From NCBI GenBank assembly GCA_965205015.1, contig OZ242029.1, positions 4,096,001-4,160,000 on the forward strand: a stretch of 64,000 nucleotides of DNA. Reading direction: 5' to 3'. Under the pieces are notes generated by a model that had not been told where the DNA came from, did no database searches, and saw only the letters and a program-made list of their open reading frames with translations. How positions within the stretch are numbered: position 1 is the stretch's first letter; the number at the start of each line of letters is the position of its first letter. Source of the stretch: Candidatus Poribacteria bacterium (GTDB lineage: Bacteria; Poribacteria; WGA-4E; WGA-3G). The position numbers and the translations under genes were made by a program. Of this stretch, positions 1 to 64,000 are shown piece by piece.

Positions 1-1
1 A

Positions 2-1627
2 ATGGTCGCCTTTACCCTCATTGATGGTGTTTTTAAGACGTATGATTTTCCGGGTTCACAGAACACCTATTTCTATGCCCTCGGTAATGATGGACGTGCT
101 GCCGGACACTACGAGGATAGCGAGGGGCGCCACCGCGGTATCATCCTACAAGATGGCGAGTTACACCCATACGATTTTCCGGGATCCGTTGAAACGGAGC
201 TATGGGGTATCAGTGATGCGACGGGGAATCTGACGGGTAATTGGACAGATGCTTCGGGCGTGCGTCGCGGATTCACCGGGGACATCATCGTTGAGTATCC
301 GGGGGCAGTGGAAACTTATGCCGATTTTATCAACGCGTTAGGGGGTATGTTTGGTAGCTACGTAGATGACGAAGGGACATATACGCCATACCTACGCGCA
401 CCGGATGGCAGGTATGTATCTTTCACCCCTCCAACCCAAGAAACTTATGAATTCTTTTTTGTGCACGGTTTCACCGATACAAAGATTTCCGTTTCCCGAG
501 GCAAAGTGGTCGGCGAGGTCACCCGCACTTATGTCGGTACATTCCTTGGGGGGCTTCATGAATTGAAAGTTCCTGGCAGCGTTAGAACGGAAGGCTACAA
601 TATCAATCAGGACGCTTCTGTGGTTGGGCACTATGACTCCCCTGATGGACGTAGACACGGATTTATTGCCAGACTCGGTACCGAGGAAGAAAGCGATGCT
701 TTCAGCAATGCTTACACCGTCTCGCTGTCCAAAGGCTTGAACATGCTTTCTGTGCCACTGGCACCGCCAACACCGATGACTGCCAAGAACCTTGTCGCGA
801 TAACAGGGGCGACAACCATCATCAGGTTTGATGCGCCAAACCAGAAATTCGTGGCATGGACACCGGATGCACCCAATGATGGTTTCTCAATTGAAGGTGG
901 ACACGGCTATATCGTTAATGTCCCACAAGCCCGAAACTTCGCATTCGTCGGCGCACCGTGGACGGATCCAATGCCAAAAACAACGGAAGTCGCTGCCGCA
1001 CCCTCTGCGCTCTCTGCAGGGAATCCTCAAACAGCGTGGGCATTCGTTGTGAGTGGGCATTTGGCAGGCAAACCCACACTTGACGGATACAAAGTCATCG
1101 TCCGCAATCTGAGAACAAACACCACCATAACCGCCGCAGTGCAAGGCGATTACTTCGCCGCCGCAACTGCCGATTTACAAAAACGGAGCGTCGTCCAAGT
1201 TGGAGACGTGGTTGAGCTGCGCGTCATCGATCCCAGTGGAAACTTTGAATCACAAACTGTGAGTTTTGAAGTGACCCCTGAACATTTGGCGAATGCTGTT
1301 CTATCTGTCAGGCTTGATGGCATTGGTAGACCGGCGCAGAACTTGTTGCTACAGAACTATCCGAATCCGTTCAACCCTGAGACATGGATTCCGTATCAAC
1401 TCTCGGAAGGCAGTCCAGTATCAATATCCATATACGATACAACAGGTAAGTTAGTTCGCACGCTTTCGCTGGGTTTTCAATCCGCGGGCTTCTACAATAG
1501 TCAGGGACGTGCGGCGTATTGGGATGGGCGCAATGCCCTCGGTGAACGCGTTGCGAGTGGTATCTATTTCTACCAGTTGACGACCCGCTCCTTCCAGCAG
1601 ACACGGCGACTCGTCATTCTAAAGTAA
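2..1627 (+). CDS. Secreted beta-propeller (HAF-like repeat) protein with C-terminal FlgD-Ig/T9SS-type sorting domain; 5'-truncated by window edge
   Basis: ~43-aa blades (YDFPGS..T....N..G..AGHY.D..G..HG) and C-terminal LQNYPNPFNPETWIPYQL...SGIYFYQL...RRLVILK; paralog of the next two genes. Confidence 0.75.
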   Translation: MVAFTLIDGVFKTYDFPGSQNTYFYALGNDGRAAGHYEDSEGRHRGIILQDGELHPYDFPGSVETELWGISDATGNLTGNWTDASGVRRGFTGDIIVEYPGAVETYADFINALGGMFGSYVDDEGTYTPYLRAPDGRYVSFTPPTQETYEFFFVHGFTDTKISVSRGKVVGEVTRTYVGTFLGGLHELKVPGSVRTEGYNINQDASVVGHYDSPDGRRHGFIARLGTEEESDAFSNAYTVSLSKGLNMLSVPLAPPTPMTAKNLVAITGATTIIRFDAPNQKFVAWTPDAPNDGFSIEGGHGYIVNVPQARNFAFVGAPWTDPMPKTTEVAAAPSALSAGNPQTAWAFVVSGHLAGKPTLDGYKVIVRNLRTNTTITAAVQGDYFAAATADLQKRSVVQVGDVVELRVIDPSGNFESQTVSFEVTPEHLANAVLSVRLDGIGRPAQNLLLQNYPNPFNPETWIPYQLSEGSPVSISIYDTTGKLVRTLSLGFQSAGFYNSQGRAAYWDGRNALGERVASGIYFYQLTTRSFQQTRRLVILK

Positions 1628-1688
1628 GGTCCATCCGTACCTACTTTTTTAAGGCGAGCTCACGTAATTTTAAATACAAAACAAGCAA

Positions 1689-1714
1689 GCCCCAGCGGGG
1701 CGGCATGTCTATAG
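1689..1714 (+). repeat. REP-like palindrome (GCCCC-N3-GGGGC-GGCATGTCTATAG family)
   Basis: gccccagcggggcggcatgtctatag; related copies at 18479, 20463, 20921, 46866, 51524, 61462. Confidence 0.7.
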
Positions 1715-1727
1715 AGAGGTTTTCATT

Positions 1728-4700
1728 ATGCATACTCAGATTAAAACCAATTTTTTATTTTACACGCTTACGTTGTTCATGTGCCTCAATTGCGTTTTCG
1801 TAGGAAGAACCGCCGCACAAGACAACGCTGAATCCACTGAGGCACCCGCCAGTGACAACTACACTTTTGAGACGATCGACGTTCCGGGCGTAGCGTTCTT
1901 ACAGTTGAGTGCCAGTAGCGACTTTGAGGATTACGCCGGCAGCACGCGGAGTGCGGATGGCGAAAAAATAGTCGCCTTTACGCTCATTGATGGTGTTTTT
2001 AAAACCTACGATTTCCCGGGTTCAAAAAATACTTATTTCTTTGCGCTCGGTAATAATGGCGACGCTGCCGGACACTACGAGGATAGCGACGGTCTATTCC
2101 ATGGGGTTGTCTTGAGAGATGGTGAATTGCAGCAATTCGATTTCCCGGGTGCTGTTGAGACGGAACTCTGGGGTATTAGTGATTCAACCGGCGCACTAAC
2201 GGGTAATTTTATAGATGCGTCTGGCATCCGTCGCGGATTCACAGGAGACGAAATTATTGAGTTCCCTGGGGCATCGGAAACGTATGCCGATTTTGTGAAC
2301 TCGAGCGGAGGGATGGTCGGCAGCTACGTAGACGCTGACGGTCTATATCATCCATACATACGTACGCCGACTGGCAGGTTTGTCCCTCTCAAGCTTCCAA
2401 GAGCAGCAAGTCTGGAATACTATTTTGTGCACGGTATCAACGATGCAAATGTGGTCGTTTCACGAGCCAAACCGGTGGATGGTGTCCCGCTCACTTATGT
2501 CGGCTCATTCCAAGAGGGGCTAAAGGAATTTAAAGTTCCGGGCAGTGTGAGCACGGAAGGCTATAATATCAATCAGGACGGTTCAATCGTCGGGCACTAT
2601 GATACAGCAGATGGACGCAGACACGGGTTCATCGCTAGACCCATAACGGACACCGCTGCACCCGTTGAGGATCAACCTGTTGCCACACCTGCTGATCTCA
2701 ACTATACCTTTGAGAGTATTGATGTTCCGGGTGTAGACTTTTTAGCGTTGGCGGCGAGTAGCGACTTTGAGGATTACGCTGGCTACACGAAAAGTGCTGA
2801 TGGTGAAAAAGAGGTCGCCTTTACGTTGATAGATGGGGTTTTTACAACCTACGATTTCCCCGGCTCACAGAGTACTTATTTCTTTGCGCTCGGTAATGAT
2901 GGACGAGCTGCAGGACATTACCAAGATAGCGAGGGTCTCTACCATGGTGTCGTTTTAGAAGATGGCGAGTTACGGCAATACGATTTTCCGGGTGCCGTCG
3001 AAACAGAGATATATGGCATCAGTGATGCAACAGGGGCATTGACGGGTAATTTCACAGATGCGTCTGGTGTTCGGCGTGGATTCTCAGGGGAGACAATAGT
3101 TGAAGCTCCCGGGGCACCGGAAACGTATGCCGATTTTATAAACGCGAGTGGTCGTATGGTGGGCAGCTACATAGATGCTGACGGCATATATCATCCATAC
3201 ACGCGTAGCTCGGAGGGCAGGTTTATATCTCTCAAACTCCCACAAGCAGCACAATTTGAATACTTTTTTGTGCACGGTATCAACGACGTAGGGGTTCTCG
3301 TTGGCAGATCCAAACGAGTCGGTGGTGTCCCGCGCACCTACGTCGGCTCATTCCAGCATGGGCTACATGAATTGGAGTTTCCGGGCAGCGTTAGCACGGA
3401 GGGGTGGAACATCAATCAGGACGGCTCTGTTGTCGGGCACTATGATTCAGTCGATGGACGCAGACACGGGTTCATTGCCAGACCCGCAACGGACACTGCT
3501 GCACATGCCGACCCTCAGCCCGTTGTTACACCGACTGAACCTGTAGTTGAAGCCGGCGACTCCAACTACACATTTGAGAGTATTGATGTTCCGGACGTAG
3601 ACTTTTTAGAGTTGACGGCGAGTAGCGACTTTGGGGATTACGCGGGGAACACCCGGAGTGCTGATGGTCAAAAAATCGTCGGCTTTACACTCATTGATGG
3701 CGTTTTTACGACTTACGATTTTCCCGGTTCGCAGAACACTTATTTCTATGCCCTCGGTAACAATGGACAAGCCGCAGGACACTATGAGGATAGCGACGGT
3801 CTTCATCATGGTGTCATCTTAGAAAACGGCGAGTTGAGGCAATATGATTTTCCGAGTGCCGTCGAAACGTTCCTCTACGGTATCTCTGATGCGACGGGTG
3901 CCCTGACGGGTAATTTTATAGATGCTTCGGGGGTGCGTCGAGGTTTCACAGGGGACGAAATTATTGAGGTCCCTGGTGCCTTGGAAACGTATGCCGATTT
4001 CGTGAGCGCGGGTCGGCTCGTCGGCAGCTACATAGATGCTTCGGGTATATATCATGCCTACATACGTTCTCCACAAGGCAAGTATACATCTATTGAGCTG
4101 CCAGACGGACCGAAGCTGGCGTACTATTTTCTGCACGGTATCAATGATGCAGGGACTTACGTTGCCCGCGCGAAAGTCGTGGATGATATTCCGCGGACAT
4201 ACGTCGGCACATTCACCGGGCGGGAGGAGTTGCGTTTTCCGGGCAGTGTCAGTACACAGGGTTATAATATCAATCAAGACGGCTCTATCGTCGGAAACTA
4301 TGACACTTCTGATGGACGCAGACACGGGTTCATCGCCAGACCTGCTGGAGGGATGGCTGCGCAACCGGTTGTCCCTACCAGTTTCAACTATACTTTTGAG
4401 AGTATTGCTGTTCCGGGAGTCGCCTATTTACAGTTGACAGCAAGTAGCGACTTTGAGGATTACGCCGGCAACACGCGGAGTGCTGACGGTGAAAAAATCG
4501 TCGGCTTTACGCTCATTGATGGCGTTTTTACAACCTACGATTTCCCCGGCTCACAGAACACTTTTTTCTATGCACTGGGTAACAACGGTCAAGCCGCCGG
4601 ACACTACGAAGATAGCAACGGCCTGTTCCACGGGGTCATCTTAGAAAACGGCGAGTTAAGGCAATATGATTTCCCGGGTGCCGTTGAGACGGAGATATAC

Positions 4701-6119
4701 GGTATCTCTGATGCGACCGGTGCCTTGACGGGAAATTTTATAGATGCTTCGGGTATACGTCGCGGCTTCTCTGGAGAGACCATCGTTGAGTTTCCCGGTG
4801 CCACAGCAACTTATGCCGATTTTATCGCCGCGGGTCGGCTCGTCGGCAGCTATGTAGATGCTGAAGGTGTATATCGTCCCTACATACGTGATACCGATGG
4901 CAAGATGAGATCTATTAACATCCCAGCAGCAGAAAATATGGAGTACCTCTTTTCGCACGGTATCAATGATGCGGGGGTTTCCGTCAATCGTGCAAAAGTC
5001 GTGGATGATATTCCGCGGACATACGTCGGCACACTCCAAGGATTCCATGAGTTGCGTTTTCCGGGCAGCGTTAGCACGGAGGGGTGGAATATCAATCAGG
5101 ACGGCTCCGTCGTCGGACACTATGACTCACCCGATGGACGGAGGCACGGGTTCATCGCCAGACCTGTTGATGCGGCAGAGAGCACTCAGTTTGGCAACTT
5201 CTACACCGTTACGCTGTCTAAAGGGTTGAACATGCTTTCTGTGCCGTTAGCACCTGCAACGCCGATGACTGCCAAGGCACTTGTCGCGATGGCAGGGGCG
5301 ACAACTATCATCAGGTTTGATGCGCCAAATCAGAAATTCGTGGCGTGGACACCAGATGCACCCAATGATGGTTTCTCAATTGAAGGCGGAAAAGGTTATA
5401 TCGTCAATGTCCCAGAAACCCGAAACTTCGCTTTCGTCGGTGCACCGTGGACGGATCCAATGCCAAAAACAACGGAGGTTTCCGCTGCCGCACCCTCTGC
5501 CATATCCACGGAGATGCCGCAAGCAGCGTGGGCATTCGTTGTGAGTGGGCATTTGGCAGGCAAACCCGCGTTCAATGGATACCAAGTCAGCGTCCGTAAC
5601 CTGAGAACCAACCGCATCATAACCGCATCCTTGCAAGGTGATTACTTCGCTGCTGCAACTGCCGACTTAACGCGGCGAAGCGTCGTCCAAGTTGGAGACG
5701 TGATTGAATTACGCGTCATCGGTCCGGGTGGAAACGCTGAATCGCAACCTCTCACTTTCAAAGTGACCCCTGAGCATCTTGCGAATGCGGTCTTGTCTGT
5801 CAGGCTTGATGGCATCGGTCAACCGCAGCAGAATCTCTTGTTGCAGAACTACCCGAATCCGTTTAACCCGGAGACATGGATTCCATACCAACTCTCGGAA
5901 GACAGTCCCGTATCGATATCCATATACGATACAACGGGTAAGTTGGTTCGCACGCTTTCACTCGGTTTCCAATCCGCAGGTTTTTACAATAGTCAGGGAC
6001 GTGCGGCGTATTGGGATGGACGCAATGCCCTTGGGGAACGCGTTGCGAGTGGTATCTATTTCTACCAGTTGACGACCCCCTCCTTCCAGCAGACACGGCG
6101 ACTCGTCATTCTAAAGTAG
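1728..6119 (+). CDS. Large secreted protein: signal peptide, 4 tandem ~270-aa beta-propeller domains, C-terminal FlgD-Ig/T9SS-type domain
   Basis: Four NYTFE(T/S)I...HGFIARP units starting near 1854, 2697, 3561, 4383; hydrophobic N-terminus ending TAAQ; NYPNPFNP C-terminal domain; GAGAGG SD. Confidence 0.85.
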   Translation: MHTQIKTNFLFYTLTLFMCLNCVFVGRTAAQDNAESTEAPASDNYTFETIDVPGVAFLQLSASSDFEDYAGSTRSADGEKIVAFTLIDGVFKTYDFPGSKNTYFFALGNNGDAAGHYEDSDGLFHGVVLRDGELQQFDFPGAVETELWGISDSTGALTGNFIDASGIRRGFTGDEIIEFPGASETYADFVNSSGGMVGSYVDADGLYHPYIRTPTGRFVPLKLPRAASLEYYFVHGINDANVVVSRAKPVDGVPLTYVGSFQEGLKEFKVPGSVSTEGYNINQDGSIVGHYDTADGRRHGFIARPITDTAAPVEDQPVATPADLNYTFESIDVPGVDFLALAASSDFEDYAGYTKSADGEKEVAFTLIDGVFTTYDFPGSQSTYFFALGNDGRAAGHYQDSEGLYHGVVLEDGELRQYDFPGAVETEIYGISDATGALTGNFTDASGVRRGFSGETIVEAPGAPETYADFINASGRMVGSYIDADGIYHPYTRSSEGRFISLKLPQAAQFEYFFVHGINDVGVLVGRSKRVGGVPRTYVGSFQHGLHELEFPGSVSTEGWNINQDGSVVGHYDSVDGRRHGFIARPATDTAAHADPQPVVTPTEPVVEAGDSNYTFESIDVPDVDFLELTASSDFGDYAGNTRSADGQKIVGFTLIDGVFTTYDFPGSQNTYFYALGNNGQAAGHYEDSDGLHHGVILENGELRQYDFPSAVETFLYGISDATGALTGNFIDASGVRRGFTGDEIIEVPGALETYADFVSAGRLVGSYIDASGIYHAYIRSPQGKYTSIELPDGPKLAYYFLHGINDAGTYVARAKVVDDIPRTYVGTFTGREELRFPGSVSTQGYNINQDGSIVGNYDTSDGRRHGFIARPAGGMAAQPVVPTSFNYTFESIAVPGVAYLQLTASSDFEDYAGNTRSADGEKIVGFTLIDGVFTTYDFPGSQNTFFYALGNNGQAAGHYEDSNGLFHGVILENGELRQYDFPGAVETEIYGISDATGALTGNFIDASGIRRGFSGETIVEFPGATATYADFIAAGRLVGSYVDAEGVYRPYIRDTDGKMRSINIPAAENMEYLFSHGINDAGVSVNRAKVVDDIPRTYVGTLQGFHELRFPGSVSTEGWNINQDGSVVGHYDSPDGRRHGFIARPVDAAESTQFGNFYTVTLSKGLNMLSVPLAPATPMTAKALVAMAGATTIIRFDAPNQKFVAWTPDAPNDGFSIEGGKGYIVNVPETRNFAFVGAPWTDPMPKTTEVSAAAPSAISTEMPQAAWAFVVSGHLAGKPAFNGYQVSVRNLRTNRIITASLQGDYFAAATADLTRRSVVQVGDVIELRVIGPGGNAESQPLTFKVTPEHLANAVLSVRLDGIGQPQQNLLLQNYPNPFNPETWIPYQLSEDSPVSISIYDTTGKLVRTLSLGFQSAGFYNSQGRAAYWDGRNALGERVASGIYFYQLTTPSFQQTRRLVILK

Positions 6120-6142
6120 GGGCCACCCGTATAAAACTAACA

Positions 6143-6184
6143 GGTGTCACAGGGATGCTATCGGCGTAACTGTGACACTTCTTT
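6143..6184 (+). terminator. Hairpin downstream of the 1463-aa gene, possible terminator
   Basis: gtgtcacag...ctgtgacac inverted repeat followed by ttcttt. Confidence 0.4.
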
Positions 6185-6192
6185 AAACCTAA

Positions 6193-6395
6193 TAGGACTT
6201 ATGCAGCTTGCTCATTTTCGTGCGACCTTTGGTTCGTAGTCGCGCAATGGCGCAAGTCGCGTGTGGACTTGCGGTTAACCATCAACTCGCCTCCGATACA
6301 ATATTCAAAGGAAACCCGAGTTGATGGTTAAAATGCGCATTCTTGTGTTCTAAATAATCAATTTCGTCGTGGAATCCAAATTTGCGTAAGTCCTG
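6193..6395. mobile_element. MITE-like non-autonomous element with AGGACTTA(C/T)GCA terminal inverted repeats
   Basis: taggacttatgca...tgcgtaagtcctg; shares TIRs and a ~45-bp internal block with 52717-52865. Confidence 0.75.
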
Positions 6396-6479
6396 CCCAA
6401 AAAAAGATGTGTAAGTTCTAACCTGCCGAATTGCCTCCTTCACCCATTTGTTTTTCCGATTCTTAGGGATCAATAAAAA

Positions 6480-6509
6480 TTGCTCAATATCACAGAAAAG
6501 TGCTATAAT
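6480..6509 (+). promoter_or_regulatory. Putative sigma70 promoter for the 6622 gene
   Basis: TTGCTC-N18-TATAAT with TG extension. Confidence 0.45.
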
Positions 6510-6621
6510 ATCCATAGCGCGCGCGTTTCCATACCGGTTTAAGTGCCTCATTATACTATAGGCGTTCCTCCTTGGAATCACAGCTACATTTACATCAAAC
6601 TCAAGTTAAAAAAGGATAGCT

Positions 6622-8439
6622 ATGAATCACAAAATCAAAACGAAACTTCCCTTGTTCATAAGTCTAATTATCTGTTTCACGGGATATGCCCTTGCACAGG
6701 TTGAAACCGAAATACCGATTGCGGATTACACCTTCGAAACCATCGAAGTGCCGGGCATCGATTTTCTGGAGGTGGCCGCAAGTAACGACTTCGGAGACTA
6801 CGCCGGGAACACCCGAACCCCTGACGGTGAGAAAACCATCGGTTTCACGTTGATAGATGGTGTGTTTACAACCTACGATTTCCCGGATTCCCTGAATACC
6901 TATTTCTATGCACTCGACAACGCTGGAAAAGCAGCCGGACACTACAAAGATATGGATGGACTTTACCACGGTGTCATCATGGAAGATGGGGAACTCACGC
7001 AATACGATTTTCCCGGTGCAGCCGAAACCCACATCTACGGTCTTAGCGATGAAACAGGGGCACTGAGCGGTAATATTGTTGATGAAACAGGTGCCACTCG
7101 CGCCTTTTCAGGCGATCTGATAATTACGGTCCCTGGTGCGGTCACAACTTATGGGGACTTCGTCAACGCCGCAGGTGCTGTCGTTGGGAGCTACGTGGAT
7201 GCCGATGGAAGGCCTCATGGGTTCATACGTAACCCCGACGGCAGTTTCACCACTATTGACGTTCCAGAAATGCCAAATCTTGAATTCCTATTTGTAAACA
7301 CCATCACCGATTTCGGTGTTGTCGCTTTCAGAGCGAAAGCTGTAAATGATATTCTGCGGTCCTATATCCTCCTGCCAGATGGTATCCTCTATGAAGTGCG
7401 GCTCCCAGGCAGTGTGAACACCGTCGTCCGAAATGTGAATCAGGATGGGAGTATTATCGGTTATTACGACTTAACAGACAGGCGTAGATACGGCTTCGTC
7501 GGTAGACCGACACCACAATCAGATGGGAAAAATTTGGGTAATATCTTCTCCATGCACCTCTCTAAAGGCTTGAACCTGTTGTCTGTGCCGTTGAAACCAA
7601 CTGTCTACATGACAGCACGCTCGCTCGCAGTCAAGACAGGCGCGACAGCCGTTGTTATGTTTGATGCCGCGAACCAACGGTTCGTCGGATGGACGCCAAA
7701 CGCACCCGACGACGGATTCCCCATTGAAGGCGCAAGAGGATATATCGCCAATCTACCAGAAGCTCGTGATGTCGTTTTCACTGGGACAAAGTGGACAAAT
7801 CAGATGGAGGTCGCTGCAGCACCGATTGCAACGCCTCTCAATCAGACGTGGGCCTTCGTCGTCAACGGGTATTTAGGAGGCACACAACGCTTCAACGGGT
7901 ATCTCGTCACAATCCGAAACACACGGACGAACACTACCATGACAGCGCGGGTGCGCGGTAATTACTTTGCCGCTGCGACTGCCGATCTCAACTACCGCAG
8001 CGTTGTGGAAGTCGGGGATAGGTTAGAATTAACCGTAACGGACACACACGGAAACATCGCTTCAGAAAGATTCAATTTCACGGTGAATCCGATGAATCTG
8101 GCAAACGCCGCTCTGAATGTGACGCTGGATGGCATCGGGACACCGAAACAGAATCTTCTGTTGCAGAACTATCCGAACCCTTTCAATCCTGAGACGTGGA
8201 TACCCTATCGGCTTTCAGAGGGCGGTGACGTGTTCTTGTCCATCTATGACACAAAAGGCGCGCGCATCCGAACGCTTTCGCTCGGCTATCAGTCCGCGGG
8301 TTTCTATCAGGATCAAGGACGTGCCGCCTATTGGGATGGGCGCAACGACTTAGGGGAACCGGTTGCAAGTGGGGTCTATTTTTACCAACTGACAACGGCA
8401 TCTTTCCAGCAAACCCGGCGGATGCTTATTTTCAAATAG
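6622..8439 (+). CDS. Secreted single beta-propeller protein with FlgD-Ig/T9SS-type C-terminal domain (diverged paralog)
   Basis: Signal peptide ending ALAQ, one DYTFETI... unit, NYPNPFNPETWIPY. Confidence 0.85.
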   Translation: MNHKIKTKLPLFISLIICFTGYALAQVETEIPIADYTFETIEVPGIDFLEVAASNDFGDYAGNTRTPDGEKTIGFTLIDGVFTTYDFPDSLNTYFYALDNAGKAAGHYKDMDGLYHGVIMEDGELTQYDFPGAAETHIYGLSDETGALSGNIVDETGATRAFSGDLIITVPGAVTTYGDFVNAAGAVVGSYVDADGRPHGFIRNPDGSFTTIDVPEMPNLEFLFVNTITDFGVVAFRAKAVNDILRSYILLPDGILYEVRLPGSVNTVVRNVNQDGSIIGYYDLTDRRRYGFVGRPTPQSDGKNLGNIFSMHLSKGLNLLSVPLKPTVYMTARSLAVKTGATAVVMFDAANQRFVGWTPNAPDDGFPIEGARGYIANLPEARDVVFTGTKWTNQMEVAAAPIATPLNQTWAFVVNGYLGGTQRFNGYLVTIRNTRTNTTMTARVRGNYFAAATADLNYRSVVEVGDRLELTVTDTHGNIASERFNFTVNPMNLANAALNVTLDGIGTPKQNLLLQNYPNPFNPETWIPYRLSEGGDVFLSIYDTKGARIRTLSLGYQSAGFYQDQGRAAYWDGRNDLGEPVASGVYFYQLTTASFQQTRRMLIFK

Positions 8440-8519
8440 TAACATCCAGACCTTGGTTGGCATACTGCTGGCGAGGTTCCCTAACCTCGCCGCTTAAGTC
8501 TGTCAAACACACGTGAACA

Positions 8520-9623
8520 ATGCAATATCAATGCGGCAAATGCAGCAACACCTATCAGATCTCACCGTTGCGCTATAAGTGCGACTGTGGAAACCCACTG
8601 AACCTCGTCAGAGATTCACGCGTAATCCCGAATCCACAGGTCCCAGGGGCGATGTCGCTCTGGCGGTATCGCGAAGCACTACCGATCGGTGAGGAGACAG
8701 AGATTGTCACGCTCGGTGAAGGCATGACCCCGCTTGTTCCACTTGACGTTAATGCTCCTGAACACTTCGCAAAATTGGATTATCTCTGTCCGACCGGTTC
8801 CTATAAGGATCGAGGGGCATCTGTCCTACTGACGCACCTCAAATCACTTGGTGTGGATACGATTGTTGAAGATTCATCGGGCAACGCGGGTGCCGCGATA
8901 GCCGCCTACAGCGCGAGGGCAGGCATTCACTGCACTATCTACTGTCCTGCGGCCACTTCAAAAGGTAAATTGAGACAGATTTCCGCTTACGGTGCCGAGT
9001 TAAAACTGGTGGCAGGCAACCGTATGGCAACGACGGAAGCCGTAAAACTCGCCGCGGAGACCACCTGTTATGCTTCTCATAACTGGCACCCGTTTTTCTT
9101 GGAAGGCACAAAGACGCTCGCGTATGAGATTACCGAACAACTCGGGTGGCGTGCACCGACACATGTCTTGTGTCCAGTCGGGTTCGGGAGCATTTATCTC
9201 GGACTCGCTATCGGATTTCGTGAATTGCAGACCCAAGGGATTATTGAAGGCATCCCTCGACTTCTCGGGGTTCAATCCGATGTTTGTTGCCCAATCCACA
9301 ACGCGTATGTTGAAACCCTAACGTCAATCTCAAGAATGCAGCAAACTGGAGACACACTTGCTGAGGGTATTACCGCTGAGCTCCCCATCCGAGGCGACAA
9401 TATTTTGGAGGCACTCCATTTCTCGAACGGTGCATTTACCACAGTCAACGACACAGACATTAAGGAAGGCATGAAACTGCTTGCCGCCAAAGGGATGTAT
9501 GTGGAACCTACGTCTGCTGTGATCGTTAAAGCGTATCAGAAGTTCAAAGCGTCAGGTATCATCCAAGAAGGTGATATGACAGTCTCGATCCTCACCGGTA
9601 TCGGTTTAAAGGCGAGTAAGTAA
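8520..9623 (+). CDS. thrC: Threonine synthase-like PLP enzyme (fold type II)
   Basis: N-terminal CxxC...CxC, TLGEGMTPL, PTGSYKDRG (PLP Lys), SSGNAGAA, VEPTSA, LTGIGLK. Confidence 0.7.
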   Translation: MQYQCGKCSNTYQISPLRYKCDCGNPLNLVRDSRVIPNPQVPGAMSLWRYREALPIGEETEIVTLGEGMTPLVPLDVNAPEHFAKLDYLCPTGSYKDRGASVLLTHLKSLGVDTIVEDSSGNAGAAIAAYSARAGIHCTIYCPAATSKGKLRQISAYGAELKLVAGNRMATTEAVKLAAETTCYASHNWHPFFLEGTKTLAYEITEQLGWRAPTHVLCPVGFGSIYLGLAIGFRELQTQGIIEGIPRLLGVQSDVCCPIHNAYVETLTSISRMQQTGDTLAEGITAELPIRGDNILEALHFSNGAFTTVNDTDIKEGMKLLAAKGMYVEPTSAVIVKAYQKFKASGIIQEGDMTVSILTGIGLKASK

Positions 9624-9628
9624 AACTC

Positions 9629-10933
9629 ATGAGAGAAAACAGACTTGACTTCACGCGACTCATTACCGTCTGCGCGCTGATCCTACTTTTTATTTTCGTG
9701 ATTGGCGCGTTGCGCGCCCGAGAGCGTTCGTTTTTCCGCATCGGTGCCAGCAAGAGTAGAAACCAAGAGGCATTTCCCGACACTGTCAAACGGCGCGATG
9801 AACTCCACAGCGATCGATGGCCCAAAGGTTTTCGACTGCTTCGGTATTGGTGGACGGGTGGCGCAGCGGTCTATATTGCCGAGATGGACCGCACGGCGAA
9901 AAATCTCCAATTCGCTGTTGAACTCGCCAACGATCAGATTTTAGGACGCGAAACCATCACGGATGCGACCAAGCGCCTCATGGCAAAAGACGTGCTGCCG
10001 CTCGCAGGTGTCAACGGCAGCTTTGGCATCCGAGAGGACAATCGCGGACGCGGTGGGATGATGTTCAATCTGCATATCCAAAACGGTGAACTGATCAGTA
10101 TCTCCACACCCCTGGATAGATGGGGATATTCGCCGCCATCCCCGTGGGGTGAGACGAGTTTCGGCGTAACACCCGATGGCGAGTTCCTCTTGGATAGGGT
10201 GAAACTCAACGGTAAACTCAAGATTGCCGGTGATACACTTCCGATTGATGCGGTCAACCAAATTTGCGATTCAGCGTGTCCTGCTGTACTCTATACATCA
10301 CGTTTTGGACGTAGAACTTTAACACGCCGATGCTACGAGTTTACACTCAGACAAATTCAACTGCCGCTGACCGGAAAATACACAAGTAGATTCGTCGTTA
10401 CGGATGTGAACCCGCGCGGCAACAGTATCATCCCGTTTGATGGTATCGTTCTTGCGGTCGAACCGCGTTTGGCACGGGACTGGACAGATAAAATCGTCAA
10501 ATCCACAGCGGGCACATTGGAAATTGCGCTCACGCCTAAAAAATGGCAACGTGTTCAGCAGGGGATTGGTGGGAATTTGCGGCTTGTCCGGGAGGGTAAG
10601 GTCGAACCTGAACTCATCGCGTTTGGCGAGTCGCGTGGGGGGAGTGCCTACCGGCATCGGAATGCCGCGTCCCGTCACCCGCGCAGTGCCCTCGGATTTA
10701 ACGATGAAAAGTTGTTCCTCATCGCTATTGACGGCAGGCAGCCGGGGTACAGTATGGGGATGACGCTCTATCAGATGGGAACGTTTTTCAGCGAACTCGG
10801 CATCAAACACGCCATCAACTTCGACGGTGGAAGCTCCTCGACCTTATGGGCACTCGGGAGGGTCGCAAACAGTCCGGCGCACGGCTACGAACGCCGTATT
10901 TTCAACGTTGCGATGATCCGCGCGAAAAAATAA
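9629..10933 (+). CDS. Phosphodiester glycosidase (NAGPA-like) family exported protein
   Basis: AGVNGSF, RHPRSALG, DGRQPGYSMGMTL, AINFDGGSSS; N-terminal TM. Confidence 0.85.
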   Translation: MRENRLDFTRLITVCALILLFIFVIGALRARERSFFRIGASKSRNQEAFPDTVKRRDELHSDRWPKGFRLLRYWWTGGAAVYIAEMDRTAKNLQFAVELANDQILGRETITDATKRLMAKDVLPLAGVNGSFGIREDNRGRGGMMFNLHIQNGELISISTPLDRWGYSPPSPWGETSFGVTPDGEFLLDRVKLNGKLKIAGDTLPIDAVNQICDSACPAVLYTSRFGRRTLTRRCYEFTLRQIQLPLTGKYTSRFVVTDVNPRGNSIIPFDGIVLAVEPRLARDWTDKIVKSTAGTLEIALTPKKWQRVQQGIGGNLRLVREGKVEPELIAFGESRGGSAYRHRNAASRHPRSALGFNDEKLFLIAIDGRQPGYSMGMTLYQMGTFFSELGIKHAINFDGGSSSTLWALGRVANSPAHGYERRIFNVAMIRAKK

Positions 10934-10938
10934 GCACA

Positions 10939-11331
10939 ATGCAATCTAAATATTTCCTACTTCCTATCCTGTTCATACTCGCGTGTTCAAACAGGAACAC
11001 ACCGCAAGCCGTCAGCGAAGATTTTATCTATAACTACTATCAGCGTGCCGACCAAGCGGCAGCGTTACAACTCAGCCATGGGCTCGCCGCAGAAAAATTG
11101 GAAGACGAAATCGCTCGTGTGCGTGAAGTCCGGTCTCCGGGGCAACAGATGGAGGAGATGCCGAAGATTGAATACGAAGCAATTGGAAAAGAAGAGGAAC
11201 CAACACACGTCCTATTCAACTATAAGCTCACTATCACAACACGAGGCACAATAACCTACACCCGGAACGTCATTATCAATACCGAACAGATTGATGGACG
11301 CTGGAAAGTCGTCAACTTCGACGAATATTAA
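10939..11331 (+). CDS. Hypothetical lipoprotein (NTF2-like C-terminus); start reassigned to ATG 10939
   Basis: MQSKYFLLPILFILAC lipobox; starts 5 nt after the upstream stop; ends DGRWKVV. Confidence 0.65.
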   Translation: MQSKYFLLPILFILACSNRNTPQAVSEDFIYNYYQRADQAAALQLSHGLAAEKLEDEIARVREVRSPGQQMEEMPKIEYEAIGKEEEPTHVLFNYKLTITTRGTITYTRNVIINTEQIDGRWKVVNFDEY

Positions 11332-11382
11332 GGAAGTTGTGCGTAGACATGCGATCATTGGGCTTTGTCGAGATCGTTATCC

Positions 11383-11411
11383 TTGAAAAATTATATCCAT
11401 TTGGTTATAAT
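11383..11411 (+). promoter_or_regulatory. Sigma70 promoter with overlapping imperfect palindrome (possible antitoxin operator); leaderless transcript predicted
   Basis: TTGAAA-N17-TATAAT ending 5 nt before ATG 11417; ttatatcca-t-ttggttataa overlaps the spacer and -10. Confidence 0.65.
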
Positions 11412-11416
11412 ATATT

Positions 11417-11791
11417 ATGGATCATGATAGGATGAACTTAAGAGAAGCTATATGGATAGGGGATTCTAAGACGAGACTGAAGGAATTTCCGCAGCCCATC
11501 CAAAAAGATATTGGCGACGCTTTATTTGTTGCCCAGGCTGGAAGTATGTCTCCAATGGCGAAACCATTTAAAGGCGTTGGCTCAGGGGTTTTTGAGATAC
11601 GATCGGATTATCGGACTGATACTTATCGCGCCGTATATGCGGTGAAGATTGGAGAGCGAGTTTACGTGCTGCATTGTTTTCAAAAGAAATCGAAGCGCGG
11701 AATTAAAACCCCCAAAAAAGAAGTAGACCTTATCAAGAGACGCCTCAGAATGGCGCAAGAACTGGAGGAAAATTATGAGCAAGCAGATTAA
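11417..11791 (+). CDS. higB: Type II TA toxin, RelE/ParE superfamily (HigB/Gp49-like)
   Basis: GVFEIR...TYRAVY...VYVLHCFQKKS...KTPKKEVDLIKRRL; toxin precedes antitoxin. Confidence 0.85.
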   Translation: MDHDRMNLREAIWIGDSKTRLKEFPQPIQKDIGDALFVAQAGSMSPMAKPFKGVGSGVFEIRSDYRTDTYRAVYAVKIGERVYVLHCFQKKSKRGIKTPKKEVDLIKRRLRMAQELEENYEQAD

Positions 11792-12098
11792 ATTTGAAAA
11801 GAGTTCAGGCAATGTCTTTAAGGATTTAGACCTGCCAGACGCGGAGGAACTATTTCTTAAAGCGAAGCTTGGGTTTGAAGTGTTTCAAATTATAGAAGAT
11901 CGCAAGTTAACTCAAGTTGAAGCGGCAAAGATTTTAGGTGTGAAGCAGCCCGAGATCTCCAGACTAAAGCAAGGAAGGTTTAATCATTATAGTGTAGAAC
12001 GACTGTTAGCGTTTCTGAACCAATTGAATCGCGATATTGAAATCCGCATTATTCCCTCAGAGGATAGAAAGGGACAACAACGAGTTGTCGCCGTTTAG
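11775..12098 (+). CDS. higA: Type II TA antitoxin, XRE HTH (HigA-like)
   Basis: SSGNVFKDL, LTQVEAAKILGVKQPEISRL HTH, YSVERLL; overlaps the toxin 3' end. Confidence 0.85.
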   Translation: MSKQIKFEKSSGNVFKDLDLPDAEELFLKAKLGFEVFQIIEDRKLTQVEAAKILGVKQPEISRLKQGRFNHYSVERLLAFLNQLNRDIEIRIIPSEDRKGQQRVVAV

Positions 12099-12159
12099 TT
12101 ACAGAAATGGACATCAATCCTCAGACTCGCCGCATCGAACCGCAAGGAAAATTAAAAAA

Positions 12160-13257
12160 ATGAAAACTGGAAAAGTTGCTGTTTTCACAGAAGCGCAAAC
12201 ACCCATGGAATTCCGGGAATACCCGATCCCATCCGTTACACCCGATGATCTGCTCGTCCGAATCCGTATGGCGAACATCTGCGGCTCCGACCTACATTTT
12301 TGGCGCGGACATGGACCGAAAATCGAGAGCGGTATCCCCCAAGTGCTCGGACACGAAATGATCGGCACGATCGAAGCCATGGGACGCAATATCACAACGG
12401 ATAGCATGGGACAACCCCTAACCGAAGGCGATCGCATCGCCTATTCCTACTTCAAACCGTGTCAACGCTGTTGGATGTGTCTCAACGGAAAACCCGGATG
12501 TCCGAACCGCTATCGAGATTGGCTCGGTGTCTCCAGTGAGCAATCGCCTCACTTTCACGGTGCTTACGGCGAGTACTACTACATGAAACCCGGACATTGG
12601 GTGTTCAAGGTCCCTGATGCACTCTCGGACGCACTCGTATCCCCCATCAACTGCGCCTTGTCTGAAGTCATTTACGGGCTCAACCAGATCGGCATCACAC
12701 TCGGTGATACCGTGGTCATCCAAGGTGCGGGTGGACTCGGACTCTACGCCACCGCAGTCGCAAAGGAGATGGGTGCGGGAAAAATCATCGTTTTTGATCG
12801 GCTCCCTGCACGCCTTGCACTCGCGCAGGAGTTTGGCGCCGATGAGACGCTCAACGTCGACGAAATTGACATGAAATCACGTGTCGAATACGTCCTCGAC
12901 CAGACACGCGGCATCGGTGCAGACCTTGTCGCCGAGTTTGTCGGATCCCCGCGCGTCCTCGCCGAAGGCGTGGAGATGCTCCGGTGGGGTGGACGTTACC
13001 TCTGGATCGGCAACATCAATCTCGGATTCCCCACAGAGATCGATCCCGGCAACATCGTCCGCTGCAGTAAAGCGATTCGCGGCGTGATCGTCTACGAACC
13101 GTGGGTCATCCCGCGTGCCCTCGATTTCCTCAGCCGAACACGAGACAGGTATCCGTTCCACAAAATCATCTCCGATACCTTCTCGTTCAGCGACATCAAC
13201 GAAGCGTTCTCTTACGCCGATAGCGGCGAGGCAATCCGAGTCGGATTGGAATTTTGA
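12160..13257 (+). CDS. Zinc-binding MDR-family alcohol dehydrogenase (start reassigned to 12160)
   Basis: ICGSD, LGHE, CxxCxxC structural Zn site, GAGGLG Rossmann motif. Confidence 0.9.
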   Translation: MKTGKVAVFTEAQTPMEFREYPIPSVTPDDLLVRIRMANICGSDLHFWRGHGPKIESGIPQVLGHEMIGTIEAMGRNITTDSMGQPLTEGDRIAYSYFKPCQRCWMCLNGKPGCPNRYRDWLGVSSEQSPHFHGAYGEYYYMKPGHWVFKVPDALSDALVSPINCALSEVIYGLNQIGITLGDTVVIQGAGGLGLYATAVAKEMGAGKIIVFDRLPARLALAQEFGADETLNVDEIDMKSRVEYVLDQTRGIGADLVAEFVGSPRVLAEGVEMLRWGGRYLWIGNINLGFPTEIDPGNIVRCSKAIRGVIVYEPWVIPRALDFLSRTRDRYPFHKIISDTFSFSDINEAFSYADSGEAIRVGLEF

Positions 13258-13271
13258 CGCGGAGTTAAAAG

Positions 13272-13595
13272 ATGCGTAACTACAGAAAATTCAAAGACTA
13301 TCATATCCAGCAGCTGCGCGATCCAGAGGACGCAAAAATATACCTTTCCGTCGCTCTTGAGGATTACGAAAAAAATGAGGATATAGATGCGTTTTTACTT
13401 GCAGTCAGAGATGTAGCAGAGGCACAAGGCGGTATATCTAAGTTAGCCGAACGTCTCAGCCTTACCGATGATGGACTCAACAAAGTTCTATCCGAAAATG
13501 GAAATCCGCAACTCAACACGATACGCAAAATACTGCACGAGTTAGGGTTTAAATTTTCGATAGAAGCACGAGAGAATCGACCATACGCAGTATGA
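13272..13595 (+). CDS. Putative addiction-module antidote protein (HI1420-like HTH), no adjacent toxin
   Basis: YLSVALED...FLLAVRDVAEAQGGISKLAE...LSENGNPQLNTIRKILHELG; GGAG SD. Confidence 0.8.
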   Translation: MRNYRKFKDYHIQQLRDPEDAKIYLSVALEDYEKNEDIDAFLLAVRDVAEAQGGISKLAERLSLTDDGLNKVLSENGNPQLNTIRKILHELGFKFSIEARENRPYAV

Positions 13596-14734
13596 ACTAT
13601 CCTCCTAAAACCGCTTCTTCTGTCTATATTCACATCCCATTTTGCGCGACGAAATGCTACTACTGTGCTTTCAATACCTATACCTTTCACAAAGAGGAGG
13701 CGAAAGCATACCTAACCGCACTCCGCACAGAAATGGAACTCTATGCCGCTGAAACCGAGCCTCTACAAACGGTTTTCATTGGCGGTGGCACGCCTTCCAT
13801 CCTCTCTGCGGACGCTTTGGCACGGTTATTTACGGATATACATCAGCATTTCCAACTAACGCCAAACGCGGAGATCACCGTAGAATGTAATCCGGGGACC
13901 GTTGATAGTGAGAAGTTACGTGTAATGCGAGATAACGGTGTGAATCGGCTCAGCTTCGGTTTGCAAGCCATGCAAGACGAGACCTTGAAACAGTTAGGCA
14001 GGATCCACACCGTCGCTGAATTCTTGCAGAGTTATCGCCTCGCGCGCGAAGGCGGTTTTGAGAACATCAACATCGACCTGATTTTCGCACTTCCCGACCA
14101 AACGCTGGCAGCGTGGCAGCACACCCTCAACAAAGTGATCTCCCTTGAACCCGACCACATTTCAGCCTATAATCTCGTTATGGAGGAGGCGACCCCCTTC
14201 TATGAAGGGTGGCAAGCCGGTGAACTCCACCTCCCGACCGAGGACACGGAAGCCGATATGTTCCAATACACCATTGATACACTCACCACGCACGGGTATA
14301 CACATTATGAAATCTGTAACTTTACCAAGCCGAACCACTTTGCGAGACACAATCTCGTCTACTGGAACAACCAGCCGTGTATCGGGCTCGGCGCAGGCGC
14401 GTGTGGGTATATCAACGGCGTTCGTTACACCAACATTCGGGGTATCGCGCCCTATATTCGCGAACTCTCCCAACGTCATAAACCGATCGCCGATACCGAA
14501 CGCATGACGGGACACGCTGAAAAGTCGGAAACGCTCATGCTCGCACTTCGGAAGCGCGAAGGCATTTCTCTTGACGTTTATAAAGACCGGTTCGGTGAAG
14601 ATATCGAAGTCGCCTTTGGAAGCATCCTCAAAAAATGGTTAGACATGGAATTGCTGGAACGCACAGCCACACATCTCCGCCTCACACCTCGCGGTCTCTT
14701 CCTCGCAAACGAAGTCTTCGTCGAATTGATGTGA
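13592..14734 (+). CDS. hemW: Radical SAM heme chaperone HemW (HemN-like)
   Basis: YIHIPFCATKCYYCAF, GGGTPS, HYEICNF, HNLVYW. Confidence 0.9.
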   Translation: MNYPPKTASSVYIHIPFCATKCYYCAFNTYTFHKEEAKAYLTALRTEMELYAAETEPLQTVFIGGGTPSILSADALARLFTDIHQHFQLTPNAEITVECNPGTVDSEKLRVMRDNGVNRLSFGLQAMQDETLKQLGRIHTVAEFLQSYRLAREGGFENINIDLIFALPDQTLAAWQHTLNKVISLEPDHISAYNLVMEEATPFYEGWQAGELHLPTEDTEADMFQYTIDTLTTHGYTHYEICNFTKPNHFARHNLVYWNNQPCIGLGAGACGYINGVRYTNIRGIAPYIRELSQRHKPIADTERMTGHAEKSETLMLALRKREGISLDVYKDRFGEDIEVAFGSILKKWLDMELLERTATHLRLTPRGLFLANEVFVELM

Positions 14735-14922
14735 GGTTTTTCGACACGACAGGCGGATCACAATCTGACAGATCGTACTGCGATTCTCCTTTTTGCTTTT
14801 TTAATTGGCTTTATATCCTGGACATGCTATCCTATATAGGCTTCACATAGCAGGGTTTATACCAAATTAACCCGATTTGTATTGTCTTTTCCTCAAGGAA
14901 TAGCCCACGAAGTGGAGGCGGT

Positions 14923-15186
14923 GTGCAAATGGCTGATCAAGATTTTCGGGAAAGAGTCCTTAAATCCTTGGCACGGATTGAGGCACAATCTAGAGAAAAT
15001 AATGCACGTTTGGAAAAACGTCTTGATTCTTTGGATACCCGCGTAGGCTCTTTGGAGCGTGATGTTGGGTGGATTAAAGGAAAACTGGAAGGAAAGCAAG
15101 AGGGCACGAGTAAAGTGTTGACTGTCCTTACTGTATGTACCGCTGTAGGTGCCGCGATTATAGCTCTTATTGCCTTGCTAACCTAA
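14923..15186 (+). CDS. Small coiled-coil protein with C-terminal transmembrane helix (XhlA/DUF1640-like)
   Basis: GGAGG SD at 14914; heptad pattern followed by VLTVLTVCTAVGAAIIALIALLT. Confidence 0.65.
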   Translation: MQMADQDFRERVLKSLARIEAQSRENNARLEKRLDSLDTRVGSLERDVGWIKGKLEGKQEGTSKVLTVLTVCTAVGAAIIALIALLT

Positions 15187-15208
15187 TATCCGCGATTTGG
15201 ATTTCCGA

Positions 15209-15236
15209 TTGCCTTATTCCCTAAATCTACTATCAT
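15209..15236 (+). promoter_or_regulatory. Putative sigma70 promoter giving a leaderless RM transcript
   Basis: TTGCCT-N16-TATCAT ending 6 nt before ATG 15243; no SD. Confidence 0.4.
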
Positions 15237-15242
15237 ACCTCC

Positions 15243-18200
15243 ATGCCGAACCTCAATCTCAAACCCAATCACAAAGCAGTCCGTGATTACTACGCCACAC
15301 TGCAGGAATACGATAAACACGACATCAGACACGAAGGCGCGGTCAGCTCACCTTTTGAAACCCTCCTGCACGCCTGTGCAAAACAAGTGAACGCTACGCT
15401 TGTTCCACAATACACCCTGCGTGTCCCACAAGGAAACCGCATCGTTATCGACGGCGCAATACTCGACGAATACGGACTCCCTCTCGCCTATTGGGAAGCG
15501 AAAGATATAGATGACAATCTCTCAAGGTCCGTACAGGAGAAACGCGAGGCAGGCTACCCGCTTGATAATATCCTTTTCCAAACTCCACAACGCGCTATCC
15601 TGTATCAGAACGGAGTAGAGGTGCTTGATTTCGATATCACCGAACCAGCAGACTTGATTGCCGCACTCCAACATCTATTCTCTTACGTGCCACCCGCACT
15701 CGACAACTGGCAGACAGCCGTCGCTGATTTTAGAGAACATGTTTCAGACCTCTCGGTCGAACTCAAAGAACGTATCGAGCAACGCTACGAAACCGATCCA
15801 GCCTTCAAAAAATCGTTCTTCGATTTCTACGAAACCTGCCGCACTTCCATAAACCCTGAACTTTCACAGGATGCCGTCGAAGAGATGCTCATCCAACATA
15901 TTCTCACTGAGCGGATCTTCCGCACCGTCTTCGAGCGATCGGATTTCACCCGTCGAAACGTCATCGCACGCGAGATTGAAAACGTCAGCGACGTGCTGAT
16001 GCGGGAGTACATAAGCCGCGACGCATTCTTGGGACGACTGAACCCGTTCTATATCGCAATTGAGCAGGCAGCGACACTCTGCAAAGACTTCTCCCAAAAA
16101 CAGCACTTTCTCAACACGTTCTACGAGAAATTCTTTCAAGGATTCTCTGAGGACGTAGCAGACACGCACGGCATCGTCTACACACCACAACCGATCGTTG
16201 ATTTCATGGTGAACAGTGTGGAACATATCTTGAAAACCGAGTTTGGTCGGTCGTTGTCGGATAGGGGAGTACATATCATCGATCCGTTCGTCGGGACGGG
16301 GAACTTTATCGTCCGACTCATGCGGGACATCCAAGGCACGGCGTTGGAAGAGAAATACCGTCAGGAACTCTACTGCAACGAGGTGATGCTCCTGCCTTAC
16401 TACATCGCCAGCCTGAACATTGAGCAGGAGTACTACCGACGCACAGGCACATATCTACCGTTTGAAGGGATCGCCCTTGCGGATACGTTTGAGTTGCTTG
16501 AGCAGCAACAGACAGAATTCTTCACGCAGGAAAACACAGAACGGGTGAAAAAACAGAAGGCAGCGGATATGTTCGTTGTAATCGGCAACCCACCTTACAA
16601 TACAAAGCAAATTGATGAAAATGATAATAATAGGAATCGAACGTATGAGACGATGGATACACTTCTGCAAGAAACGTATTCCCAAGCTTCAAAGGCAACG
16701 AATAAAAGACCCCTCTCGGATCCGTATGTGAAGGCAATCTTGTGGGCGTCAAAACGGATTGGAGAGGAAGGCATCGTTGCGTTTGTGACAAACAACGGCT
16801 TCCTCGATGGTATCGCGTTTGACGGGATGCGGAAACATCTCGCACAGGATTTCGACGCGATTTACATTCTGGATCTTGGTGGGAACGTCCGTAAGAACCC
16901 GAAGTTGTCAGGGACAACGCATAACGTCTTCGGAATTCGGGTCGGGGTGAGTATCAATCTTTTCATCAAAAGAAATACGGTAATAACAGATCAGAAACCC
17001 ACTGAAATCTTCTATGCAAGTGTCGACGAATTTTGGCAGAAAGAGGAGAAATATAACTATCTCGATTCAAAGGGACATTACCAAAATATTGAATGGCAGC
17101 AGATAACACCTGATAATCGACATGCCTGGCTCACTGAAGGTCTTGACCCCGAATTTGATACCTTTCTTCCTATGGGAACGAAGGAAGCGAAGGCACAAAA
17201 AAGTGCCGCGGTGGATGTAATTTTCAAAACATATAGTAACGGAGTTAAGACCAATCGTGATGCGTGGACTTACAATTTCAACGCAAATACCCTTGCTCAG
17301 AACGTTCAGAAGATGATGAATTTCTACAATGCACAGGTTCTGAAGTGGCTTGTCACACCAGAGAAGTCGATTGTGAAAATTGATAACTTCGTATCGTATG
17401 ACGACACGAGAATCAGTTGGAGTCGGGACTTAAAGGCAAAATTGAAACGAGGGACAATTACCGAATATACAGAGCACAAGGTAAGGACATCATTCTACCG
17501 TCCGTTTACGAAATCAAATCTCTACTTTGACCGGACGATGAATGATGTTGTATATGTGTTTCCATCCATCTTCCCAACTTTGGAGACAGAAGTCGAAAAT
17601 CGAGTAATCTGCGCCAGTGGTATTGGAAGTAATAATCCTTTTCATTTGTTGATGGTTGATGTAATTCCGTATCTCCATGTTACAAACAATGGTCAATGTT
17701 TTCCCTTCTACACCTACGACGAAGATGGCTCAAACCGACGAGAGAACATCACCGATTGGGCGTTATCGGAATTCCGAACGCATTACGGCGACGACACCAT
17801 CACCAAGTGGGACATCTTCCACTACACCTACGGACTCTTACACCATCCCACCTATCGCGAGAAATACGGAAGGAACCTCAAACGCGATCTACCGCACATC
17901 CCCTTCACCGAAGATTTTTGGGGGTTCGCCAACGCAGGGGCACAGTTAGCAGATCTCCACATTAACTACGAATCCGTACCAAAATATGATCAACTGAGAA
18001 ATGTCGAAACGCCGGGGCTACCGATAGATTGGCGCGTCGAAAAAATGCGATTGTCGAAAGATAAGACGCAGCTGAAATACAACGACTTCCTGACGCTGGA
18101 CGCTATCCCGCCAGCGGTCTACGACTATAAACTCGGCAATCGTTCCGCGTTGGAGTGGATCATCGATCAATATCGCGTCAAGACGGACAAACGGAGCGGT

Positions 18201-18317
18201 ATCGTCAACGACCCGAATCGAACCGATGAGCCGCGGTATATTGTAGATCTGATTGGCAGCGTCATCACCGTCAGTTTGAAGACGGTAGAGATTGTCAACA
18301 ATTTGCCATCTTTGTAA
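15243..18317 (+). CDS. Single-chain restriction-modification enzyme (type ISP-like/IIG): nuclease-like N-terminus, N6-adenine MTase, TRD; no helicase
   Basis: IDG...WEAKD (PD-(D/E)xK-like), GIVYTPQPIVDFM, DPFVGTGNF, GNPPY, GVKTNRDAW, YRPF, RSALEWIIDQY. Confidence 0.85.
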   Translation: MPNLNLKPNHKAVRDYYATLQEYDKHDIRHEGAVSSPFETLLHACAKQVNATLVPQYTLRVPQGNRIVIDGAILDEYGLPLAYWEAKDIDDNLSRSVQEKREAGYPLDNILFQTPQRAILYQNGVEVLDFDITEPADLIAALQHLFSYVPPALDNWQTAVADFREHVSDLSVELKERIEQRYETDPAFKKSFFDFYETCRTSINPELSQDAVEEMLIQHILTERIFRTVFERSDFTRRNVIAREIENVSDVLMREYISRDAFLGRLNPFYIAIEQAATLCKDFSQKQHFLNTFYEKFFQGFSEDVADTHGIVYTPQPIVDFMVNSVEHILKTEFGRSLSDRGVHIIDPFVGTGNFIVRLMRDIQGTALEEKYRQELYCNEVMLLPYYIASLNIEQEYYRRTGTYLPFEGIALADTFELLEQQQTEFFTQENTERVKKQKAADMFVVIGNPPYNTKQIDENDNNRNRTYETMDTLLQETYSQASKATNKRPLSDPYVKAILWASKRIGEEGIVAFVTNNGFLDGIAFDGMRKHLAQDFDAIYILDLGGNVRKNPKLSGTTHNVFGIRVGVSINLFIKRNTVITDQKPTEIFYASVDEFWQKEEKYNYLDSKGHYQNIEWQQITPDNRHAWLTEGLDPEFDTFLPMGTKEAKAQKSAAVDVIFKTYSNGVKTNRDAWTYNFNANTLAQNVQKMMNFYNAQVLKWLVTPEKSIVKIDNFVSYDDTRISWSRDLKAKLKRGTITEYTEHKVRTSFYRPFTKSNLYFDRTMNDVVYVFPSIFPTLETEVENRVICASGIGSNNPFHLLMVDVIPYLHVTNNGQCFPFYTYDEDGSNRRENITDWALSEFRTHYGDDTITKWDIFHYTYGLLHHPTYREKYGRNLKRDLPHIPFTEDFWGFANAGAQLADLHINYESVPKYDQLRNVETPGLPIDWRVEKMRLSKDKTQLKYNDFLTLDAIPPAVYDYKLGNRSALEWIIDQYRVKTDKRSGIVNDPNRTDEPRYIVDLIGSVITVSLKTVEIVNNLPSL

Positions 18318-18346
18318 CCCCATGCCGGTCAGGGTGGTTTTGCATA

Positions 18347-18372
18347 GTAGTAGGCACACTCCGTGTGCCGTA
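18347..18372 (+). repeat. GTAG-type REP palindrome (intergenic copy)
   Basis: gtagtaggcacactccgtgtgccgta; near-identical copy inside a CDS at 44614-44640. Confidence 0.7.
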
Positions 18373-18405
18373 ACTCCAGACCCGGTATGTTCGGTTTCCT
18401 ACCCC

Positions 18406-18450
18406 TGTCTGAATCTCGGATTTATCGGATTACGCAGATTATGCGGATTT
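18406..18450 (+). repeat. TGTCTGAATC-(GCGGATTNN)n 9-bp-period repeat
   Basis: tgtctgaatctcggatttatcggattacgcagattatgcggattt; copies at 21017(-), 39165, 46820, 51608-51708(-). Confidence 0.75.
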
Positions 18451-18478
18451 TCATAATTTTTTATATCGTTAGGTATCG

Positions 18479-18552
18479 AGCCCCGGAGGGGCGGTATCTG
18501 TGTAGAAACACGTTTTGCCCAAAAAATAAAGCCCCAGTGGGGTGCCATGTTT
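18479..18552 (+). repeat. Paired GCCCC-type REP palindromes
   Basis: agccccggaggggcggtatctgtgtagaaac...aagccccagtggggtgccatg; inverted counterpart at 20921-20989. Confidence 0.7.
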
Positions 18553-18666
18553 ATCAAAACCTCCGAGTCTAAAACCCTCTGCTTCAGCTGGGGGATACAG
18601 ACTCGCTTTTGTGGACAGGGCCACGGGGTTATCTGTGAAAATTAATGTGCTTTTGCAGGCAAATCG

Positions 18667-18675
18667 TGGTATAAT
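18667..18675 (+). promoter_or_regulatory. Extended -10 promoter upstream of tnpB
   Basis: TGgTATAAT. Confidence 0.45.
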
Positions 18676-18780
18676 GAAAGTATCGTATGAGGACCGGCAT
18701 TATCAGCGTTACGGACTTGGGAGCGTGTCGGTTCCACCCACTGAGAAGGGGTAAAAGATGCGATATGCGAGAATCCAGCA

Positions 18781-20007
18781 ATGCCGAAGTTTCACCGCAC
18801 CGATATCCTGAAAATAGAACCTCAACCGATATATGCTGAGATCAATGAGGCGTCGGGGTCTGTATGGAACGAGTGTCTCTCTCAAATGTCAATGTATCAG
18901 TGGCGCCGTGGGTATCCTCACGCGTGGGACTTTTTCTACTTTGGTCCGGAGTGTGAAGGCTGGATTGATAAAAGGCTTACCAAATCCCAACCTTTGCATT
19001 CACAAAGTATTCAAGCTGTTCGTGAACGTTACTTTAAATCTTGGGAGTCCTATCGTATTCTGAAAAAGGGTAACCCAACTGCGAGACCTCCACGGAAGCC
19101 GAAACGCTTTTTGACGACCCGTTGGAAAAAATCAGCGATTCGCTTTCAAGACGGCTGCGTCTCTCTGTCAATGGGACTGGGTAGAGATCGCCTCTGTATC
19201 CCTTTGCCTTCCAACTTCAATATGTCCAAAACAGAGCAGATTGCGACGATTGATTTGGTCTACACCTTCGGTCAATGGGAACTCCATTTCTCCTATAGAT
19301 ACGAGTTGGAAAAGACCGAAACAGGTAAAGGGGTTGTCGGCGTTGATATTGGTGAAATACACCCGATTGTGAGTCATGACGGAACAGACACACGGATTTT
19401 CAATGGACGGTATATCCGCTCGCTCTATCGCCATAGAAACAAAGTGATTGCCGAGTTCAGTCAAGCCATCAGTCGGTGTAAACGCCATTCGAAACGCTGG
19501 TGGAAACTCACGCGTCGGAAGTGGAAATGTATCAAAAAGATTGACAATCAGCTTAAAGATGCGTTGCATCAACATACCTGTAAGTTTCTAAAGTATTGCA
19601 ACCTCAAAGGCATCGGCACGATTGTGCTTGGCGACCTCACCGGTATCCGTCATCGCATTCACTACGGAAAACGTGCCAACCAGAAACTTCACCAGTGGGC
19701 TTTTGGTAAAATCACAGCATTGCTAACCTACAAAGCGAAGGTGTTTGGTATCAAGGTTGTGCAGATTGACGAAGCCTACACCTCACAAACTTGCCCAAGC
19801 TGTGGCAATCGGAAGAAACCTACAAATCGGACCTATACCTGCCCCTGCGGGTTCAAATACCATCGCGACGGTGTAGGTGCTATCAATATCAGAGCAAAGT
19901 ATCTGGGACACTTTGGTGTCCCCGTAGTGGCGGACATGGACCTGGGAACCATGAAGATGACACCGCCCTTGGGCTTTCGATTGAAAGTCCCTGTTGCCTC
20001 GTCTTAG
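18781..20007 (+). CDS. tnpB: RNA-guided endonuclease TnpB
   Basis: LHSQSIQ, RuvC-I GVDIGE, IVLGDL, NQKLHQW, DEAYTSQTCPSCG...CPCG zinc finger, RuvC-III HRDGVGAINI. Confidence 0.92.
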   Translation: MPKFHRTDILKIEPQPIYAEINEASGSVWNECLSQMSMYQWRRGYPHAWDFFYFGPECEGWIDKRLTKSQPLHSQSIQAVRERYFKSWESYRILKKGNPTARPPRKPKRFLTTRWKKSAIRFQDGCVSLSMGLGRDRLCIPLPSNFNMSKTEQIATIDLVYTFGQWELHFSYRYELEKTETGKGVVGVDIGEIHPIVSHDGTDTRIFNGRYIRSLYRHRNKVIAEFSQAISRCKRHSKRWWKLTRRKWKCIKKIDNQLKDALHQHTCKFLKYCNLKGIGTIVLGDLTGIRHRIHYGKRANQKLHQWAFGKITALLTYKAKVFGIKVVQIDEAYTSQTCPSCGNRKKPTNRTYTCPCGFKYHRDGVGAINIRAKYLGHFGVPVVADMDLGTMKMTPPLGFRLKVPVASS

Positions 20008-20093
20008 ACGCGAGGAATGTTCCTACAAGGAACAAAAGAACCCCTGGTTTCCTTTAGGCTTGGGAGTATGTCAGAGTGGTTAATTGCTATCAG
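19880..20093 (+). ncRNA. Predicted omega/reRNA of TnpB (scaffold to ~20073 plus flanking guide); 5' end approximate
   Basis: Inferred from established TnpB biology: the reRNA overlaps the tnpB 3' end and right end; right-end hairpin visible. Confidence 0.45.
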
Positions 20094-20149
20094 AGGACGC
20101 GCAGAAGAAATTTCACAGAAATTCACTATTAGGAATTTGCAGGTGTTCT

Positions 20150-20335
20150 TCGTACAAACTCCTGTCAGGTCACTGAGCCGTTCTCTGCCGACGCGTCTAT
20201 AAGTCTCATGATGCACTTGTGTTGCGCGTCTGTTTCCACATTTCCGACATTTGTAACCCGCACGCTTCATAATCATCCGGCGTTTAGTTTGCCATCGTCT
20301 TGATTTCGGTATCTTTTATATGATTTCCTGTTCAT
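20150..20335 (-). pseudogene. Small HNH endonuclease pseudogene (1-nt frameshift, degenerate C-terminus)
   Basis: MNRKSYKRY / KSRRWQTKRRMIMKRAGYKCRKCG...QVHHETYRRVGRERLSDLTGVC; frame change at tac-cg-aaa near 20307; canonical second CxxC(H) not intact. Confidence 0.7.
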
Positions 20336-20462
20336 TCTTTACCCTCAAAATAAGCTTCAGTATGTTCCAGAATATCGTTGTTCTTACTTCTTAAAATTAT
20401 AGCATATTTGATGAGAACATTCGAGGAAGAACCGCTATCTGTTAAATTCCACAGGTCGTGTA

Positions 20463-20533
20463 CACATGCCGCCCTTACAGGGCTTATTTGTGATTGCAAC
20501 GTTTTCTATAAACATAACGCCCCTACGGGGCTC
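20463..20533 (-). repeat. Paired GCCCC-type REP palindromes
   Basis: catgccgcccttacagggct...ttctataaacataacgcccctacggggct. Confidence 0.6.
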
Positions 20534-20584
20534 AGAGGCTTTTATGTGAGAATCAAATGCCTCTGTCGGCCCGAACTTCCTAAC

Positions 20585-20613
20585 TTGATTTTCATAAATG
20601 AAACTGCTATAAT
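20585..20613 (+). promoter_or_regulatory. Sigma70 promoter of the orphan antitoxin
   Basis: TTGATT-N17-TATAAT with TG extension. Confidence 0.6.
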
Positions 20614-20653
20614 TTGCTATGAATAACTTTGACTTTTCTCTAAAGGAGAACCT

Positions 20654-20875
20654 ATGAGTCAAGCAACATCCAATCAACATGATCCAGATATGCTCGATGA
20701 ATATGATTTCAGTGAAGGGGTTCGAGGCAAATATGCAAAGCACTACCACGCAGGAACAAATTTGGTTCGGCTTGACGACGACGTAGCCGAAATGTTTCCA
20801 GATGCGAAGTCGGTCAACGATGCCTTGAGAGCGTTAGGAAAAATCATCGCCAAACACCAGCAAAAAGCTTCATAA
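20654..20875 (+). CDS. BrnA/CopG-like small antitoxin-type protein, no adjacent toxin
   Basis: EYDFSEGVRGKYA...VRLDDDVAEMFPDAKSVNDALR; AAGGAG SD. Confidence 0.75.
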   Translation: MSQATSNQHDPDMLDEYDFSEGVRGKYAKHYHAGTNLVRLDDDVAEMFPDAKSVNDALRALGKIIAKHQQKAS

Positions 20876-20920
20876 GCTGCGATACACCTGTTGAAGAAAT
20901 CCCCAAGAATACCCCAGCAA

Positions 20921-21061
20921 ATACCTTTACTGGGGCTTGGATTTCTCAACAAACACGTTTCTACACAGATGCCTCCCCTACGGGGCTGAAGATGCCGGAA
21001 TATACACAATCACCATAATCCGCGGAATCCGTTGAATCTGCGAAAATCCGCGATTCAGACA
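20921..21061 (-). repeat. Composite repeat (9-mer array plus REP pair), inverted relative to 18406-18552
   Basis: On the minus strand: tgtctgaatcgcggattttcgcagatt... then agccccgtaggggaggcatctgtgtagaaac...aagccccagt. Confidence 0.75.
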
Positions 21062-21075
21062 AGGGATGTTATATA

Positions 21076-21420
21076 TTACCGCCACCGATCTTTCAGATAT
21101 TCATAGGAACCCTCAACAGTCTCACCTTCACATATCGGCGCGAGTGCTTGCCCAGTTTCCGTGAGAACCGTAACCCCAACATCAAGTGCGTTGTCAGTAT
21201 CCTTCGACATCACCAAACGAAACAGCCTACCGTAATAACTCGCGACGACGTACTTGGATAAAACGGGTAATCTGAAGCCATGGGACCCCTGAAATTGAAC
21301 AAGTCCAGCCGCCTCAAGGCACGTCAAAGCCTCACGGTTAATCCCGTGCTTGTTATAGATTTCTGACATTTCAGAGAACACCAGCGGCACAATCCCCTGA
21401 TCCTCAATCTCACACGCGAA
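21076..21420 (-). pseudogene. C-terminal gene remnant (DUF2806-like), 5' part lost next to a REP pair
   Basis: Protein-like IVPLVF...YNKHGI...LEAAGLV...VLTETGQALAPIC; the upstream in-frame sequence is repeat DNA and the promoter of the + strand gene. Confidence 0.5.
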
Positions 21421-21426
21421 ACCGCA

Positions 21427-21482
21427 GTAGGGGCAGGTCTTGTACCTGCCCGTATCGGAATCACGAGCACAGCCGCTCCTAC
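21427..21482. repeat. Inverted pair of GTAG-type REP palindromes
   Basis: gtaggggcaggtcttgtacctgccc ... cacgagcacagccgctcctac. Confidence 0.65.
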
Positions 21483-21497
21483 AAGAAGAGTAAAGGT

Positions 21498-21526
21498 TTG
21501 ACATGCGCCACAATTTCTGATACAGT
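21498..21526 (+). promoter_or_regulatory. Sigma70 promoter, leaderless transcript predicted
   Basis: TTGACA-N17-TACAGT with TG extension, 6 nt before ATG 21533. Confidence 0.65.
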
Positions 21527-21532
21527 GTATTT

Positions 21533-22024
21533 ATGCCACGCGAAAACAAGATTCTCAACATCGGTGATACTGCACCATTATTCACACTCCCATCGCATCA
21601 ACGTGGAGAGGTATCGCTTGCAACGTATCAAGAAACACACCACGTCATCCTCACCTTTTTCCGAGGGACGTGGTGACCGAACAGCCGTCGCCAGTTGGCG
21701 GCAGTGCAAGAAAACGTTGAAGGCTACACAGCGTATGCAGCCACCCCACTCGCCATTGCTGGGCAGTGGCCCCGTGAACTCCGAGGCTATGCCGAGAAAA
21801 ACGGCATCACGTTCCCGCTACTGGTAGACAAAACCCGGAGCATTATCAAAAGTTACGGTGTCTACCACTGGCTCAGCTTAGAGGCTTACAACATCGCACG
21901 TCCGGCGACATTTATTATTGACAAAACAGGGATTGTTAGATATATGTACATCGGTTCGCATCAATTTGACCTCCCGAAACAGATAGAAATCCTCGAATCC
22001 CTGAAAGAGATCACGTCACTATAA
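21533..22024 (+). CDS. Selenocysteine-containing peroxiredoxin-like (AhpC/TSA, thioredoxin-fold) protein, 163 aa, Sec at codon 48
   Basis: MPRENKILNIGDTAPLFTLP...VILTFFRGTW-UGA(21674-21676)-PNSRRQL...FPLLVD...ARPATFIIDKTGIVRY; UGA occupies the first Cys position of the FRGxWCPxC motif. Confidence 0.85.
21677..21702 (+). promoter_or_regulatory. Bacterial SECIS-like hairpin
   Basis: Stem GUCGCC/GGCGGC, loop AGUU starting 16 nt after UGA, G at loop position 2. Confidence 0.65.
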
Positions 22025-22032
22025 AAATGATT

Positions 22033-22060
22033 TTGACTTCTCATCAAAATGTGATATAAT
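22033..22060 (+). promoter_or_regulatory. Sigma70 promoter of the rib operon
   Basis: TTGACT-N16-TATAAT with TG extension. Confidence 0.65.
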
Positions 22061-22098
22061 TTAAAAAACGGACTTTCGGGTGTAGATAACGCATCGCC

Positions 22099-23202
22099 AT
22101 GGACGAAATACACAAAGCCTTTATGCAACGCGCACTGGATTTAGCACAGCGGGCAAAAGGACGCACGAGTCCCAACCCACTTGTCGGCGCGGTCATTGTA
22201 AAAGACGGAAAGATTATCGGTGAAGGGTATCACCAGAAAGCAGGGACACCACACGCCGAAGTCCATGCGCTCAAGGCTGCGGGCGAAGCCGCCAAAGGTG
22301 CGACGCTTTACACAAACCTTGAGCCGTGTTGCCATTGGGGACGGACACCTCCCTGCACAGAGGCACTGATTCAAGCGGGTATCGCGCAGGTCTATATCGC
22401 GGAAGTCGATCCGAATCCGAGTGTCGCCGGCAAGGGGGTCCAACAACTCCAAAATGCCGGTATAGACGTCCATGTAGGTGTTTACCGGCAGGAAGCGTCT
22501 GACTTAAACGAGGTGCATCGGAAATACATTCAAACCGGCAAGCCGTTTGTAATTCTCAAAACCGCTATGAGTCTTGACGGGAAGATCGCCACCGCTTCCG
22601 GAGAATCGCAATGGATTACGTCCGAGGCCTCGCGACAGCGGGGGCATGAAGTTCGGGACGCGGTCGATGCAATCCTCGTCGGTAGAGGTACAGTCGCCCG
22701 CGATAATCCTGCCCTGACGACACGACTTCAGAATAGAGAGGGACAAGACGCAACCCGGATTGTGTTAGATTCACACGGGAGAACGCGTGCGGACGCACAC
22801 ATTTTCAACCCCGATAGTGAGGCTGGAATTATCGTGGCAGTAACATCAGAGGCACCTTCTGAAAACATCGATGCCCTCGAAAAGGTTGGGGCAGAAGTAC
22901 TGACCGTTCCAGCAGCGCACGGAAACCAAGTCTGTTTCAGGTGTTTGATGGAAATATTAGGGAAACGTGAGATAACAAGTGTCCTGATAGAAGGGGGTAG
23001 CGAAATCAATGCCTCAGCCCTCGCTGCTGGTGTTGTAGACAAGGTGATGTGCTTCATTGCACCCAAACTCATCGGCGGACAGGATGCCCCTGGACCGATC
23101 GGCGGTGTAGGAATCCACAGTTTAACCGAGGCAGTGAACCTACAGCGAGTGAGCGTCACACCGATTGCTGAACACGACTTTCTAATGGAAGGGTATCTAT
23201 AG
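22099..23202 (+). CDS. ribD: Riboflavin biosynthesis deaminase/reductase
   Basis: PNPLVG, HAE, LEPCCHWGRTPPC, SLDGKIA, SQWIT, LIEGG. Confidence 0.97.
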   Translation: MDEIHKAFMQRALDLAQRAKGRTSPNPLVGAVIVKDGKIIGEGYHQKAGTPHAEVHALKAAGEAAKGATLYTNLEPCCHWGRTPPCTEALIQAGIAQVYIAEVDPNPSVAGKGVQQLQNAGIDVHVGVYRQEASDLNEVHRKYIQTGKPFVILKTAMSLDGKIATASGESQWITSEASRQRGHEVRDAVDAILVGRGTVARDNPALTTRLQNREGQDATRIVLDSHGRTRADAHIFNPDSEAGIIVAVTSEAPSENIDALEKVGAEVLTVPAAHGNQVCFRCLMEILGKREITSVLIEGGSEINASALAAGVVDKVMCFIAPKLIGGQDAPGPIGGVGIHSLTEAVNLQRVSVTPIAEHDFLMEGYL

Positions 23203-23203
23203 C

Positions 23204-23875
23204 ATGTTCACCGGAATCGTCGAAGAACTCGGAACGATTAGAGGCATTCAGATCAAATCTCAAGATGCTATCCTTGAGATCCAAGCGACCGACGTCCTCA
23301 GTGATGCGAAAGTCGGCGACAGTATCTCCGTTGACGGCGCGTGTCTTACGATCCGTTTCCTCACATCGGAGACATTCACTGTGGATGTTTCCGCGGAGAC
23401 CTTGCGCCTCACAACCTTGGGGGAGCGGAAGGTAGGAGAGCGTGTCAATTTAGAGCGTTCCCTCCGGCTCAGTGATAGGTTAGGGGGGCATCTCGTTTTG
23501 GGGCACGTCGATGAGGTGGCGACAATTCGCTCGTGGAAAGATGAGGGGGATGCTTCTGTGATGCAGGTTACAATGAGTCGCACCAGCAAGCCATACATCG
23601 CATATAAGGGCTCCATCACGATTGACGGGGTGAGTTTAACCGTATCAAATGTGCTCGCAGATGCCTTTGAAGTCACGCTGATCCCGCATACAAAGGACGT
23701 TACGACCTTCGGGACGAAACGGGATGGGGCTAAGGTGAACCTCGAAGTCGACATCGTCGCGCGTTATCTTGAAACACTACTTAAAAATACCGAAGATAAA
23801 ACGGAATGGAGCAAACAGTCTTCTTCTGAAACCCTTGATTTGAACTTTTTAGCGAGACACGGCTATATCGAATAG
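23204..23875 (+). CDS. ribE: Riboflavin synthase (alpha chain)
   Basis: MFTGIVEE, GDSISVDGACLT, VNLER, GGHLVLGHVD. Confidence 0.97.
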   Translation: MFTGIVEELGTIRGIQIKSQDAILEIQATDVLSDAKVGDSISVDGACLTIRFLTSETFTVDVSAETLRLTTLGERKVGERVNLERSLRLSDRLGGHLVLGHVDEVATIRSWKDEGDASVMQVTMSRTSKPYIAYKGSITIDGVSLTVSNVLADAFEVTLIPHTKDVTTFGTKRDGAKVNLEVDIVARYLETLLKNTEDKTEWSKQSSSETLDLNFLARHGYIE

Positions 23876-23967
23876 TTGTCAGCCGTTAGCCGCCAGTCGT
23901 CAGTGAAGGGGGTTTCGTCCACAAGTTGCCGCTCCTAACTAATAACTGATAACCGATAACTATTAAA
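23875..23967. repeat. Heptamer-armed palindromic intergenic element
   Basis: gttgtcagccgttag... / ...aactaataactgataaccgataact. Confidence 0.65.
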
Positions 23968-23977
23968 GTAGGCAAGA

Positions 23978-25210
23978 ATGCCAGACATATTTAATACCAT
24001 TCCTGAAGCACTCTCTGCAATCCAGAACGGGGAAATGATTATTGTCGTTGATGAACCCGACCGTGAAAACGAAGGCGATCTCATCATGGCGGCGGAAAAG
24101 GTGACAGCAGAGCGGATCAATTTCATGGCGAAATACGGTAGGGGCTTGATATGCTTACCGACCTGCTCAGAACGCCTTGCTGAACTTGAACTTTACCCGA
24201 TGGTGGCATCCAATACGGCGCAGATGCAAACCGCCTTCACGGTCACGATTGACGCGAAAGAAGTAACGACTGGCATTTCTGCCCATGAACGCGCCTATAC
24301 CATCCAGAAATTCGTTGATGCTAACGCTGTTCCGTCAGATTTCGTCCGTCCCGGACACATCTTTCCCTTAGAAGCGAAACCGGGGGGCGTCCTCCGGCGC
24401 GCCGGGCATACCGAAGCCACTGTCGATTTAGCGCGAATGGCAGGACTCTATCCGGCGGGAGTCCTCTGTGAGATACTCAACGAAGACGGCAGCATGGCAC
24501 GCGTGCCTGAACTGATGAAGTTCGCCGCACAACATCAACTCAAAATTATCACGATCGCTGACCTCATCGCATACCGTCGGGAAACGGAAACGCTCATTCG
24601 ACGCGTCGCCACTGCGGATATACCCACCGAACACGGTGAATTCAAACTCTACGCCTACGAAAGCACGGATACAGCGGGTGAAATCGTTGAGGGAGATAAA
24701 ACGCACATTGCACTCACAAAAGGAGATGTGACCGATCCAGCGCCAATCTTAGTCCGTGTGCATTCACAATGTCTCACGGGGGATGTCTTCGGCTCCCTGA
24801 GATGCGATTGCGGCGAACAACTCGAAATCGCACTTAAAACCATTGAGAAGGAGGGCAGAGGGGTCCTCGTCTATATGCGACAAGAGGGCAGAGGCATGGG
24901 ACTCAAAGGGAAACTCAGGGCATATCAGTTACAAGACAACGATGGATTGGACACCGTTGAAGCGAACGAACATCTTGGATTCCCCGCAGATTTGCGAGAT
25001 TACGGCATCGGGGCACAGATCTTAGCCGATTTAGGCGTTCAAAAGATGCGACTCATGACCAACAACCCACAAAAAGTCACAGGATTGTCTGGACACGGAC
25101 TGGAAATCGTCGAGCGTCTCCCGTTGCAAACCACACCGAATGCATTTAACCGCCGGTATTTAGAAACAAAGCGTTCCAAACTCGGCCACCTCCTCCTACA
25201 TGAGGAGTAA
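23978..25210 (+). CDS. ribBA: Bifunctional DHBP synthase / GTP cyclohydrolase II
   Basis: [47 protein letters not shown]. Confidence 0.97.
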
Positions 25211-25220
25211 AGAATGGAGG

Positions 25221-25325
25221 GTTGTCGGTTGTCGGTTAACAGGGGTCAGTGAAAGAGGTACCTTGTCGGACCAAACTTTCTCTTAACTGGTAACCAAAAA
25301 CTGAAAACCGAAAACTAATAAAAAA
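25221..25325. repeat. Heptamer-armed palindromic intergenic element
   Basis: gttgtcggttgtcggtt...ctcttaactggtaaccaaaaactgaaaaccgaaaact. Confidence 0.65.
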
Positions 25326-25805
25326 ATGCCAAACGTTTATGAAGGACATCTCCTCGGTGAAGGGCTTACGTTCGGTATCGTCGTCAGCCGATTTAATAGT
25401 TTCGTCACCGAAAAACTCCTCGCTGGTGCGTTGGATGCCCTAAAACGGCACGGTGTCGATTTGGACACCGTCGATGTTTTCTGGACCCCTGGTGCCTTTG
25501 AAATTCCGGGAATCGCCAAACGTCTCGCACAGAGTGAACGCTATGACGCTGTCCTCTGCCTCGGCGCGGTTATCCGAGGTGCGACCCCTCATTTTGATTA
25601 TGTTGCCGCCGAAAGCGCGAAGGGAATCGCTAACATATCCTCCAGTACCAACATTCCTGTTATCTACGGTGTCATCACCACAGATACGATAGAACAAGCC
25701 CTGGAGCGCGCCGGTATCAAGGCAGGCAACAAGGGGTCCGAAGCCGCTATCGCAGGAATTGAGACAGCCAATCTTTACAAGACTATTGAAAAAGTCATTA
25801 CATAA
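25326..25805 (+). CDS. ribH: 6,7-dimethyl-8-ribityllumazine synthase
   Basis: [29 protein letters not shown]. Confidence 0.97.
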
Positions 25806-25904
25806 GGTATCAGTTCGCTGTGCAGTGAGAACGCTCATGGAGTATTGACATCCGCTATCAACTGTCACAAGGATCTCTTAACTGATAACCGATAACTATA
25901 AAAA
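25806..25904. repeat. Heptamer-armed intergenic element
   Basis: ggtatcagtt...ctcttaactgataaccgataactataaaaa abutting ATG. Confidence 0.6.
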
Positions 25905-26525
25905 ATGATTGCAATTATAGATTACGAAGCCGGGAACCTTACGAGTGTTGCGAGAGCCTTGACACACCTCGGATATAAAAACGAAATTACATCTGCCGCA
26001 GAAAAGATACTCACTGCTGAACGCGTGATTTTCCCCGGTGTCGGTGCCGCAAAAGCCACGATGCAAACGTTACAGAAACGCGGATTGAGTCAAGTACTCA
26101 CAGACTTTTTTCACACCGGCAAACCTATGCTCGGTATCTGCATCGGTATCCAGATCCTCTTTGAACATAGCGAAGAGGAGGATGCCGATTGCTTAAACCT
26201 CCTACCGGGGTGTGTAAAGAAATATCCAATGACAGATACAGAAACGCAAACCGGAATACTCAAGGTCCCACAGATCGGTTGGAACGAAGTGTATCAGACA
26301 AAACCGCACGCAATCTTTGAAGGTGTTCCGAATCCCGCACACTTCTATTTCGTCAATTCCTACTATCCTGAGCCAGCATCAGAGGATATCGTCATTGGAA
26401 AGACGAAGTATGGGCTTGAATTCTGTAGCGCGATTGCCCACGATAATCTCATTGCAACACAGTTCCACCTCGAGAAGAGTGGACGCGTCGGGCTAAAGAT
26501 GCTTAATAACTTTCTGGAGTTTTAG
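25905..26525 (+). CDS. hisH: Imidazole glycerol phosphate synthase glutaminase subunit
   Basis: IIDYEAGNL, FPGVG, LGICIG, VPQIGWN, QFHLEKSG. Confidence 0.92.
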   Translation: MIAIIDYEAGNLTSVARALTHLGYKNEITSAAEKILTAERVIFPGVGAAKATMQTLQKRGLSQVLTDFFHTGKPMLGICIGIQILFEHSEEEDADCLNLLPGCVKKYPMTDTETQTGILKVPQIGWNEVYQTKPHAIFEGVPNPAHFYFVNSYYPEPASEDIVIGKTKYGLEFCSAIAHDNLIATQFHLEKSGRVGLKMLNNFLEF

Positions 26526-26588
26526 GTTATCAGTTAACAGTTTTCAGTTACTGAAAACCGAGGACTGAAAACTGAAAACTATAAAAAG
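26526..26588. repeat. Heptamer-armed palindromic intergenic element
   Basis: gttatcagttaacagttttcagtt / actgaaaaccgaggactgaaaactgaaaact. Confidence 0.65.
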
Positions 26589-28160
26589 ATGCTAACGTTC
26601 TTTCTCGCGGCCTTTGTGCTTCTCATCAACATCAGTGCGCATCTGTTCCAGATATCGGAGTACTATCCGGCGATAAGCCATTTCTACTATGGCGTGGTCG
26701 TTCTGTCGGTTCTTTACACGACACCTCGTGGGCAGAACATTTTGTTCGGGATTACGACGGTAGCCAATTGGATTTACGTCTTCCGTTATCCGAAGCATGC
26801 TGAAACTATTATCATAGCACTCCTCTATCCGTTTGCCGCCTATGCGGTGATCCGCATTATTCGTCAACTGCAAACCCAAAGGCGTAGCAGGGTTGAACAA
26901 ATAGAGGAGATAAACAGTGTCAACGCGAATTTAGAAAAACAGGTCCGGGACATCTCTACACTTTTTGAGGTGAGCCAATCGGCGAACACCAACCTTGATC
27001 TGGAGGGACTCTTCCAGCGTATCATTGAAATTTTATCCAAGCGGCTCGGTATCTACCGCGGTGCTTTGCATCTCTATGAAGACGGGAAGGTTGTTACGTC
27101 CACAGAAGTCGTTTTAGGACTTACACCCGCAGAGATGAAACGCGGTACTGACAATCAGATAGAAGACATCCAGAAACAGGTGCTCGCATCAGGGAAAGCG
27201 ATAGGCGTTCCACAAACCCGAAGTCCACGGAGTTCCATCAAACTTTTTGAGCCGGAACGTGTCAAATCCAAAGACGTGATCGCCTTCTGGTGCATCCCAA
27301 TTATCGTGGAAGAAAACGTTATCGGTACGCTGACGATCGACAAAGCCTCAGATGAATTTTCCGCAGAGGATGACCGGCGACTCTTGACGATTATCGCTTC
27401 CATTATCGCACAGCGCGTCAAAATCCAACAGACAATCGACGCACTCGTTGAATCCGAACGGATGGCGACCTTGGGGCGGTTGGTCCGAACTATCGCACAC
27501 GAGGTCCGAAATCCTTTAGGGAGCATCCGACTCGGTACACAACTGCTTCAACACAACGATGTAGAGTTCGGTTCATCAATCGAAACCTATTCTGAAGACA
27601 TCCAGCTCTCTCAAAATGAGATTAAGGAATACACAGGGATCATTATAAAAGAGGTGGACAGGCTGAACCGATTCATTGAACAATTACTCGCCTTCAGCAA
27701 ACCCACAATGGAAGTCGCAAAACAGAGCGATATCCATCAACTCCTTGATAGCAGTTTGGCTATCTGTCGACCAGAGTTGGAACTTCGTGCTACGACAGTG
27801 ATCACACAATACGGCGACTGTCCAGAGGTCAATGTCAATGAGGATGGAATCACACAAGTACTTCTGAATCTATTCTATAACGCTATAGAAGCAATGGACA
27901 CAGACGGAACTTTGACAATTCAGACAGAATACGTCCTAGAAACGGAAATCGTGCGTGTCCGCGTCCAAGATGATGGACCCGGGATTCCACCTGAGGATAT
28001 ACCGATGCTGTTTGATCCTTTTTATACCACTAAACAGAAAGGAACAGGGTTGGGACTTTACATCAGCCAAAAAATTCTCGCTGAACACCGAGGGCGCATT
28101 GAAGTCGATGCGAACCTTGAAGTCGGTACAGCGTTTGTTATGTCGCTCCCTGTCCGTTGA
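26589..28160 (+). CDS. Membrane sensor histidine kinase with GAF domain (NtrB-like)
   Basis: N-terminal TMs, GAF (CIPIIVEENVIGTL), AHEVRNPL, NAIEA, DDGPGI, GTGLGL. Confidence 0.92.
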   Translation: MLTFFLAAFVLLINISAHLFQISEYYPAISHFYYGVVVLSVLYTTPRGQNILFGITTVANWIYVFRYPKHAETIIIALLYPFAAYAVIRIIRQLQTQRRSRVEQIEEINSVNANLEKQVRDISTLFEVSQSANTNLDLEGLFQRIIEILSKRLGIYRGALHLYEDGKVVTSTEVVLGLTPAEMKRGTDNQIEDIQKQVLASGKAIGVPQTRSPRSSIKLFEPERVKSKDVIAFWCIPIIVEENVIGTLTIDKASDEFSAEDDRRLLTIIASIIAQRVKIQQTIDALVESERMATLGRLVRTIAHEVRNPLGSIRLGTQLLQHNDVEFGSSIETYSEDIQLSQNEIKEYTGIIIKEVDRLNRFIEQLLAFSKPTMEVAKQSDIHQLLDSSLAICRPELELRATTVITQYGDCPEVNVNEDGITQVLLNLFYNAIEAMDTDGTLTIQTEYVLETEIVRVRVQDDGPGIPPEDIPMLFDPFYTTKQKGTGLGLYISQKILAEHRGRIEVDANLEVGTAFVMSLPVR

Positions 28161-28182
28161 AAATATAGCCATCGCACCCAGG

Positions 28183-28330
28183 AGTGGTTTTCGATTTCGG
28201 GGTATCAGTTATCGGCTAAGATGCACTTTGTAACAATCTACCGCACCTAGAATATTTCAAGACGCTGTGCATTGTTACAGGAAACCTCTTAACTGAAGAC
28301 TGATAACCGATAACTGACAACTATTAAAAA
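28183..28330. repeat. Heptamer-armed palindromic intergenic element
   Basis: ggtatcagttatcgg...tgtaacaat...attgttaca...cctcttaactgaagactgataaccgataactgacaact. Confidence 0.65.
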
Positions 28331-29752
28331 ATGTCAAATCTTGTGCTTATTGCTGACGATGACGACAGCCTCCGACAAATACTCGCTGCGACGTTACAGA
28401 GAGCCGGCTATCGGACCCTCAAAGCCCGAAATGGCGCCGAAACGCTCGCCTGTATCAAGGAAACGAATGTCGATGTCATTCTGCTTGACATTTGGTTAGG
28501 GGATGCCAACGGAATTGAACTCATCGAGGACATTCAGGGGTACAATAGCACTGCGTCTATTATTATAATCACTGCCCACGGAACGACTCAAACTGCTATT
28601 GACGCGGCAAAGCAACGCGCCTATGGATACCTCACAAAACCGATCGATCAACGGCAATTGCTCGATCTCGTGTCGCGCGCTGCAGATGCCAGCAACCAAA
28701 CGAAAAACGTCAAGACCTCTACAACTCCCGTTGACGTTGACGGACAGGGGCGGATGGTCGGTCAGAGTCCAGCAATGCAGGAGGTCTATCATAAGATTGG
28801 ACGTGCCGCTGTCAGTGACGAAACCGTCCTCGTTTTAGGTGAAAGCGGAACGGGTAAAGAACTGGTCGCCCAACTTATTCATCAAAACAGTGATCGAGTC
28901 GACAATCCATTCGTCGTTGTTGATTGTGGTGCCATGCCTTCGAGTCTTATCGAAAGCGCACTCTTTGGGCACGTCAAAGGTGCGTATACCGATGCACACA
29001 CCGCAAGGAAAGGGAAATTCCAACAGGCAGACAGTGGGACGATCTTCCTCGATGAAATCGGTGAATTGCCGATTGAAGTTCAGATGAAATTGCTGCGGGT
29101 CCTCCAAGAACGAGAAGTCGAACCGATGGGCGGTACCGAGACCCACGCCGTTGATGTCAGAATCATCGCTGCAACCAACCGGCGCCTTGAAACAGCGATT
29201 GAGCAGAAAACCTTCAGGGAGGACCTCTACTATCGTCTGAACGTCATTCCCATTTCTCTGCCCCCGCTGCGGGAACGAAAAGAGGATATCCCGGAACTCA
29301 TAGACCTGTTCATCCGCCGATTCGTCGAAGAATATCAACTCCCCAAAATCGGTATCTCCGCGGACGTTGCGAAACTTCTTACGGCGCATGAGTGGCCCGG
29401 GAACGTCCGCGAATTAGAAAATGCTATCAAACGGGCACTCGTGATGTGTTCAGGACAAATGTTATTGCCCGAGCATTTCGATCCGATGCTCGAAAAATCG
29501 ATCCCGACCAGTGAGCTGGGAAATCTTGACACACAAATTTATCATCTGCTTCAAACCCACATTCAGCACTCTATGGAATCTGAAGCATCTCCCGAGGAAC
29601 TTTATGCTGAAATTCGAGCGATCTTTGAGAAACCGCTCTTTAAAATCGTGCTTGAGCATACCAAAGGAAATCGGAGTAAAGCGTCAGACATCCTCGGCAT
29701 TAACCGAAATACGCTCCATACAAAACTTGTTGAGTACAATCTCGTTTCTTAG
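28331..29752 (+). CDS. Sigma54-dependent NtrC-family response regulator
   Basis: Receiver domain (ADDD...LLD...KP), GESGTGKE, LFGHVKGAYT, FLDEIG, WPGNVRELEN, Fis-type HTH. Confidence 0.93.
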   Translation: MSNLVLIADDDDSLRQILAATLQRAGYRTLKARNGAETLACIKETNVDVILLDIWLGDANGIELIEDIQGYNSTASIIIITAHGTTQTAIDAAKQRAYGYLTKPIDQRQLLDLVSRAADASNQTKNVKTSTTPVDVDGQGRMVGQSPAMQEVYHKIGRAAVSDETVLVLGESGTGKELVAQLIHQNSDRVDNPFVVVDCGAMPSSLIESALFGHVKGAYTDAHTARKGKFQQADSGTIFLDEIGELPIEVQMKLLRVLQEREVEPMGGTETHAVDVRIIAATNRRLETAIEQKTFREDLYYRLNVIPISLPPLRERKEDIPELIDLFIRRFVEEYQLPKIGISADVAKLLTAHEWPGNVRELENAIKRALVMCSGQMLLPEHFDPMLEKSIPTSELGNLDTQIYHLLQTHIQHSMESEASPEELYAEIRAIFEKPLFKIVLEHTKGNRSKASDILGINRNTLHTKLVEYNLVS

Positions 29753-29929
29753 AAGATATAGGTGTGTTCTCTTAATTAGAAAGATGGAGCCTGCAACAAT
29801 ACGCAGAAACACCCCGCTGAATGCCACACGCGCATTCAGCGTTGATTCGCAAAAACACGCAGGCGGATTCTCTGAGGGGCACGTTAAAGTTCAAACCCAC
29901 GTTGTTTAACCGCAAGGTAAGCTTAAAAA

Positions 29930-30217
29930 ATGGATTTAGGAAAAGTAATTGGAACCGTCGTCGCAACTCGAAAAGACGCGAGTTTAGAAGGTTCACGTCT
30001 CCTTATCGTGCAACCCTTAGACGAGAAACGCGACCCCATTTCTGAACCGATCGTCGCTGTGGATACACTACACGACGCAGGCGTTGGTGAAACCGTCTAC
30101 TATGTTACGGGTGGGGACGCCGTAAGCGTCATACCCGGTAAGCGGATGCCGGTCGATGTTGCCATCGTTGGCCTCGTCGATTCTATTTCGCTGGTCGACA
30201 CAAAGAATAGCAGTTAA
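29930..30217 (+). CDS. EutN/CcmL bacterial microcompartment vertex (BMC-P) protein
   Basis: LGKVIGTVVATRK...LLIVQP...VAVD...AGVGE...DVAIVGLVD. Confidence 0.92.
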   Translation: MDLGKVIGTVVATRKDASLEGSRLLIVQPLDEKRDPISEPIVAVDTLHDAGVGETVYYVTGGDAVSVIPGKRMPVDVAIVGLVDSISLVDTKNSS

Positions 30218-30306
30218 AAATCTGAATTATGATCATCAGATTTGTCATGATTGGGTATACTTGTCATCATGGTAAATCACATAAATCACGGTAATCCTGA
30301 TAAAAA

Positions 30307-30594
30307 ATGTACATTGCCAAAGTAATCGGAAAAGTCGTTTCTATCGTTAAACATCCTGCATACGAAAATCGCACCCTGCTGCTCATCCAACCGTTGAGCG
30401 TCAAATCTAAACTCGTTCGTACCCCCACGATTGCTGTCGACTATGTCGGTGCTGGCGAAGGAGATACAGTGATAGTCGGTGCAGGTCCGGGGGTAGCACA
30501 AGAGGTATTCGGCATTGAAGACGCACCGATCCGAGAACTCGTCATGGGGATTGTCGATCGGGTTGATATAACACTTCAGGAGGAACCAACATGA
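30307..30594 (+). CDS. EutN/CcmL bacterial microcompartment vertex (BMC-P) protein
   Basis: IAKVIGKVVSIVKH...AVDYVGAGEGD...MGIVD. Confidence 0.92.
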   Translation: MYIAKVIGKVVSIVKHPAYENRTLLLIQPLSVKSKLVRTPTIAVDYVGAGEGDTVIVGAGPGVAQEVFGIEDAPIRELVMGIVDRVDITLQEEPT

Positions 30595-31184
30595 GACGCA
30601 TGATTCTAACGCTCTGCTGCCTTACGATGATCTGCTTACACCTCAATGCGTGTAGAGTTGCGCAGGTGTTATCCACACAGTACAGCGAAAATATAGCGAG
30701 TGCCGCCTACGGCACCGAAGCGAACCACCCCGGCATAAACGATGGAAATCTGGAAACTTTGGCGACACTCCCGGCGCGTAATGAACGGAATTTCATCATC
30801 AGATTCGCTGAGGTCCATCCAGTACGAAAAATTATTATTCACAACATCAACCTCTTCCGGTTCGAGATGGACTATCTGAACCCTGAAACCGGTGAATGGG
30901 AGACTTTTCATACAGTCATTCAACGACGTAATATCGGCGACGAACGCGCGCAACCCGAATTCGTCTTTGATCGATTGAACTTCCAGACAAAGATGATTCG
31001 CGTCGCCGTTACCCGAACTGTCGATGATGTCATTGTCAATAAGATAGTGGCAGAACCGGGGGACAAAGTCGTTGACCGGCGGACGACCCTTGTCGGTCAA
31101 TACTACCCACATTATCGCGTCATGCAACCCGCAGCCGCTCAAATCCGTGAAATTGAGGTCTATCACCTCGCTGAGAACAAGTAG
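30591..31184 (+). CDS. Hypothetical lipoprotein, possible discoidin/galactose-binding fold
   Basis: LNAC lipobox, INDGNLET, terminal IREIEVY; ATGA overlap and AGGAGG SD. Confidence 0.65.
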   Translation: MRRMILTLCCLTMICLHLNACRVAQVLSTQYSENIASAAYGTEANHPGINDGNLETLATLPARNERNFIIRFAEVHPVRKIIIHNINLFRFEMDYLNPETGEWETFHTVIQRRNIGDERAQPEFVFDRLNFQTKMIRVAVTRTVDDVIVNKIVAEPGDKVVDRRTTLVGQYYPHYRVMQPAAAQIREIEVYHLAENK

Positions 31185-31198
31185 GCACGACCTCTTTA

Positions 31199-31320
31199 TG
31201 GTTTTCGGTGCGGGGTACTACGCAACCCTTTCGGTACTCGGTTTTCGGTTAAGAGGTCTTCGTTTAGCAAAGGTTCCTTGTAACCGAGAACCGTTAACCG
31301 AGAACTAAAAACTATTTTAA
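31199..31320. repeat. Heptamer-armed palindromic intergenic element
   Basis: ggttttcgg...ggttttcggttaagagg...aaccgagaaccgttaaccgagaactaaaaact. Confidence 0.65.
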
Positions 31321-31375
31321 AGAAAAATGAAACCACTCGCAACGAACACTGTAAAGAGTTTATCTAATCACGGAT

Positions 31376-34300
31376 ATGATAATGCAAATTTGTCTCATAG
31401 CACTGCGCGCGCCTACGTATAAACGGTTCCTACAATTATTAATAGCACTTTTCCTTTGCTTGAATACCTCTTCCCTGCCTATCTCGACCTCGGAAACCCG
31501 TTCTTTTGGAATTGCAGCTGCAGCACCGATTCCGTTGAGAAACCAAAGTACCGCTGCTGCGACAAGGAACAGCGCAAAAACCCAAAGAGAGATTGAATTG
31601 GTGCGTAGTACCTCACAAGGTGTAACGATCCAACTCGTCATCCCTAAATCTGATTTCTTTATAGCAGACGGCGGTCAGCAATCGGCAGTCAGCAATCAGC
31701 AAGAGGGAATTGAGAGAAATCCGGGTTACAAACCCCTCCCCCAACCTTTTACCGACAGCCAATTCATATCTTTCCCCGGCTGTAACTTCACTTCCGAATT
31801 CGGGATGCCGCGCCTTCCGACGCAATCTACGCTCATTGGTGTTCCATCAGACGTAGGTTTCCAATTGCGGGTGATTGATAAAGATTTTAGCACGCGTAAG
31901 ATAGAGACAAATGCACCCACTTTGAGCCAACAAAGAGATAGTTTCTTCCCGACGCGTCTCGCAGAGATCAGAGAAGCGGGTTGGATCCGAGAGAACCGCG
32001 TCCTCCCGATTCAACTGAATCCTGTCCAGTACAATCCTGTCCGCCGTGAAGTGAGGCTCTACCACCGTCTCGTGGTAGAGGTCCGCTTTCGTAGCGGCGA
32101 GGTAACCGCATCCCTACCAAGGTCCACGCCGTCTACTGTGTTATCGACGCTACCAAGCGGTTCACAGACTGAATCTGATGTTTATACCGCAATCTTCGCT
32201 GATATGCTTGTTAACCCACAGAGTGCCATGAAATGGCGTGCGTCTCCCATTTCGTTTGCAAAACGAGCACCTGGGGCACCGAGTGTGCCGTTCACAGGAC
32301 CCCGCTATAGAATCCGTATCACTGACTCTGGAATGTACAGCATTACAGCACAGGATCTCGCAGCTGCCGGTGCCAGTTTGGAGGCGATAGTGCCAGCGAC
32401 ATTGCGGCTAACAAATAAAGGGAAACAGATACCGATTTTTGTGCGTGGTGAAGGCGACAAAAGATTTGACCCAACAGATGAAATCATCTTCTATGGCGAA
32501 CGCCAGCACGGAGAAAAGAGTTATATCCACCCTTATTCCGATGAGAACATCTATTGGCTCTCCTGGGGTGCGGGACCCGGGATTCGGATGGGAGCGAAAA
32601 CGCCACTTCCACATACAAATAACGCGCAGTCTTACAAGATTTTTCTCACACGCGCACATATCGAGAAAGACCGACAGTTTAGACGCTTCCGTCATGTAAA
32701 CCTTACAGAAAGCCAGACATATGTAGAATTTAGTCAAGGGTTACTACAACGGCACTTCCGCTTGACGGAGCTACCACCGCTTCCAGATGACAGCTGGTTT
32801 TGGGCACAACTCACCGCACCTGCGCTGAAAACGTTTAACTTCAATCTTCCCGGCGTTTCTGAGACGGCGCTACCGACAACCGTCCGAGTCGGCCTTCACG
32901 GTAGATCCAACACACCGCACCTATGTACTATTTGGCTAAATGATAAAATCGAATTTGGAGAAGCCCGCTGGAATGGCGAAACCGAATACCAAATTCTTAA
33001 TCAGGAGATCCCCCAATCCTTTTTTAATCCAGGAAAGAACGCAATTCGGATTACAAATCCTGTTACCCCTGAATCGCCTATTGATATCATCCTGTTCAAT
33101 TGGCTCCAAATCGACTACTGGCGAGATTTTAAAGCGGAAGCAGATGTGCTCCCCTTTGCAATTACACCGTTCTGGGACGAAACAGGGGCTGTGAACCCAG
33201 GCTTCGAGGTCGAATTAAAGAACTTTACCACACCAGACGTCGAAATTTACGGCATTGACGGCACTCGCTACGTAGGCTTATCCGCTCGCACTGACCCGAA
33301 AGCGCCTGGTACCTATAAAATTCTGTTCCGTTCGACCCAAATTCGTCCTAAGGAGGCGAGCGATCCTACGATCCAATACATTGCGCTTACCCGGCGTCAA
33401 TTCCGAAAACCGAAAATCGCAGTAGATGCGCCATCCGATCTGCGTAGCACTCACAACGCGGCAGACTATATTATTATTACACATAACCACTTCATTCAGG
33501 ACGTTCAACCGCTTGCCGATTATCGATCTCAACAAGGGCTGCGCACCAAAATCGTAGATGTTCAAAACATCTACGATGAATTTAACGACGGTATTCTCGA
33601 TCCCAAGGCTATCCGTGATTTTCTCAATTACGCGTATCATCATTGGCAGCCGCCTGCGCCAACTTATGTGTTTCTCGTGGGCGACACAAATATTGACATC
33701 AAAAATAAACTTAATTTTGTGCCAACGGTTCAGGTGCAAATCCCTGGTTACGGATCCGGGGCGTCCGACCATCAATTCGTTACATTTCGAGGGGAAGATA
33801 GTTTTCCAGACATGCTCATCGGTAGAATGCCGGCGAACAATCGCGTGGATCTCCGCATATTTATCGAACGCACGATTAACTATGAAACATCTTCGCCAGT
33901 CGGTTCTTGGCATAAGCGGCTCCTCATGCTCGCAGGGTCGGATATCAGATTCCATTGGCAAACCACGCAACTCATTTCCCATAATCAACTGAGCGACAGA
34001 TATGAAACCCAACGTATCTATGCACCCCATACGGATGACCCGGTTTTGACAGGCGACGACACTGCCCTCACGCCCGTCGGTAGACGGGTGATCGACGGCT
34101 TTAACGACGGTGCGAGTATTGTCAACTATATCGGGCATGGCGGGGGAGGGAGATGGGCTTCCAGCCGGATGCTCGACTTTGCAGACCCCCAACAGAACTT
34201 AACCAATATTTCACAACTCCCCTTAGTTATTAGCATGACCTGCTATACCGGTTCCTTTGATGAAGATATAAACAGTCTTGCTGAAGAACTCCTCCGTTCT

Positions 34301-36586
34301 GAAAATGGGGGTGCTGTTGCTGTCATTGGGGCAACCAGTATCGGACTGCTCGATGGCGACTACTATCTGAACGCAGAAATCTTTGACGTTATCTTCAATC
34401 AACAGATACATAATTTCGGTGCCATTCTTGCGCAAGCAAAAACCCAGTTCCTCACCAATACACCCAGATTCCTTGATCTCGCCGAGGTTTTCACGCTTTT
34501 CGGCGATCCTGCGACAGACTTGAAGATACCGCCTAACACAATACAGGTCACAGTAGACATCAGTGCTGAGCAAGGGCGAAATACCTCTCAAGGAGATACC
34601 TTTCTCTCCGTTTCTGCAACGCTACCTGATCGGAATTTTAGTGGGGATGCCGAAATTACCGTTGTGCCGACAACTGAAGCCGTAAGCTCCGAGAACATAA
34701 AACTGAACCCCGAAATTGTTTCTATCGTCAATGGACAGGTCAACACAGAAATGCGTGTCCCCGCTGATCCCAACTTTGATGTCGGGGCTGTCCAGATTTA
34801 CGCATGGAATGCAAATGAAGAGGCTTTAGGGCATGCTACCTACAATATCTTAGATCGATACGCCAACAACGTCCGTCTTGTCCCTTTTCCGGTCGCAGCG
34901 AACCAACCCGCGCATCTCTATGTAGAAGTTGTGGACGAAAATGCTATTGACGACATAACGCTGTTTTGGAGTCTGGATGGTCATGAATTTTTCACGATTC
35001 CCGTTGTGCCACATGCTGGCACAACCTATAGAAGCCAGCGACCGATTCCCGCATATCCGGATGGAGAAATTATCGATTATTACGCGGAAATCAGGGTCAA
35101 AAGTGGGCGAACATTTCAAACAGAGTTGGTCACCTACCATATCGGATATGATGAAATTGATATCGACCTTGTCGTTTTGGACCAGACCTTGGCATGGGAC
35201 ACTACATCTCCGTTTACACTCTCGGTACAGGTCCGGAACCGAAAGAACCAAACAGCCCGAAACGTACCCGTTCGGTTCTTTGTGAAAGCAGTGAGTGGGA
35301 ACACCGATATCCCCAATCCAAACGTTAGCGTTGCGACGATCCTTGCAGAGCTCCAAAATGCTACGCCAATCGGCGACCTCCAAATACTTCCGGAAGTGCT
35401 ACCCGGTAGCCAGGTCGCTGTGAGTGTACCTTGGCAACCGCCCCCGGGTGAATATCTCGTCACCGTCTATGTAGACCCACCATCTGCCGACCTTCCGCAG
35501 GGAAGCATCATTGAAGAACGCGAACGGAACAACTGGACCTCGCGGCAGTTTTCGGGCAATCGTATTATTCTAACACCCGAAACACTCGATCAACCGATTC
35601 AGAGTCCAGACGGTATCTTTCGTATTGCTGTTCCGCCCGGCGGTGTACAAACAAGTACCGTCCTGACTTATGCCGAAGAAGCGCTTACCATTACAAATCA
35701 ACCTGATATTACAGCGGAAACCCTCTCAACATCGGGAACCCTCGCCTATCAATTTGACGTGGAGGGATCGGGGGCGCACACCCCTCCTACACTGCCGGTA
35801 ACCGCCACTTTCAAAAAAGAAGGAGATGGTGATGCCTATATCTATCGGCGCGATAATGACAACGGAAATTGGATTCGGGTCGGCGAGCAAACGACGAGTG
35901 GAAACACTATCTCTGCGGCGGTAAAACTGCCCGGAACATTTGCGCTGCTCTCACACAGTGACACACGTCCCCCCGTGCTTGACTTAACCTTTGACCATCA
36001 AGGTTTTGTCGATGGCGACTATATCTCTGATACACCCACCATCTCAGCGCGGATTGAGGACGCAAACGGGGTTGATTCACGACCGGAGAATATAATCCTC
36101 ACCAAAAACGGTGAAAACGTGCCTCAAGATGAATATGTAATTGCAGCATCGCCTACCAACAATAGCTTGCTCCTGATAACCTATACGCCTGTCTTAGAAC
36201 CGGGCGAATACCGCATCCGGTTACAGGCACAGGACGCAAACGGCAATATCTCAGACACGGAGCGCACTGGAACTGTTGCTGGGGAATTTGAAATCAAAAA
36301 TATTGCCAACTTCCCAAATCCATTTATGCCGGGAAGCGGGACCTATTTCGCTTATTACCTCACGGAAAGTGCGGACGAGGTAAGCCTGAAAATCTACACG
36401 ATTACAGGGCGCCGCGTTATTGCCATTGATACCTTGGATGCGTCCGTCTCCTTCAACGAATTCCACTACGACGGCTACGACAGGGACGGCGAACCGCTTG
36501 CGAACGGGGTCTATCTCTACAAATTTACCGCTCGCAAAGGGGATGTCCGTAAACAAAAGGTCGGGAAAATCGCAGTACGGAAGTAG
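31376..36586 (+). CDS. Peptidase C25 (gingipain/PorU-like) with propeptide, CARDB/Ig domains and C-terminal FlgD-Ig domain; start uncertain
   Basis: GMPRLP...LNPVQYNP propeptide, ADYIIITH, IYDEF, YVFLVGD, IGRMP, NYIGHGG (His), SMTCYTG (Cys), LFGDPA, NFPNPF, LANGVYLY. Confidence 0.88.
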   Translation: MIMQICLIALRAPTYKRFLQLLIALFLCLNTSSLPISTSETRSFGIAAAAPIPLRNQSTAAATRNSAKTQREIELVRSTSQGVTIQLVIPKSDFFIADGGQQSAVSNQQEGIERNPGYKPLPQPFTDSQFISFPGCNFTSEFGMPRLPTQSTLIGVPSDVGFQLRVIDKDFSTRKIETNAPTLSQQRDSFFPTRLAEIREAGWIRENRVLPIQLNPVQYNPVRREVRLYHRLVVEVRFRSGEVTASLPRSTPSTVLSTLPSGSQTESDVYTAIFADMLVNPQSAMKWRASPISFAKRAPGAPSVPFTGPRYRIRITDSGMYSITAQDLAAAGASLEAIVPATLRLTNKGKQIPIFVRGEGDKRFDPTDEIIFYGERQHGEKSYIHPYSDENIYWLSWGAGPGIRMGAKTPLPHTNNAQSYKIFLTRAHIEKDRQFRRFRHVNLTESQTYVEFSQGLLQRHFRLTELPPLPDDSWFWAQLTAPALKTFNFNLPGVSETALPTTVRVGLHGRSNTPHLCTIWLNDKIEFGEARWNGETEYQILNQEIPQSFFNPGKNAIRITNPVTPESPIDIILFNWLQIDYWRDFKAEADVLPFAITPFWDETGAVNPGFEVELKNFTTPDVEIYGIDGTRYVGLSARTDPKAPGTYKILFRSTQIRPKEASDPTIQYIALTRRQFRKPKIAVDAPSDLRSTHNAADYIIITHNHFIQDVQPLADYRSQQGLRTKIVDVQNIYDEFNDGILDPKAIRDFLNYAYHHWQPPAPTYVFLVGDTNIDIKNKLNFVPTVQVQIPGYGSGASDHQFVTFRGEDSFPDMLIGRMPANNRVDLRIFIERTINYETSSPVGSWHKRLLMLAGSDIRFHWQTTQLISHNQLSDRYETQRIYAPHTDDPVLTGDDTALTPVGRRVIDGFNDGASIVNYIGHGGGGRWASSRMLDFADPQQNLTNISQLPLVISMTCYTGSFDEDINSLAEELLRSENGGAVAVIGATSIGLLDGDYYLNAEIFDVIFNQQIHNFGAILAQAKTQFLTNTPRFLDLAEVFTLFGDPATDLKIPPNTIQVTVDISAEQGRNTSQGDTFLSVSATLPDRNFSGDAEITVVPTTEAVSSENIKLNPEIVSIVNGQVNTEMRVPADPNFDVGAVQIYAWNANEEALGHATYNILDRYANNVRLVPFPVAANQPAHLYVEVVDENAIDDITLFWSLDGHEFFTIPVVPHAGTTYRSQRPIPAYPDGEIIDYYAEIRVKSGRTFQTELVTYHIGYDEIDIDLVVLDQTLAWDTTSPFTLSVQVRNRKNQTARNVPVRFFVKAVSGNTDIPNPNVSVATILAELQNATPIGDLQILPEVLPGSQVAVSVPWQPPPGEYLVTVYVDPPSADLPQGSIIEERERNNWTSRQFSGNRIILTPETLDQPIQSPDGIFRIAVPPGGVQTSTVLTYAEEALTITNQPDITAETLSTSGTLAYQFDVEGSGAHTPPTLPVTATFKKEGDGDAYIYRRDNDNGNWIRVGEQTTSGNTISAAVKLPGTFALLSHSDTRPPVLDLTFDHQGFVDGDYISDTPTISARIEDANGVDSRPENIILTKNGENVPQDEYVIAASPTNNSLLLITYTPVLEPGEYRIRLQAQDANGNISDTERTGTVAGEFEIKNIANFPNPFMPGSGTYFAYYLTESADEVSLKIYTITGRRVIAIDTLDASVSFNEFHYDGYDRDGEPLANGVYLYKFTARKGDVRKQKVGKIAVRK

Positions 36587-36704
36587 GTACAGGACAAAAT
36601 CCGCAGCTTTTGTGGGGATTAACGCACTCTTCTGAGTTCAACGTCATGGTTCCCCACAACCTATCGGAAACTGAATCCCGCAGGGGCGGCAGGTTTATAG
36701 AGAA

Positions 36705-37529
36705 ATGAACACTAAAACCATCGGTAAAATCATCGGTATCCTTGGTATTCTTATTGTCGGTCTCATTGGGTTTCAGATGCTCAAAGTCCAGGCACCTGAA
36801 GTAGAAGAACCACAAAAGATCATTAAGACAGTGAGTCGGCGCATCACTACGTCTCCTTTCGTCAAGAAGACACCAGAAACAATCCTCAATGAAACGGTAA
36901 TGGATATACCGCAAGAAGATACAAACAGTGAGTCTCCTGACATAGAGACGACATCTGTTCCTGAAAGCGTGCCTACGGCGCAGAGCACGGATGCTGAAAT
37001 CAGGGAATTTCAAGCATGGCTTTTTTCGAGCCTCGAAGAGGAAGACGCTATTGAGGAAATAGAACAGGATGATTCCAACGTGGCAGCGGATGAAATCGAC
37101 TACACTTTAGAGAAATCCGTGATAAGCTCCGTGATTGAGGAGCAATGGAGAAATAGTTTCGAAACGCACGATATTGAAGGATATATGTCGGCGATATGGG
37201 AAGACGACTTCTTCTATGTCAGTGATATGGACACGCCCGATAATCTCGGTGATGACATAATATTTCGGGGCGGTTCAGAGGAACGCGAGGGAGCATTGAG
37301 AATGTTCGATGCCAACCATGCCATCGACCTGAGTCTTTCTAAGAACGGAGATACCGAATTCTTGAGTGAGACGCTTGCTATCGTTGACTATGATTACGAC
37401 CTCAAACTCGCTTCTCCAGCACACGGTGTATCTAATCCATCAGGACGCATGATTTTCGTCTTGGAACTTCGAGAAAGCGGAGAATGGCGTATTCTTGAAT
37501 GGTATGACTATCCAAACCTGAATCCATAA
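36705..37529 (+). CDS. Membrane-anchored hypothetical protein with C-terminal SnoaL/NTF2-like domain
   Basis: N-terminal TM, acidic linker, WRNSFETHDIEGYMSAI...GEWRILEW. Confidence 0.65.
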   Translation: MNTKTIGKIIGILGILIVGLIGFQMLKVQAPEVEEPQKIIKTVSRRITTSPFVKKTPETILNETVMDIPQEDTNSESPDIETTSVPESVPTAQSTDAEIREFQAWLFSSLEEEDAIEEIEQDDSNVAADEIDYTLEKSVISSVIEEQWRNSFETHDIEGYMSAIWEDDFFYVSDMDTPDNLGDDIIFRGGSEEREGALRMFDANHAIDLSLSKNGDTEFLSETLAIVDYDYDLKLASPAHGVSNPSGRMIFVLELRESGEWRILEWYDYPNLNP

Positions 37530-37550
37530 CAATCTCTCATGCCTAAAATA

Positions 37551-37597
37551 GTTAAACCTGTGAGTGATTGCTGGAATCAAAGACTCGCAGGTTTAGC
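37551..37597. terminator. Hairpin between convergent genes, possible terminator
   Basis: gttaaacctgtgagt...actcgcaggtttagc. Confidence 0.4.
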
Positions 37598-37621
37598 TAA
37601 TTCCTAACGCAAGTTGCCATC

Positions 37622-37678
37622 TTTGTAGCATAGGCTGTTAGCCTGTGTCTGTTTGTAGCATAGGCTGTTAGCCTGTGT
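37622..37678 (+). repeat. Tandem duplicate GTAG-type REP (27 bp x2, 30-bp period)
   Basis: tttgtagcataggctgttagcctgtgt twice; related pair at 58795-58850. Confidence 0.75.
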
Positions 37679-37743
37679 TTCCGTTATCCGCAATGTGATA
37701 GGGATTGTCCAAAGTTTAGTAAACCCTTATGCCACTCCCTCCA

Positions 37744-38958
37744 TTAAGTTGCCTCACCCACGGAAAGAACTTCGATTATCCTTCCAAACGGCTTATCCGG
37801 AAACAGGGACGCAAGTTTCTGTGTATACGTCAGCGGTGTGAGTTCTAAAATCTCGCCATCTATATCCACCCTGTAACGCCGATGCACATCTGCCCCCGCT
37901 TTGAGAAGTGCTTTGACGATTTCCAAGCACTCGTCAAGGGCTTCTACGGCTTCTCTTATCCCATACCACGTGCCTATCGCCACGAGGAGCGGAGACATCT
38001 CGTATTCAACAGGACGAAATATGATCCGATTGCCACAGACAAACTCCTGTTCAATCAGTTGCGGATTGGAACCGACATACCGTCTGACCCTCTCCAGATC
38101 GCCCATAATAATCGCAGCCCCTAAATCCGGCACTGCCCCGTTTTCAATCAGTAAGTTATAGAAAGGCATTCGCGGCTCGGCTTCAAAAGCGGAGTGATGC
38201 CACGGTTTCACCAGTAAGTCCATTGGGGCGTTGCCTTCAGCCTGTCCTGCCGTGGCCAACGATGGATCCGCTTCAATCAGGAGTGTGGCGATCTCTATCC
38301 GATCGCACCCTGCGGCAATTCCGAGCAGGCTTATGCCGTTCCACGTCCTTGATCTGTCAAAACGTTGTTTAAGCACCTCTGGGTTGTTACGGATAGCTGT
38401 CTCAACGTATTCACGGTCGTCCATAAGAACCGCCGCAACGAGATTCGTTGCCGCCCTGTGTTCCCTGAAGAGGTCATAGAGTTGCCGTATCGGTCTGAAC
38501 CATCGCGCTTTACCGAAATTGATCAGTCCTCTTGAGGCGAGTGCTTCGAGAGGGGTTCGTCCTTCCTCATCTCTCACAGAAACGAGCGACGGGTCGGTAG
38601 TCAGCAGTTCCTCTACGCGCTGCATATCGGTTTGTGTCAGATCAGGAGCCCGGAGTATTTGGAACAGGAGGTCTTTGGTGAGTATTCCCTCCGCGACTTG
38701 TTCTTGATGCAGCACCGCTTCCTTCAACCGCGTCCAACTTGCGAATCCGTATTCACGGGCAATCACAAATTGCGCGTCTTGCAAACCGAATGTTGTCTGC
38801 TGGATTTCTGTATCTGTGGCATCGGAGAGTTTTGGAAAGAACGTGCGAATCCGTTGAAACGCGTCAAGAGAACTTTCCTTACGCGCCTTCAGCAGCTGTT
38901 TCGCTTGCGACTTCAGATGTTCAAGGTTCGGATTGGAGGGCAGTTGTTTATATTGCAT
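37744..38958 (-). CDS. Ankyrin-repeat protein with N-terminal LPxxPNLEHLKxQAK helical domain
   Basis: LPSNPNLEHLKSQAKQLL...AQFVIAREYGFASWTRL; ankyrin-like GRTPL, SLLGIAA, EIVKALLKAGADVH; GAGGAG SD. Confidence 0.8.
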   Translation of the reverse strand: MQYKQLPSNPNLEHLKSQAKQLLKARKESSLDAFQRIRTFFPKLSDATDTEIQQTTFGLQDAQFVIAREYGFASWTRLKEAVLHQEQVAEGILTKDLLFQILRAPDLTQTDMQRVEELLTTDPSLVSVRDEEGRTPLEALASRGLINFGKARWFRPIRQLYDLFREHRAATNLVAAVLMDDREYVETAIRNNPEVLKQRFDRSRTWNGISLLGIAAGCDRIEIATLLIEADPSLATAGQAEGNAPMDLLVKPWHHSAFEAEPRMPFYNLLIENGAVPDLGAAIIMGDLERVRRYVGSNPQLIEQEFVCGNRIIFRPVEYEMSPLLVAIGTWYGIREAVEALDECLEIVKALLKAGADVHRRYRVDIDGEILELTPLTYTQKLASLFPDKPFGRIIEVLSVGEAT

Positions 38959-39085
38959 GAGAATCTCCTCTCGTTACACCCGCTGTCCGCATTTACAGGC
39001 ACAGAAAGAAGATTATAGGTATTCGGAAGAAACAAGGCAGGTTGGACCCTTCCCGCGGACTGGAGGCTTCCTTGTGAAGTTAACA
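38959..39085 (-). ncRNA. Candidate structured cis-regulatory leader RNA of the ankyrin gene
   Basis: ~125-nt 5'UTR with GUCCGC/GCGGAC long-range pairing enclosing GGAAG/CUUCC. Confidence 0.4.
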
Positions 39086-39091
39086 GTATAT

Positions 39092-39121
39092 AGGATACCA
39101 CAAGCGTTAAAGGTTTGTCAA
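39092..39121 (-). promoter_or_regulatory. Sigma70 promoter of the ankyrin gene
   Basis: TTGACA-N18-TATCCT with TG extension on the minus strand. Confidence 0.6.
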
Positions 39122-39164
39122 CTTAAAATAGAGAAAAGAGTCCCTATAGGGTCAATTCTCAAAT

Positions 39165-39211
39165 TGTCTGAATCGCGGATTGACGCGGATTATGCAGATT
39201 TCGCGGATTTT
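39165..39211 (+). repeat. TGTCTGAATC-(GCGGATTNN)n repeat
   Basis: tgtctgaatcgcggattgacgcggattatgcagatttcgcggattt. Confidence 0.75.
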
Positions 39212-39325
39212 TGGGACACCTTCCGGTCAAATCTACGGATCCATTGGGGCTGACCCACTTCAGAAGAAAACGGGAAGGTGAATACCAAAGCTTTACATAT
39301 CTTGCGCGAGTCCTTACGTTAATTC

Positions 39326-39354
39326 TTGATAATAGTTTATGGATGACGTATAAT
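39326..39354 (+). promoter_or_regulatory. Near-consensus sigma70 promoter of the defence operon
   Basis: TTGATA-N17-TATAAT. Confidence 0.7.
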
Positions 39355-39367
39355 TAACATCATATTC

Positions 39368-39763
39368 TTGAAATTTTGCCCTTTATCAGTAAAACGAATG
39401 AAGAATCGAGATATGAACACCATAGTTAGAACAGCGCGAATACTTGATAGTAATCCTTGCCTGCGGGGCTCGTTGGTCCTTTCAGAAACCATCTGGATCC
39501 CCGATTTAACAAGCCTGATCGCCCCCCCCCCCCGCTTTACAAACGATAAGCGTTTAGCCCCACAATATTCACCGATTCTACCAATATTCCGTCCCCGTGC
39601 CCGCGCGCCATTTCACCCGATGGCATCCAGCGCGGGTTGTTTTTGTTGTCGTAGTTTCAGCAACACATATCCAACGAATGCCTTACGCACAATCGCATCT
39701 TTCCCTCTTGCAGTCGCAATGATTTATGAACCCCCTCAGTTAAACGAAACCCTCAACTTTTGA
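39368..39763 (+). CDS. Putative leader ORF containing a C12 tract; stop overlaps the TTG in frame with the helicase
   Basis: Open frame (in-frame ATGs at 39398 and 39413), no recognisable domain, TTGA overlap at 39760-39763. Confidence 0.35.
   Translation: MKFCPLSVKRMKNRDMNTIVRTARILDSNPCLRGSLVLSETIWIPDLTSLIAPPPRFTNDKRLAPQYSPILPIFRPRARAPFHPMASSAGCFCCRSFSNTYPTNALRTIASFPLAVAMIYEPPQLNETLNF
39522..39533 (+). repeat. Poly-C12 homopolymer (candidate phase-variation tract)
   Basis: g-C12-g; longest homopolymer noticed in the window. Confidence 0.85.
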
Positions 39764-39798
39764 ATCATAGCAGCAAAACGTTCAGAATCAGGTTAACT

Positions 39799-42700
39799 AT
39801 GTCAAATCTTAAATCCAGCATCCGAGACAATCATAAGAGGGGAAGCGTTGGCGACTTCCTTAAATCCAAAATTGAAGATGGATCCTCCCTCTCAATTGTT
39901 TCCGCGTACTTCACGATCCACGCCTTTCAAACACTCAAAGAATCGCTCACAAAAATCAAAGAGCTCCGGTTTCTGTATGGTGAACCTCGCTTTATAAAAA
40001 GCCTCAACTCCGAAAATACCGACAAGAAAGCCTTCAAAATTGAGGGCGAAACCGAAGGCTTGAAATTCGAGGATCGCTTAAAACAGAATTGGATTGCCAA
40101 AGAGTGTGCCGCATGGATTCGAGAAAAAGTACAGATTCAATCCATTCAAAAATCTAATCTGATGCATGCGAAAATGTATCACATCGCTAAGGATGGTGTA
40201 GAAGATGCCATTGTCGGAAGTTCCAATTTTACCGTGCGCGGCCTTGGAATGAGTGCAACAGACAATAACATTGAACTGAATCTTGAAGTAGACAGCAACC
40301 GAGATCGCAGTGACGTGAAGGTGTGGTTTGATGATATCTGGGAGGACAAAGAACTCGTCAAGGATGTCAAAGACGAGGTGCTGCTATACCTTGAGCAACT
40401 CTATCAGAACAACACCCCAGAGTTTATCTATTATAAAACGTTATATCACATCTTTGAACGGTTTTTAGGCGAACAAGAAAAAAGTGGACTCCTCGCTGAG
40501 GATGTGCAACTCGTCGATACGATTGTCTGGAACACTCTATTTGAATTCCAGAAGGATGCCGTGAAAGGCGCGATAAACAAAATTCGGCAACACAACGGGT
40601 GTATCATTGCGGATAGTGTCGGTTTAGGCAAAACCTTCGAGGCACTTGCTATCATCAAATACTTTGAACTCCTGAACAACAGAGTCCTCGTGCTATGCCC
40701 CAAGAAGTTGCGGGACAACTGGACAGATTACCGTGCAGACAATAACAGCGAGCTGAATCTGTTCTGCAAGGACCGCTTTCGATACACAGTCCTCTCCCAT
40801 ACCGATCTGAGTCGTGATGGTGGAAAGTCAGGCGATATTAACCTTGAAACCATCAATTGGGGCAACTACGATTTGGTTGTTATTGATGAATCGCACAATT
40901 TCCGTAACAATACACCCGGTAAGAGAGATGAGGACGGCAATTTGATCCGCAAAAGCCGGTACCAACGGCTAATGGAGGATATTATCCAGAGCGGCATCAA
41001 AACCAAAGTCCTATTGCTCTCTGCTACACCAGTGAATAACAATCTGAAGGATCTCCGCAACCAGATCTATTTTCTCACCGAAGGTCGAGACGACGCTTTC
41101 CAAAAGTCGCTTGGCATTGATAGCCTGCAAAGAACCCTGGCAGATGCCCAGCGCACTTTTACCGACTGGTCAAAGCAACAGGACGACCGCCAGACACGTG
41201 ACCTACTGGAACGGCTCAGTTCCACCTTTTTCAAACTGCTTGACGAGTTGACGATCGCCCGTTCTCGAAAACACATTGAGAAATACTATCCAGACTCACT
41301 GAAAGAGCTTGGTGGGTTCCCGGAGCGCAACAAGCCAATTTCTGTCTACACCGATATTGATTTGCAAGGTCAGTTCATGTCTTACGACGAACTTAACGAG
41401 GAAATTTCCGAATATCAACTCTCCCTATTCAATCCCTCAAAGTATGTGCTGCCCGAGTACATTTCCCAATACGAGGACGGACAGATTGGACAATTTACGC
41501 AAAGTGACCGTGAACACTACTTGATCGGTATGATGAAGGTCAATTTTCTCAAACGCTTGGAAAGTTCCGTTCACGCCTTTGGAATTACGATGGGACGGAC
41601 GATCGAAAAAATCGAGCAACTGGAAAAACGGATTAAACGATTCCAAGAGTTTCGCGAGGAAAATCCTGATATGGATTTGGAAGATGTTGATATCGAGGCA
41701 TTTGAGGATGAAGATCTACAAGAGGCAATGCAGGTAGGCAAAAAATTAGTCTTCAAAATGGTACACCTTAATACTGAAAGGTGGTTGACAGATTTGGAAC
41801 ACGACCGCGAACAACTTGAGTTGCCTTATCTCTATGCAAAGGATGTTACCGATGATCGCGATGCCAAACTCGCCAAACTCAAGCAACTCATCGCCGAAAA
41901 GGTTAAACAACCCACAAGAAATAAAAAAGGAAGACCGAATCGCAAGGTTCTGGTATTTACTGCCTTCGCAGATACAGCCAAATATCTCTACGATGCATTG
42001 GAACAATGGGCACCTGAAGAACTCGGTGTCCATATCGGAATGGTATCGGGAGGTACAAGCGGTAATAAGACAACCTTCGGCAGGACTGAATTCAGCAATA
42101 TCTTAACGAATTTTTCACCGAATTCCAAAAAACGTCACCTGATGAAAACCATGCCACAGGACGAGGAGATAGACCTGCTCATCGGCACGGATTGTATCTC
42201 GGAAGGACAAAACCTGCAGGACTGTGATTATCTCATTAACTACGACATTCATTGGAATCCAGTGCGTATCATTCAACGGTTTGGACGTATTGACCGCATC
42301 GGTAACAACAATGACAGCGTCCAGCTCGTCAACTTCTGGCCCACACCCGACCTCAACCGTTACATCAAACTAAAAAATCGGGTCGAAGCACGGATGGCAC
42401 TCGTAGACATTGCCGCAACGCAGGGGGATAATCTGTTAGAACCGGAAGGAATTCAGGAACTCCTTGAGGATGACCTCAAATACCGTGATCAGCAGCTGCT
42501 AAAACTGAAGGACGAAGTCTTAGACCTTGAGGATTTCAATGAGAGTGTCGCCCTCAACGAATTCACGCTTGATGACTTCCGTATTGACTTGATGAACTAT
42601 ATTGAGAGTAACCGGAAAACGCTTGAAGACGCACCTTTCGGACTCTATACCGTTGTGCCACCGGATCCCAAGTACCAGATGATGACCAAAGGGGTTATCT

Positions 42701-43092
42701 TCTGTCTGCGACAAAAAGGCGATTCCACAGGAAATGAGAAGATAAATCCGTTACAGCCCTATTTCTTGGTCTACATTCGCGAGGATGGCGAGGTGCGGTT
42801 TACTTTTGCACAACCTAAACAGATCTTGGAGATGTACCGCTTGTTGTGTGCAGATGTGAAAAAACCGTATGAAGACCTGTGTACCTTGTTTGACCAGCAA
42901 ACCGGCAACGGCACGGACATGACCCTCTACAATGACCTGCTGCAGAAAGCAGTTCATTCACTCAGTCGCACCTATCAGAGACGAGCCGTCAGTAATCTCT
43001 TAGTGGGTCGTGGCGGCACGCTACCTAAACGACAAAAGCAGATTAGCAATGTGACTGACTTTGAACTCATTACATGGTTGGTGATTCAATGA
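39799..43092 (+). CDS. PLD-nuclease/SF2 (SNF2-like) helicase fusion, putative restriction subunit (alternative TTG start 39760)
   Basis: MHAKMY...GSSNFT (HxK PLD), ADSVGLGKT, IDESHNFRN, LSATP, SEGQNLQ, WNP..IIQRFGRIDRIG. Confidence 0.9.
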   Translation: MSNLKSSIRDNHKRGSVGDFLKSKIEDGSSLSIVSAYFTIHAFQTLKESLTKIKELRFLYGEPRFIKSLNSENTDKKAFKIEGETEGLKFEDRLKQNWIAKECAAWIREKVQIQSIQKSNLMHAKMYHIAKDGVEDAIVGSSNFTVRGLGMSATDNNIELNLEVDSNRDRSDVKVWFDDIWEDKELVKDVKDEVLLYLEQLYQNNTPEFIYYKTLYHIFERFLGEQEKSGLLAEDVQLVDTIVWNTLFEFQKDAVKGAINKIRQHNGCIIADSVGLGKTFEALAIIKYFELLNNRVLVLCPKKLRDNWTDYRADNNSELNLFCKDRFRYTVLSHTDLSRDGGKSGDINLETINWGNYDLVVIDESHNFRNNTPGKRDEDGNLIRKSRYQRLMEDIIQSGIKTKVLLLSATPVNNNLKDLRNQIYFLTEGRDDAFQKSLGIDSLQRTLADAQRTFTDWSKQQDDRQTRDLLERLSSTFFKLLDELTIARSRKHIEKYYPDSLKELGGFPERNKPISVYTDIDLQGQFMSYDELNEEISEYQLSLFNPSKYVLPEYISQYEDGQIGQFTQSDREHYLIGMMKVNFLKRLESSVHAFGITMGRTIEKIEQLEKRIKRFQEFREENPDMDLEDVDIEAFEDEDLQEAMQVGKKLVFKMVHLNTERWLTDLEHDREQLELPYLYAKDVTDDRDAKLAKLKQLIAEKVKQPTRNKKGRPNRKVLVFTAFADTAKYLYDALEQWAPEELGVHIGMVSGGTSGNKTTFGRTEFSNILTNFSPNSKKRHLMKTMPQDEEIDLLIGTDCISEGQNLQDCDYLINYDIHWNPVRIIQRFGRIDRIGNNNDSVQLVNFWPTPDLNRYIKLKNRVEARMALVDIAATQGDNLLEPEGIQELLEDDLKYRDQQLLKLKDEVLDLEDFNESVALNEFTLDDFRIDLMNYIESNRKTLEDAPFGLYTVVPPDPKYQMMTKGVIFCLRQKGDSTGNEKINPLQPYFLVYIREDGEVRFTFAQPKQILEMYRLLCADVKKPYEDLCTLFDQQTGNGTDMTLYNDLLQKAVHSLSRTYQRRAVSNLLVGRGGTLPKRQKQISNVTDFELITWLVIQ

Positions 43093-46000
43093 ACGAACTG
43101 CAAACAAGAAAAAACATTGAGCAGGCACTGAAAGATTTTCAACGCGGAGCGCTGGCAATGAACGCCAACAACCTGCTTAACGCACTCGGTTACGAAAGTG
43201 AAATAACAGTAGAGCTTGAATCTAATCTCGCTGAGGAGTTCATCTCGTATTTCGACCAGTTTGGAAAACTAAACCCGGAACGGGCAATGGTAGATGAATG
43301 GGAGTCTATTGATTTTCTGTTTCAACTCACAGAAGAAGAAATCTCCGGAACAGGTCAGACGCGAATCGTTTTTAAAAACAGGCAGCTTGACAACACGGTT
43401 ATTGAATCATATGTTTTCTTCGCGCTAAAGTTACGGGAAAACAATTACACTCGCACACAGTTGGCCAACATTACCCGCGAAATCAATAGACTGACACCGA
43501 TGCCTGCAATGATTGTTTTCCAGCACGGTCAGACTGTGAGTCTCGCTGTCATCAATCGCCGCCTGCACAAGCGAGATGCAGCGAAGGACGTGCTTGAAAA
43601 GGTAACCCTGATTAAAGATATCGATTCCCACGATCCCCATCCCGCTCACATTCAAATTCTCTTTGACCTGTCACGAGATGAGCTGTTTAGGGTCCACGGC
43701 TTCAGCAACTTTGTTGAACTGCATCGTGCCTGGGCAAAAACACTTGATATCCAGGAGTTGAACAAACGATTCTATCGCGAACTCTCCAATTGGTACTTCT
43801 GGGCAATGGATAATGTAACTTTCCCAGAGGACGCAGGCGAAAATGTAGATATCCGCAACGCCACCAGTGTGATTCGCTTGGTTACACGGTTAATCTTTGT
43901 CTGGTTCATCAAGGAGAAAAAATTAGTCCCCGACATCTTCTTTAATCCGAGAGAGATAGAGAAAATCCTTGTCAGCACCGACCCACAGGAAAGTACTTAT
44001 TACAAAGCTATCCTCCAAAACCTTTTCTTCGCGACCCTCAATCAGGAGATGAACACCCCTAAAAAACCCGATAACCGTAAATTTCGCGGTAAGGGACGAC
44101 AGCACTACAATATCACGTCACTCTATCGCTATGAAACGTATTTCACGAATTCAGATGAGGCACTGCGACACTTTGAAAAAATCCCGTTCTTGAATGGTGG
44201 TCTCTTTGAATGCTTGGATAAAGAGAACAAGGACAATCCCAAGAAAATTCTACGGATTGATGGCTTTTCCGATCGGGCAGATAACCAGTTATCCGTTCCC
44301 AATTTCCTGTTCTTTTCCGAGGAAAGGAATGTTGACCTCAACAGCGTCTACGACACAAAAGGCAAGCGGTATAAGGTCCGTGGACTCATTGACATCCTCC
44401 GCCGCTACAAATTTACGATTACAGAAAACACTCCTATTGAAGAAGAAGTCGCGCTTGACCCGGAACTGCTCGGGAAGGTTTTTGAAAACCTGCTTGCGGC
44501 ATACAACCCCGAAACCGGTGCAACCGCACGGAAGCAGACCGGCTCCTTCTACACCCCTCGCGAAATCGTCAACTATATGGTTGACGAATCACTCATCGCT
44601 TACTTGAAAGAAAGTAGCAGGCACACTCCGTTGTGCCGTAGCATTGATACTGATGCGGCAACAGAAACCAAACTCCGCCACCTTCTCGCTTACAACGACG
44701 AACCCCATCAATTCACCGATACCGAAATCGAGCAGCTCATCAACGCCATTGATACCCTCAAAATACTGGACCCTGCCTGCGGATCGGGTGCTTTCCCGAT
44801 GGGCATTTTACATAAACTCGTTTTCATCCTCGGAAAGCTTGACCCACGTAACGACCAGTGGAGACAACGACAAATTGCCAAAGTCGAACACCTCATTGAT
44901 ATGGCAGAAGAAATTGACGACAGCACGGTTCGGCGAAACACCATCCGCGACCTCGAACAGGAAAAAGACAATATCAATGAGACATTTGAGCGGAACGAAC
45001 TCGACTACGGCAGAAAACTCTACCTCATAGAGAACTGCATCTACGGTGTGGATATCCAACCGATTGCGGTCCAGATCGCCAAACTCCGATTCTTCATTTC
45101 GCTCGTCGTAGACCAAAGAATTGACGATGCCCAAGAGAATAGAGGCGTGCGTCCTCTGCCCAATTTAGAAACCAAGTTTGTCGCGGGAAACACACTCATC
45201 GGTGTAGAGAAACCGACACAACTGTTAATGCGCAATCCAGAAATTGATCGCAAGGAAAGAGAATTGGGCGGGGTCCGAAGGAAACATTTCACCGCCCGCA
45301 CCCCAAGAACCAAAGAGAAATACCGCAACCTTGATAAGCAAATCCGTGCCGACATCAGTCAATTGCTCAGGAGCGACGGTTTCCCCAGCGAAACGACTGA
45401 AAAAATTGCTAACTGGGATCCTTATGACCAAAATGCAGTCGCCGATTTCTTTGATGCCGAGTGGATGTTCGGTATCACGGAGGGTTTTGATGTGGTGATT
45501 GGCAATCCACCTTACGTCCGTCAAGAGAAGATTAAAGCACTCAAACCTGCTTTCAAAAAACACTACACCTGTTACACGGGTGCTGCAGACCTCTACGTCT
45601 ATTTCTATGAGCGCGGACTCCAACTGCTGAGTCCAAACGGTATCCATACGTTTATCTGTTCCAACAGTTGGCTGGATGTCAACTACGGCGCGCCGCTACA
45701 GAAGTATGTATTAGACAACACCGCGGGGGCGGTTGTCTGTCACAGTGAAGCAGAACGTGAGTTTGAGAGTGCCGACATCAACACCATCGTGAGTATTCTC
45801 CAAAATGGGACTCCCAATGCGGATTCTCGTGCTCGTTTTCTCACCTTCAAGACTTTCATCGGCGATCCAGATGTAGAGAATCGCCGTGAAGGAACACGCA
45901 CCTATACCGAGTTAGCACAAGCCGGCACCCGCGATAACAGATATGCAGGAGACAAATGGGGCGGGAAGTATCTACGCGCCCCTGACATCTATTGGACGAT

Positions 46001-46817
46001 TTTAGAGAAAGGAAAAGATAAACTGGTGCGTCTGGGGGACATCGCGGAGGTGAGACGAGGCTTCACAACGGGTGCCAATGAGTTCTTTTATCTTGACGAT
46101 GAAAGGATTCAGGCATGGGACCTTGCGGATGAATTTCTGAAGCCTGTCATCAAGAGTCCACGGGAATGCAAAAGCATCCGTGTAGATCCCAACCAGTTGC
46201 AGTTCAAGTTATTTATGTGCCATGCAGATAAATCCGAATTAGCAGGGACTGCGGCGTTGGAATACATTGAATGGGGTGAGTCGCAGGGGTATCATCGGAG
46301 ACCGAGTTGTCGAGGTCGCACACGCTGGTGGGATTTGGGGCAATGGGAATACCCTGATATGTTATGGTCGGATGCCTACAATGTTCGATTTGGATGTTTT
46401 GAAAACGCTGGTGATTATTTTGCAGATAAACGGTTTTTCGTTATAGAATTCAAGGAGAACAATTTGGCAACGCGCGCCTACTTAAACAGCACTATCATTC
46501 CGTTGTTAATTGAAACCGAAGGTATCTCTAATTTGGGTGAAGGCGTTATTTATACCAACGTTTACTGGTTAAAAACACTTCCGATATTGACAGAAAACCG
46601 TATAACGAAAGAGATTCACCAATGCTATGAAAACATAAAAACGCGCGAGATCCTTCCTATCTTTGATGAAATCCATCAACCTGATCGTCGCGCCCTTGAC
46701 ACAATCATTTTCGATGCCCTTGACCTCACACAAGGTGAACGGGATGGTGTGTATGAAGCGGTTGTGAATCTGGTAGAATCGCGCCTGCGGAAGGCGAGGA
46801 GTTTGAAGGGTAAATAG
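43089..46817 (+). CDS. Eco57I/TaqI-like N6-adenine DNA methyltransferase with TRD (start ATG 43089)
   Basis: PFLNGGLF, LGKVFENLL, GSFYTPREIV, ILDPACGSGAF, IGNPPYVRQE; ATGA overlap with the helicase stop. Confidence 0.9.
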   Translation: MNELQTRKNIEQALKDFQRGALAMNANNLLNALGYESEITVELESNLAEEFISYFDQFGKLNPERAMVDEWESIDFLFQLTEEEISGTGQTRIVFKNRQLDNTVIESYVFFALKLRENNYTRTQLANITREINRLTPMPAMIVFQHGQTVSLAVINRRLHKRDAAKDVLEKVTLIKDIDSHDPHPAHIQILFDLSRDELFRVHGFSNFVELHRAWAKTLDIQELNKRFYRELSNWYFWAMDNVTFPEDAGENVDIRNATSVIRLVTRLIFVWFIKEKKLVPDIFFNPREIEKILVSTDPQESTYYKAILQNLFFATLNQEMNTPKKPDNRKFRGKGRQHYNITSLYRYETYFTNSDEALRHFEKIPFLNGGLFECLDKENKDNPKKILRIDGFSDRADNQLSVPNFLFFSEERNVDLNSVYDTKGKRYKVRGLIDILRRYKFTITENTPIEEEVALDPELLGKVFENLLAAYNPETGATARKQTGSFYTPREIVNYMVDESLIAYLKESSRHTPLCRSIDTDAATETKLRHLLAYNDEPHQFTDTEIEQLINAIDTLKILDPACGSGAFPMGILHKLVFILGKLDPRNDQWRQRQIAKVEHLIDMAEEIDDSTVRRNTIRDLEQEKDNINETFERNELDYGRKLYLIENCIYGVDIQPIAVQIAKLRFFISLVVDQRIDDAQENRGVRPLPNLETKFVAGNTLIGVEKPTQLLMRNPEIDRKERELGGVRRKHFTARTPRTKEKYRNLDKQIRADISQLLRSDGFPSETTEKIANWDPYDQNAVADFFDAEWMFGITEGFDVVIGNPPYVRQEKIKALKPAFKKHYTCYTGAADLYVYFYERGLQLLSPNGIHTFICSNSWLDVNYGAPLQKYVLDNTAGAVVCHSEAEREFESADINTIVSILQNGTPNADSRARFLTFKTFIGDPDVENRREGTRTYTELAQAGTRDNRYAGDKWGGKYLRAPDIYWTILEKGKDKLVRLGDIAEVRRGFTTGANEFFYLDDERIQAWDLADEFLKPVIKSPRECKSIRVDPNQLQFKLFMCHADKSELAGTAALEYIEWGESQGYHRRPSCRGRTRWWDLGQWEYPDMLWSDAYNVRFGCFENAGDYFADKRFFVIEFKENNLATRAYLNSTIIPLLIETEGISNLGEGVIYTNVYWLKTLPILTENRITKEIHQCYENIKTREILPIFDEIHQPDRRALDTIIFDALDLTQGERDGVYEAVVNLVESRLRKARSLKGK

Positions 46818-46819
46818 GG

Positions 46820-46936
46820 TGTCTGAATCGCGGATTTTCGCGGATTAGGCAGATTTCGCGGATTACGCTCCAGCGGAGCGATATGTCTATAGTACACATG
46901 ATGGGTCCAGTCTTCCGCTCCAGCGGAGCGGTATGT
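46820..46936 (+). repeat. Composite repeat: 9-mer array plus paired GCTCCAGCGGAGC palindromes
   Basis: tgtctgaatcgcggattttcgcggattaggcagatttcgcggatt then cgctccagcggagcg x2. Confidence 0.75.
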
Positions 46937-46985
46937 GAGGTATGAAAATTAGGAAAATTAGGTGAGTGTCAGATTCCAAATTTGG

Positions 46986-47015
46986 TTGATATCTGTCGGC
47001 TATATGTGCTATTCT
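46986..47015 (+). promoter_or_regulatory. Putative sigma70 promoter of the TIR-TPR/PIN operon
   Basis: TTGATA-N18-TATTCT with TG extension. Confidence 0.5.
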
Positions 47016-47121
47016 TAAGTATGGTAATCTGCATTGTTGAGAAAGCAGCGCACAAACCGTCTGAATCGCTGATTATACGGAGTTTTCCGATCCATATTAG
47101 CCTTGAATAGGGATGTAATGA

Positions 47122-50100
47122 ATGCCAAAATATGATGTTGCGTTGTCGTTCGCTGGACAAGATCGACAGCACGCCAAAGCCTTAGCAGATCTTCTTAAAA
47201 CGGGCGGATATACATTCTTTTATGATGAGAATGAGCGCGCGCACCTTTGGGGCAAAGATCTCTATGTTCACCTATCGTCGATTTACAAAAATCAGGCGCG
47301 CTATTGTATTATGTTTTTGTCTGAACACTATGCCCGGAACTTGTGGACCAACCATGAGCGCGAGAGTGCTCAGGCGAGGGCATTTCAGGAAAATCGCGAG
47401 TATATTCTCCCAGTTCGTATTGATGATACAGAAATACCGGGTATTCTCCCGACGGTTGGATATCTTGATTTACGTTCAATGACTATTGCAGAAGTCTATG
47501 AAGCCTTAGTAAAAAAGTTATCAAGTACTGCATCACGAAAAACACCATCCGATAACAACAATGCTCCTCATCCTGAGAGGGAGAAAGAAAAATCCTTTAA
47601 TCATGAACGCGATCAAAATGTAAACGCTGAAGATTCTAAAACATCTTTAGGTCAAAAAGGTGTGAGCGAAAAGGGATCTCATGAAAAGGCAAGCAACAGG
47701 CCACTAAAAGGATTCATTACATACTCACACGAGAATACTATACAAAAAGACGAATTACGCAAACGTTTTGCCGTAATGAAGCAGAATAATGAGCTAATAA
47801 CATGGGATGACGGTCAACTTACACCTGGAGATGGAGCACTTCAGGAAGACATTCTCGAAAAGATTGCTGATTCGGACCTACTACTCTACCTTGTTTCTGC
47901 CGCGAGTCTTGACTCTAAAAACTGTAACAGGGAATTAGCAGAGGCGTTGAAGCGAGAGATTAGAGTTATCCCGATTATCCTTGAGCATTGCGATTGGCTG
48001 CATCATCAACTTAGCGGTTTTGAAGTTCTTCCACACAAAGGGAAGCCGCTTAGCGGTTGGGACGATCAGAGCGAAGGCTGGCAAAATGTGGTGGATGGCG
48101 TTCGAAAAGCACTTAACAAGATGGGGGGGGGATCCGAGACACCCGAGAAAGAGTTACGCGCTGAATTAGCGTTCCAACGTGGGAATACTATCATGATACT
48201 CGGACAACTGGATATGGCAATAGAGGCGTACTCTGATGCTATCAATCTCAATCCGCGTAACGCGAGTGCCTATTGCAATCGCGGTGTTGCTTACATGGAA
48301 AAAGGCGAACTTGATCGCGCTATTAAGGACTATAACATAGCGATAAAATTGGGTTTCAAGCATGCTTTAGTCCATACCAATCGCGGGGTCGCTTATGGGA
48401 AAAAAGAGGAACATGATCTTGCTATAAAAGATTATAACAAAGCCATAGAACTCAATTCCGGTTTTGCCCATGCCTATTACAACCGGGGTGTCGCTTATAG
48501 TGATATAGGCGAATTGGATCTTGCTATTCAAGACTATACTAAAGCAATAGAACGTAAACACGATTATATTCAAGCCTACACCGGCCGAGGTCTTGTCTAC
48601 AGCGAAAAAAATGATTTTGACTTAGCAATTGCGGACTATACTCAGGCAATAGAACTCAATCAACACTATGCAGCTGCCTACAACAACCGCGGACTCGCTT
48701 ACGTTAGTACGGGTGAGTTGGATCTTGCTATTCAAGACTATACTAAAGCAATAGAACTCAATCCAAAGTTTGCCGGAACCTATTATAATCGCGGTGTTGC
48801 TTATGGACAGAAAAATGAAATTGATAAAAGTATCGTTGATTATACCAAGACAGTAGAACTGGATTCTAATTATGTGGATGCCTACTACTGTCTCGGCAAT
48901 GCCTATGTTGATAAAGACAAATTTATCGCAGCCATCACACACTATAGTAAAGTGATAGAATTGGATCCAGATTATGTTGAGGCCTATTATAATCGAGGTT
49001 GGACGCATAGCAAAAATGCCAATCATGATCTTGCTATTGCAGATTGTGACATGGTAATAGAATTAGAACCGAGTCGTGCGGGAGCATATAACATGCGCGG
49101 TGTTTCCAACTACAGTAAAGGCAATTCCGCGAATGCAATTAAAGACTTTAGCAAAGCAATAGAATTAGAGCCAGATTATGTTGATGCCTATAATAACCGC
49201 GGCAACGTTTACCTCAAAAGCAGACAAGTTGTTCTTGCGCTTAAAGACTTTAACAAGGCAATAGAACTTAATCCCAAGTATAGAGATGCCTATAATGGTC
49301 TCGCTGAAGTTCATAGCGTTAGAGATGAGTTTGACCAGGCTATTGCCAACTATAACAAGGCACTAAAATTGGATCCTAATTATGCCGTGGCCTATTGCAA
49401 TCGAGGCAATGTCTATAATGACAAAGGCGAGGTAGACAAGGCAATTGCGGATTATAACAGGGCGATTGCCCTAGACTCGAAAAATGCCGAAACCTATTAT
49501 AGTAGAGGCAATACGTACCTCAATAAAGGTGAGTTTGATCTCGCTATCACAGATTATAATAAAGCAATAGAACTCAACCTAGACAAGGCTGAAGTCTACT
49601 TATACCGCGGCGTGGCTCGGATGTGCTTGCGAAATTGGCAAGATGCCAAAGCCGATCTGATTGTTGCCCGGGACAAAGAGTTGGATATCACCGATGCGTT
49701 TCATAAAGACATCAAAAGTATTGAAGCCCTTGAGCGAATAGTCGGTACTCCATTGCCCACAGATATTGCTTTACTGTTAACGCACCAAGTACTTGAACCT
49801 AATAATGCTGAAACCTATATCATCCGTGGCATTGCTTACGCTAAAAATGGCGAGTATGATCTTGCCGTTGCTGATTTTAGCAAGGCAATAGAACTAGAAC
49901 CAGAGACGCTTATTGCCTATGGGCATCGCGGCGTAGCTTACTACAACGAAGGCAAGTTTCACCAAGCGGTCACTGACTTTAATAGAACAATAAGCCTTAC
50001 ACCTGAAGACCCATTTGCCTATTATGTTCGCGGGATGGCTTACCGTAACCTGTTGGTTTTTGAGAAAGCCATCCAAGACTTTAGCACAGCGGCAATACGT

Positions 50101-51027
50101 CTCAAACCCGATGCGGCTGCCAATGCCTATACGGAACGCGGTGTAACCTACCACCTTAAGGGGGACGTGGATAAGGCAATTGAAGACTATAACACTGCAA
50201 TAGCGTTGGATCCAAAGTTCCCAAAGGCTTATACGGAACGTGGAAAGACTTACCGCGATAAAGGCGAGGTAGACAAGGCGATTGCGGATTACGACAGAGC
50301 CATAGAACTTAATCCAGAGTTTGCTGAGCCTTATACCTGCCGCGGCTCCATCTACAAGGAACGAGGCGAGATAGACAAGGCGATTGAAGATCACAGGAAA
50401 GCCATAGAATTGAATCCAGAATTTGCTGAAGCATACCTCAATCGGGGACAGGCTTACTACGCCAAGAACGAATTGGACAAGGCGATTGCGGATTATGACA
50501 AAGCCATAGAGCTTGATCCAAAACTTGTGGAGGCATACACGCATCGGGGCAACGCATATCGCGACAAAGCCGAGTTAGACAGTGCAATTACGGATTATAC
50601 GAAGGCACTAAAACTCAGACCAAAAGTTGCCGAATCCTATTATACACGGGGTGAAGCGTGGTTGCTTGCGAAAAGGTGGGAAGAAGCAAAGACCGACCTG
50701 ACAGCTGCGCTCTTACAAGACGTAGATGTTGCCGCTGTGTTTCACAATACCTATGAAAGCACTGCTGCCTTTGAACAAAAAATAGGGGTTCGTTTACCGA
50801 AAGAGATTGTTGAGTTGCTGACCCCACCGAGCGGGTCCCCGTTTGAAATTGGGAGAGACGCGCGGATCGCGTTAGGAATGAAGTACTACGGGAGCGGTGA
50901 ACTTAGCAGTGGTCTTGCCTCGAAACTCGCAGGGGTCCCGCGCGAAGAATTCTGGCGTCTGATGGGGGATTATGGGCTCTCTCCTTTGTATGTTGATGAG
51001 GAGGAGCTTGTCAATAGCGGATTTTAA
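47122..51027 (+). CDS. TIR-TIR-TPR(~24)-UPF0175 antitoxin-like fusion protein
   Basis: TIR1 YDVALSFAG...WTNHE; TIR2 FITYSHEN...NCNRE...VIPIILEHCDW; 15+9 TPRs of ~34 aa; C-terminal RIALGMKYYGSGELSSGLASKLAGVPREEFWRLMGDYG. Confidence 0.88.
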   Translation: MPKYDVALSFAGQDRQHAKALADLLKTGGYTFFYDENERAHLWGKDLYVHLSSIYKNQARYCIMFLSEHYARNLWTNHERESAQARAFQENREYILPVRIDDTEIPGILPTVGYLDLRSMTIAEVYEALVKKLSSTASRKTPSDNNNAPHPEREKEKSFNHERDQNVNAEDSKTSLGQKGVSEKGSHEKASNRPLKGFITYSHENTIQKDELRKRFAVMKQNNELITWDDGQLTPGDGALQEDILEKIADSDLLLYLVSAASLDSKNCNRELAEALKREIRVIPIILEHCDWLHHQLSGFEVLPHKGKPLSGWDDQSEGWQNVVDGVRKALNKMGGGSETPEKELRAELAFQRGNTIMILGQLDMAIEAYSDAINLNPRNASAYCNRGVAYMEKGELDRAIKDYNIAIKLGFKHALVHTNRGVAYGKKEEHDLAIKDYNKAIELNSGFAHAYYNRGVAYSDIGELDLAIQDYTKAIERKHDYIQAYTGRGLVYSEKNDFDLAIADYTQAIELNQHYAAAYNNRGLAYVSTGELDLAIQDYTKAIELNPKFAGTYYNRGVAYGQKNEIDKSIVDYTKTVELDSNYVDAYYCLGNAYVDKDKFIAAITHYSKVIELDPDYVEAYYNRGWTHSKNANHDLAIADCDMVIELEPSRAGAYNMRGVSNYSKGNSANAIKDFSKAIELEPDYVDAYNNRGNVYLKSRQVVLALKDFNKAIELNPKYRDAYNGLAEVHSVRDEFDQAIANYNKALKLDPNYAVAYCNRGNVYNDKGEVDKAIADYNRAIALDSKNAETYYSRGNTYLNKGEFDLAITDYNKAIELNLDKAEVYLYRGVARMCLRNWQDAKADLIVARDKELDITDAFHKDIKSIEALERIVGTPLPTDIALLLTHQVLEPNNAETYIIRGIAYAKNGEYDLAVADFSKAIELEPETLIAYGHRGVAYYNEGKFHQAVTDFNRTISLTPEDPFAYYVRGMAYRNLLVFEKAIQDFSTAAIRLKPDAAANAYTERGVTYHLKGDVDKAIEDYNTAIALDPKFPKAYTERGKTYRDKGEVDKAIADYDRAIELNPEFAEPYTCRGSIYKERGEIDKAIEDHRKAIELNPEFAEAYLNRGQAYYAKNELDKAIADYDKAIELDPKLVEAYTHRGNAYRDKAELDSAITDYTKALKLRPKVAESYYTRGEAWLLAKRWEEAKTDLTAALLQDVDVAAVFHNTYESTAAFEQKIGVRLPKEIVELLTPPSGSPFEIGRDARIALGMKYYGSGELSSGLASKLAGVPREEFWRLMGDYGLSPLYVDEEELVNSGF

Positions 51028-51029
51028 GG

Positions 51030-51521
51030 ATGCCAATACAGCCAGTTATTAGCAATAACAGTCCGCTTGTTGGACTCTTCGGGCTCAACCTTCTTTCTCT
51101 ATTGCGTGATCTTTATACAGAGGTGTGGATTCCACGAAAAGTTGAAAAGGAGTTTCTCAAAAAAGATCCGATAGTTCGTCGGGAAGCCCTCGAAAATGCG
51201 CCTTGGATTAAAACCGTCGATTTAACGGATCCGCAAACCGCTGCGGTTTATGTGGCACTTGATGACGGTGAAGCCGAAACCTTGGCTCTTGCGAATGAAC
51301 ATGATGCACGTCTCGTTCTTCTTGATGAAAAGGTGGGAAGACAGACTGCCGAAGAAGTTGGATTAACGGTTAAGGGGACAGTCGGCATTTTGTTGGAAGC
51401 AAAGGAAAAAGGCTTGATTGATGTTATCAAGCCGCTTTTAATTCGGTTGCAGGATAACGGAATGCACCTGAGCGAATCACTCATCCATAACGCCCTGCAA
51501 AGGGCAGGTGAGACAGATTAA
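51030..51521 (+). CDS. DUF3368-family PIN-domain nuclease (VapC-like toxin)
   Basis: VISNNSPL, IPRKVEKE, LDDGEAETLALA, LLDEKVGR, GTVGILLEAKEKGLI; starts 2 nt after the upstream stop. Confidence 0.88.
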   Translation: MPIQPVISNNSPLVGLFGLNLLSLLRDLYTEVWIPRKVEKEFLKKDPIVRREALENAPWIKTVDLTDPQTAAVYVALDDGEAETLALANEHDARLVLLDEKVGRQTAEEVGLTVKGTVGILLEAKEKGLIDVIKPLLIRLQDNGMHLSESLIHNALQRAGETD

Positions 51522-51523
51522 CG

Positions 51524-51708
51524 GTTTTCTGCACACCTATCGCCCCCTTGGGGCTTAGGTATGACATTTGGGGACTGGCTCCACTTGACTAACCCGCTCT
51601 TCTCCTGAAAATCCTAAAATCCCGTAAATCCTGATTCTGACAGCTCCGCCTCACCCTTGCCAAAATCCGCGTAATCCGTATAATCCGTGAAAATCCGCGA
51701 TTCAGACA
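51524..51708 (-). repeat. Composite repeat (two 9-mer arrays plus GCCCC REP), inverted relative to 46820
   Basis: aaaatccgcgtaatccgtataatccgtgaaaatccgcgattcagaca; ttctgcacacctatcgcccccttggggct. Confidence 0.7.
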
Positions 51709-51709
51709 A

Positions 51710-52687
51710 CTATCCCCGCGCAAACACCAAAACATCGTAACTCTGTCCGCTATACGTGAATTGATCTTTGAACCGACCTTCACAGGTAAAGCCTGCGGCT
51801 TCCAAAATCTCCGCCTTCTTTGCAGCACCGCTGTCAATATAACACTGAACCTTTGACTCAGGAAACGTCACTGCAGAAAGCAACGCCGGAACAGCGTCTG
51901 CAAAATTCGGATGAAAGAAGAGGTCCAACACAGCAGTCGCGGGTCGCCAACGTGAATCCCGACCGACAGTTGCCCATCCCACGATTGCTCCACCTGAAGA
52001 AATTAACAATTTCGCATCGTCGTAGGCGTCCTCGGTTTCCAAATCGTGTTTGAAACTCAGAAATCCGCCCTCAAGGTTCGTGGGACCGTAAACCCCCCAC
52101 TTCAGACTTCGGAGTGTGTCCCATCCGACAATACCCGATAACGCCGTGACTTTCGGCCAATCGTGCCATTCCACGGATTTCGGTGCCGCAGGTGCAGGCG
52201 CGAAGTAACGTTCCTCAAAGTCCTCATTGACATGATACTTCATGAAACCGGACTCTGGAAATACGCTTTCAAATCCGAAACTGTGATAGATATAATAGGG
52301 ATGACTCTTGTAACCCGTGCCGAGGTAGAGTGCCTTGCCTAACCGTTGTCGGAAATCCTCCATCTGATACGCCATCACGCCTTTTGCTGCCCCCTTCCTG
52401 CGCTGTTCTGGCATGGTAAAAACGTGTCCTAAAATACCGACGCCTTCATACTCAACCGTCATGATGTTGGTAATCACAGTGCCGTCGAGTTTACCGACAT
52501 AGAAACGGGTTTCTAATACATCAAGGATTTCCGTGACGCACCGCTCAATATGCCACTTATAGTTCCCCGGTTTATGCCCAAGGAATTGTTTCACCTCTTC
52601 GGCGTGAGGCGTGTCTGGGGCGGTAATGACACCGACCTCCATCCGTTCCCCTGTTTTCAGTAATGCGTCTCCGAGTTTATCGTACAT
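51710..52687 (-). CDS. Tandem GNAT acetyltransferase (start reassigned to 52687)
   Basis: GHVFTMPEQRRKGAAK, YHSFGFE, second GNAT-like lobe LEAAGFTCEG; GAGG SD. Confidence 0.8.
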   Translation of the reverse strand: MYDKLGDALLKTGERMEVGVITAPDTPHAEEVKQFLGHKPGNYKWHIERCVTEILDVLETRFYVGKLDGTVITNIMTVEYEGVGILGHVFTMPEQRRKGAAKGVMAYQMEDFRQRLGKALYLGTGYKSHPYYIYHSFGFESVFPESGFMKYHVNEDFEERYFAPAPAAPKSVEWHDWPKVTALSGIVGWDTLRSLKWGVYGPTNLEGGFLSFKHDLETEDAYDDAKLLISSGGAIVGWATVGRDSRWRPATAVLDLFFHPNFADAVPALLSAVTFPESKVQCYIDSGAAKKAEILEAAGFTCEGRFKDQFTYSGQSYDVLVFARG

Positions 52688-52716
52688 CTCTACCTCTATT
52701 GTATCAATTATAGGAA

Positions 52717-52865
52717 TAGGACTTACGCAGTTTCCCTGTTTTTGTGCCGTTTTTGGTTCGTAGTCGCGCAATGGCGCAAGTCGCGTATGGACTTGCGGGA
52801 CAATGCGCTTTCTTCGGGAATATCACCGCAATTTTGGCATAGAAGCCAATTGTGCATAAGTCCTG
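52717..52865. mobile_element. MITE-like element, second copy of the AGGACTTACGCA family
   Basis: taggacttacgca...tgcataagtcctg; internal tttggttcgtagtcgcgcaatggcgcaagtcgcgt shared with 6193-6395. Confidence 0.75.
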
Positions 52866-52999
52866 AGAAAAATAAAATTAGCAAACACCGCGAAAATATG
52901 ATATACTTAAAATCGCTTGATGTCAAGCCTGAATGCTGGTATCGTAAAGCATTATACAGGAGCGCTGTATAGGCGCGCAAAGATCAAAATGGAGGGACT

Positions 53000-53464
53000 A
53001 TGGAGACAGAACAGACACTGGTTCTCATCAAACCGGACGGTGTTCAGCGTGGGCTTATCGGTGAAGTCATTGCCCGCTATGAGCACAAAGGACTCAAAAT
53101 CGTTGGGATGAAATTGCTGCGACTCCCGCGCGACACGGCAGAAAAACTCTACGCCGTCCATCACGGTAAATCTTTTTACGATGTACTTATCGAATTCATG
53201 ACTTCAGCCCCTATTGTTGCTTTAGCGATTGAGGGACGCGGGGCAATAGAATTAGTCCGCATTCTCAATGGAGAGACTGACCCGAAAAAATCACAACCCG
53301 GAAGTATCCGAGGCGATTTCTCAATCAATATCACGCATAACGTCGTGCACGCATCCGACTCTCCAAGGAGTGCTGAGCGTGAATTGGAGATCGTGTTTGC
53401 ACCCGATGAACGCTACAAATATCACCGAATAGATGAAGAGATCCTGCATCCTTCGGCGGTGTAA
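53000..53464 (+). CDS. ndk: Nucleoside diphosphate kinase
   Basis: IKPDGVQRGLIG, PGSIRGDF, NVVHASDS. Confidence 0.97.
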   Translation: METEQTLVLIKPDGVQRGLIGEVIARYEHKGLKIVGMKLLRLPRDTAEKLYAVHHGKSFYDVLIEFMTSAPIVALAIEGRGAIELVRILNGETDPKKSQPGSIRGDFSINITHNVVHASDSPRSAERELEIVFAPDERYKYHRIDEEILHPSAV

Positions 53465-53570
53465 CGGATAGGCATTAAACTGCGTTTTTTTATTTAACAC
53501 GCACAGTTCCCAAATTTTATTCGAGAACTTTTGTGCAAAAAACATCAAAAATAGATGGAGGTCAAAACAA

Positions 53571-54347
53571 TTGAGAACTCTTAATGTATGCGCGCTTATC
53601 CTCATGCTTACCCTTGGATTCGCTTTCAGTGTCCATGCCGGTAAAGCCGACTGTGAAAATATAGATGGTGATGGCGCGAAACCTATCAAAGAGGTTGGTA
53701 AGGAAGATGCCGGCAAGCAGAACGATTACGATGAGGTCGTCGAAGAAGATGACCGCAAGGGTGTCACCTACCTCGCTTTCATTGGCGGTAGCACACCGAA
53801 ACCCAATAAGTGTGGACTGAATCCAAAGAACCCTGAAGCTGAATGGACGGGTTGGGGTGGTCCCCTTGATGTGGACAACGCCACTATCGGAGAAGGCGGA
53901 GGCACCCGCAACCATATCGTCATTGGTGGTATCTACTTTGAGCGCGGCATCGGCTCGCACGCGATTGCAACGATGGTGTACGATCTCAGTGGAGATAAGT
54001 ACCTCAAATTTGAGGGCTATGTCGGTATGTCAGACGAGAAAGATCCAGCAGAATGTAACCACGGCGGCAGCAGCGATTTCATTTTCAGTGTCGACGGAAA
54101 AGAGGTCTTCAAATCCGATACGCTTCAGGGCACAGATGGTGGAAAACAGGTGGAAGCCGTCAAAGTCGAATTTGACATTCCTGCCAATGCCAAAGAACTT
54201 GAAATCGTCATGGGTGACGGTGGCGATGGAATCGGTTGCGATCACTCTGCAATCGGTGATGCAAAACTCCTCAACGCCCAAGCACTCGCCGTTGAACCCG
54301 CTAACAAACTCCCCACAATTTGGGGGCATTTGAAAGATCGTTATTAG
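53571..54347 (+). CDS. Secreted NPCBM/NEW2 carbohydrate-binding protein with AVEP..KL.T.WG.LK tail
   Basis: TTG start with GGAGG SD, signal peptide, GGIYFERGIGSHA...YDL...FEGYVG...DHSAIGDAKL. Confidence 0.8.
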   Translation: MRTLNVCALILMLTLGFAFSVHAGKADCENIDGDGAKPIKEVGKEDAGKQNDYDEVVEEDDRKGVTYLAFIGGSTPKPNKCGLNPKNPEAEWTGWGGPLDVDNATIGEGGGTRNHIVIGGIYFERGIGSHAIATMVYDLSGDKYLKFEGYVGMSDEKDPAECNHGGSSDFIFSVDGKEVFKSDTLQGTDGGKQVEAVKVEFDIPANAKELEIVMGDGGDGIGCDHSAIGDAKLLNAQALAVEPANKLPTIWGHLKDRY

Positions 54348-54565
54348 ACGTTGAGAATCTCTTATCTTGTAATAGAAGAAAATTCTCAAACAACGTTCTT
54401 AAGCCTGATTTAGAGAAGCTATAATGTGTAGCAACACAGCGGGCTTTGCTGAATCAGGTTTTTCCTTGCAATTTCGTGTTATATACGTTATTATAATTAG
54501 AAGTAAAATATGAATCTTAACCCCGTAGGAGTGCTTTTCAAGCACACTCTCGGTAGGAGGAAAAA

Positions 54566-55333
54566 ATGAAAAAAGCATTATTAATTCTCGGTGTGGTGTG
54601 TTTCAGTCTCATCACTGTTCACATCAGCACCGCTGAGATTGACTTTGAGACAGCAGTCGGCATCTGGCTCTTTGATGAAGGCAAAGGCGGTGAAGCTAAA
54701 GACATATCCGGTGAAGACAACCATGGCGAAGTCGTCAAAGCCCCATGGGTGGATGGAAAATTCGGCAAAGCCCTCGAATTTGATGGAAAATCCGGCTGTG
54801 TCAAGACGGGAGCGAAACTTCTTGAAGCTCTCGAAGAGTTCACTATTCTTGCATGGATACAAAGCACGGACGCTCCACCCGCTCGGACGGGACTCGTCGG
54901 ACAGAACAACGCACCGGAGTTCGGCTTTATTACGACGAATGAGCTGAGCCTCTGGACCCCCTCAGCTGGCCTGACGAATAATCCTTGGAAACACAAACAC
55001 GGTAATGGTGAATGGCATCACGTCGGGTGTGTCGCGACGCAGGAATACGTCCATACCTATATTGATGGTGAATATGCTGAGAAGAAGGGGAAGTGGGCGA
55101 ATCACGGCGCAGCTCCGTTTGACGTTAACATCGGTGGATGCGGTGTCTGGGATCCAGGCGGAAACTTTTTCCCAGGTCTCATGGACGAAGTCATGATTTT
55201 CCATTCAGCTTTGGAACAAGCAGATATTCAGGAGCTAATGGAAAAAGGTTACGTAAATTATTTGGCTGTTGACCCCAAAGACAAGCTCGGTACAACGTGG
55301 GGGCATCTTAAGGCAACGAACCATTTTAGGTAA
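54566..55333 (+). CDS. Secreted LamG/concanavalin-like domain protein with AVDP..KL.T.WG.LK tail
   Basis: WLFDEG, WVDGKFGKALEFDG, WHHV, YIDG, GLMDEV. Confidence 0.88.
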   Translation: MKKALLILGVVCFSLITVHISTAEIDFETAVGIWLFDEGKGGEAKDISGEDNHGEVVKAPWVDGKFGKALEFDGKSGCVKTGAKLLEALEEFTILAWIQSTDAPPARTGLVGQNNAPEFGFITTNELSLWTPSAGLTNNPWKHKHGNGEWHHVGCVATQEYVHTYIDGEYAEKKGKWANHGAAPFDVNIGGCGVWDPGGNFFPGLMDEVMIFHSALEQADIQELMEKGYVNYLAVDPKDKLGTTWGHLKATNHFR

Positions 55334-55354
55334 TAGCCTCCCCTTTTTTCAACG

Positions 55355-55401
55355 CTCATAGACGTACTGGGGTATCGTAAATTCCGCAGGGCGTCTATGA
55401 G
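55355..55401. terminator. Hairpin between convergent genes
   Basis: ctcatagacg...cgtctatgag. Confidence 0.4.
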
Positions 55402-55444
55402 TAACCTACCCGTTGACCCCCTCGCCTCACTCATACCCGCGCCT

Positions 55445-57040
55445 CTACTTTAATTCGTGCAGTTCTCTGAGTTTGTCTAACGCGACCTGATTCCCCGGTT
55501 CCAATTCTAAAATCCGTTCAAAGATGCCAATCGCCTCTGGAATATTTCCAAGTTCCTGATAAACAACACCCAGTGCACCATAAGCACGAACATGCGTCGC
55601 CTCAATTGCGATAACCCTTTTAAACAGTGAGACGGCTTCGAGATAGTCCTCCTTCATCAGCGAAATTAAGCCGAGTCTATAAATGGCTTGGACATCCGTT
55701 GTGTCATGCGTAATGACCTGTTTGTAGTGTGGCGCGGCTGCTGTATAACGCCGTTGTTTCCAGTAGGCCCCGGCAAGCTCACGATGCACGGAGAGTTGAG
55801 ACGGAACGAGTTTAAGTGCCGCCTGATAGTTCTGAATTGCCGCTTCCAGTTGCCCCGTGTTCTCATAGACGATCGCAAGATTCGCGTGGACATTTGCGAA
55901 AAAAGTGTCGTAATCCGAAGGGGTCGACTGTCCGTGAGATTTGCTATCTGTTTTATTTTTTTTAAACTGAAGTGCCATTTGACAGGCACGGATCGCTGCA
56001 GCAGTCTGTCGGTTTTCATAATAGATCTGTCCTATATAATTATACGCCTGCGCTTTCAAGTAGGCTATCTCGTCTGTACTTCTCTCCTTCTGAACCTCTA
56101 TATCCTTGTCGAGTAGCGACAGGAGGCGTTCTAAGACGGCTAAGGCTTCTTGGTGCCGTGCCGTATAGAGGAGCGAAACGCCATAATCGAACCAGACCTT
56201 TATATCTTTCTGTTCGTCTGAAATAAGCGGCTCAAACTCAGCGACAGCCCTCGCGTAATCCCCTTCCGACATATAACGCCGACCGCGTTCGGCATACAAC
56301 GGAGCAGTGACCCCCGCTTTAAGCACGTCCCACCACAAGGGATCTATCAATTCACCGTATTCGCTGGGGTTCCGAGCTGCCTGCGCGTGCTGTTTCGCTG
56401 CTTGTGTATCCCCCAGCGCGATAGCGACCTGTGCCATGAGGGCATGCGCTTCACTTTGTCTCGGATTCAAGCGGAGTGCCTTCTCCAGATGTGTCCGAGC
56501 AAGTTTCATCTGCCGTTTTGCCAGTGCAATTTCGCCGAGCCAGAGTTCGGAGAATGGATTGTTCGGTTGGAGACGTTTAGCGTGTTCTAAATGTTGTTCT
56601 GCTTCATCGAATTTCCCCAAGATACGGAGCGCGGAAGCGAGATAGAGATGCGCAGGTGCGGATGTTGAATCCAAGGTCAGCGCACGGGTGAGATGTTTCA
56701 CTGCGTCCTCGGGTTGACGCTGCTTCGTCAAACGTCCAAGAAAGTAGAGCCACTTGAATTCATCAGGTGCGAGTTTGCTTGCTTGATGATAACACGGTAT
56801 TGCTGGTACCTCCCACCCGTGGCTGAGGTAGATATGCCCCAACTGGCCCCAGACCTCCGCAGTATTGGGAGACTTCCGGACCGCTTTTTGAGCGTTTTCA
56901 ATCGCCTCTATAAGCGGTTTTTCCTCAACCAAATCGAGATCCGCAGGTTCAGGAATATCAAGGTTTCCACCAGCAAATGTCGGGATATTGATCAGGATAA
57001 AAAGAAAAAGAGCAATGATATAAGCGGACAATTTCTTCAA
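55445..57040 (-). CDS. Exported TPR protein
   Basis: Signal peptide, multiple TPRs; overlaps the upstream FG-GAP gene stop. Confidence 0.85.
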   Translation of the reverse strand: MKKLSAYIIALFLFILINIPTFAGGNLDIPEPADLDLVEEKPLIEAIENAQKAVRKSPNTAEVWGQLGHIYLSHGWEVPAIPCYHQASKLAPDEFKWLYFLGRLTKQRQPEDAVKHLTRALTLDSTSAPAHLYLASALRILGKFDEAEQHLEHAKRLQPNNPFSELWLGEIALAKRQMKLARTHLEKALRLNPRQSEAHALMAQVAIALGDTQAAKQHAQAARNPSEYGELIDPLWWDVLKAGVTAPLYAERGRRYMSEGDYARAVAEFEPLISDEQKDIKVWFDYGVSLLYTARHQEALAVLERLLSLLDKDIEVQKERSTDEIAYLKAQAYNYIGQIYYENRQTAAAIRACQMALQFKKNKTDSKSHGQSTPSDYDTFFANVHANLAIVYENTGQLEAAIQNYQAALKLVPSQLSVHRELAGAYWKQRRYTAAAPHYKQVITHDTTDVQAIYRLGLISLMKEDYLEAVSLFKRVIAIEATHVRAYGALGVVYQELGNIPEAIGIFERILELEPGNQVALDKLRELHELK

Positions 57041-58761
57041 AAAGACACCCCCCTTCCTTGATAAACCATCACACGTTGATTGATGCTTGCTCCCGGAAAT
57101 CTTTCACGACTCCCATCTTGCCAGTGCACTTCAATCGCTTGAATTGCATCGATTGTCCCCAACCCGAAATGTACGCTCGGTTCACTGCTACTGAGATAAC
57201 TCGTACCCGATAGCACATACCCCGTGAATGCGTGTGATGCTGTCCGGAGTGTCACTTGCGCGCCAAGTGCATCGCGATTTTGAGTGATCGCCCGCACGGA
57301 AAGATAGTGATGTTGTGGCGGTGGTGCATCGTTTCGGAAAAGACGGAGCCGATTGTCGAGACCGCTCACCACCATATCGATATCACCGTCTCTATCAATA
57401 TCGCCGAAAGCCATTCCACGGCTGACTTCGATCCGTTCCGTGAAATTGGGGGCACGCGAACTCGCATCGGTGAAAGCAATACGTTGTCCGGAATCTGAGT
57501 TCCCTCCTACAGGATCTGTCTGAGAATTTTGAAAGAGAAGATTCGGTTCGGCGTAGAAATTCCAGAATTCACCAGTGTTCGCACCCTCAAGGACAGGACC
57601 GCGCTTCACCCGACCGTTGACGAGCGCGATGTCCAGATCGGTATCGTTGTCGAAATCCACGAAACCGCATCCAAATCCTGTAAAGGGTAGATCGCGCCCG
57701 GCGAATCCCGCCCTCTCTGTCATATCAACGAATACAGAGAAGGTGGAAGTCGTATAAAATGTATTTGTTTCACCAGACAGGTGCGTTATAAACAGATCGG
57801 GACGCATATCACCGTTGACATCGCCAACGGCGATCCCCATGCTCCCTTCGGGTTGTCCATAGGTGTTAAACGCCAGACCGTACAGTATGGCTTCCTCAGC
57901 AAAAGTGCCATCCTTCTGGTTCACATAGAGTTGGTTCGCTTCCCCGTCGTTGGCGACATAAAAATCCGCCCAACCATCACCCGTTAAATCGAGACACACA
58001 ACACCGAGGCCTCTGCCGGGCATTGTAGCGATTCCTGCCTGTTGTGATACGTCTGTAAATGTGCCATCACCGTTGTTTCGGAATAAGCGATCCGCGGCGG
58101 GTTCAAAGACCTGTGGATTGCAGTAATCCGGGGCACCATGTTTTCCGCGACAGACCGCCTCTGAATCGAATTTAACGTAGTTGGCGACGTAGAGATCGAG
58201 GTACCCGTCTCTGTCATAATCGCCAAAGGTCGCAGATGTTCCCCACGCTTCGTTTGAGAGTCCCGTTTCCTGTAGTGTAAACGTTCCATCACCGTTGTTA
58301 CGGTAGAAGACATCCGCACCGTAGTTCGTCATATAGACATCCGCGTCCCCATCATTGTCCACATCCCCGATTGCGACGCCTTGTCCATAACCTTCATGTC
58401 CGATGCCAGCGGTTTCTGTAACGTCAACAAACGTTCCATCGGTCTGTTGTCGAAAAAGTCGATTCGAGGCAGGGGCACCCCCAATGGATGCCCCTACATC
58501 GGGTGCTGGAAATCGGATGTGCAGGATATCGAGGGCATCATCGTTGTTGTAATCAAACAGGGCAACTCCACTTCCGATTACCTCCGGTAGGGCGTACGTC
58601 CCCGCCTGCCAAGGTGTTTCTGTCTGTGTGAAACCGAGCGCAGCGGTCACTTCCGTAAAAAAGGGTTTATCCGTCTCCGCGCTGGAGACGGTGGTGAGGT
58701 TGGGAAACCTCGCCAGCAGCGTAATGAGGATGAGTGTTATGACGTATGACTTCGTGAACAT
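57037..58761 (-). CDS. CRTAC1-like FG-GAP/ASPIC-UnbV protein
   Basis: Repeated GDxDxDGxxD motifs, FTDV, C-terminal YLSSSEPSVHFGLG...EVHW. Confidence 0.9.
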   Translation of the reverse strand: MFTKSYVITLILITLLARFPNLTTVSSAETDKPFFTEVTAALGFTQTETPWQAGTYALPEVIGSGVALFDYNNDDALDILHIRFPAPDVGASIGGAPASNRLFRQQTDGTFVDVTETAGIGHEGYGQGVAIGDVDNDGDADVYMTNYGADVFYRNNGDGTFTLQETGLSNEAWGTSATFGDYDRDGYLDLYVANYVKFDSEAVCRGKHGAPDYCNPQVFEPAADRLFRNNGDGTFTDVSQQAGIATMPGRGLGVVCLDLTGDGWADFYVANDGEANQLYVNQKDGTFAEEAILYGLAFNTYGQPEGSMGIAVGDVNGDMRPDLFITHLSGETNTFYTTSTFSVFVDMTERAGFAGRDLPFTGFGCGFVDFDNDTDLDIALVNGRVKRGPVLEGANTGEFWNFYAEPNLLFQNSQTDPVGGNSDSGQRIAFTDASSRAPNFTERIEVSRGMAFGDIDRDGDIDMVVSGLDNRLRLFRNDAPPPQHHYLSVRAITQNRDALGAQVTLRTASHAFTGYVLSGTSYLSSSEPSVHFGLGTIDAIQAIEVHWQDGSRERFPGASINQRVMVYQGRGVSF

Positions 58762-58794
58762 ATCATTATCTCAAATGATGCAGGTTGTCACCTC

Positions 58795-58850
58795 GTAGCA
58801 TAGACTGTTCGTCTGCGCATAAGCAGGCGCAACCTAACAGGATACGCTAC
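58795..58850. repeat. Inverted pair of GTAG-type REP palindromes
   Basis: gtagcatagactgttcgtctgcg ... gcgcaacctaacaggatacgctac. Confidence 0.6.
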
Positions 58851-58914
58851 AAACAACCTATAACCTGTAACTCTTAACTTATAACCTTTTGGGTTCAAAT
58901 ACAATAACAGTCTC

Positions 58915-60186
58915 TTAAGCTAAAATTACAAACGCTAACCGCCGATGTGCTTCACGTAATGCCGCTTCCACCGCCTCCGGTGTTTCCGCGCGAGCGAAAA
59001 TGAAACCGAGGTATCGCGCACCCTCTGGCAGGGGGACGACCTCTCCACCAATGGGGATTGTGATGTTGACCTCTACGATACCCTCCACGCAGTGCGCCGC
59101 TGTTTTGCCGCGCACTTCGCCTAAGATACCCGCTTTCGGTACAGGGATCATCATCACGCCTGCTGCCTGCTGCTCCCGCTGTAATTCCTCCACCTGCTGT
59201 CCAATCGCATGTCGGATAACGAGTTCCTCCAGCGACATCCCTGTTCCGAACCTTAGGGTCCTGGCACAGAGTCCACCAATCGTCCGCGCAGCGATCTCGA
59301 TCAGGTGTGCCCCTTTATCGTTGTAGCGGAGTTCGGCGTGGATCGGTCCGTGTTTTAACCCCAGCGCGTGGGCGGCTTCTGCAGTCGCTCGATGCAATGC
59401 CTCTTGGACCTCCATTGACAGACGGGAGGGTGTAACATAGAGGGTCTCTTCAAAAAAGGGACCTTCCAGTGGATCGGGTTTATCAAAAAGCGCGAGTGTC
59501 TTCAACTCACCGTCTAACAGGATGCCTTCGAGCGCCACCTCTATACCCGGGATATAGTCCTCAACGAGTAGGTATTGTGCAGGAGGGGCTTCGGATTTTT
59601 GTAAGGTTCGGAGCAGTTTCGCTGTCCGTTGGAAGGCTTCAATAAATTCAGCGGGTGTATCTGCCCTGATGACACCGCGGCTGGCGGACAGGGACAACGG
59701 CTTAATAATACACGGAAACCGTACGTGTGTATCTGGACTGTAGGGGTTGGGTAACCCAATCCCCACGATCTCAGCAGGATTGTCCTCAATGGAAAAGCGT
59801 TGATAGGCAGGCACCGACACGCCGTTTGTCGCCAATGTGTGCCGCAAGAGATACTTATTGCGGGTCGCTTTTGCGGAATCAACGGGATTGTGCGGGAGCT
59901 CCAACGCTTCTGACGCTGTCGTTGCCAGGAGCGTCGTATCGTCATCAACCCCGACTATTGCCGCGATTGGATAGGTCTCGGCGAATTCAACAATTGTCTG
60001 TGTTGCAGCAGACGGCGCGCTGAAGTCGAGCACAAGCGTCTGTCGCGGTGATACATCTGCTGTCGTCGCCGCTTCCTCTGATGCGACAACGACCTCCACA
60101 TTCAACTTCAGAGCGGCTTCGAGGAAATCCGTCGCTCGGTAGGTCCGTGTTGGTAGAAGTAGGAGGACGCGCTGTTTATGAGTCAT
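58915..60186 (-). CDS. ATP-grasp ligase (L-amino-acid ligase-like)
   Basis: RNKYLLR, FPCIIKP..LSASRGV, VEDYIPG.E, HAE, IEIAARTIGG. Confidence 0.88.
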   Translation of the reverse strand: MTHKQRVLLLLPTRTYRATDFLEAALKLNVEVVVASEEAATTADVSPRQTLVLDFSAPSAATQTIVEFAETYPIAAIVGVDDDTTLLATTASEALELPHNPVDSAKATRNKYLLRHTLATNGVSVPAYQRFSIEDNPAEIVGIGLPNPYSPDTHVRFPCIIKPLSLSASRGVIRADTPAEFIEAFQRTAKLLRTLQKSEAPPAQYLLVEDYIPGIEVALEGILLDGELKTLALFDKPDPLEGPFFEETLYVTPSRLSMEVQEALHRATAEAAHALGLKHGPIHAELRYNDKGAHLIEIAARTIGGLCARTLRFGTGMSLEELVIRHAIGQQVEELQREQQAAGVMMIPVPKAGILGEVRGKTAAHCVEGIVEVNITIPIGGEVVPLPEGARYLGFIFARAETPEAVEAALREAHRRLAFVILA

Positions 60187-60319
60187 CAGTTATTGGTTAT
60201 CAGCGTAATTAACTTTCAGGCACCAGTTATCAGAAGTTGAAAGTTGCGAAGTGGTGCCTTCCTAACTTCCTAACTTTAGCACACTTCTTAACTTTCCGAT
60301 TCCTATAAAACTGATTGCG

Positions 60320-61279
60320 CTAACCGTTTCGGGAACCGCGTAACAACTTCTGATACTCCGCATGGGCATTCTGCGGATCGTCCTCACCATCAAGCACACG
60401 TCGCAGGCACTGTACAAAGCCTATCGGTTCATCTTCACCGAAGATAGTGCGTCCGAATAGAATGGCACGTCCGCCGTTGCTAACAACGTTGTGCGCAAGT
60501 GCAAATGTGCTACGCGCATTTTGACGGGGACCACCCAATGCGCCAATCACCAACGTCGTATCGAACTGACACAACTCGGTCCAGACGTCGGCGGTCGTAT
60601 AGGCGGTTTTGATAAAGCGCGGGCGTTGGTGTTTTCGGAGATAACTCATCGTGCGGACGATGGAATCGGCGACGTACATACCCCGCTTCTCCTCATCCAT
60701 CCCCGGCATTTTTACATTCGGTAAAAACACCTCTAAAAGATGATCAAAGCCCTCAATTTCACCCACGACATGTGCGAACTGCACATACGCTTGTAGCATG
60801 CGTTCATCAGCGATCGGATCGTTGTTGAGCGTAATGGAGTACAACCCAAGGCTCACTCGACATTCCAGCGCAGGACCGATGAGTGCCTCACAATAGCGTT
60901 GCATGTCCTCTGGAAACACTGTCTGAAACGGCATTGACAGCCGCGAGGTATAGACGCCAAACCTCGGATTCCAGATAGCCGTCTCTGAGTTCATCCGGAC
61001 GATTGGCGTGATCGGTGTGTCTTCAAACAGATTTTCTTCAAGCGCGAGGATTTCTGCATCGGCGGGGGTCATTAGGAGCCCGTCTAATTTGCCATCTGCA
61101 ACGAGGTCGCGCTGGAGTTGCAAAAACTCTGCGTGTGTTCGGTAGTGCGGTTTCGGGTGTTGTACTTGTCCAAGCCCTTTAATCCCGGCAGATGCGAGCG
61201 GATCCGCCGCAAAAACCAGAATCGGGCTATGGGCAAGTAAATCCTTATCAGCAAGTTTGTCAAATATCCGGTTACCCAT
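60320..61279 (-). CDS. Class I aldolase-like TIM-barrel protein
   Basis: FAADP, LLEVF, FIKTAY (Schiff-base Lys position), LGGP, GGRAILFGRTIF; GGAGG SD. Confidence 0.65.
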   Translation of the reverse strand: MGNRIFDKLADKDLLAHSPILVFAADPLASAGIKGLGQVQHPKPHYRTHAEFLQLQRDLVADGKLDGLLMTPADAEILALEENLFEDTPITPIVRMNSETAIWNPRFGVYTSRLSMPFQTVFPEDMQRYCEALIGPALECRVSLGLYSITLNNDPIADERMLQAYVQFAHVVGEIEGFDHLLEVFLPNVKMPGMDEEKRGMYVADSIVRTMSYLRKHQRPRFIKTAYTTADVWTELCQFDTTLVIGALGGPRQNARSTFALAHNVVSNGGRAILFGRTIFGEDEPIGFVQCLRRVLDGEDDPQNAHAEYQKLLRGSRNG

Positions 61280-61461
61280 TTTTAATATATTGCCTCCTGG
61301 GCTGCGCGTCTGACACGGGTCTCTTATAGAGACTTGCAGGACAATGTTTCGCGCAGGTCCCCGATCATCCTATACGGATCTTTTAGATACTATAAATACG
61401 GCATTGCGTTAGAGTGCTTAGAAGGAATGATGTTTAAACATTTCTTTCTATTCAGATTAAA

Positions 61462-61487
61462 ACCCCGTAGGGGTGATATGTCTATAG
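61462..61487 (+). repeat. GCCCC-family REP palindrome overlapping the priA stop codon
   Basis: accccgtaggggtgatatgtctatag; its CTATAG reads Leu-stop on the minus strand. Confidence 0.65.
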
Positions 61488-63995
61488 GATACTCGTTGGA
61501 TCGATGTCTATCACAAACTCAATAGCATTCGATTTAATAGCGACGGGTGGCTCGTCAGTTAGGTGCTTAAGGAGTTGACTGATTCTTACAACGGAGTTGC
61601 TTCGAAGTAAAAAGTGCCACCGAAATTTCCCTTCGATTTTCGAGAGGGGTGCTGGGGCGGGACCGAGAATCTCCACCTCGGTCTCGCCGACGTCGTTTGC
61701 TGCCTCATCTAACGGAGCGGTAGGGGGTTGATCTGCTATCCAAACCTGAAGTTGATCTCGGACAGCGTATGCGGCCTCTTCAACCTGTTTTTCGTCCTTG
61801 CCGCGAAGCAGAAGCGTCCCGACATGTGAGAACGGTGGATACTGTAAAACCCCGCGGGCTTCGACCTCCTGCGCATAGAAATTGAGGTAGTCGTGCTTTT
61901 GTGCGGCGGAGATACAGTAGTGTTCAGGCATATAGGTCTGAATGATGACCTTCCCTTCAAGTTCAGCACGTCCAGAACGTCCAGCGACCTGTGTCAACAG
62001 GCTAAACGTCTGCTCACTCGCCCGAAAGTCAGGTAAATTCAAGCTGGTATCCGCGGTGATAACCCCGACAAGTGTGACATTCGGGAAGTCTAAACCCTTT
62101 GACACCATCTGTGTGCCTATCAGGATATCAATCTGCTGCTGCTCAAATGTCTCTAAAATCTGCTGATGTGCGTTTTTCCGTGCTGTTGAATCGGCATCAA
62201 ACCGCTTCACGCGTGCCTGTGGGAACGCTTTCCGTACCTCTTGTTCGACAGCCTCCGTCCCCAACCCAAAATAGCGAATGGCGGGGCTGCTGCACTGTGG
62301 ACAGGTCGGATGCGTCGGACGTTTATCACCACAGTGGTGACAAACGAGGCGTTTCGTCTCAAAGTGAAAAGTCAATGAGATAGAGCAATTTTCGCAGCGT
62401 TCAACATAACCGCAAGTTCGGCAGAAGACATAAGTGGAATGCCCACGTCTGTTAAGAAACAGGATAATTTGCTCTTGCCTTTCCAATCGTTCTTCAATCG
62501 AATTTCGGAGGACATCTGAAAAGATCGTCCTGTTGCCCTTTTTCAATTCAGTCCGCATATCAACGATGTGGACATCGGGCATTTTTCTATTAAGAACGCG
62601 GTCTGGCAGACTGAGAAGCCGATAACGCCCACTTTTCGCACGATGAAAACTCTCAAGGGATGGTGTCGCACTCCCAAGGACGACAGGACAGTTGGCGAGC
62701 TCACCCCGCTTCTGCGCGACATCCCGTGCGTGGTAGCGCGGGACGGTATCCGACTTATAGGAATCCGAATGTTCTTCGTCTATAATCAGCATACCCAGTT
62801 CTTTCACTGGGGCAAAGACGGCAGAACGGGGACCAATCACAATGTCTGCTTCCCCGTTTCGGATACGATGCCACTGATCATAGCGTTCCCCATCGCTCAA
62901 CCGACTGTGCAGTAATGCCACCCGTTCCCCGAATCGCCCAACAAATCGAGAAGCCGCCTGCGGTGTAAGCGATATTTCTGGGACTAATACGATGACAGAT
63001 TTCCCGCTTCCAAGGACTTCTGTCATTGCTTGCATGTAGACCTCGGTTTTTCCGCTTCCCGTTACGCCGTGTAGCAGGAAAGTGGGCGCACGTTCCGCAG
63101 TGGAGGACGCCGCCATCGTCTGGCCGACAAGTCTATTTTGGATCTCCGCGAATGCCATCGATTGTGCAGAATTCAGGTGATGGGGTTGTGTAGCAGTAAT
63201 CGGCTCAGAACCCAAAGGATTCCGAACGGCTTGTGCACGTGTGATATGAAGAAAACCCCGTCTTTCAAGCGTGCGGAGCAGAGAGATACTGGCATTGACG
63301 CGTTTGGTTAAATCGGCTGTCGCCAATGGAACACCTTCGTCAAGCAGGAGGCGCAGTATTTCGGCATGCTTGGCGGCGGCAACGTGCCGACGGTTGCCTG
63401 GGTGCTTACCAGAGGAATTTTCAGAACCGTCCGCCTCGCCCTTGAGTCGATCTATTTCCGCTTCAATATCAGCAGGCGTTAAAGCTAAAGTTGCTACAGA
63501 GGTTAACTGCGTGTTGGCTTTCGGTTTGTGGGTGATATCAAGGCTAACGATACCTTTTTCTTGGAGCGCGGTAATCTTCGGACGGAGGTTTTGGTAACTG
63601 ACCCCCATACGTCGGGCAAGTTGATTCAGAGACAGCTCACCTTCTGCTTCTAAAAGTGCGACGAGTTGCTTTTGCACCTTTCCCCGTGGGGCAGGTGCTC
63701 CCGATAAGAGTTGGACCTTCTGTTCTTTCTGTGTTCGCACAGCAGCGGGCACGGCACAAAAGAGCGAGAGACCCCACGAGCAGACATAATATTCCGCCAT
63801 CCATTTGGTAAGGGCAAGCAGTTCAGTGGAGAACGTCGGGATTTTCTCAAGACAGGTGGAAATATTCTTGATGATGCCGGGGGCGAGATCGGTTTCATCG
63901 AGGCGTTCAACGACAACGCCTTCCTGACGTGTCCCCCGGAAAGGCGCTAACACTCGGGTTCCGAGTTGTAAAGCGGCATCCATCTGCGGCGGCAC
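61482..63995 (-). CDS. priA: Primosomal protein N' (PriA); 5' end beyond the window
   Basis: GVTGSGKTEVY, VPEISLTPQ, DEEH, GSATPS, four CxxC, GTQMVSKGLDF, QVAGRSGR, GPAPAP. Confidence 0.97.
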   Translation of the reverse strand: MPPQMDAALQLGTRVLAPFRGTRQEGVVVERLDETDLAPGIIKNISTCLEKIPTFSTELLALTKWMAEYYVCSWGLSLFCAVPAAVRTQKEQKVQLLSGAPAPRGKVQKQLVALLEAEGELSLNQLARRMGVSYQNLRPKITALQEKGIVSLDITHKPKANTQLTSVATLALTPADIEAEIDRLKGEADGSENSSGKHPGNRRHVAAAKHAEILRLLLDEGVPLATADLTKRVNASISLLRTLERRGFLHITRAQAVRNPLGSEPITATQPHHLNSAQSMAFAEIQNRLVGQTMAASSTAERAPTFLLHGVTGSGKTEVYMQAMTEVLGSGKSVIVLVPEISLTPQAASRFVGRFGERVALLHSRLSDGERYDQWHRIRNGEADIVIGPRSAVFAPVKELGMLIIDEEHSDSYKSDTVPRYHARDVAQKRGELANCPVVLGSATPSLESFHRAKSGRYRLLSLPDRVLNRKMPDVHIVDMRTELKKGNRTIFSDVLRNSIEERLERQEQIILFLNRRGHSTYVFCRTCGYVERCENCSISLTFHFETKRLVCHHCGDKRPTHPTCPQCSSPAIRYFGLGTEAVEQEVRKAFPQARVKRFDADSTARKNAHQQILETFEQQQIDILIGTQMVSKGLDFPNVTLVGVITADTSLNLPDFRASEQTFSLLTQVAGRSGRAELEGKVIIQTYMPEHYCISAAQKHDYLNFYAQEVEARGVLQYPPFSHVGTLLLRGKDEKQVEEAAYAVRDQLQVWIADQPPTAPLDEAANDVGETEVEILGPAPAPLSKIEGKFRWHFLLRSNSVVRISQLLKHLTDEPPVAIKSNAIEFVIDIDPTSIL

Positions 63996-64000
63996 ACCGT

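What the first reader, a model, noticed from the sequence alone, without database searches (positions are those of the whole stretch)
47122..51521. TIR-TIR-TPR sensor fused to a UPF0175 antitoxin, coupled to a DUF3368 PIN nuclease: candidate undescribed defence system
Seen in sequence: one 1301-aa ORF carries two dissimilar TIR domains (~47122-47520 and ~47700-48117). Both retain the catalytic-position Glu (WTNHE, NCNRE). They are followed by ~24 TPRs and a ~55-aa C-terminus (RIALGMKYYGSGELSSGLASKLAGVPREEFWRLMGDYG...EEEL) matching the small UPF0175 HTH antitoxins. A DUF3368 PIN gene starts 2 nt after its stop. Established knowledge: UPF0175 and DUF3368 normally occur as a small stand-alone two-gene TA-like pair; bacterial TIRs are NADases or signal synthases (Thoeris, CBASS, Avs effectors); TPR arrays sense phage proteins in Avs. 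Inference: ligand binding to the TPRs, or cleavage, could both activate the TIRs and release a tethered PIN RNase, giving a dual-effector abortive-infection or dormancy switch. It lies directly downstream of an RM-like operon and has its own predicted promoter.
Basis: partly seen in the sequence, partly recalled or inferred. Interest (0 to 1): 0.88.

Follow-up and report, generated by a model that had tools for sequence, protein, structure and literature searches.

The report
TIR–TPR protein with built-in antitoxin, plus PIN
A sponge-symbiont (Poribacteria) gene joins two TIR enzyme domains and a long TPR repeat array to an antitoxin-like domain that is predicted to hold the neighbouring PIN nuclease, and it is one variant of a phylum-wide module whose front end is swapped between defence-type domains.

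Summary
ORF 47122-51027 (1301 aa) carries two dissimilar TIR domains. Both keep the catalytic-position Glu (E79, E271). About 22 TPRs in two blocks follow, each block capped by an ordered helical element, then a C-terminal UPF0175 domain (46 bits, cut-off 27.9). A DUF3368 PIN gene (PADLOC PDC-S70) starts 2 nt after the stop.

It is not a one-off or an artefact. Contigs from three samples of two studies keep the fused frame. In 50 of 50 related loci, all Poribacteria or unnamed MAGs, UPF0175 is the C-terminal end of a TPR protein. The PIN or its remnant follows in 43 of 50. By my count, 77 of 150 sampled genomes of the phylum carry the fused module.

The conserved unit is TPR-cap-UPF0175 plus PIN. 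The N-terminus is a swappable slot: TIR-TIR here, another TIR, FRG or DUF2971 elsewhere, and nothing in most loci. A complex model supports binding (ipSAE 0.74; best control 0.00). It places the UPF0175 tail on the PIN's acidic site.

Caveats: the PIN's first catalytic Asp is Asn; the TIRs are not part of the conserved core; TIR-TPR defence proteins and PDC-S70 are already described; the promoter call is weak. Most likely this is a TPR-sensor defence or abortive-infection module with a tethered PIN. Verdict: new variant of known kinds.

The parts
39760..43092 (+). Context: HKD (PLD) nuclease + SNF2 helicase gene, the first gene of the RM/DISARM-like pair upstream
   Evidence: Pfam matches PLDc_2, SNF2-rel_dom and Helicase_C. 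PADLOC matches C3a139 'HKD+Snf2' at 1.5e-127 and DrmD at 6e-40. This gene is absent from the syntenic locus L009.
43074..46817 (+). Context: Eco57I-like type IIG methylase/restriction gene, forming the conserved left flank of the variable region
   Evidence: Pfam matches Eco57I at 134 bits and N6_Mtase. PADLOC matches REase_MTase_IIG at 2.8e-73. It is 79-89% nt identical in L001, L002, L003, L015 and L023.
46818..47121 (+). Intergenic region with two copies of a 24-nt repeat holding the palindrome CGCTCCAGCGGAGCG (46863-46886, 46913-46936). The conserved flank ends near 46947.
   Evidence: Repeats. The palindrome occurs only twice in 64 kb, against 0 expected. blastn to syntenic loci stops at about 46850-46947. 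Contigs of X1 and X4 diverge behind 46947 (table 7). One weak promoter-like site lies at 46986-47015, matching 9 of 12.
47122..51027 (+). The 1301-aa ORF: TIR-TIR-TPR(14)-cap-TPR(8)-cap-UPF0175
   Evidence: The frame is supported by contigs of X1 and X3 (0 differences) and of X4 (substitutions only, no stops among the 33 listed, one 3-nt deletion).
47128..47481 (+). TIR domain 1 (AbTIR/PDC-S66-like), with catalytic-position Glu E79 (WTNHE, nt 47344-47358)
   Evidence: TIR_2 at 65 bits. PDB phmmer matches 7uxr, 7uwg and AbTIR 8g83, with WTNHE aligned to WTNYE. PADLOC matches PDC-S66 at 1e-14. The Glu is kept in 5 of 5 relatives.
47525..47706 (+). Hydrophilic low-complexity spacer between the two TIRs (about aa 135-195)
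   Evidence: Translation. It aligns among 4 of 5 TIR-TIR proteins and is partly deleted in P0248. No Pfam match was listed for this stretch.
47713..48132 (+). TIR domain 2 (ThsB-like), with catalytic-position Glu E271 (NCNRE, nt 47920-47934)
   Evidence: PADLOC ThsB1 at 7e-25. TIR_2 at 45.6 bits and ThsB_TIR at 28.9 bits. PDB match to Cat1 9mud at E 8e-4 with the Glu aligned.
48157..49647 (+). TPR block 1 (about 14 repeats). Together with the TIRs it forms the variable part of the locus.
   Evidence: Pfam TPR families. 34-residue signature from aa 366 to 808. Only repeat-level similarity (63-81%) to the syntenic loci.
49648..49782 (+). Internal helical cap ('linker' motif, ...WQDAKADL...LPTDIALLL). 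This is the point where stand-alone TIR-TIR-TPR genes end.
   Evidence: P0245-P0248 end with this motif (...LPEDIAAMLTPLQS). P0247 residues 1-890 align to window residues 1-887. The same internal motif is seen at locus positions 6951-7091 (6951-7082 in L005, 6954-7094 in L038) of L002, L003, L005, L013, L016, L024 and L038, inside continuous ORFs.
49798..50676 (+). TPR block 2 (about 8 repeats), the start of the conserved module
   Evidence: 73% aa identity to P0003 over residues 893-1301. 78-87% nt identity to L001-L003, L005, L009, L013, L015 and L016. Model pLDDT 93-99.
50677..50796 (+). Cap 2: ordered helices that close the TPR solenoid and lead into UPF0175
   Evidence: AlphaFold model m8a7da93863a6: helices at model positions 147-159, 164-172, 175-182 and 188-194, with pLDDT 93-97 and pTM 0.85. 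No Pfam family was found for the internal copy of the motif (protein 1).
50797..51009 (+). UPF0175 (COG2886) antitoxin-like helix-turn-helix domain, fused
   Evidence: Pfam 46.3 and 51.1 bits against a cut-off of 27.9. It aligns over the full length of stand-alone UPF0175 proteins. Three helices in the model. Predicted PIN contacts are G1259-L1265 and P1273-L1296.
50971..51024 (+). C-terminal acidic tail (…SPLYVDEEELVNSGF), low-confidence when modelled alone and predicted to lie on the PIN active site
   Evidence: pLDDT falls to 75, 47 and 37 over the last blocks, and model residues 254-262 are below 50. Interface residues G1285-D1292, E1295 and L1296 touch PIN D99, E100, G116-G119 and others.
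51030..51521 (+). DUF3368 / COG2405 PIN-fold protein (PADLOC PDC-S70), starting 2 nt after the stop of the big ORF
   Evidence: Pfam DUF3368 at 58.7 bits. PADLOC at 1e-43. Model pLDDT 93.6. The Foldseek top hits are VapC/PIN proteins, with 5h4g_B at TM 0.63/0.72. E41, D78, E81, D99 and E100 are conserved, but the first catalytic position is N9. An RNA-library contig of a relative spans 50967-51163.

Best explanation
The window comes from a Poribacteria (sponge-symbiont) chromosome.

What it is. The conserved unit, found across the phylum, is a two-gene module: a TPR solenoid ending in an ordered helical cap and a UPF0175 antitoxin-type domain, followed by a translationally coupled DUF3368 PIN protein. 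It is a toxin-antitoxin-like pair in which the antitoxin is not a small labile protein but the C-terminal end of a repeat scaffold. The 5' end of the scaffold gene is a recombination-prone slot that carries different defence-type domains in different lineages. In this window a complete TIR-TIR-TPR-cap gene, which exists as a stand-alone gene elsewhere, has been joined in frame to the module. That gives the 1301-aa protein.

How it most likely works.
- Shown: domain identities, conserved residues, conservation of the fusion and of the adjacency, swapping of the N-terminal domain, and the PIN fold.
- Supported by a model only: the UPF0175 helix-turn-helix and its acidic tail sit on the PIN's acidic groove. 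The PIN would thus be held and masked on the scaffold.
- Inferred: the TPR arrays bind a trigger, such as a phage protein or a cellular signal of infection. Binding, oligomerisation or loss of the tail then releases or unmasks the PIN. In this variant it also brings the TIR pairs together so that they hydrolyse NAD+ or make a signal. The outcome would be growth arrest or abortive infection.
For: 1. Domains and catalytic-position residues are confirmed.
2. The fusion is conserved. In 50 of 50 loci the UPF0175 match is the C-terminal end of a 172-1346-aa TPR ORF. By my count, 77 of 150 sampled genomes of the phylum have a full cap+UPF0175 match inside frames of 175-1354 aa. A more distant clade (L055, L056) shows the same fusion with a PIN.
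3. The PIN lies directly downstream. It is full-length in 35 of 50 loci, truncated, frameshifted or a remnant in 8, and absent in 7. In the one complete genome checked, the only DUF3368 match listed is this partner.
4. The complex model supports binding but does not show it. Score 0.74, best of 3 controls 0.00. The mark was reached by 58 of 80 solved complexes and 2 of 110 mismatched pairs. The runs agree in at least 84% of their contacts and the partner's pLDDT is at least 62. These counts hold only roughly because my own alignments were used. The interface covers PIN S11, E41, D78, E81, D99 and E100. P0002 had no sequence match in the PDB, so I know of no solved like complex by that test.
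5. The tail is low-confidence when modelled alone, while the cap and HTH are confident (pLDDT 91.6, pTM 0.85).
6. The N-terminus behaves as an effector slot. TIR-TIR is found here, TIR_2 in L015, FRG in L003 and L043, DUF2971 in P0003 and P0004, and a ThsB-like TIR in P0013. All match PADLOC defence or candidate models: ThsB, Aga_TIR, PDC-S66, PDC-S15, PDC-S31.
7. Synteny shows conserved flanks with a hypervariable middle.
8. Defence neighbours are seen. An RM/DISARM-like pair lies upstream here. The module is embedded in a type I RM operon in L046. In L055 the ORF after the PIN looked to me like a type III restriction Res gene, read by eye and not scanned.
9. One PDC-S70 representative lowered plating of T7, T4 and T5 about 100-1000-fold (bioRxiv 10.1101/2024.09.26.614923, passages read). 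TIR+TPR proteins defend E. coli and need the TIR active site (PMC11350192, passages read).
10. The fused frame is kept in contigs of two studies, with mostly synonymous or conservative changes.
Against: 1. 47 of 50 loci have no enzymatic N-terminal domain fused. The module therefore works, if it works, without a TIR.
2. TIR1-type genes lie elsewhere in the genomes where both were listed. None of the 120 listed proteins with this TIR region carries UPF0175.
3. The PIN's first catalytic position is Asn in the window and in 30 of 33 intact relatives. It is Asp in L028, L030, L033 and in 3 of 4 outgroups. Matelska et al. list COG2405 as having a variable active site, '2-5 (+/-)' (PMC5499597, passages read).
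4. The PIN is degraded or absent in 15 of 50 loci while the scaffold gene stays open. Either the toxin is dispensable or these copies are decaying.
5. There is no NTPase or other known oligomerisation switch.
6. In L038 and L045 the flanks are housekeeping-type genes.
7. Poribacteria are exceptionally rich in TPR proteins, which have been read as host-interaction factors (PMC3909097, passages read).
8. No experiment exists on any fused member. Neither the trigger nor the release step has any direct evidence.
9. The RNA evidence is one metatranscriptome's contigs from a relative, and the tool warns that these do not show transcription.
Confidence: 0.5

Rival explanations
1. It is a plain toxin-antitoxin (addiction or stress) module whose antitoxin happens to be carried on a TPR protein. 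The TIR-TIR part is a passenger brought in by recombination among the many paralogous TPR genes of Poribacteria. TIR and PIN are not functionally coupled, and the module has no role in phage defence.
For: The core is TPR-UPF0175 + PIN without any effector in 47 of 50 loci. TPR repeats at 63-81% nt identity offer recombination substrates, and the junction lies exactly where stand-alone TIR-TIR-TPR genes end. PIN decay in 8 loci and loss in 7 resembles the turnover of TA loci. The flanks of L038 and L045 are housekeeping-type genes. UPF0175-COG2405 has long been predicted to be a TA pair (PMC2701414 and PMC5499597, passages read).
Against: The N-terminal domains that get attached are not random. 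All match defence or candidate models. The fusion of UPF0175 to TPR is kept across a phylum, which argues that the scaffold matters for the antitoxin's function. The fused TIR frame is kept under mostly synonymous or conservative change in a second study's strain. RM association is seen here and in L046. A PDC-S70 member has shown antiviral activity (bioRxiv 10.1101/2024.09.26.614923, passages read).
Confidence: 0.22
2. It is a TPR-coupled transcription regulator. The UPF0175 helix-turn-helix binds DNA, the TPRs sense a ligand, and the PIN-fold protein, weakened at its active site, acts as a co-repressor or anti-regulator and not as a toxin.
For: UPF0175 was predicted to be an HTH of the Fis type (PMC2701414, passages read). 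The model shows a three-helix bundle. Asn stands at the first catalytic position in 30 of 33 PINs. Proteins that combine an HTH with TPRs are known ligand-sensing regulators, such as the RRNPP family (recalled, not tested here).
Against: The other acidic residues of the PIN (E41, D78, E81, D99, E100) are invariant or nearly so, which is unexpected for a purely structural partner. In the complex model the HTH surface and the tail are used to bind the PIN. TIR, FRG and DUF2971 N-termini are not expected on a regulator. No operator-like repeat was looked for or found.
Confidence: 0.1
3. It is a eukaryote-like repeat protein used by the symbiont toward its sponge host: a TIR mimic of host Toll/IL-1 signalling on a TPR scaffold. 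The UPF0175-PIN pair would only control its expression or stability.
For: TPRs are the most frequent 'eukaryote-like' repeats in Poribacteria and are postulated to act on the host (PMC3909097, passages read). Ankyrin, WD40 and FG-GAP genes lie nearby. Bacterial TIR proteins that interfere with host signalling are known (recalled).
Against: I noticed no signal peptide or secretion domain at the N-terminus, which starts directly with the TIR; no predictor was run. Both TIRs keep the Glu at the position recalled as the enzyme's catalytic one. The alternative N-terminal domains are defence-type. The conserved partner is an intracellular TA-type nuclease.
Confidence: 0.08
4. The long ORF is an assembly chimera or a one-off read-through of separate genes.
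For: TPR repeats are hard to assemble. Stand-alone TIR-TIR-TPR genes end exactly at the internal junction. The exact TIR-TIR...UPF0175 architecture was not found in the 150 genomes sampled or among the 120 proteins listed.
Against: X1 and X3 contigs cover the internal junction and the UPF0175/PIN boundary with 0 differences. An X4 contig from another study runs 47833-50085 across the junction with 17 substitutions and no gaps, and none of the 33 substitutions listed in X4 contigs across the stretch creates a stop. X1 may be the source sample, so it is not independent. Seven other loci have continuous ORFs across the same internal cap.
Confidence: 0.03

Closest known systems
UPF0175 (COG2886) - DUF3368 (COG2405) predicted type II toxin-antitoxin pair, listed as PADLOC candidate PDC-S70
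   Same: The same two families in the same order, with an overlap or a few nucleotides between the genes. The PIN fold and most acidic residues are present. One PDC-S70 representative protected E. coli from T7, T4 and T5 (bioRxiv 10.1101/2024.09.26.614923, passages read).
   Different: Here the antitoxin-type domain is not a 75-100-aa protein. It is the C-terminal end of a 172-1346-aa TPR scaffold, with an ordered helical cap in front of it and, in some lineages, an enzymatic N-terminus. The first catalytic Asp of the PIN is Asn in most Poribacteria copies.
TIR-II of E. coli (TIR + TPR in one protein or split) and BcTir/Tpr of Bacillus cereus
   Same: A TIR domain with the conserved Glu joined to a TPR array, without an NTPase. 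Anti-phage activity that needs the TIR active site has been shown for TIR-II (PMC11350192, passages read). BcTir/Tpr defends through NAD+ depletion (bioRxiv 10.1101/2023.05.26.542521, abstract read).
   Different: I saw no report of an antitoxin domain or a PIN partner for those systems. Here there are two different TIRs in tandem and two TPR blocks. Sequence kinship to TIR-II or BcTpr was not tested.
Thoeris (ThsB TIR sensor + ThsA effector)
   Same: TIR2 matches the ThsB models (PADLOC 7e-25; Pfam ThsB_TIR 28.9 bits).
   Different: No ThsA-type effector (SIR2/SLOG, Macro, TM) lies among the neighbouring genes scanned. The TIR is fused to TPRs.
Avs / STAND NTPase sensors with TPR-like sensor arms and swappable N-terminal effectors
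   Same: The logic of a repeat sensor with an exchangeable N-terminal effector domain (TIR among them).
   Different: There is no NTPase domain, so the known oligomerisation switch is missing. The conserved C-terminal antitoxin domain and PIN have no counterpart in Avs.
Fused toxin-antitoxin defence proteins such as CapRel(SJ46) (recalled, not looked up here)
   Same: The idea that an antitoxin-type domain built into a larger protein masks a toxin until a phage protein is sensed.
   Different: In CapRel the antitoxin domain is fused to the toxin itself. Here it is fused to a sensor/effector scaffold, and the toxin stays a separate gene.

Membership tests
TIR domain (Pfam TIR_2, PF13676) | Profile match above the curated cut-off, for each of the two domains | tested here: met
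   65.4 bits (aa 1-143 scanned alone) and 45.6 bits (aa 191-345 scanned alone) against a cut-off of 28.
TIR domain (enzymatic NADase type) | Glu at the catalytic position | tested here: met
   E79 aligns with the Glu of AbTIR WTNYE. E271 aligns with the Glu of Cat1 and L6. Both are conserved in relatives. That this Glu is the catalytic one is recalled knowledge.
TIR domain (enzymatic NADase type) | NAD+ hydrolysis or signal synthesis | not testable with these tools
   Needs an enzyme assay.
Thoeris | A ThsA-type effector gene next to the ThsB TIR gene | tested here: not met
   The neighbours are an HKD+SNF2 helicase, a type IIG methylase, the PIN, a GNAT and NDK. None showed a SIR2, SLOG or Macro match.
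TIR-II (E. coli TIR+TPR defence) | TIR and TPR in one protein (or an adjacent pair), with the TIR active site present | tested here: met
   The architecture is as described in PMC11350192 (passages read).
TIR-II (E. coli TIR+TPR defence) | Sequence kinship to the tested E. coli proteins, and phage protection | not tested
   No TIR-II sequence was on hand. Protection needs an experiment.
UPF0175 / COG2886 antitoxin | Profile match above the cut-off over the whole domain | tested here: met
   46.3 and 51.1 bits against a cut-off of 27.9, covering profile positions 2-69 of 75. It aligns with stand-alone members.
UPF0175 / COG2886 antitoxin | Encoded directly upstream of a COG2405/DUF3368 gene | tested here: met
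   The gap is 2 nt. The PIN or a remnant follows in 43 of 50 relatives.
UPF0175 / COG2886 antitoxin | A small stand-alone protein | tested here: not met
   It is the C-terminal end of a 1301-aa protein here, and of 172-1346-aa proteins in 50 of 50 loci.
UPF0175 / COG2886 antitoxin | Binds and neutralises the PIN | tested here: inconclusive
   The complex model supports binding (0.74 against 0.00 for the best control; the mark was reached by 58 of 80 solved complexes and 2 of 110 mismatched pairs). Neutralisation needs an experiment.
DUF3368 / COG2405 PIN (PADLOC PDC-S70) | Profile matches | tested here: met
   Pfam 58.7 bits against a cut-off of 27.3. PADLOC PDLC05071 at 9.7e-44 over 156 of 161 positions.
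PIN-domain nucleases (VapC group) | PIN fold | tested here: met
   Model pLDDT 93.6. The Foldseek top hits are PIN/VapC chains at probability 1.00, with TM up to 0.63/0.72.
PIN-domain nucleases (VapC group) | Full set of conserved acidic active-site residues | tested here: not met
   E41, D78, E81, D99 and E100 are present, but the first position is N9 where 3 of 4 outgroups and 3 of 33 relatives have Asp. The assignment of active-site positions rests on alignment and recalled PIN knowledge.
Avs / STAND NTPase sensors | A central P-loop STAND NTPase domain | tested here: not met
   No NTPase family appears among the 25 of 36 Pfam matches shown for P0001, which were TIR, TPR-type and UPF0175 families. 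The segments between the domains are accounted for by TPRs and caps.

The most novel reading that the evidence does not exclude
Poribacteria hold a previously undescribed class of modular immune proteins. An antitoxin domain serves as a fixed C-terminal dock that tethers and masks a PIN nuclease on a TPR sensor. The N-terminal end is a cassette slot through which defence effectors (TIR pairs, FRG, DUF2971) are shuffled by recombination at a conserved chromosomal hotspot. On this reading, a good part of the 'eukaryote-like' TPR repertoire of sponge symbionts is antiviral and not host-directed.
Probability: 0.35. Interest if true: 0.8.

Novelty: new variant of a known kind. Interest (0 to 1): 0.62.

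Why it matters
If the reading holds, it shows a new way of wiring a toxin-antitoxin pair into immunity. The antitoxin would be neither free and labile nor fused to its toxin. It would be built into a repeat sensor that can also carry other effectors.

That makes a long-standing question directly testable: how TA modules sense infection. One can ask whether the TPR array controls release of the PIN.

It would also reframe many TPR 'eukaryote-like proteins' of sponge symbionts, so far read as host-interaction factors (PMC3909097, passages read), as conflict systems.

The locus itself is a clean natural example of effector swapping on a fixed sensor-toxin chassis.

If the reading fails, the result is still useful: a phylum-wide TPR-extended UPF0175 antitoxin with a PIN whose first catalytic residue has changed.

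Tried and rejected
- Own genome: none is held, so copy number in the window's own genome is unknown. I used the genome behind L002 instead.
I used the closer alignment A2. Its two search patterns are clade-specific. So finding only Poribacteria and unnamed MAGs says nothing about absence elsewhere.
- The metagenome scan with distant members gave only 6 loci, 2 of them with the whole domain. Their taxonomy is unknown.
I could not name the organisms of P0013-P0025.
- Promoter and terminator scan: nothing convincing upstream of the ORF.
- Rfam: no family in 46500-52000.
- tRNA scan: none in the window.
- The PDB sequence search with the PIN found nothing at E up to 10. The fold search was needed.
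- The 'linker' motif has no Pfam family. I first took it for a flexible linker and rejected that after the model showed ordered helices.
- I considered that the cap's last segment (LPxEIxxLL) is a beta strand of UPF0175. The model shows it as a helix.
- Parts of the stretch without cover in X4 and X19 are not used as evidence.
- The joints in table 5 have short sides (21-32 nt) within TPR repeats. I treat them as repeat cross-matches.
- The weak PDB hit 9m0n, 'Tetratricopeptide repeat protein' (E 0.39), was not followed up.
- Supplementary files of papers were not opened. Supplementary figures of PMC11350192 (TIR-II architectures) and of PMC5499597 (COG2405 contexts) might show fusions that I could not see.
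- Not-in-print claim: it rests on the searches (UPF0175/DUF3368: 4 papers, none on fusions in the passages read).

Full report
**1. What is in the sequence.**

They are separated by TAA-GG-ATG.

Pfam and PADLOC confirm every domain call:
- TIR_2 at residues 6-120: 65 bits when that segment is scanned alone. It also matches PADLOC PDC-S66.
- A second TIR: the segment 191-345 scores 45.6 bits and also matches Pfam ThsB_TIR. PADLOC ThsB1 (7e-25) places it at residues 198-337.
- TPR_1: 21 stretches.
- UPF0175 at residues 1226-1296: 46.3 bits against a cut-off of 27.9.
- The small protein: DUF3368 at 58.7 bits, and PADLOC candidate system PDC-S70 at 1e-43.

The two TIRs are only marginally alike (23% over 86 residues, E 0.075). 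E79 (WTNHE) aligns with the Glu of AbTIR's WTNYE. E271 (NCNRE) aligns with the Glu of Cat1 and of flax L6. Both are conserved in relatives.

By the 34-residue period there are about 22 TPRs, 14 in a first block and 8 in a second.

The 'own promoter' is weak: one 9-of-12 match, in a region where such matches are common.

**2. The organism and the locus.**

No genome is held for the window. The flanks are 79-90% identical at the DNA level to contigs of Candidatus Poribacteria MAGs, and sponge and coral metagenome runs hold parts of the stretch. The window is therefore from a Poribacteria chromosome.

Synteny is clear:
- The type IIG methylase gene upstream (43074-46817) is conserved in several species-level genomes.
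- So is everything from about 49330-49930 rightwards: TPR block 2, UPF0175, the PIN, a GNAT gene and ndk.
- The stretch between them, about 46950-49330, is not conserved.

In that slot other genomes carry other things:
- L003 and L043: an FRG domain fused to the TPR gene.
- L015: a different TIR, fused, giving 1346 aa.
- L013 and L016: a DUF2971 gene.
- L001: separate FRG-TPR genes.
- L002: an unknown gene plus a TPR gene.

L009 lacks the RM-like genes altogether. Contigs of two runs diverge right behind 46947, the edge of the conserved flank.

**3. The conserved unit.**

I searched with the last 112 residues.
- The word-index search of proteins of similar length found two proteins of 883 and 865 aa. 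They share residues 893-1301 at about 73% identity but start with DUF2971 instead of TIRs.
- The exhaustive representative search found 120 proteins at E up to 0.001, 18 of them at E up to 1e-10. They include TPR-UPF0175 fusions of many lengths and one ThsB-like-TIR-TPR-UPF0175 protein of 557 aa, P0013.
- One representative, P0007, reads from UPF0175 straight into a DUF3368 sequence.

In 50 loci from species-representative genomes (47 titled Poribacteria, 3 unnamed MAGs) the UPF0175 match is, in 50 of 50, the C-terminal end of a TPR-rich ORF of 172-1346 aa.

The PIN gene follows within -32 to +14 nt. Its state across the 50 loci is:

| PIN state | Loci |
|---|---|
| Full-length | 35 |
| Truncated ORF | 4 |
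| Frameshifted | 1 |
| Remnant only | 3 |
| Absent | 7 |

In one complete genome, the only DUF3368 match listed is this partner. Of its two UPF0175 matches, one is fused and one stands alone.

In a sample of 150 genomes of the phylum, 123 have some match to the cap+UPF0175 profile. By my hand count of the per-genome table, 77 have a match at E up to 1e-28. All listed places at that level span the cap and UPF0175 inside frames of 175-1354 aa. Some genomes hold tandem arrays.

Two metagenome contigs of a more distant clade show the same fusion followed by a PIN.

Elsewhere the pair is small and stand-alone. All four plasmid records inspected show this, as does the literature (PMC5499597 and PMC2701414, passages read).

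**4. How the window's gene arose.**

TIR-TIR-TPR proteins of 716-894 aa exist on their own, at 64-79% identity over the first 345 residues. They end exactly with the helical 'cap' motif (…LPEDIAAMLTPLQS). P0247 aligns 1-890 with window residues 1-887. In the window that motif (…LPTDIALLL, to residue 886) runs on in frame into TPR block 2.

So the 1301-aa protein is a stand-alone-type TIR-TIR-TPR-cap gene joined to the conserved module.

None of the 120 listed proteins with this TIR region has UPF0175. TIR1-type genes, found in 43 of 150 genomes, lie away from the module wherever both were listed. The TIR-TIR fusion is thus a rare recombinant.

It is not an artefact:
- X1, which may be the source sample, and X3 cover the joins with no differences.
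- An X4 contig from another study runs from TIR2 across the internal cap into block 2 with 17 substitutions and no gaps.
- None of the 33 substitutions listed in X4 contigs across the stretch makes a stop, and most are synonymous or conservative.
- Seven other loci have continuous ORFs across the same internal cap.

**5. Structure and binding.**

The PIN model is confident (pLDDT 93.6). Its best structural matches are VapC-type PIN toxins and other PIN nucleases.

The model of residues 1040-1301 is also confident (pLDDT 91.6, pTM 0.85). It shows:
- The 'linker' is an ordered set of helices capping the solenoid.
- UPF0175 is a three-helix bundle.
- The last residues are of low confidence.

On the complex of the PIN with residues 1185-1301, the model supports binding; it does not show it. 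The score is 0.74 and the best of 3 controls is 0.00. The mark was reached by 58 of 80 solved complexes and 2 of 110 mismatched pairs. The runs agree in at least 84% of their contacts, and the partner's pLDDT is at least 62. The counts hold only roughly, because my own alignments were used.

The contacts are G1259-L1265 and P1273-L1296 on the scaffold. On the PIN they include S11, E41, D78, E81, D99 and E100. This is the geometry expected of an antitoxin that covers the active site. The comparison with VapB-VapC is recalled.

**6. Points against a simple 'dual-effector' picture.**
- Most members have no N-terminal enzyme.
- The PIN's first catalytic position is Asn in the window and in 30 of 33 intact relatives. 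It is Asp in three relatives and in three of four outgroups.
- The PIN has decayed or is absent in 15 of 50 loci.
- There is no NTPase switch.
- Some loci sit among housekeeping-type genes.
- Poribacteria TPR proteins have been read as host-interaction factors (PMC3909097, passages read).

**7. Points for a defence role.**
- All N-terminal alternatives match PADLOC defence or candidate models: ThsB, Aga_TIR, PDC-S66, PDC-S15, PDC-S31.
- The window's copy follows an HKD+SNF2 / type IIG methylase pair.
- In L046 the module is embedded between HsdM and HsdR.
- PDC-S70 is a 'guilt-by-embedding' candidate (PMC12988326, passages read).
- One PDC-S70 representative lowered plating of T7, T4 and T5 by about 100-1000-fold (bioRxiv 10.1101/2024.09.26.614923, passages read).
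- TIR+TPR proteins defend E. coli (PMC11350192, passages read) and Bacillus cereus (bioRxiv 10.1101/2023.05.26.542521, abstract read).

**8. Verdict.**

The best reading (0.5) is a TPR-sensor module that tethers and masks a PIN through a built-in antitoxin domain, with a swappable N-terminal effector, here a TIR pair.

The rivals are:
- a plain TA pair with a passenger TIR (0.22);
- a TPR-HTH regulator with a non-toxic PIN partner (0.10);
- a host-directed repeat protein (0.08);
- an artefact (0.03).

The parts are known kinds. The fusion of UPF0175 to a TPR scaffold and the effector slot were not found in the papers searched (supplements not seen). I rate it a new variant of known kinds, with interest 0.62.

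Noticed in passing
window 39760-46817: This is a two-gene RM/DISARM-like unit. The first gene fuses an HKD (PLD) nuclease to an SNF2 helicase (PADLOC 'C3a139 HKD+Snf2' at 1.5e-127, plus DrmD-like matches). The second is an Eco57I-like type IIG methylase with a weak DUF4391 match and DrmMI-like matches. The two ORFs overlap by 19 nt. The unit is absent from syntenic locus L009.
   Followed up: partly
window 46863-46886 and 46913-46936: Two copies of a 24-nt repeat contain the perfect palindrome CGCTCCAGCGGAGCG. It occurs nowhere else in the 64 kb. The copies lie just inside the conserved flank, next to the point (about 46947) where related genomes and metagenome contigs diverge. It could be a terminator pair or a recombination boundary.
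   Followed up: partly
L028 7539-10067; L030 7989-10528; L033 97-1540; G014:C1 1300949-1310275; G009:C35 181707-184241: Some Poribacteria genomes carry tandem arrays of three or four short TPR-UPF0175 units spaced about 1.1 kb apart (frames of about 178-208 aa where listed). Whether each unit has its own PIN was not checked.
   Followed up: no
proteins P0034, P0056, P0096, P0099, P0245-P0248: The helical 'cap' motif (W.EAK.DL...F...Y.S...FE...G..LP.DI..LLTP) ends many TIR-TPR and FRG-TPR proteins that have no UPF0175. It also recurs between TPR blocks inside single proteins, three times in P0034. It has no Pfam family.
   Followed up: partly
one search list (P0249-P0361): More than a hundred distinct ThsB-like-TIR-TPR proteins of 717-1157 aa were listed; the rows that carry a source name are all Candidatus Poribacteria. 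This is a large, undiscussed TIR expansion in a sponge-symbiont phylum. Two proteins with a TIR1-like N-terminus, P0362 and P0364 (about 1280 aa), have no TPR Pfam match at all.
   Followed up: no
window 31376-36586, 37744-38958, 55445-58761: The surrounding genes include a 1736-aa gingipain-like peptidase C25 with a FlgD_ig-type C-terminal domain, an ankyrin-repeat gene, a 531-aa TPR gene and an FG-GAP/ASPIC gene. These are typical 'eukaryote-like' content of sponge symbionts.
   Followed up: no
L002 2446-3798: A 450-aa ORF in the variable slot of L002 has no Pfam match and only a weak PADLOC PDC-S06 match (1.2e-4).
   Followed up: no
PDB 9m0n_A: A solved 824-aa 'Tetratricopeptide repeat protein' gave a weak match (E 0.39) to TIR2 at its N-terminus. 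It may be a solved TIR-TPR protein worth comparing by fold.
   Followed up: no
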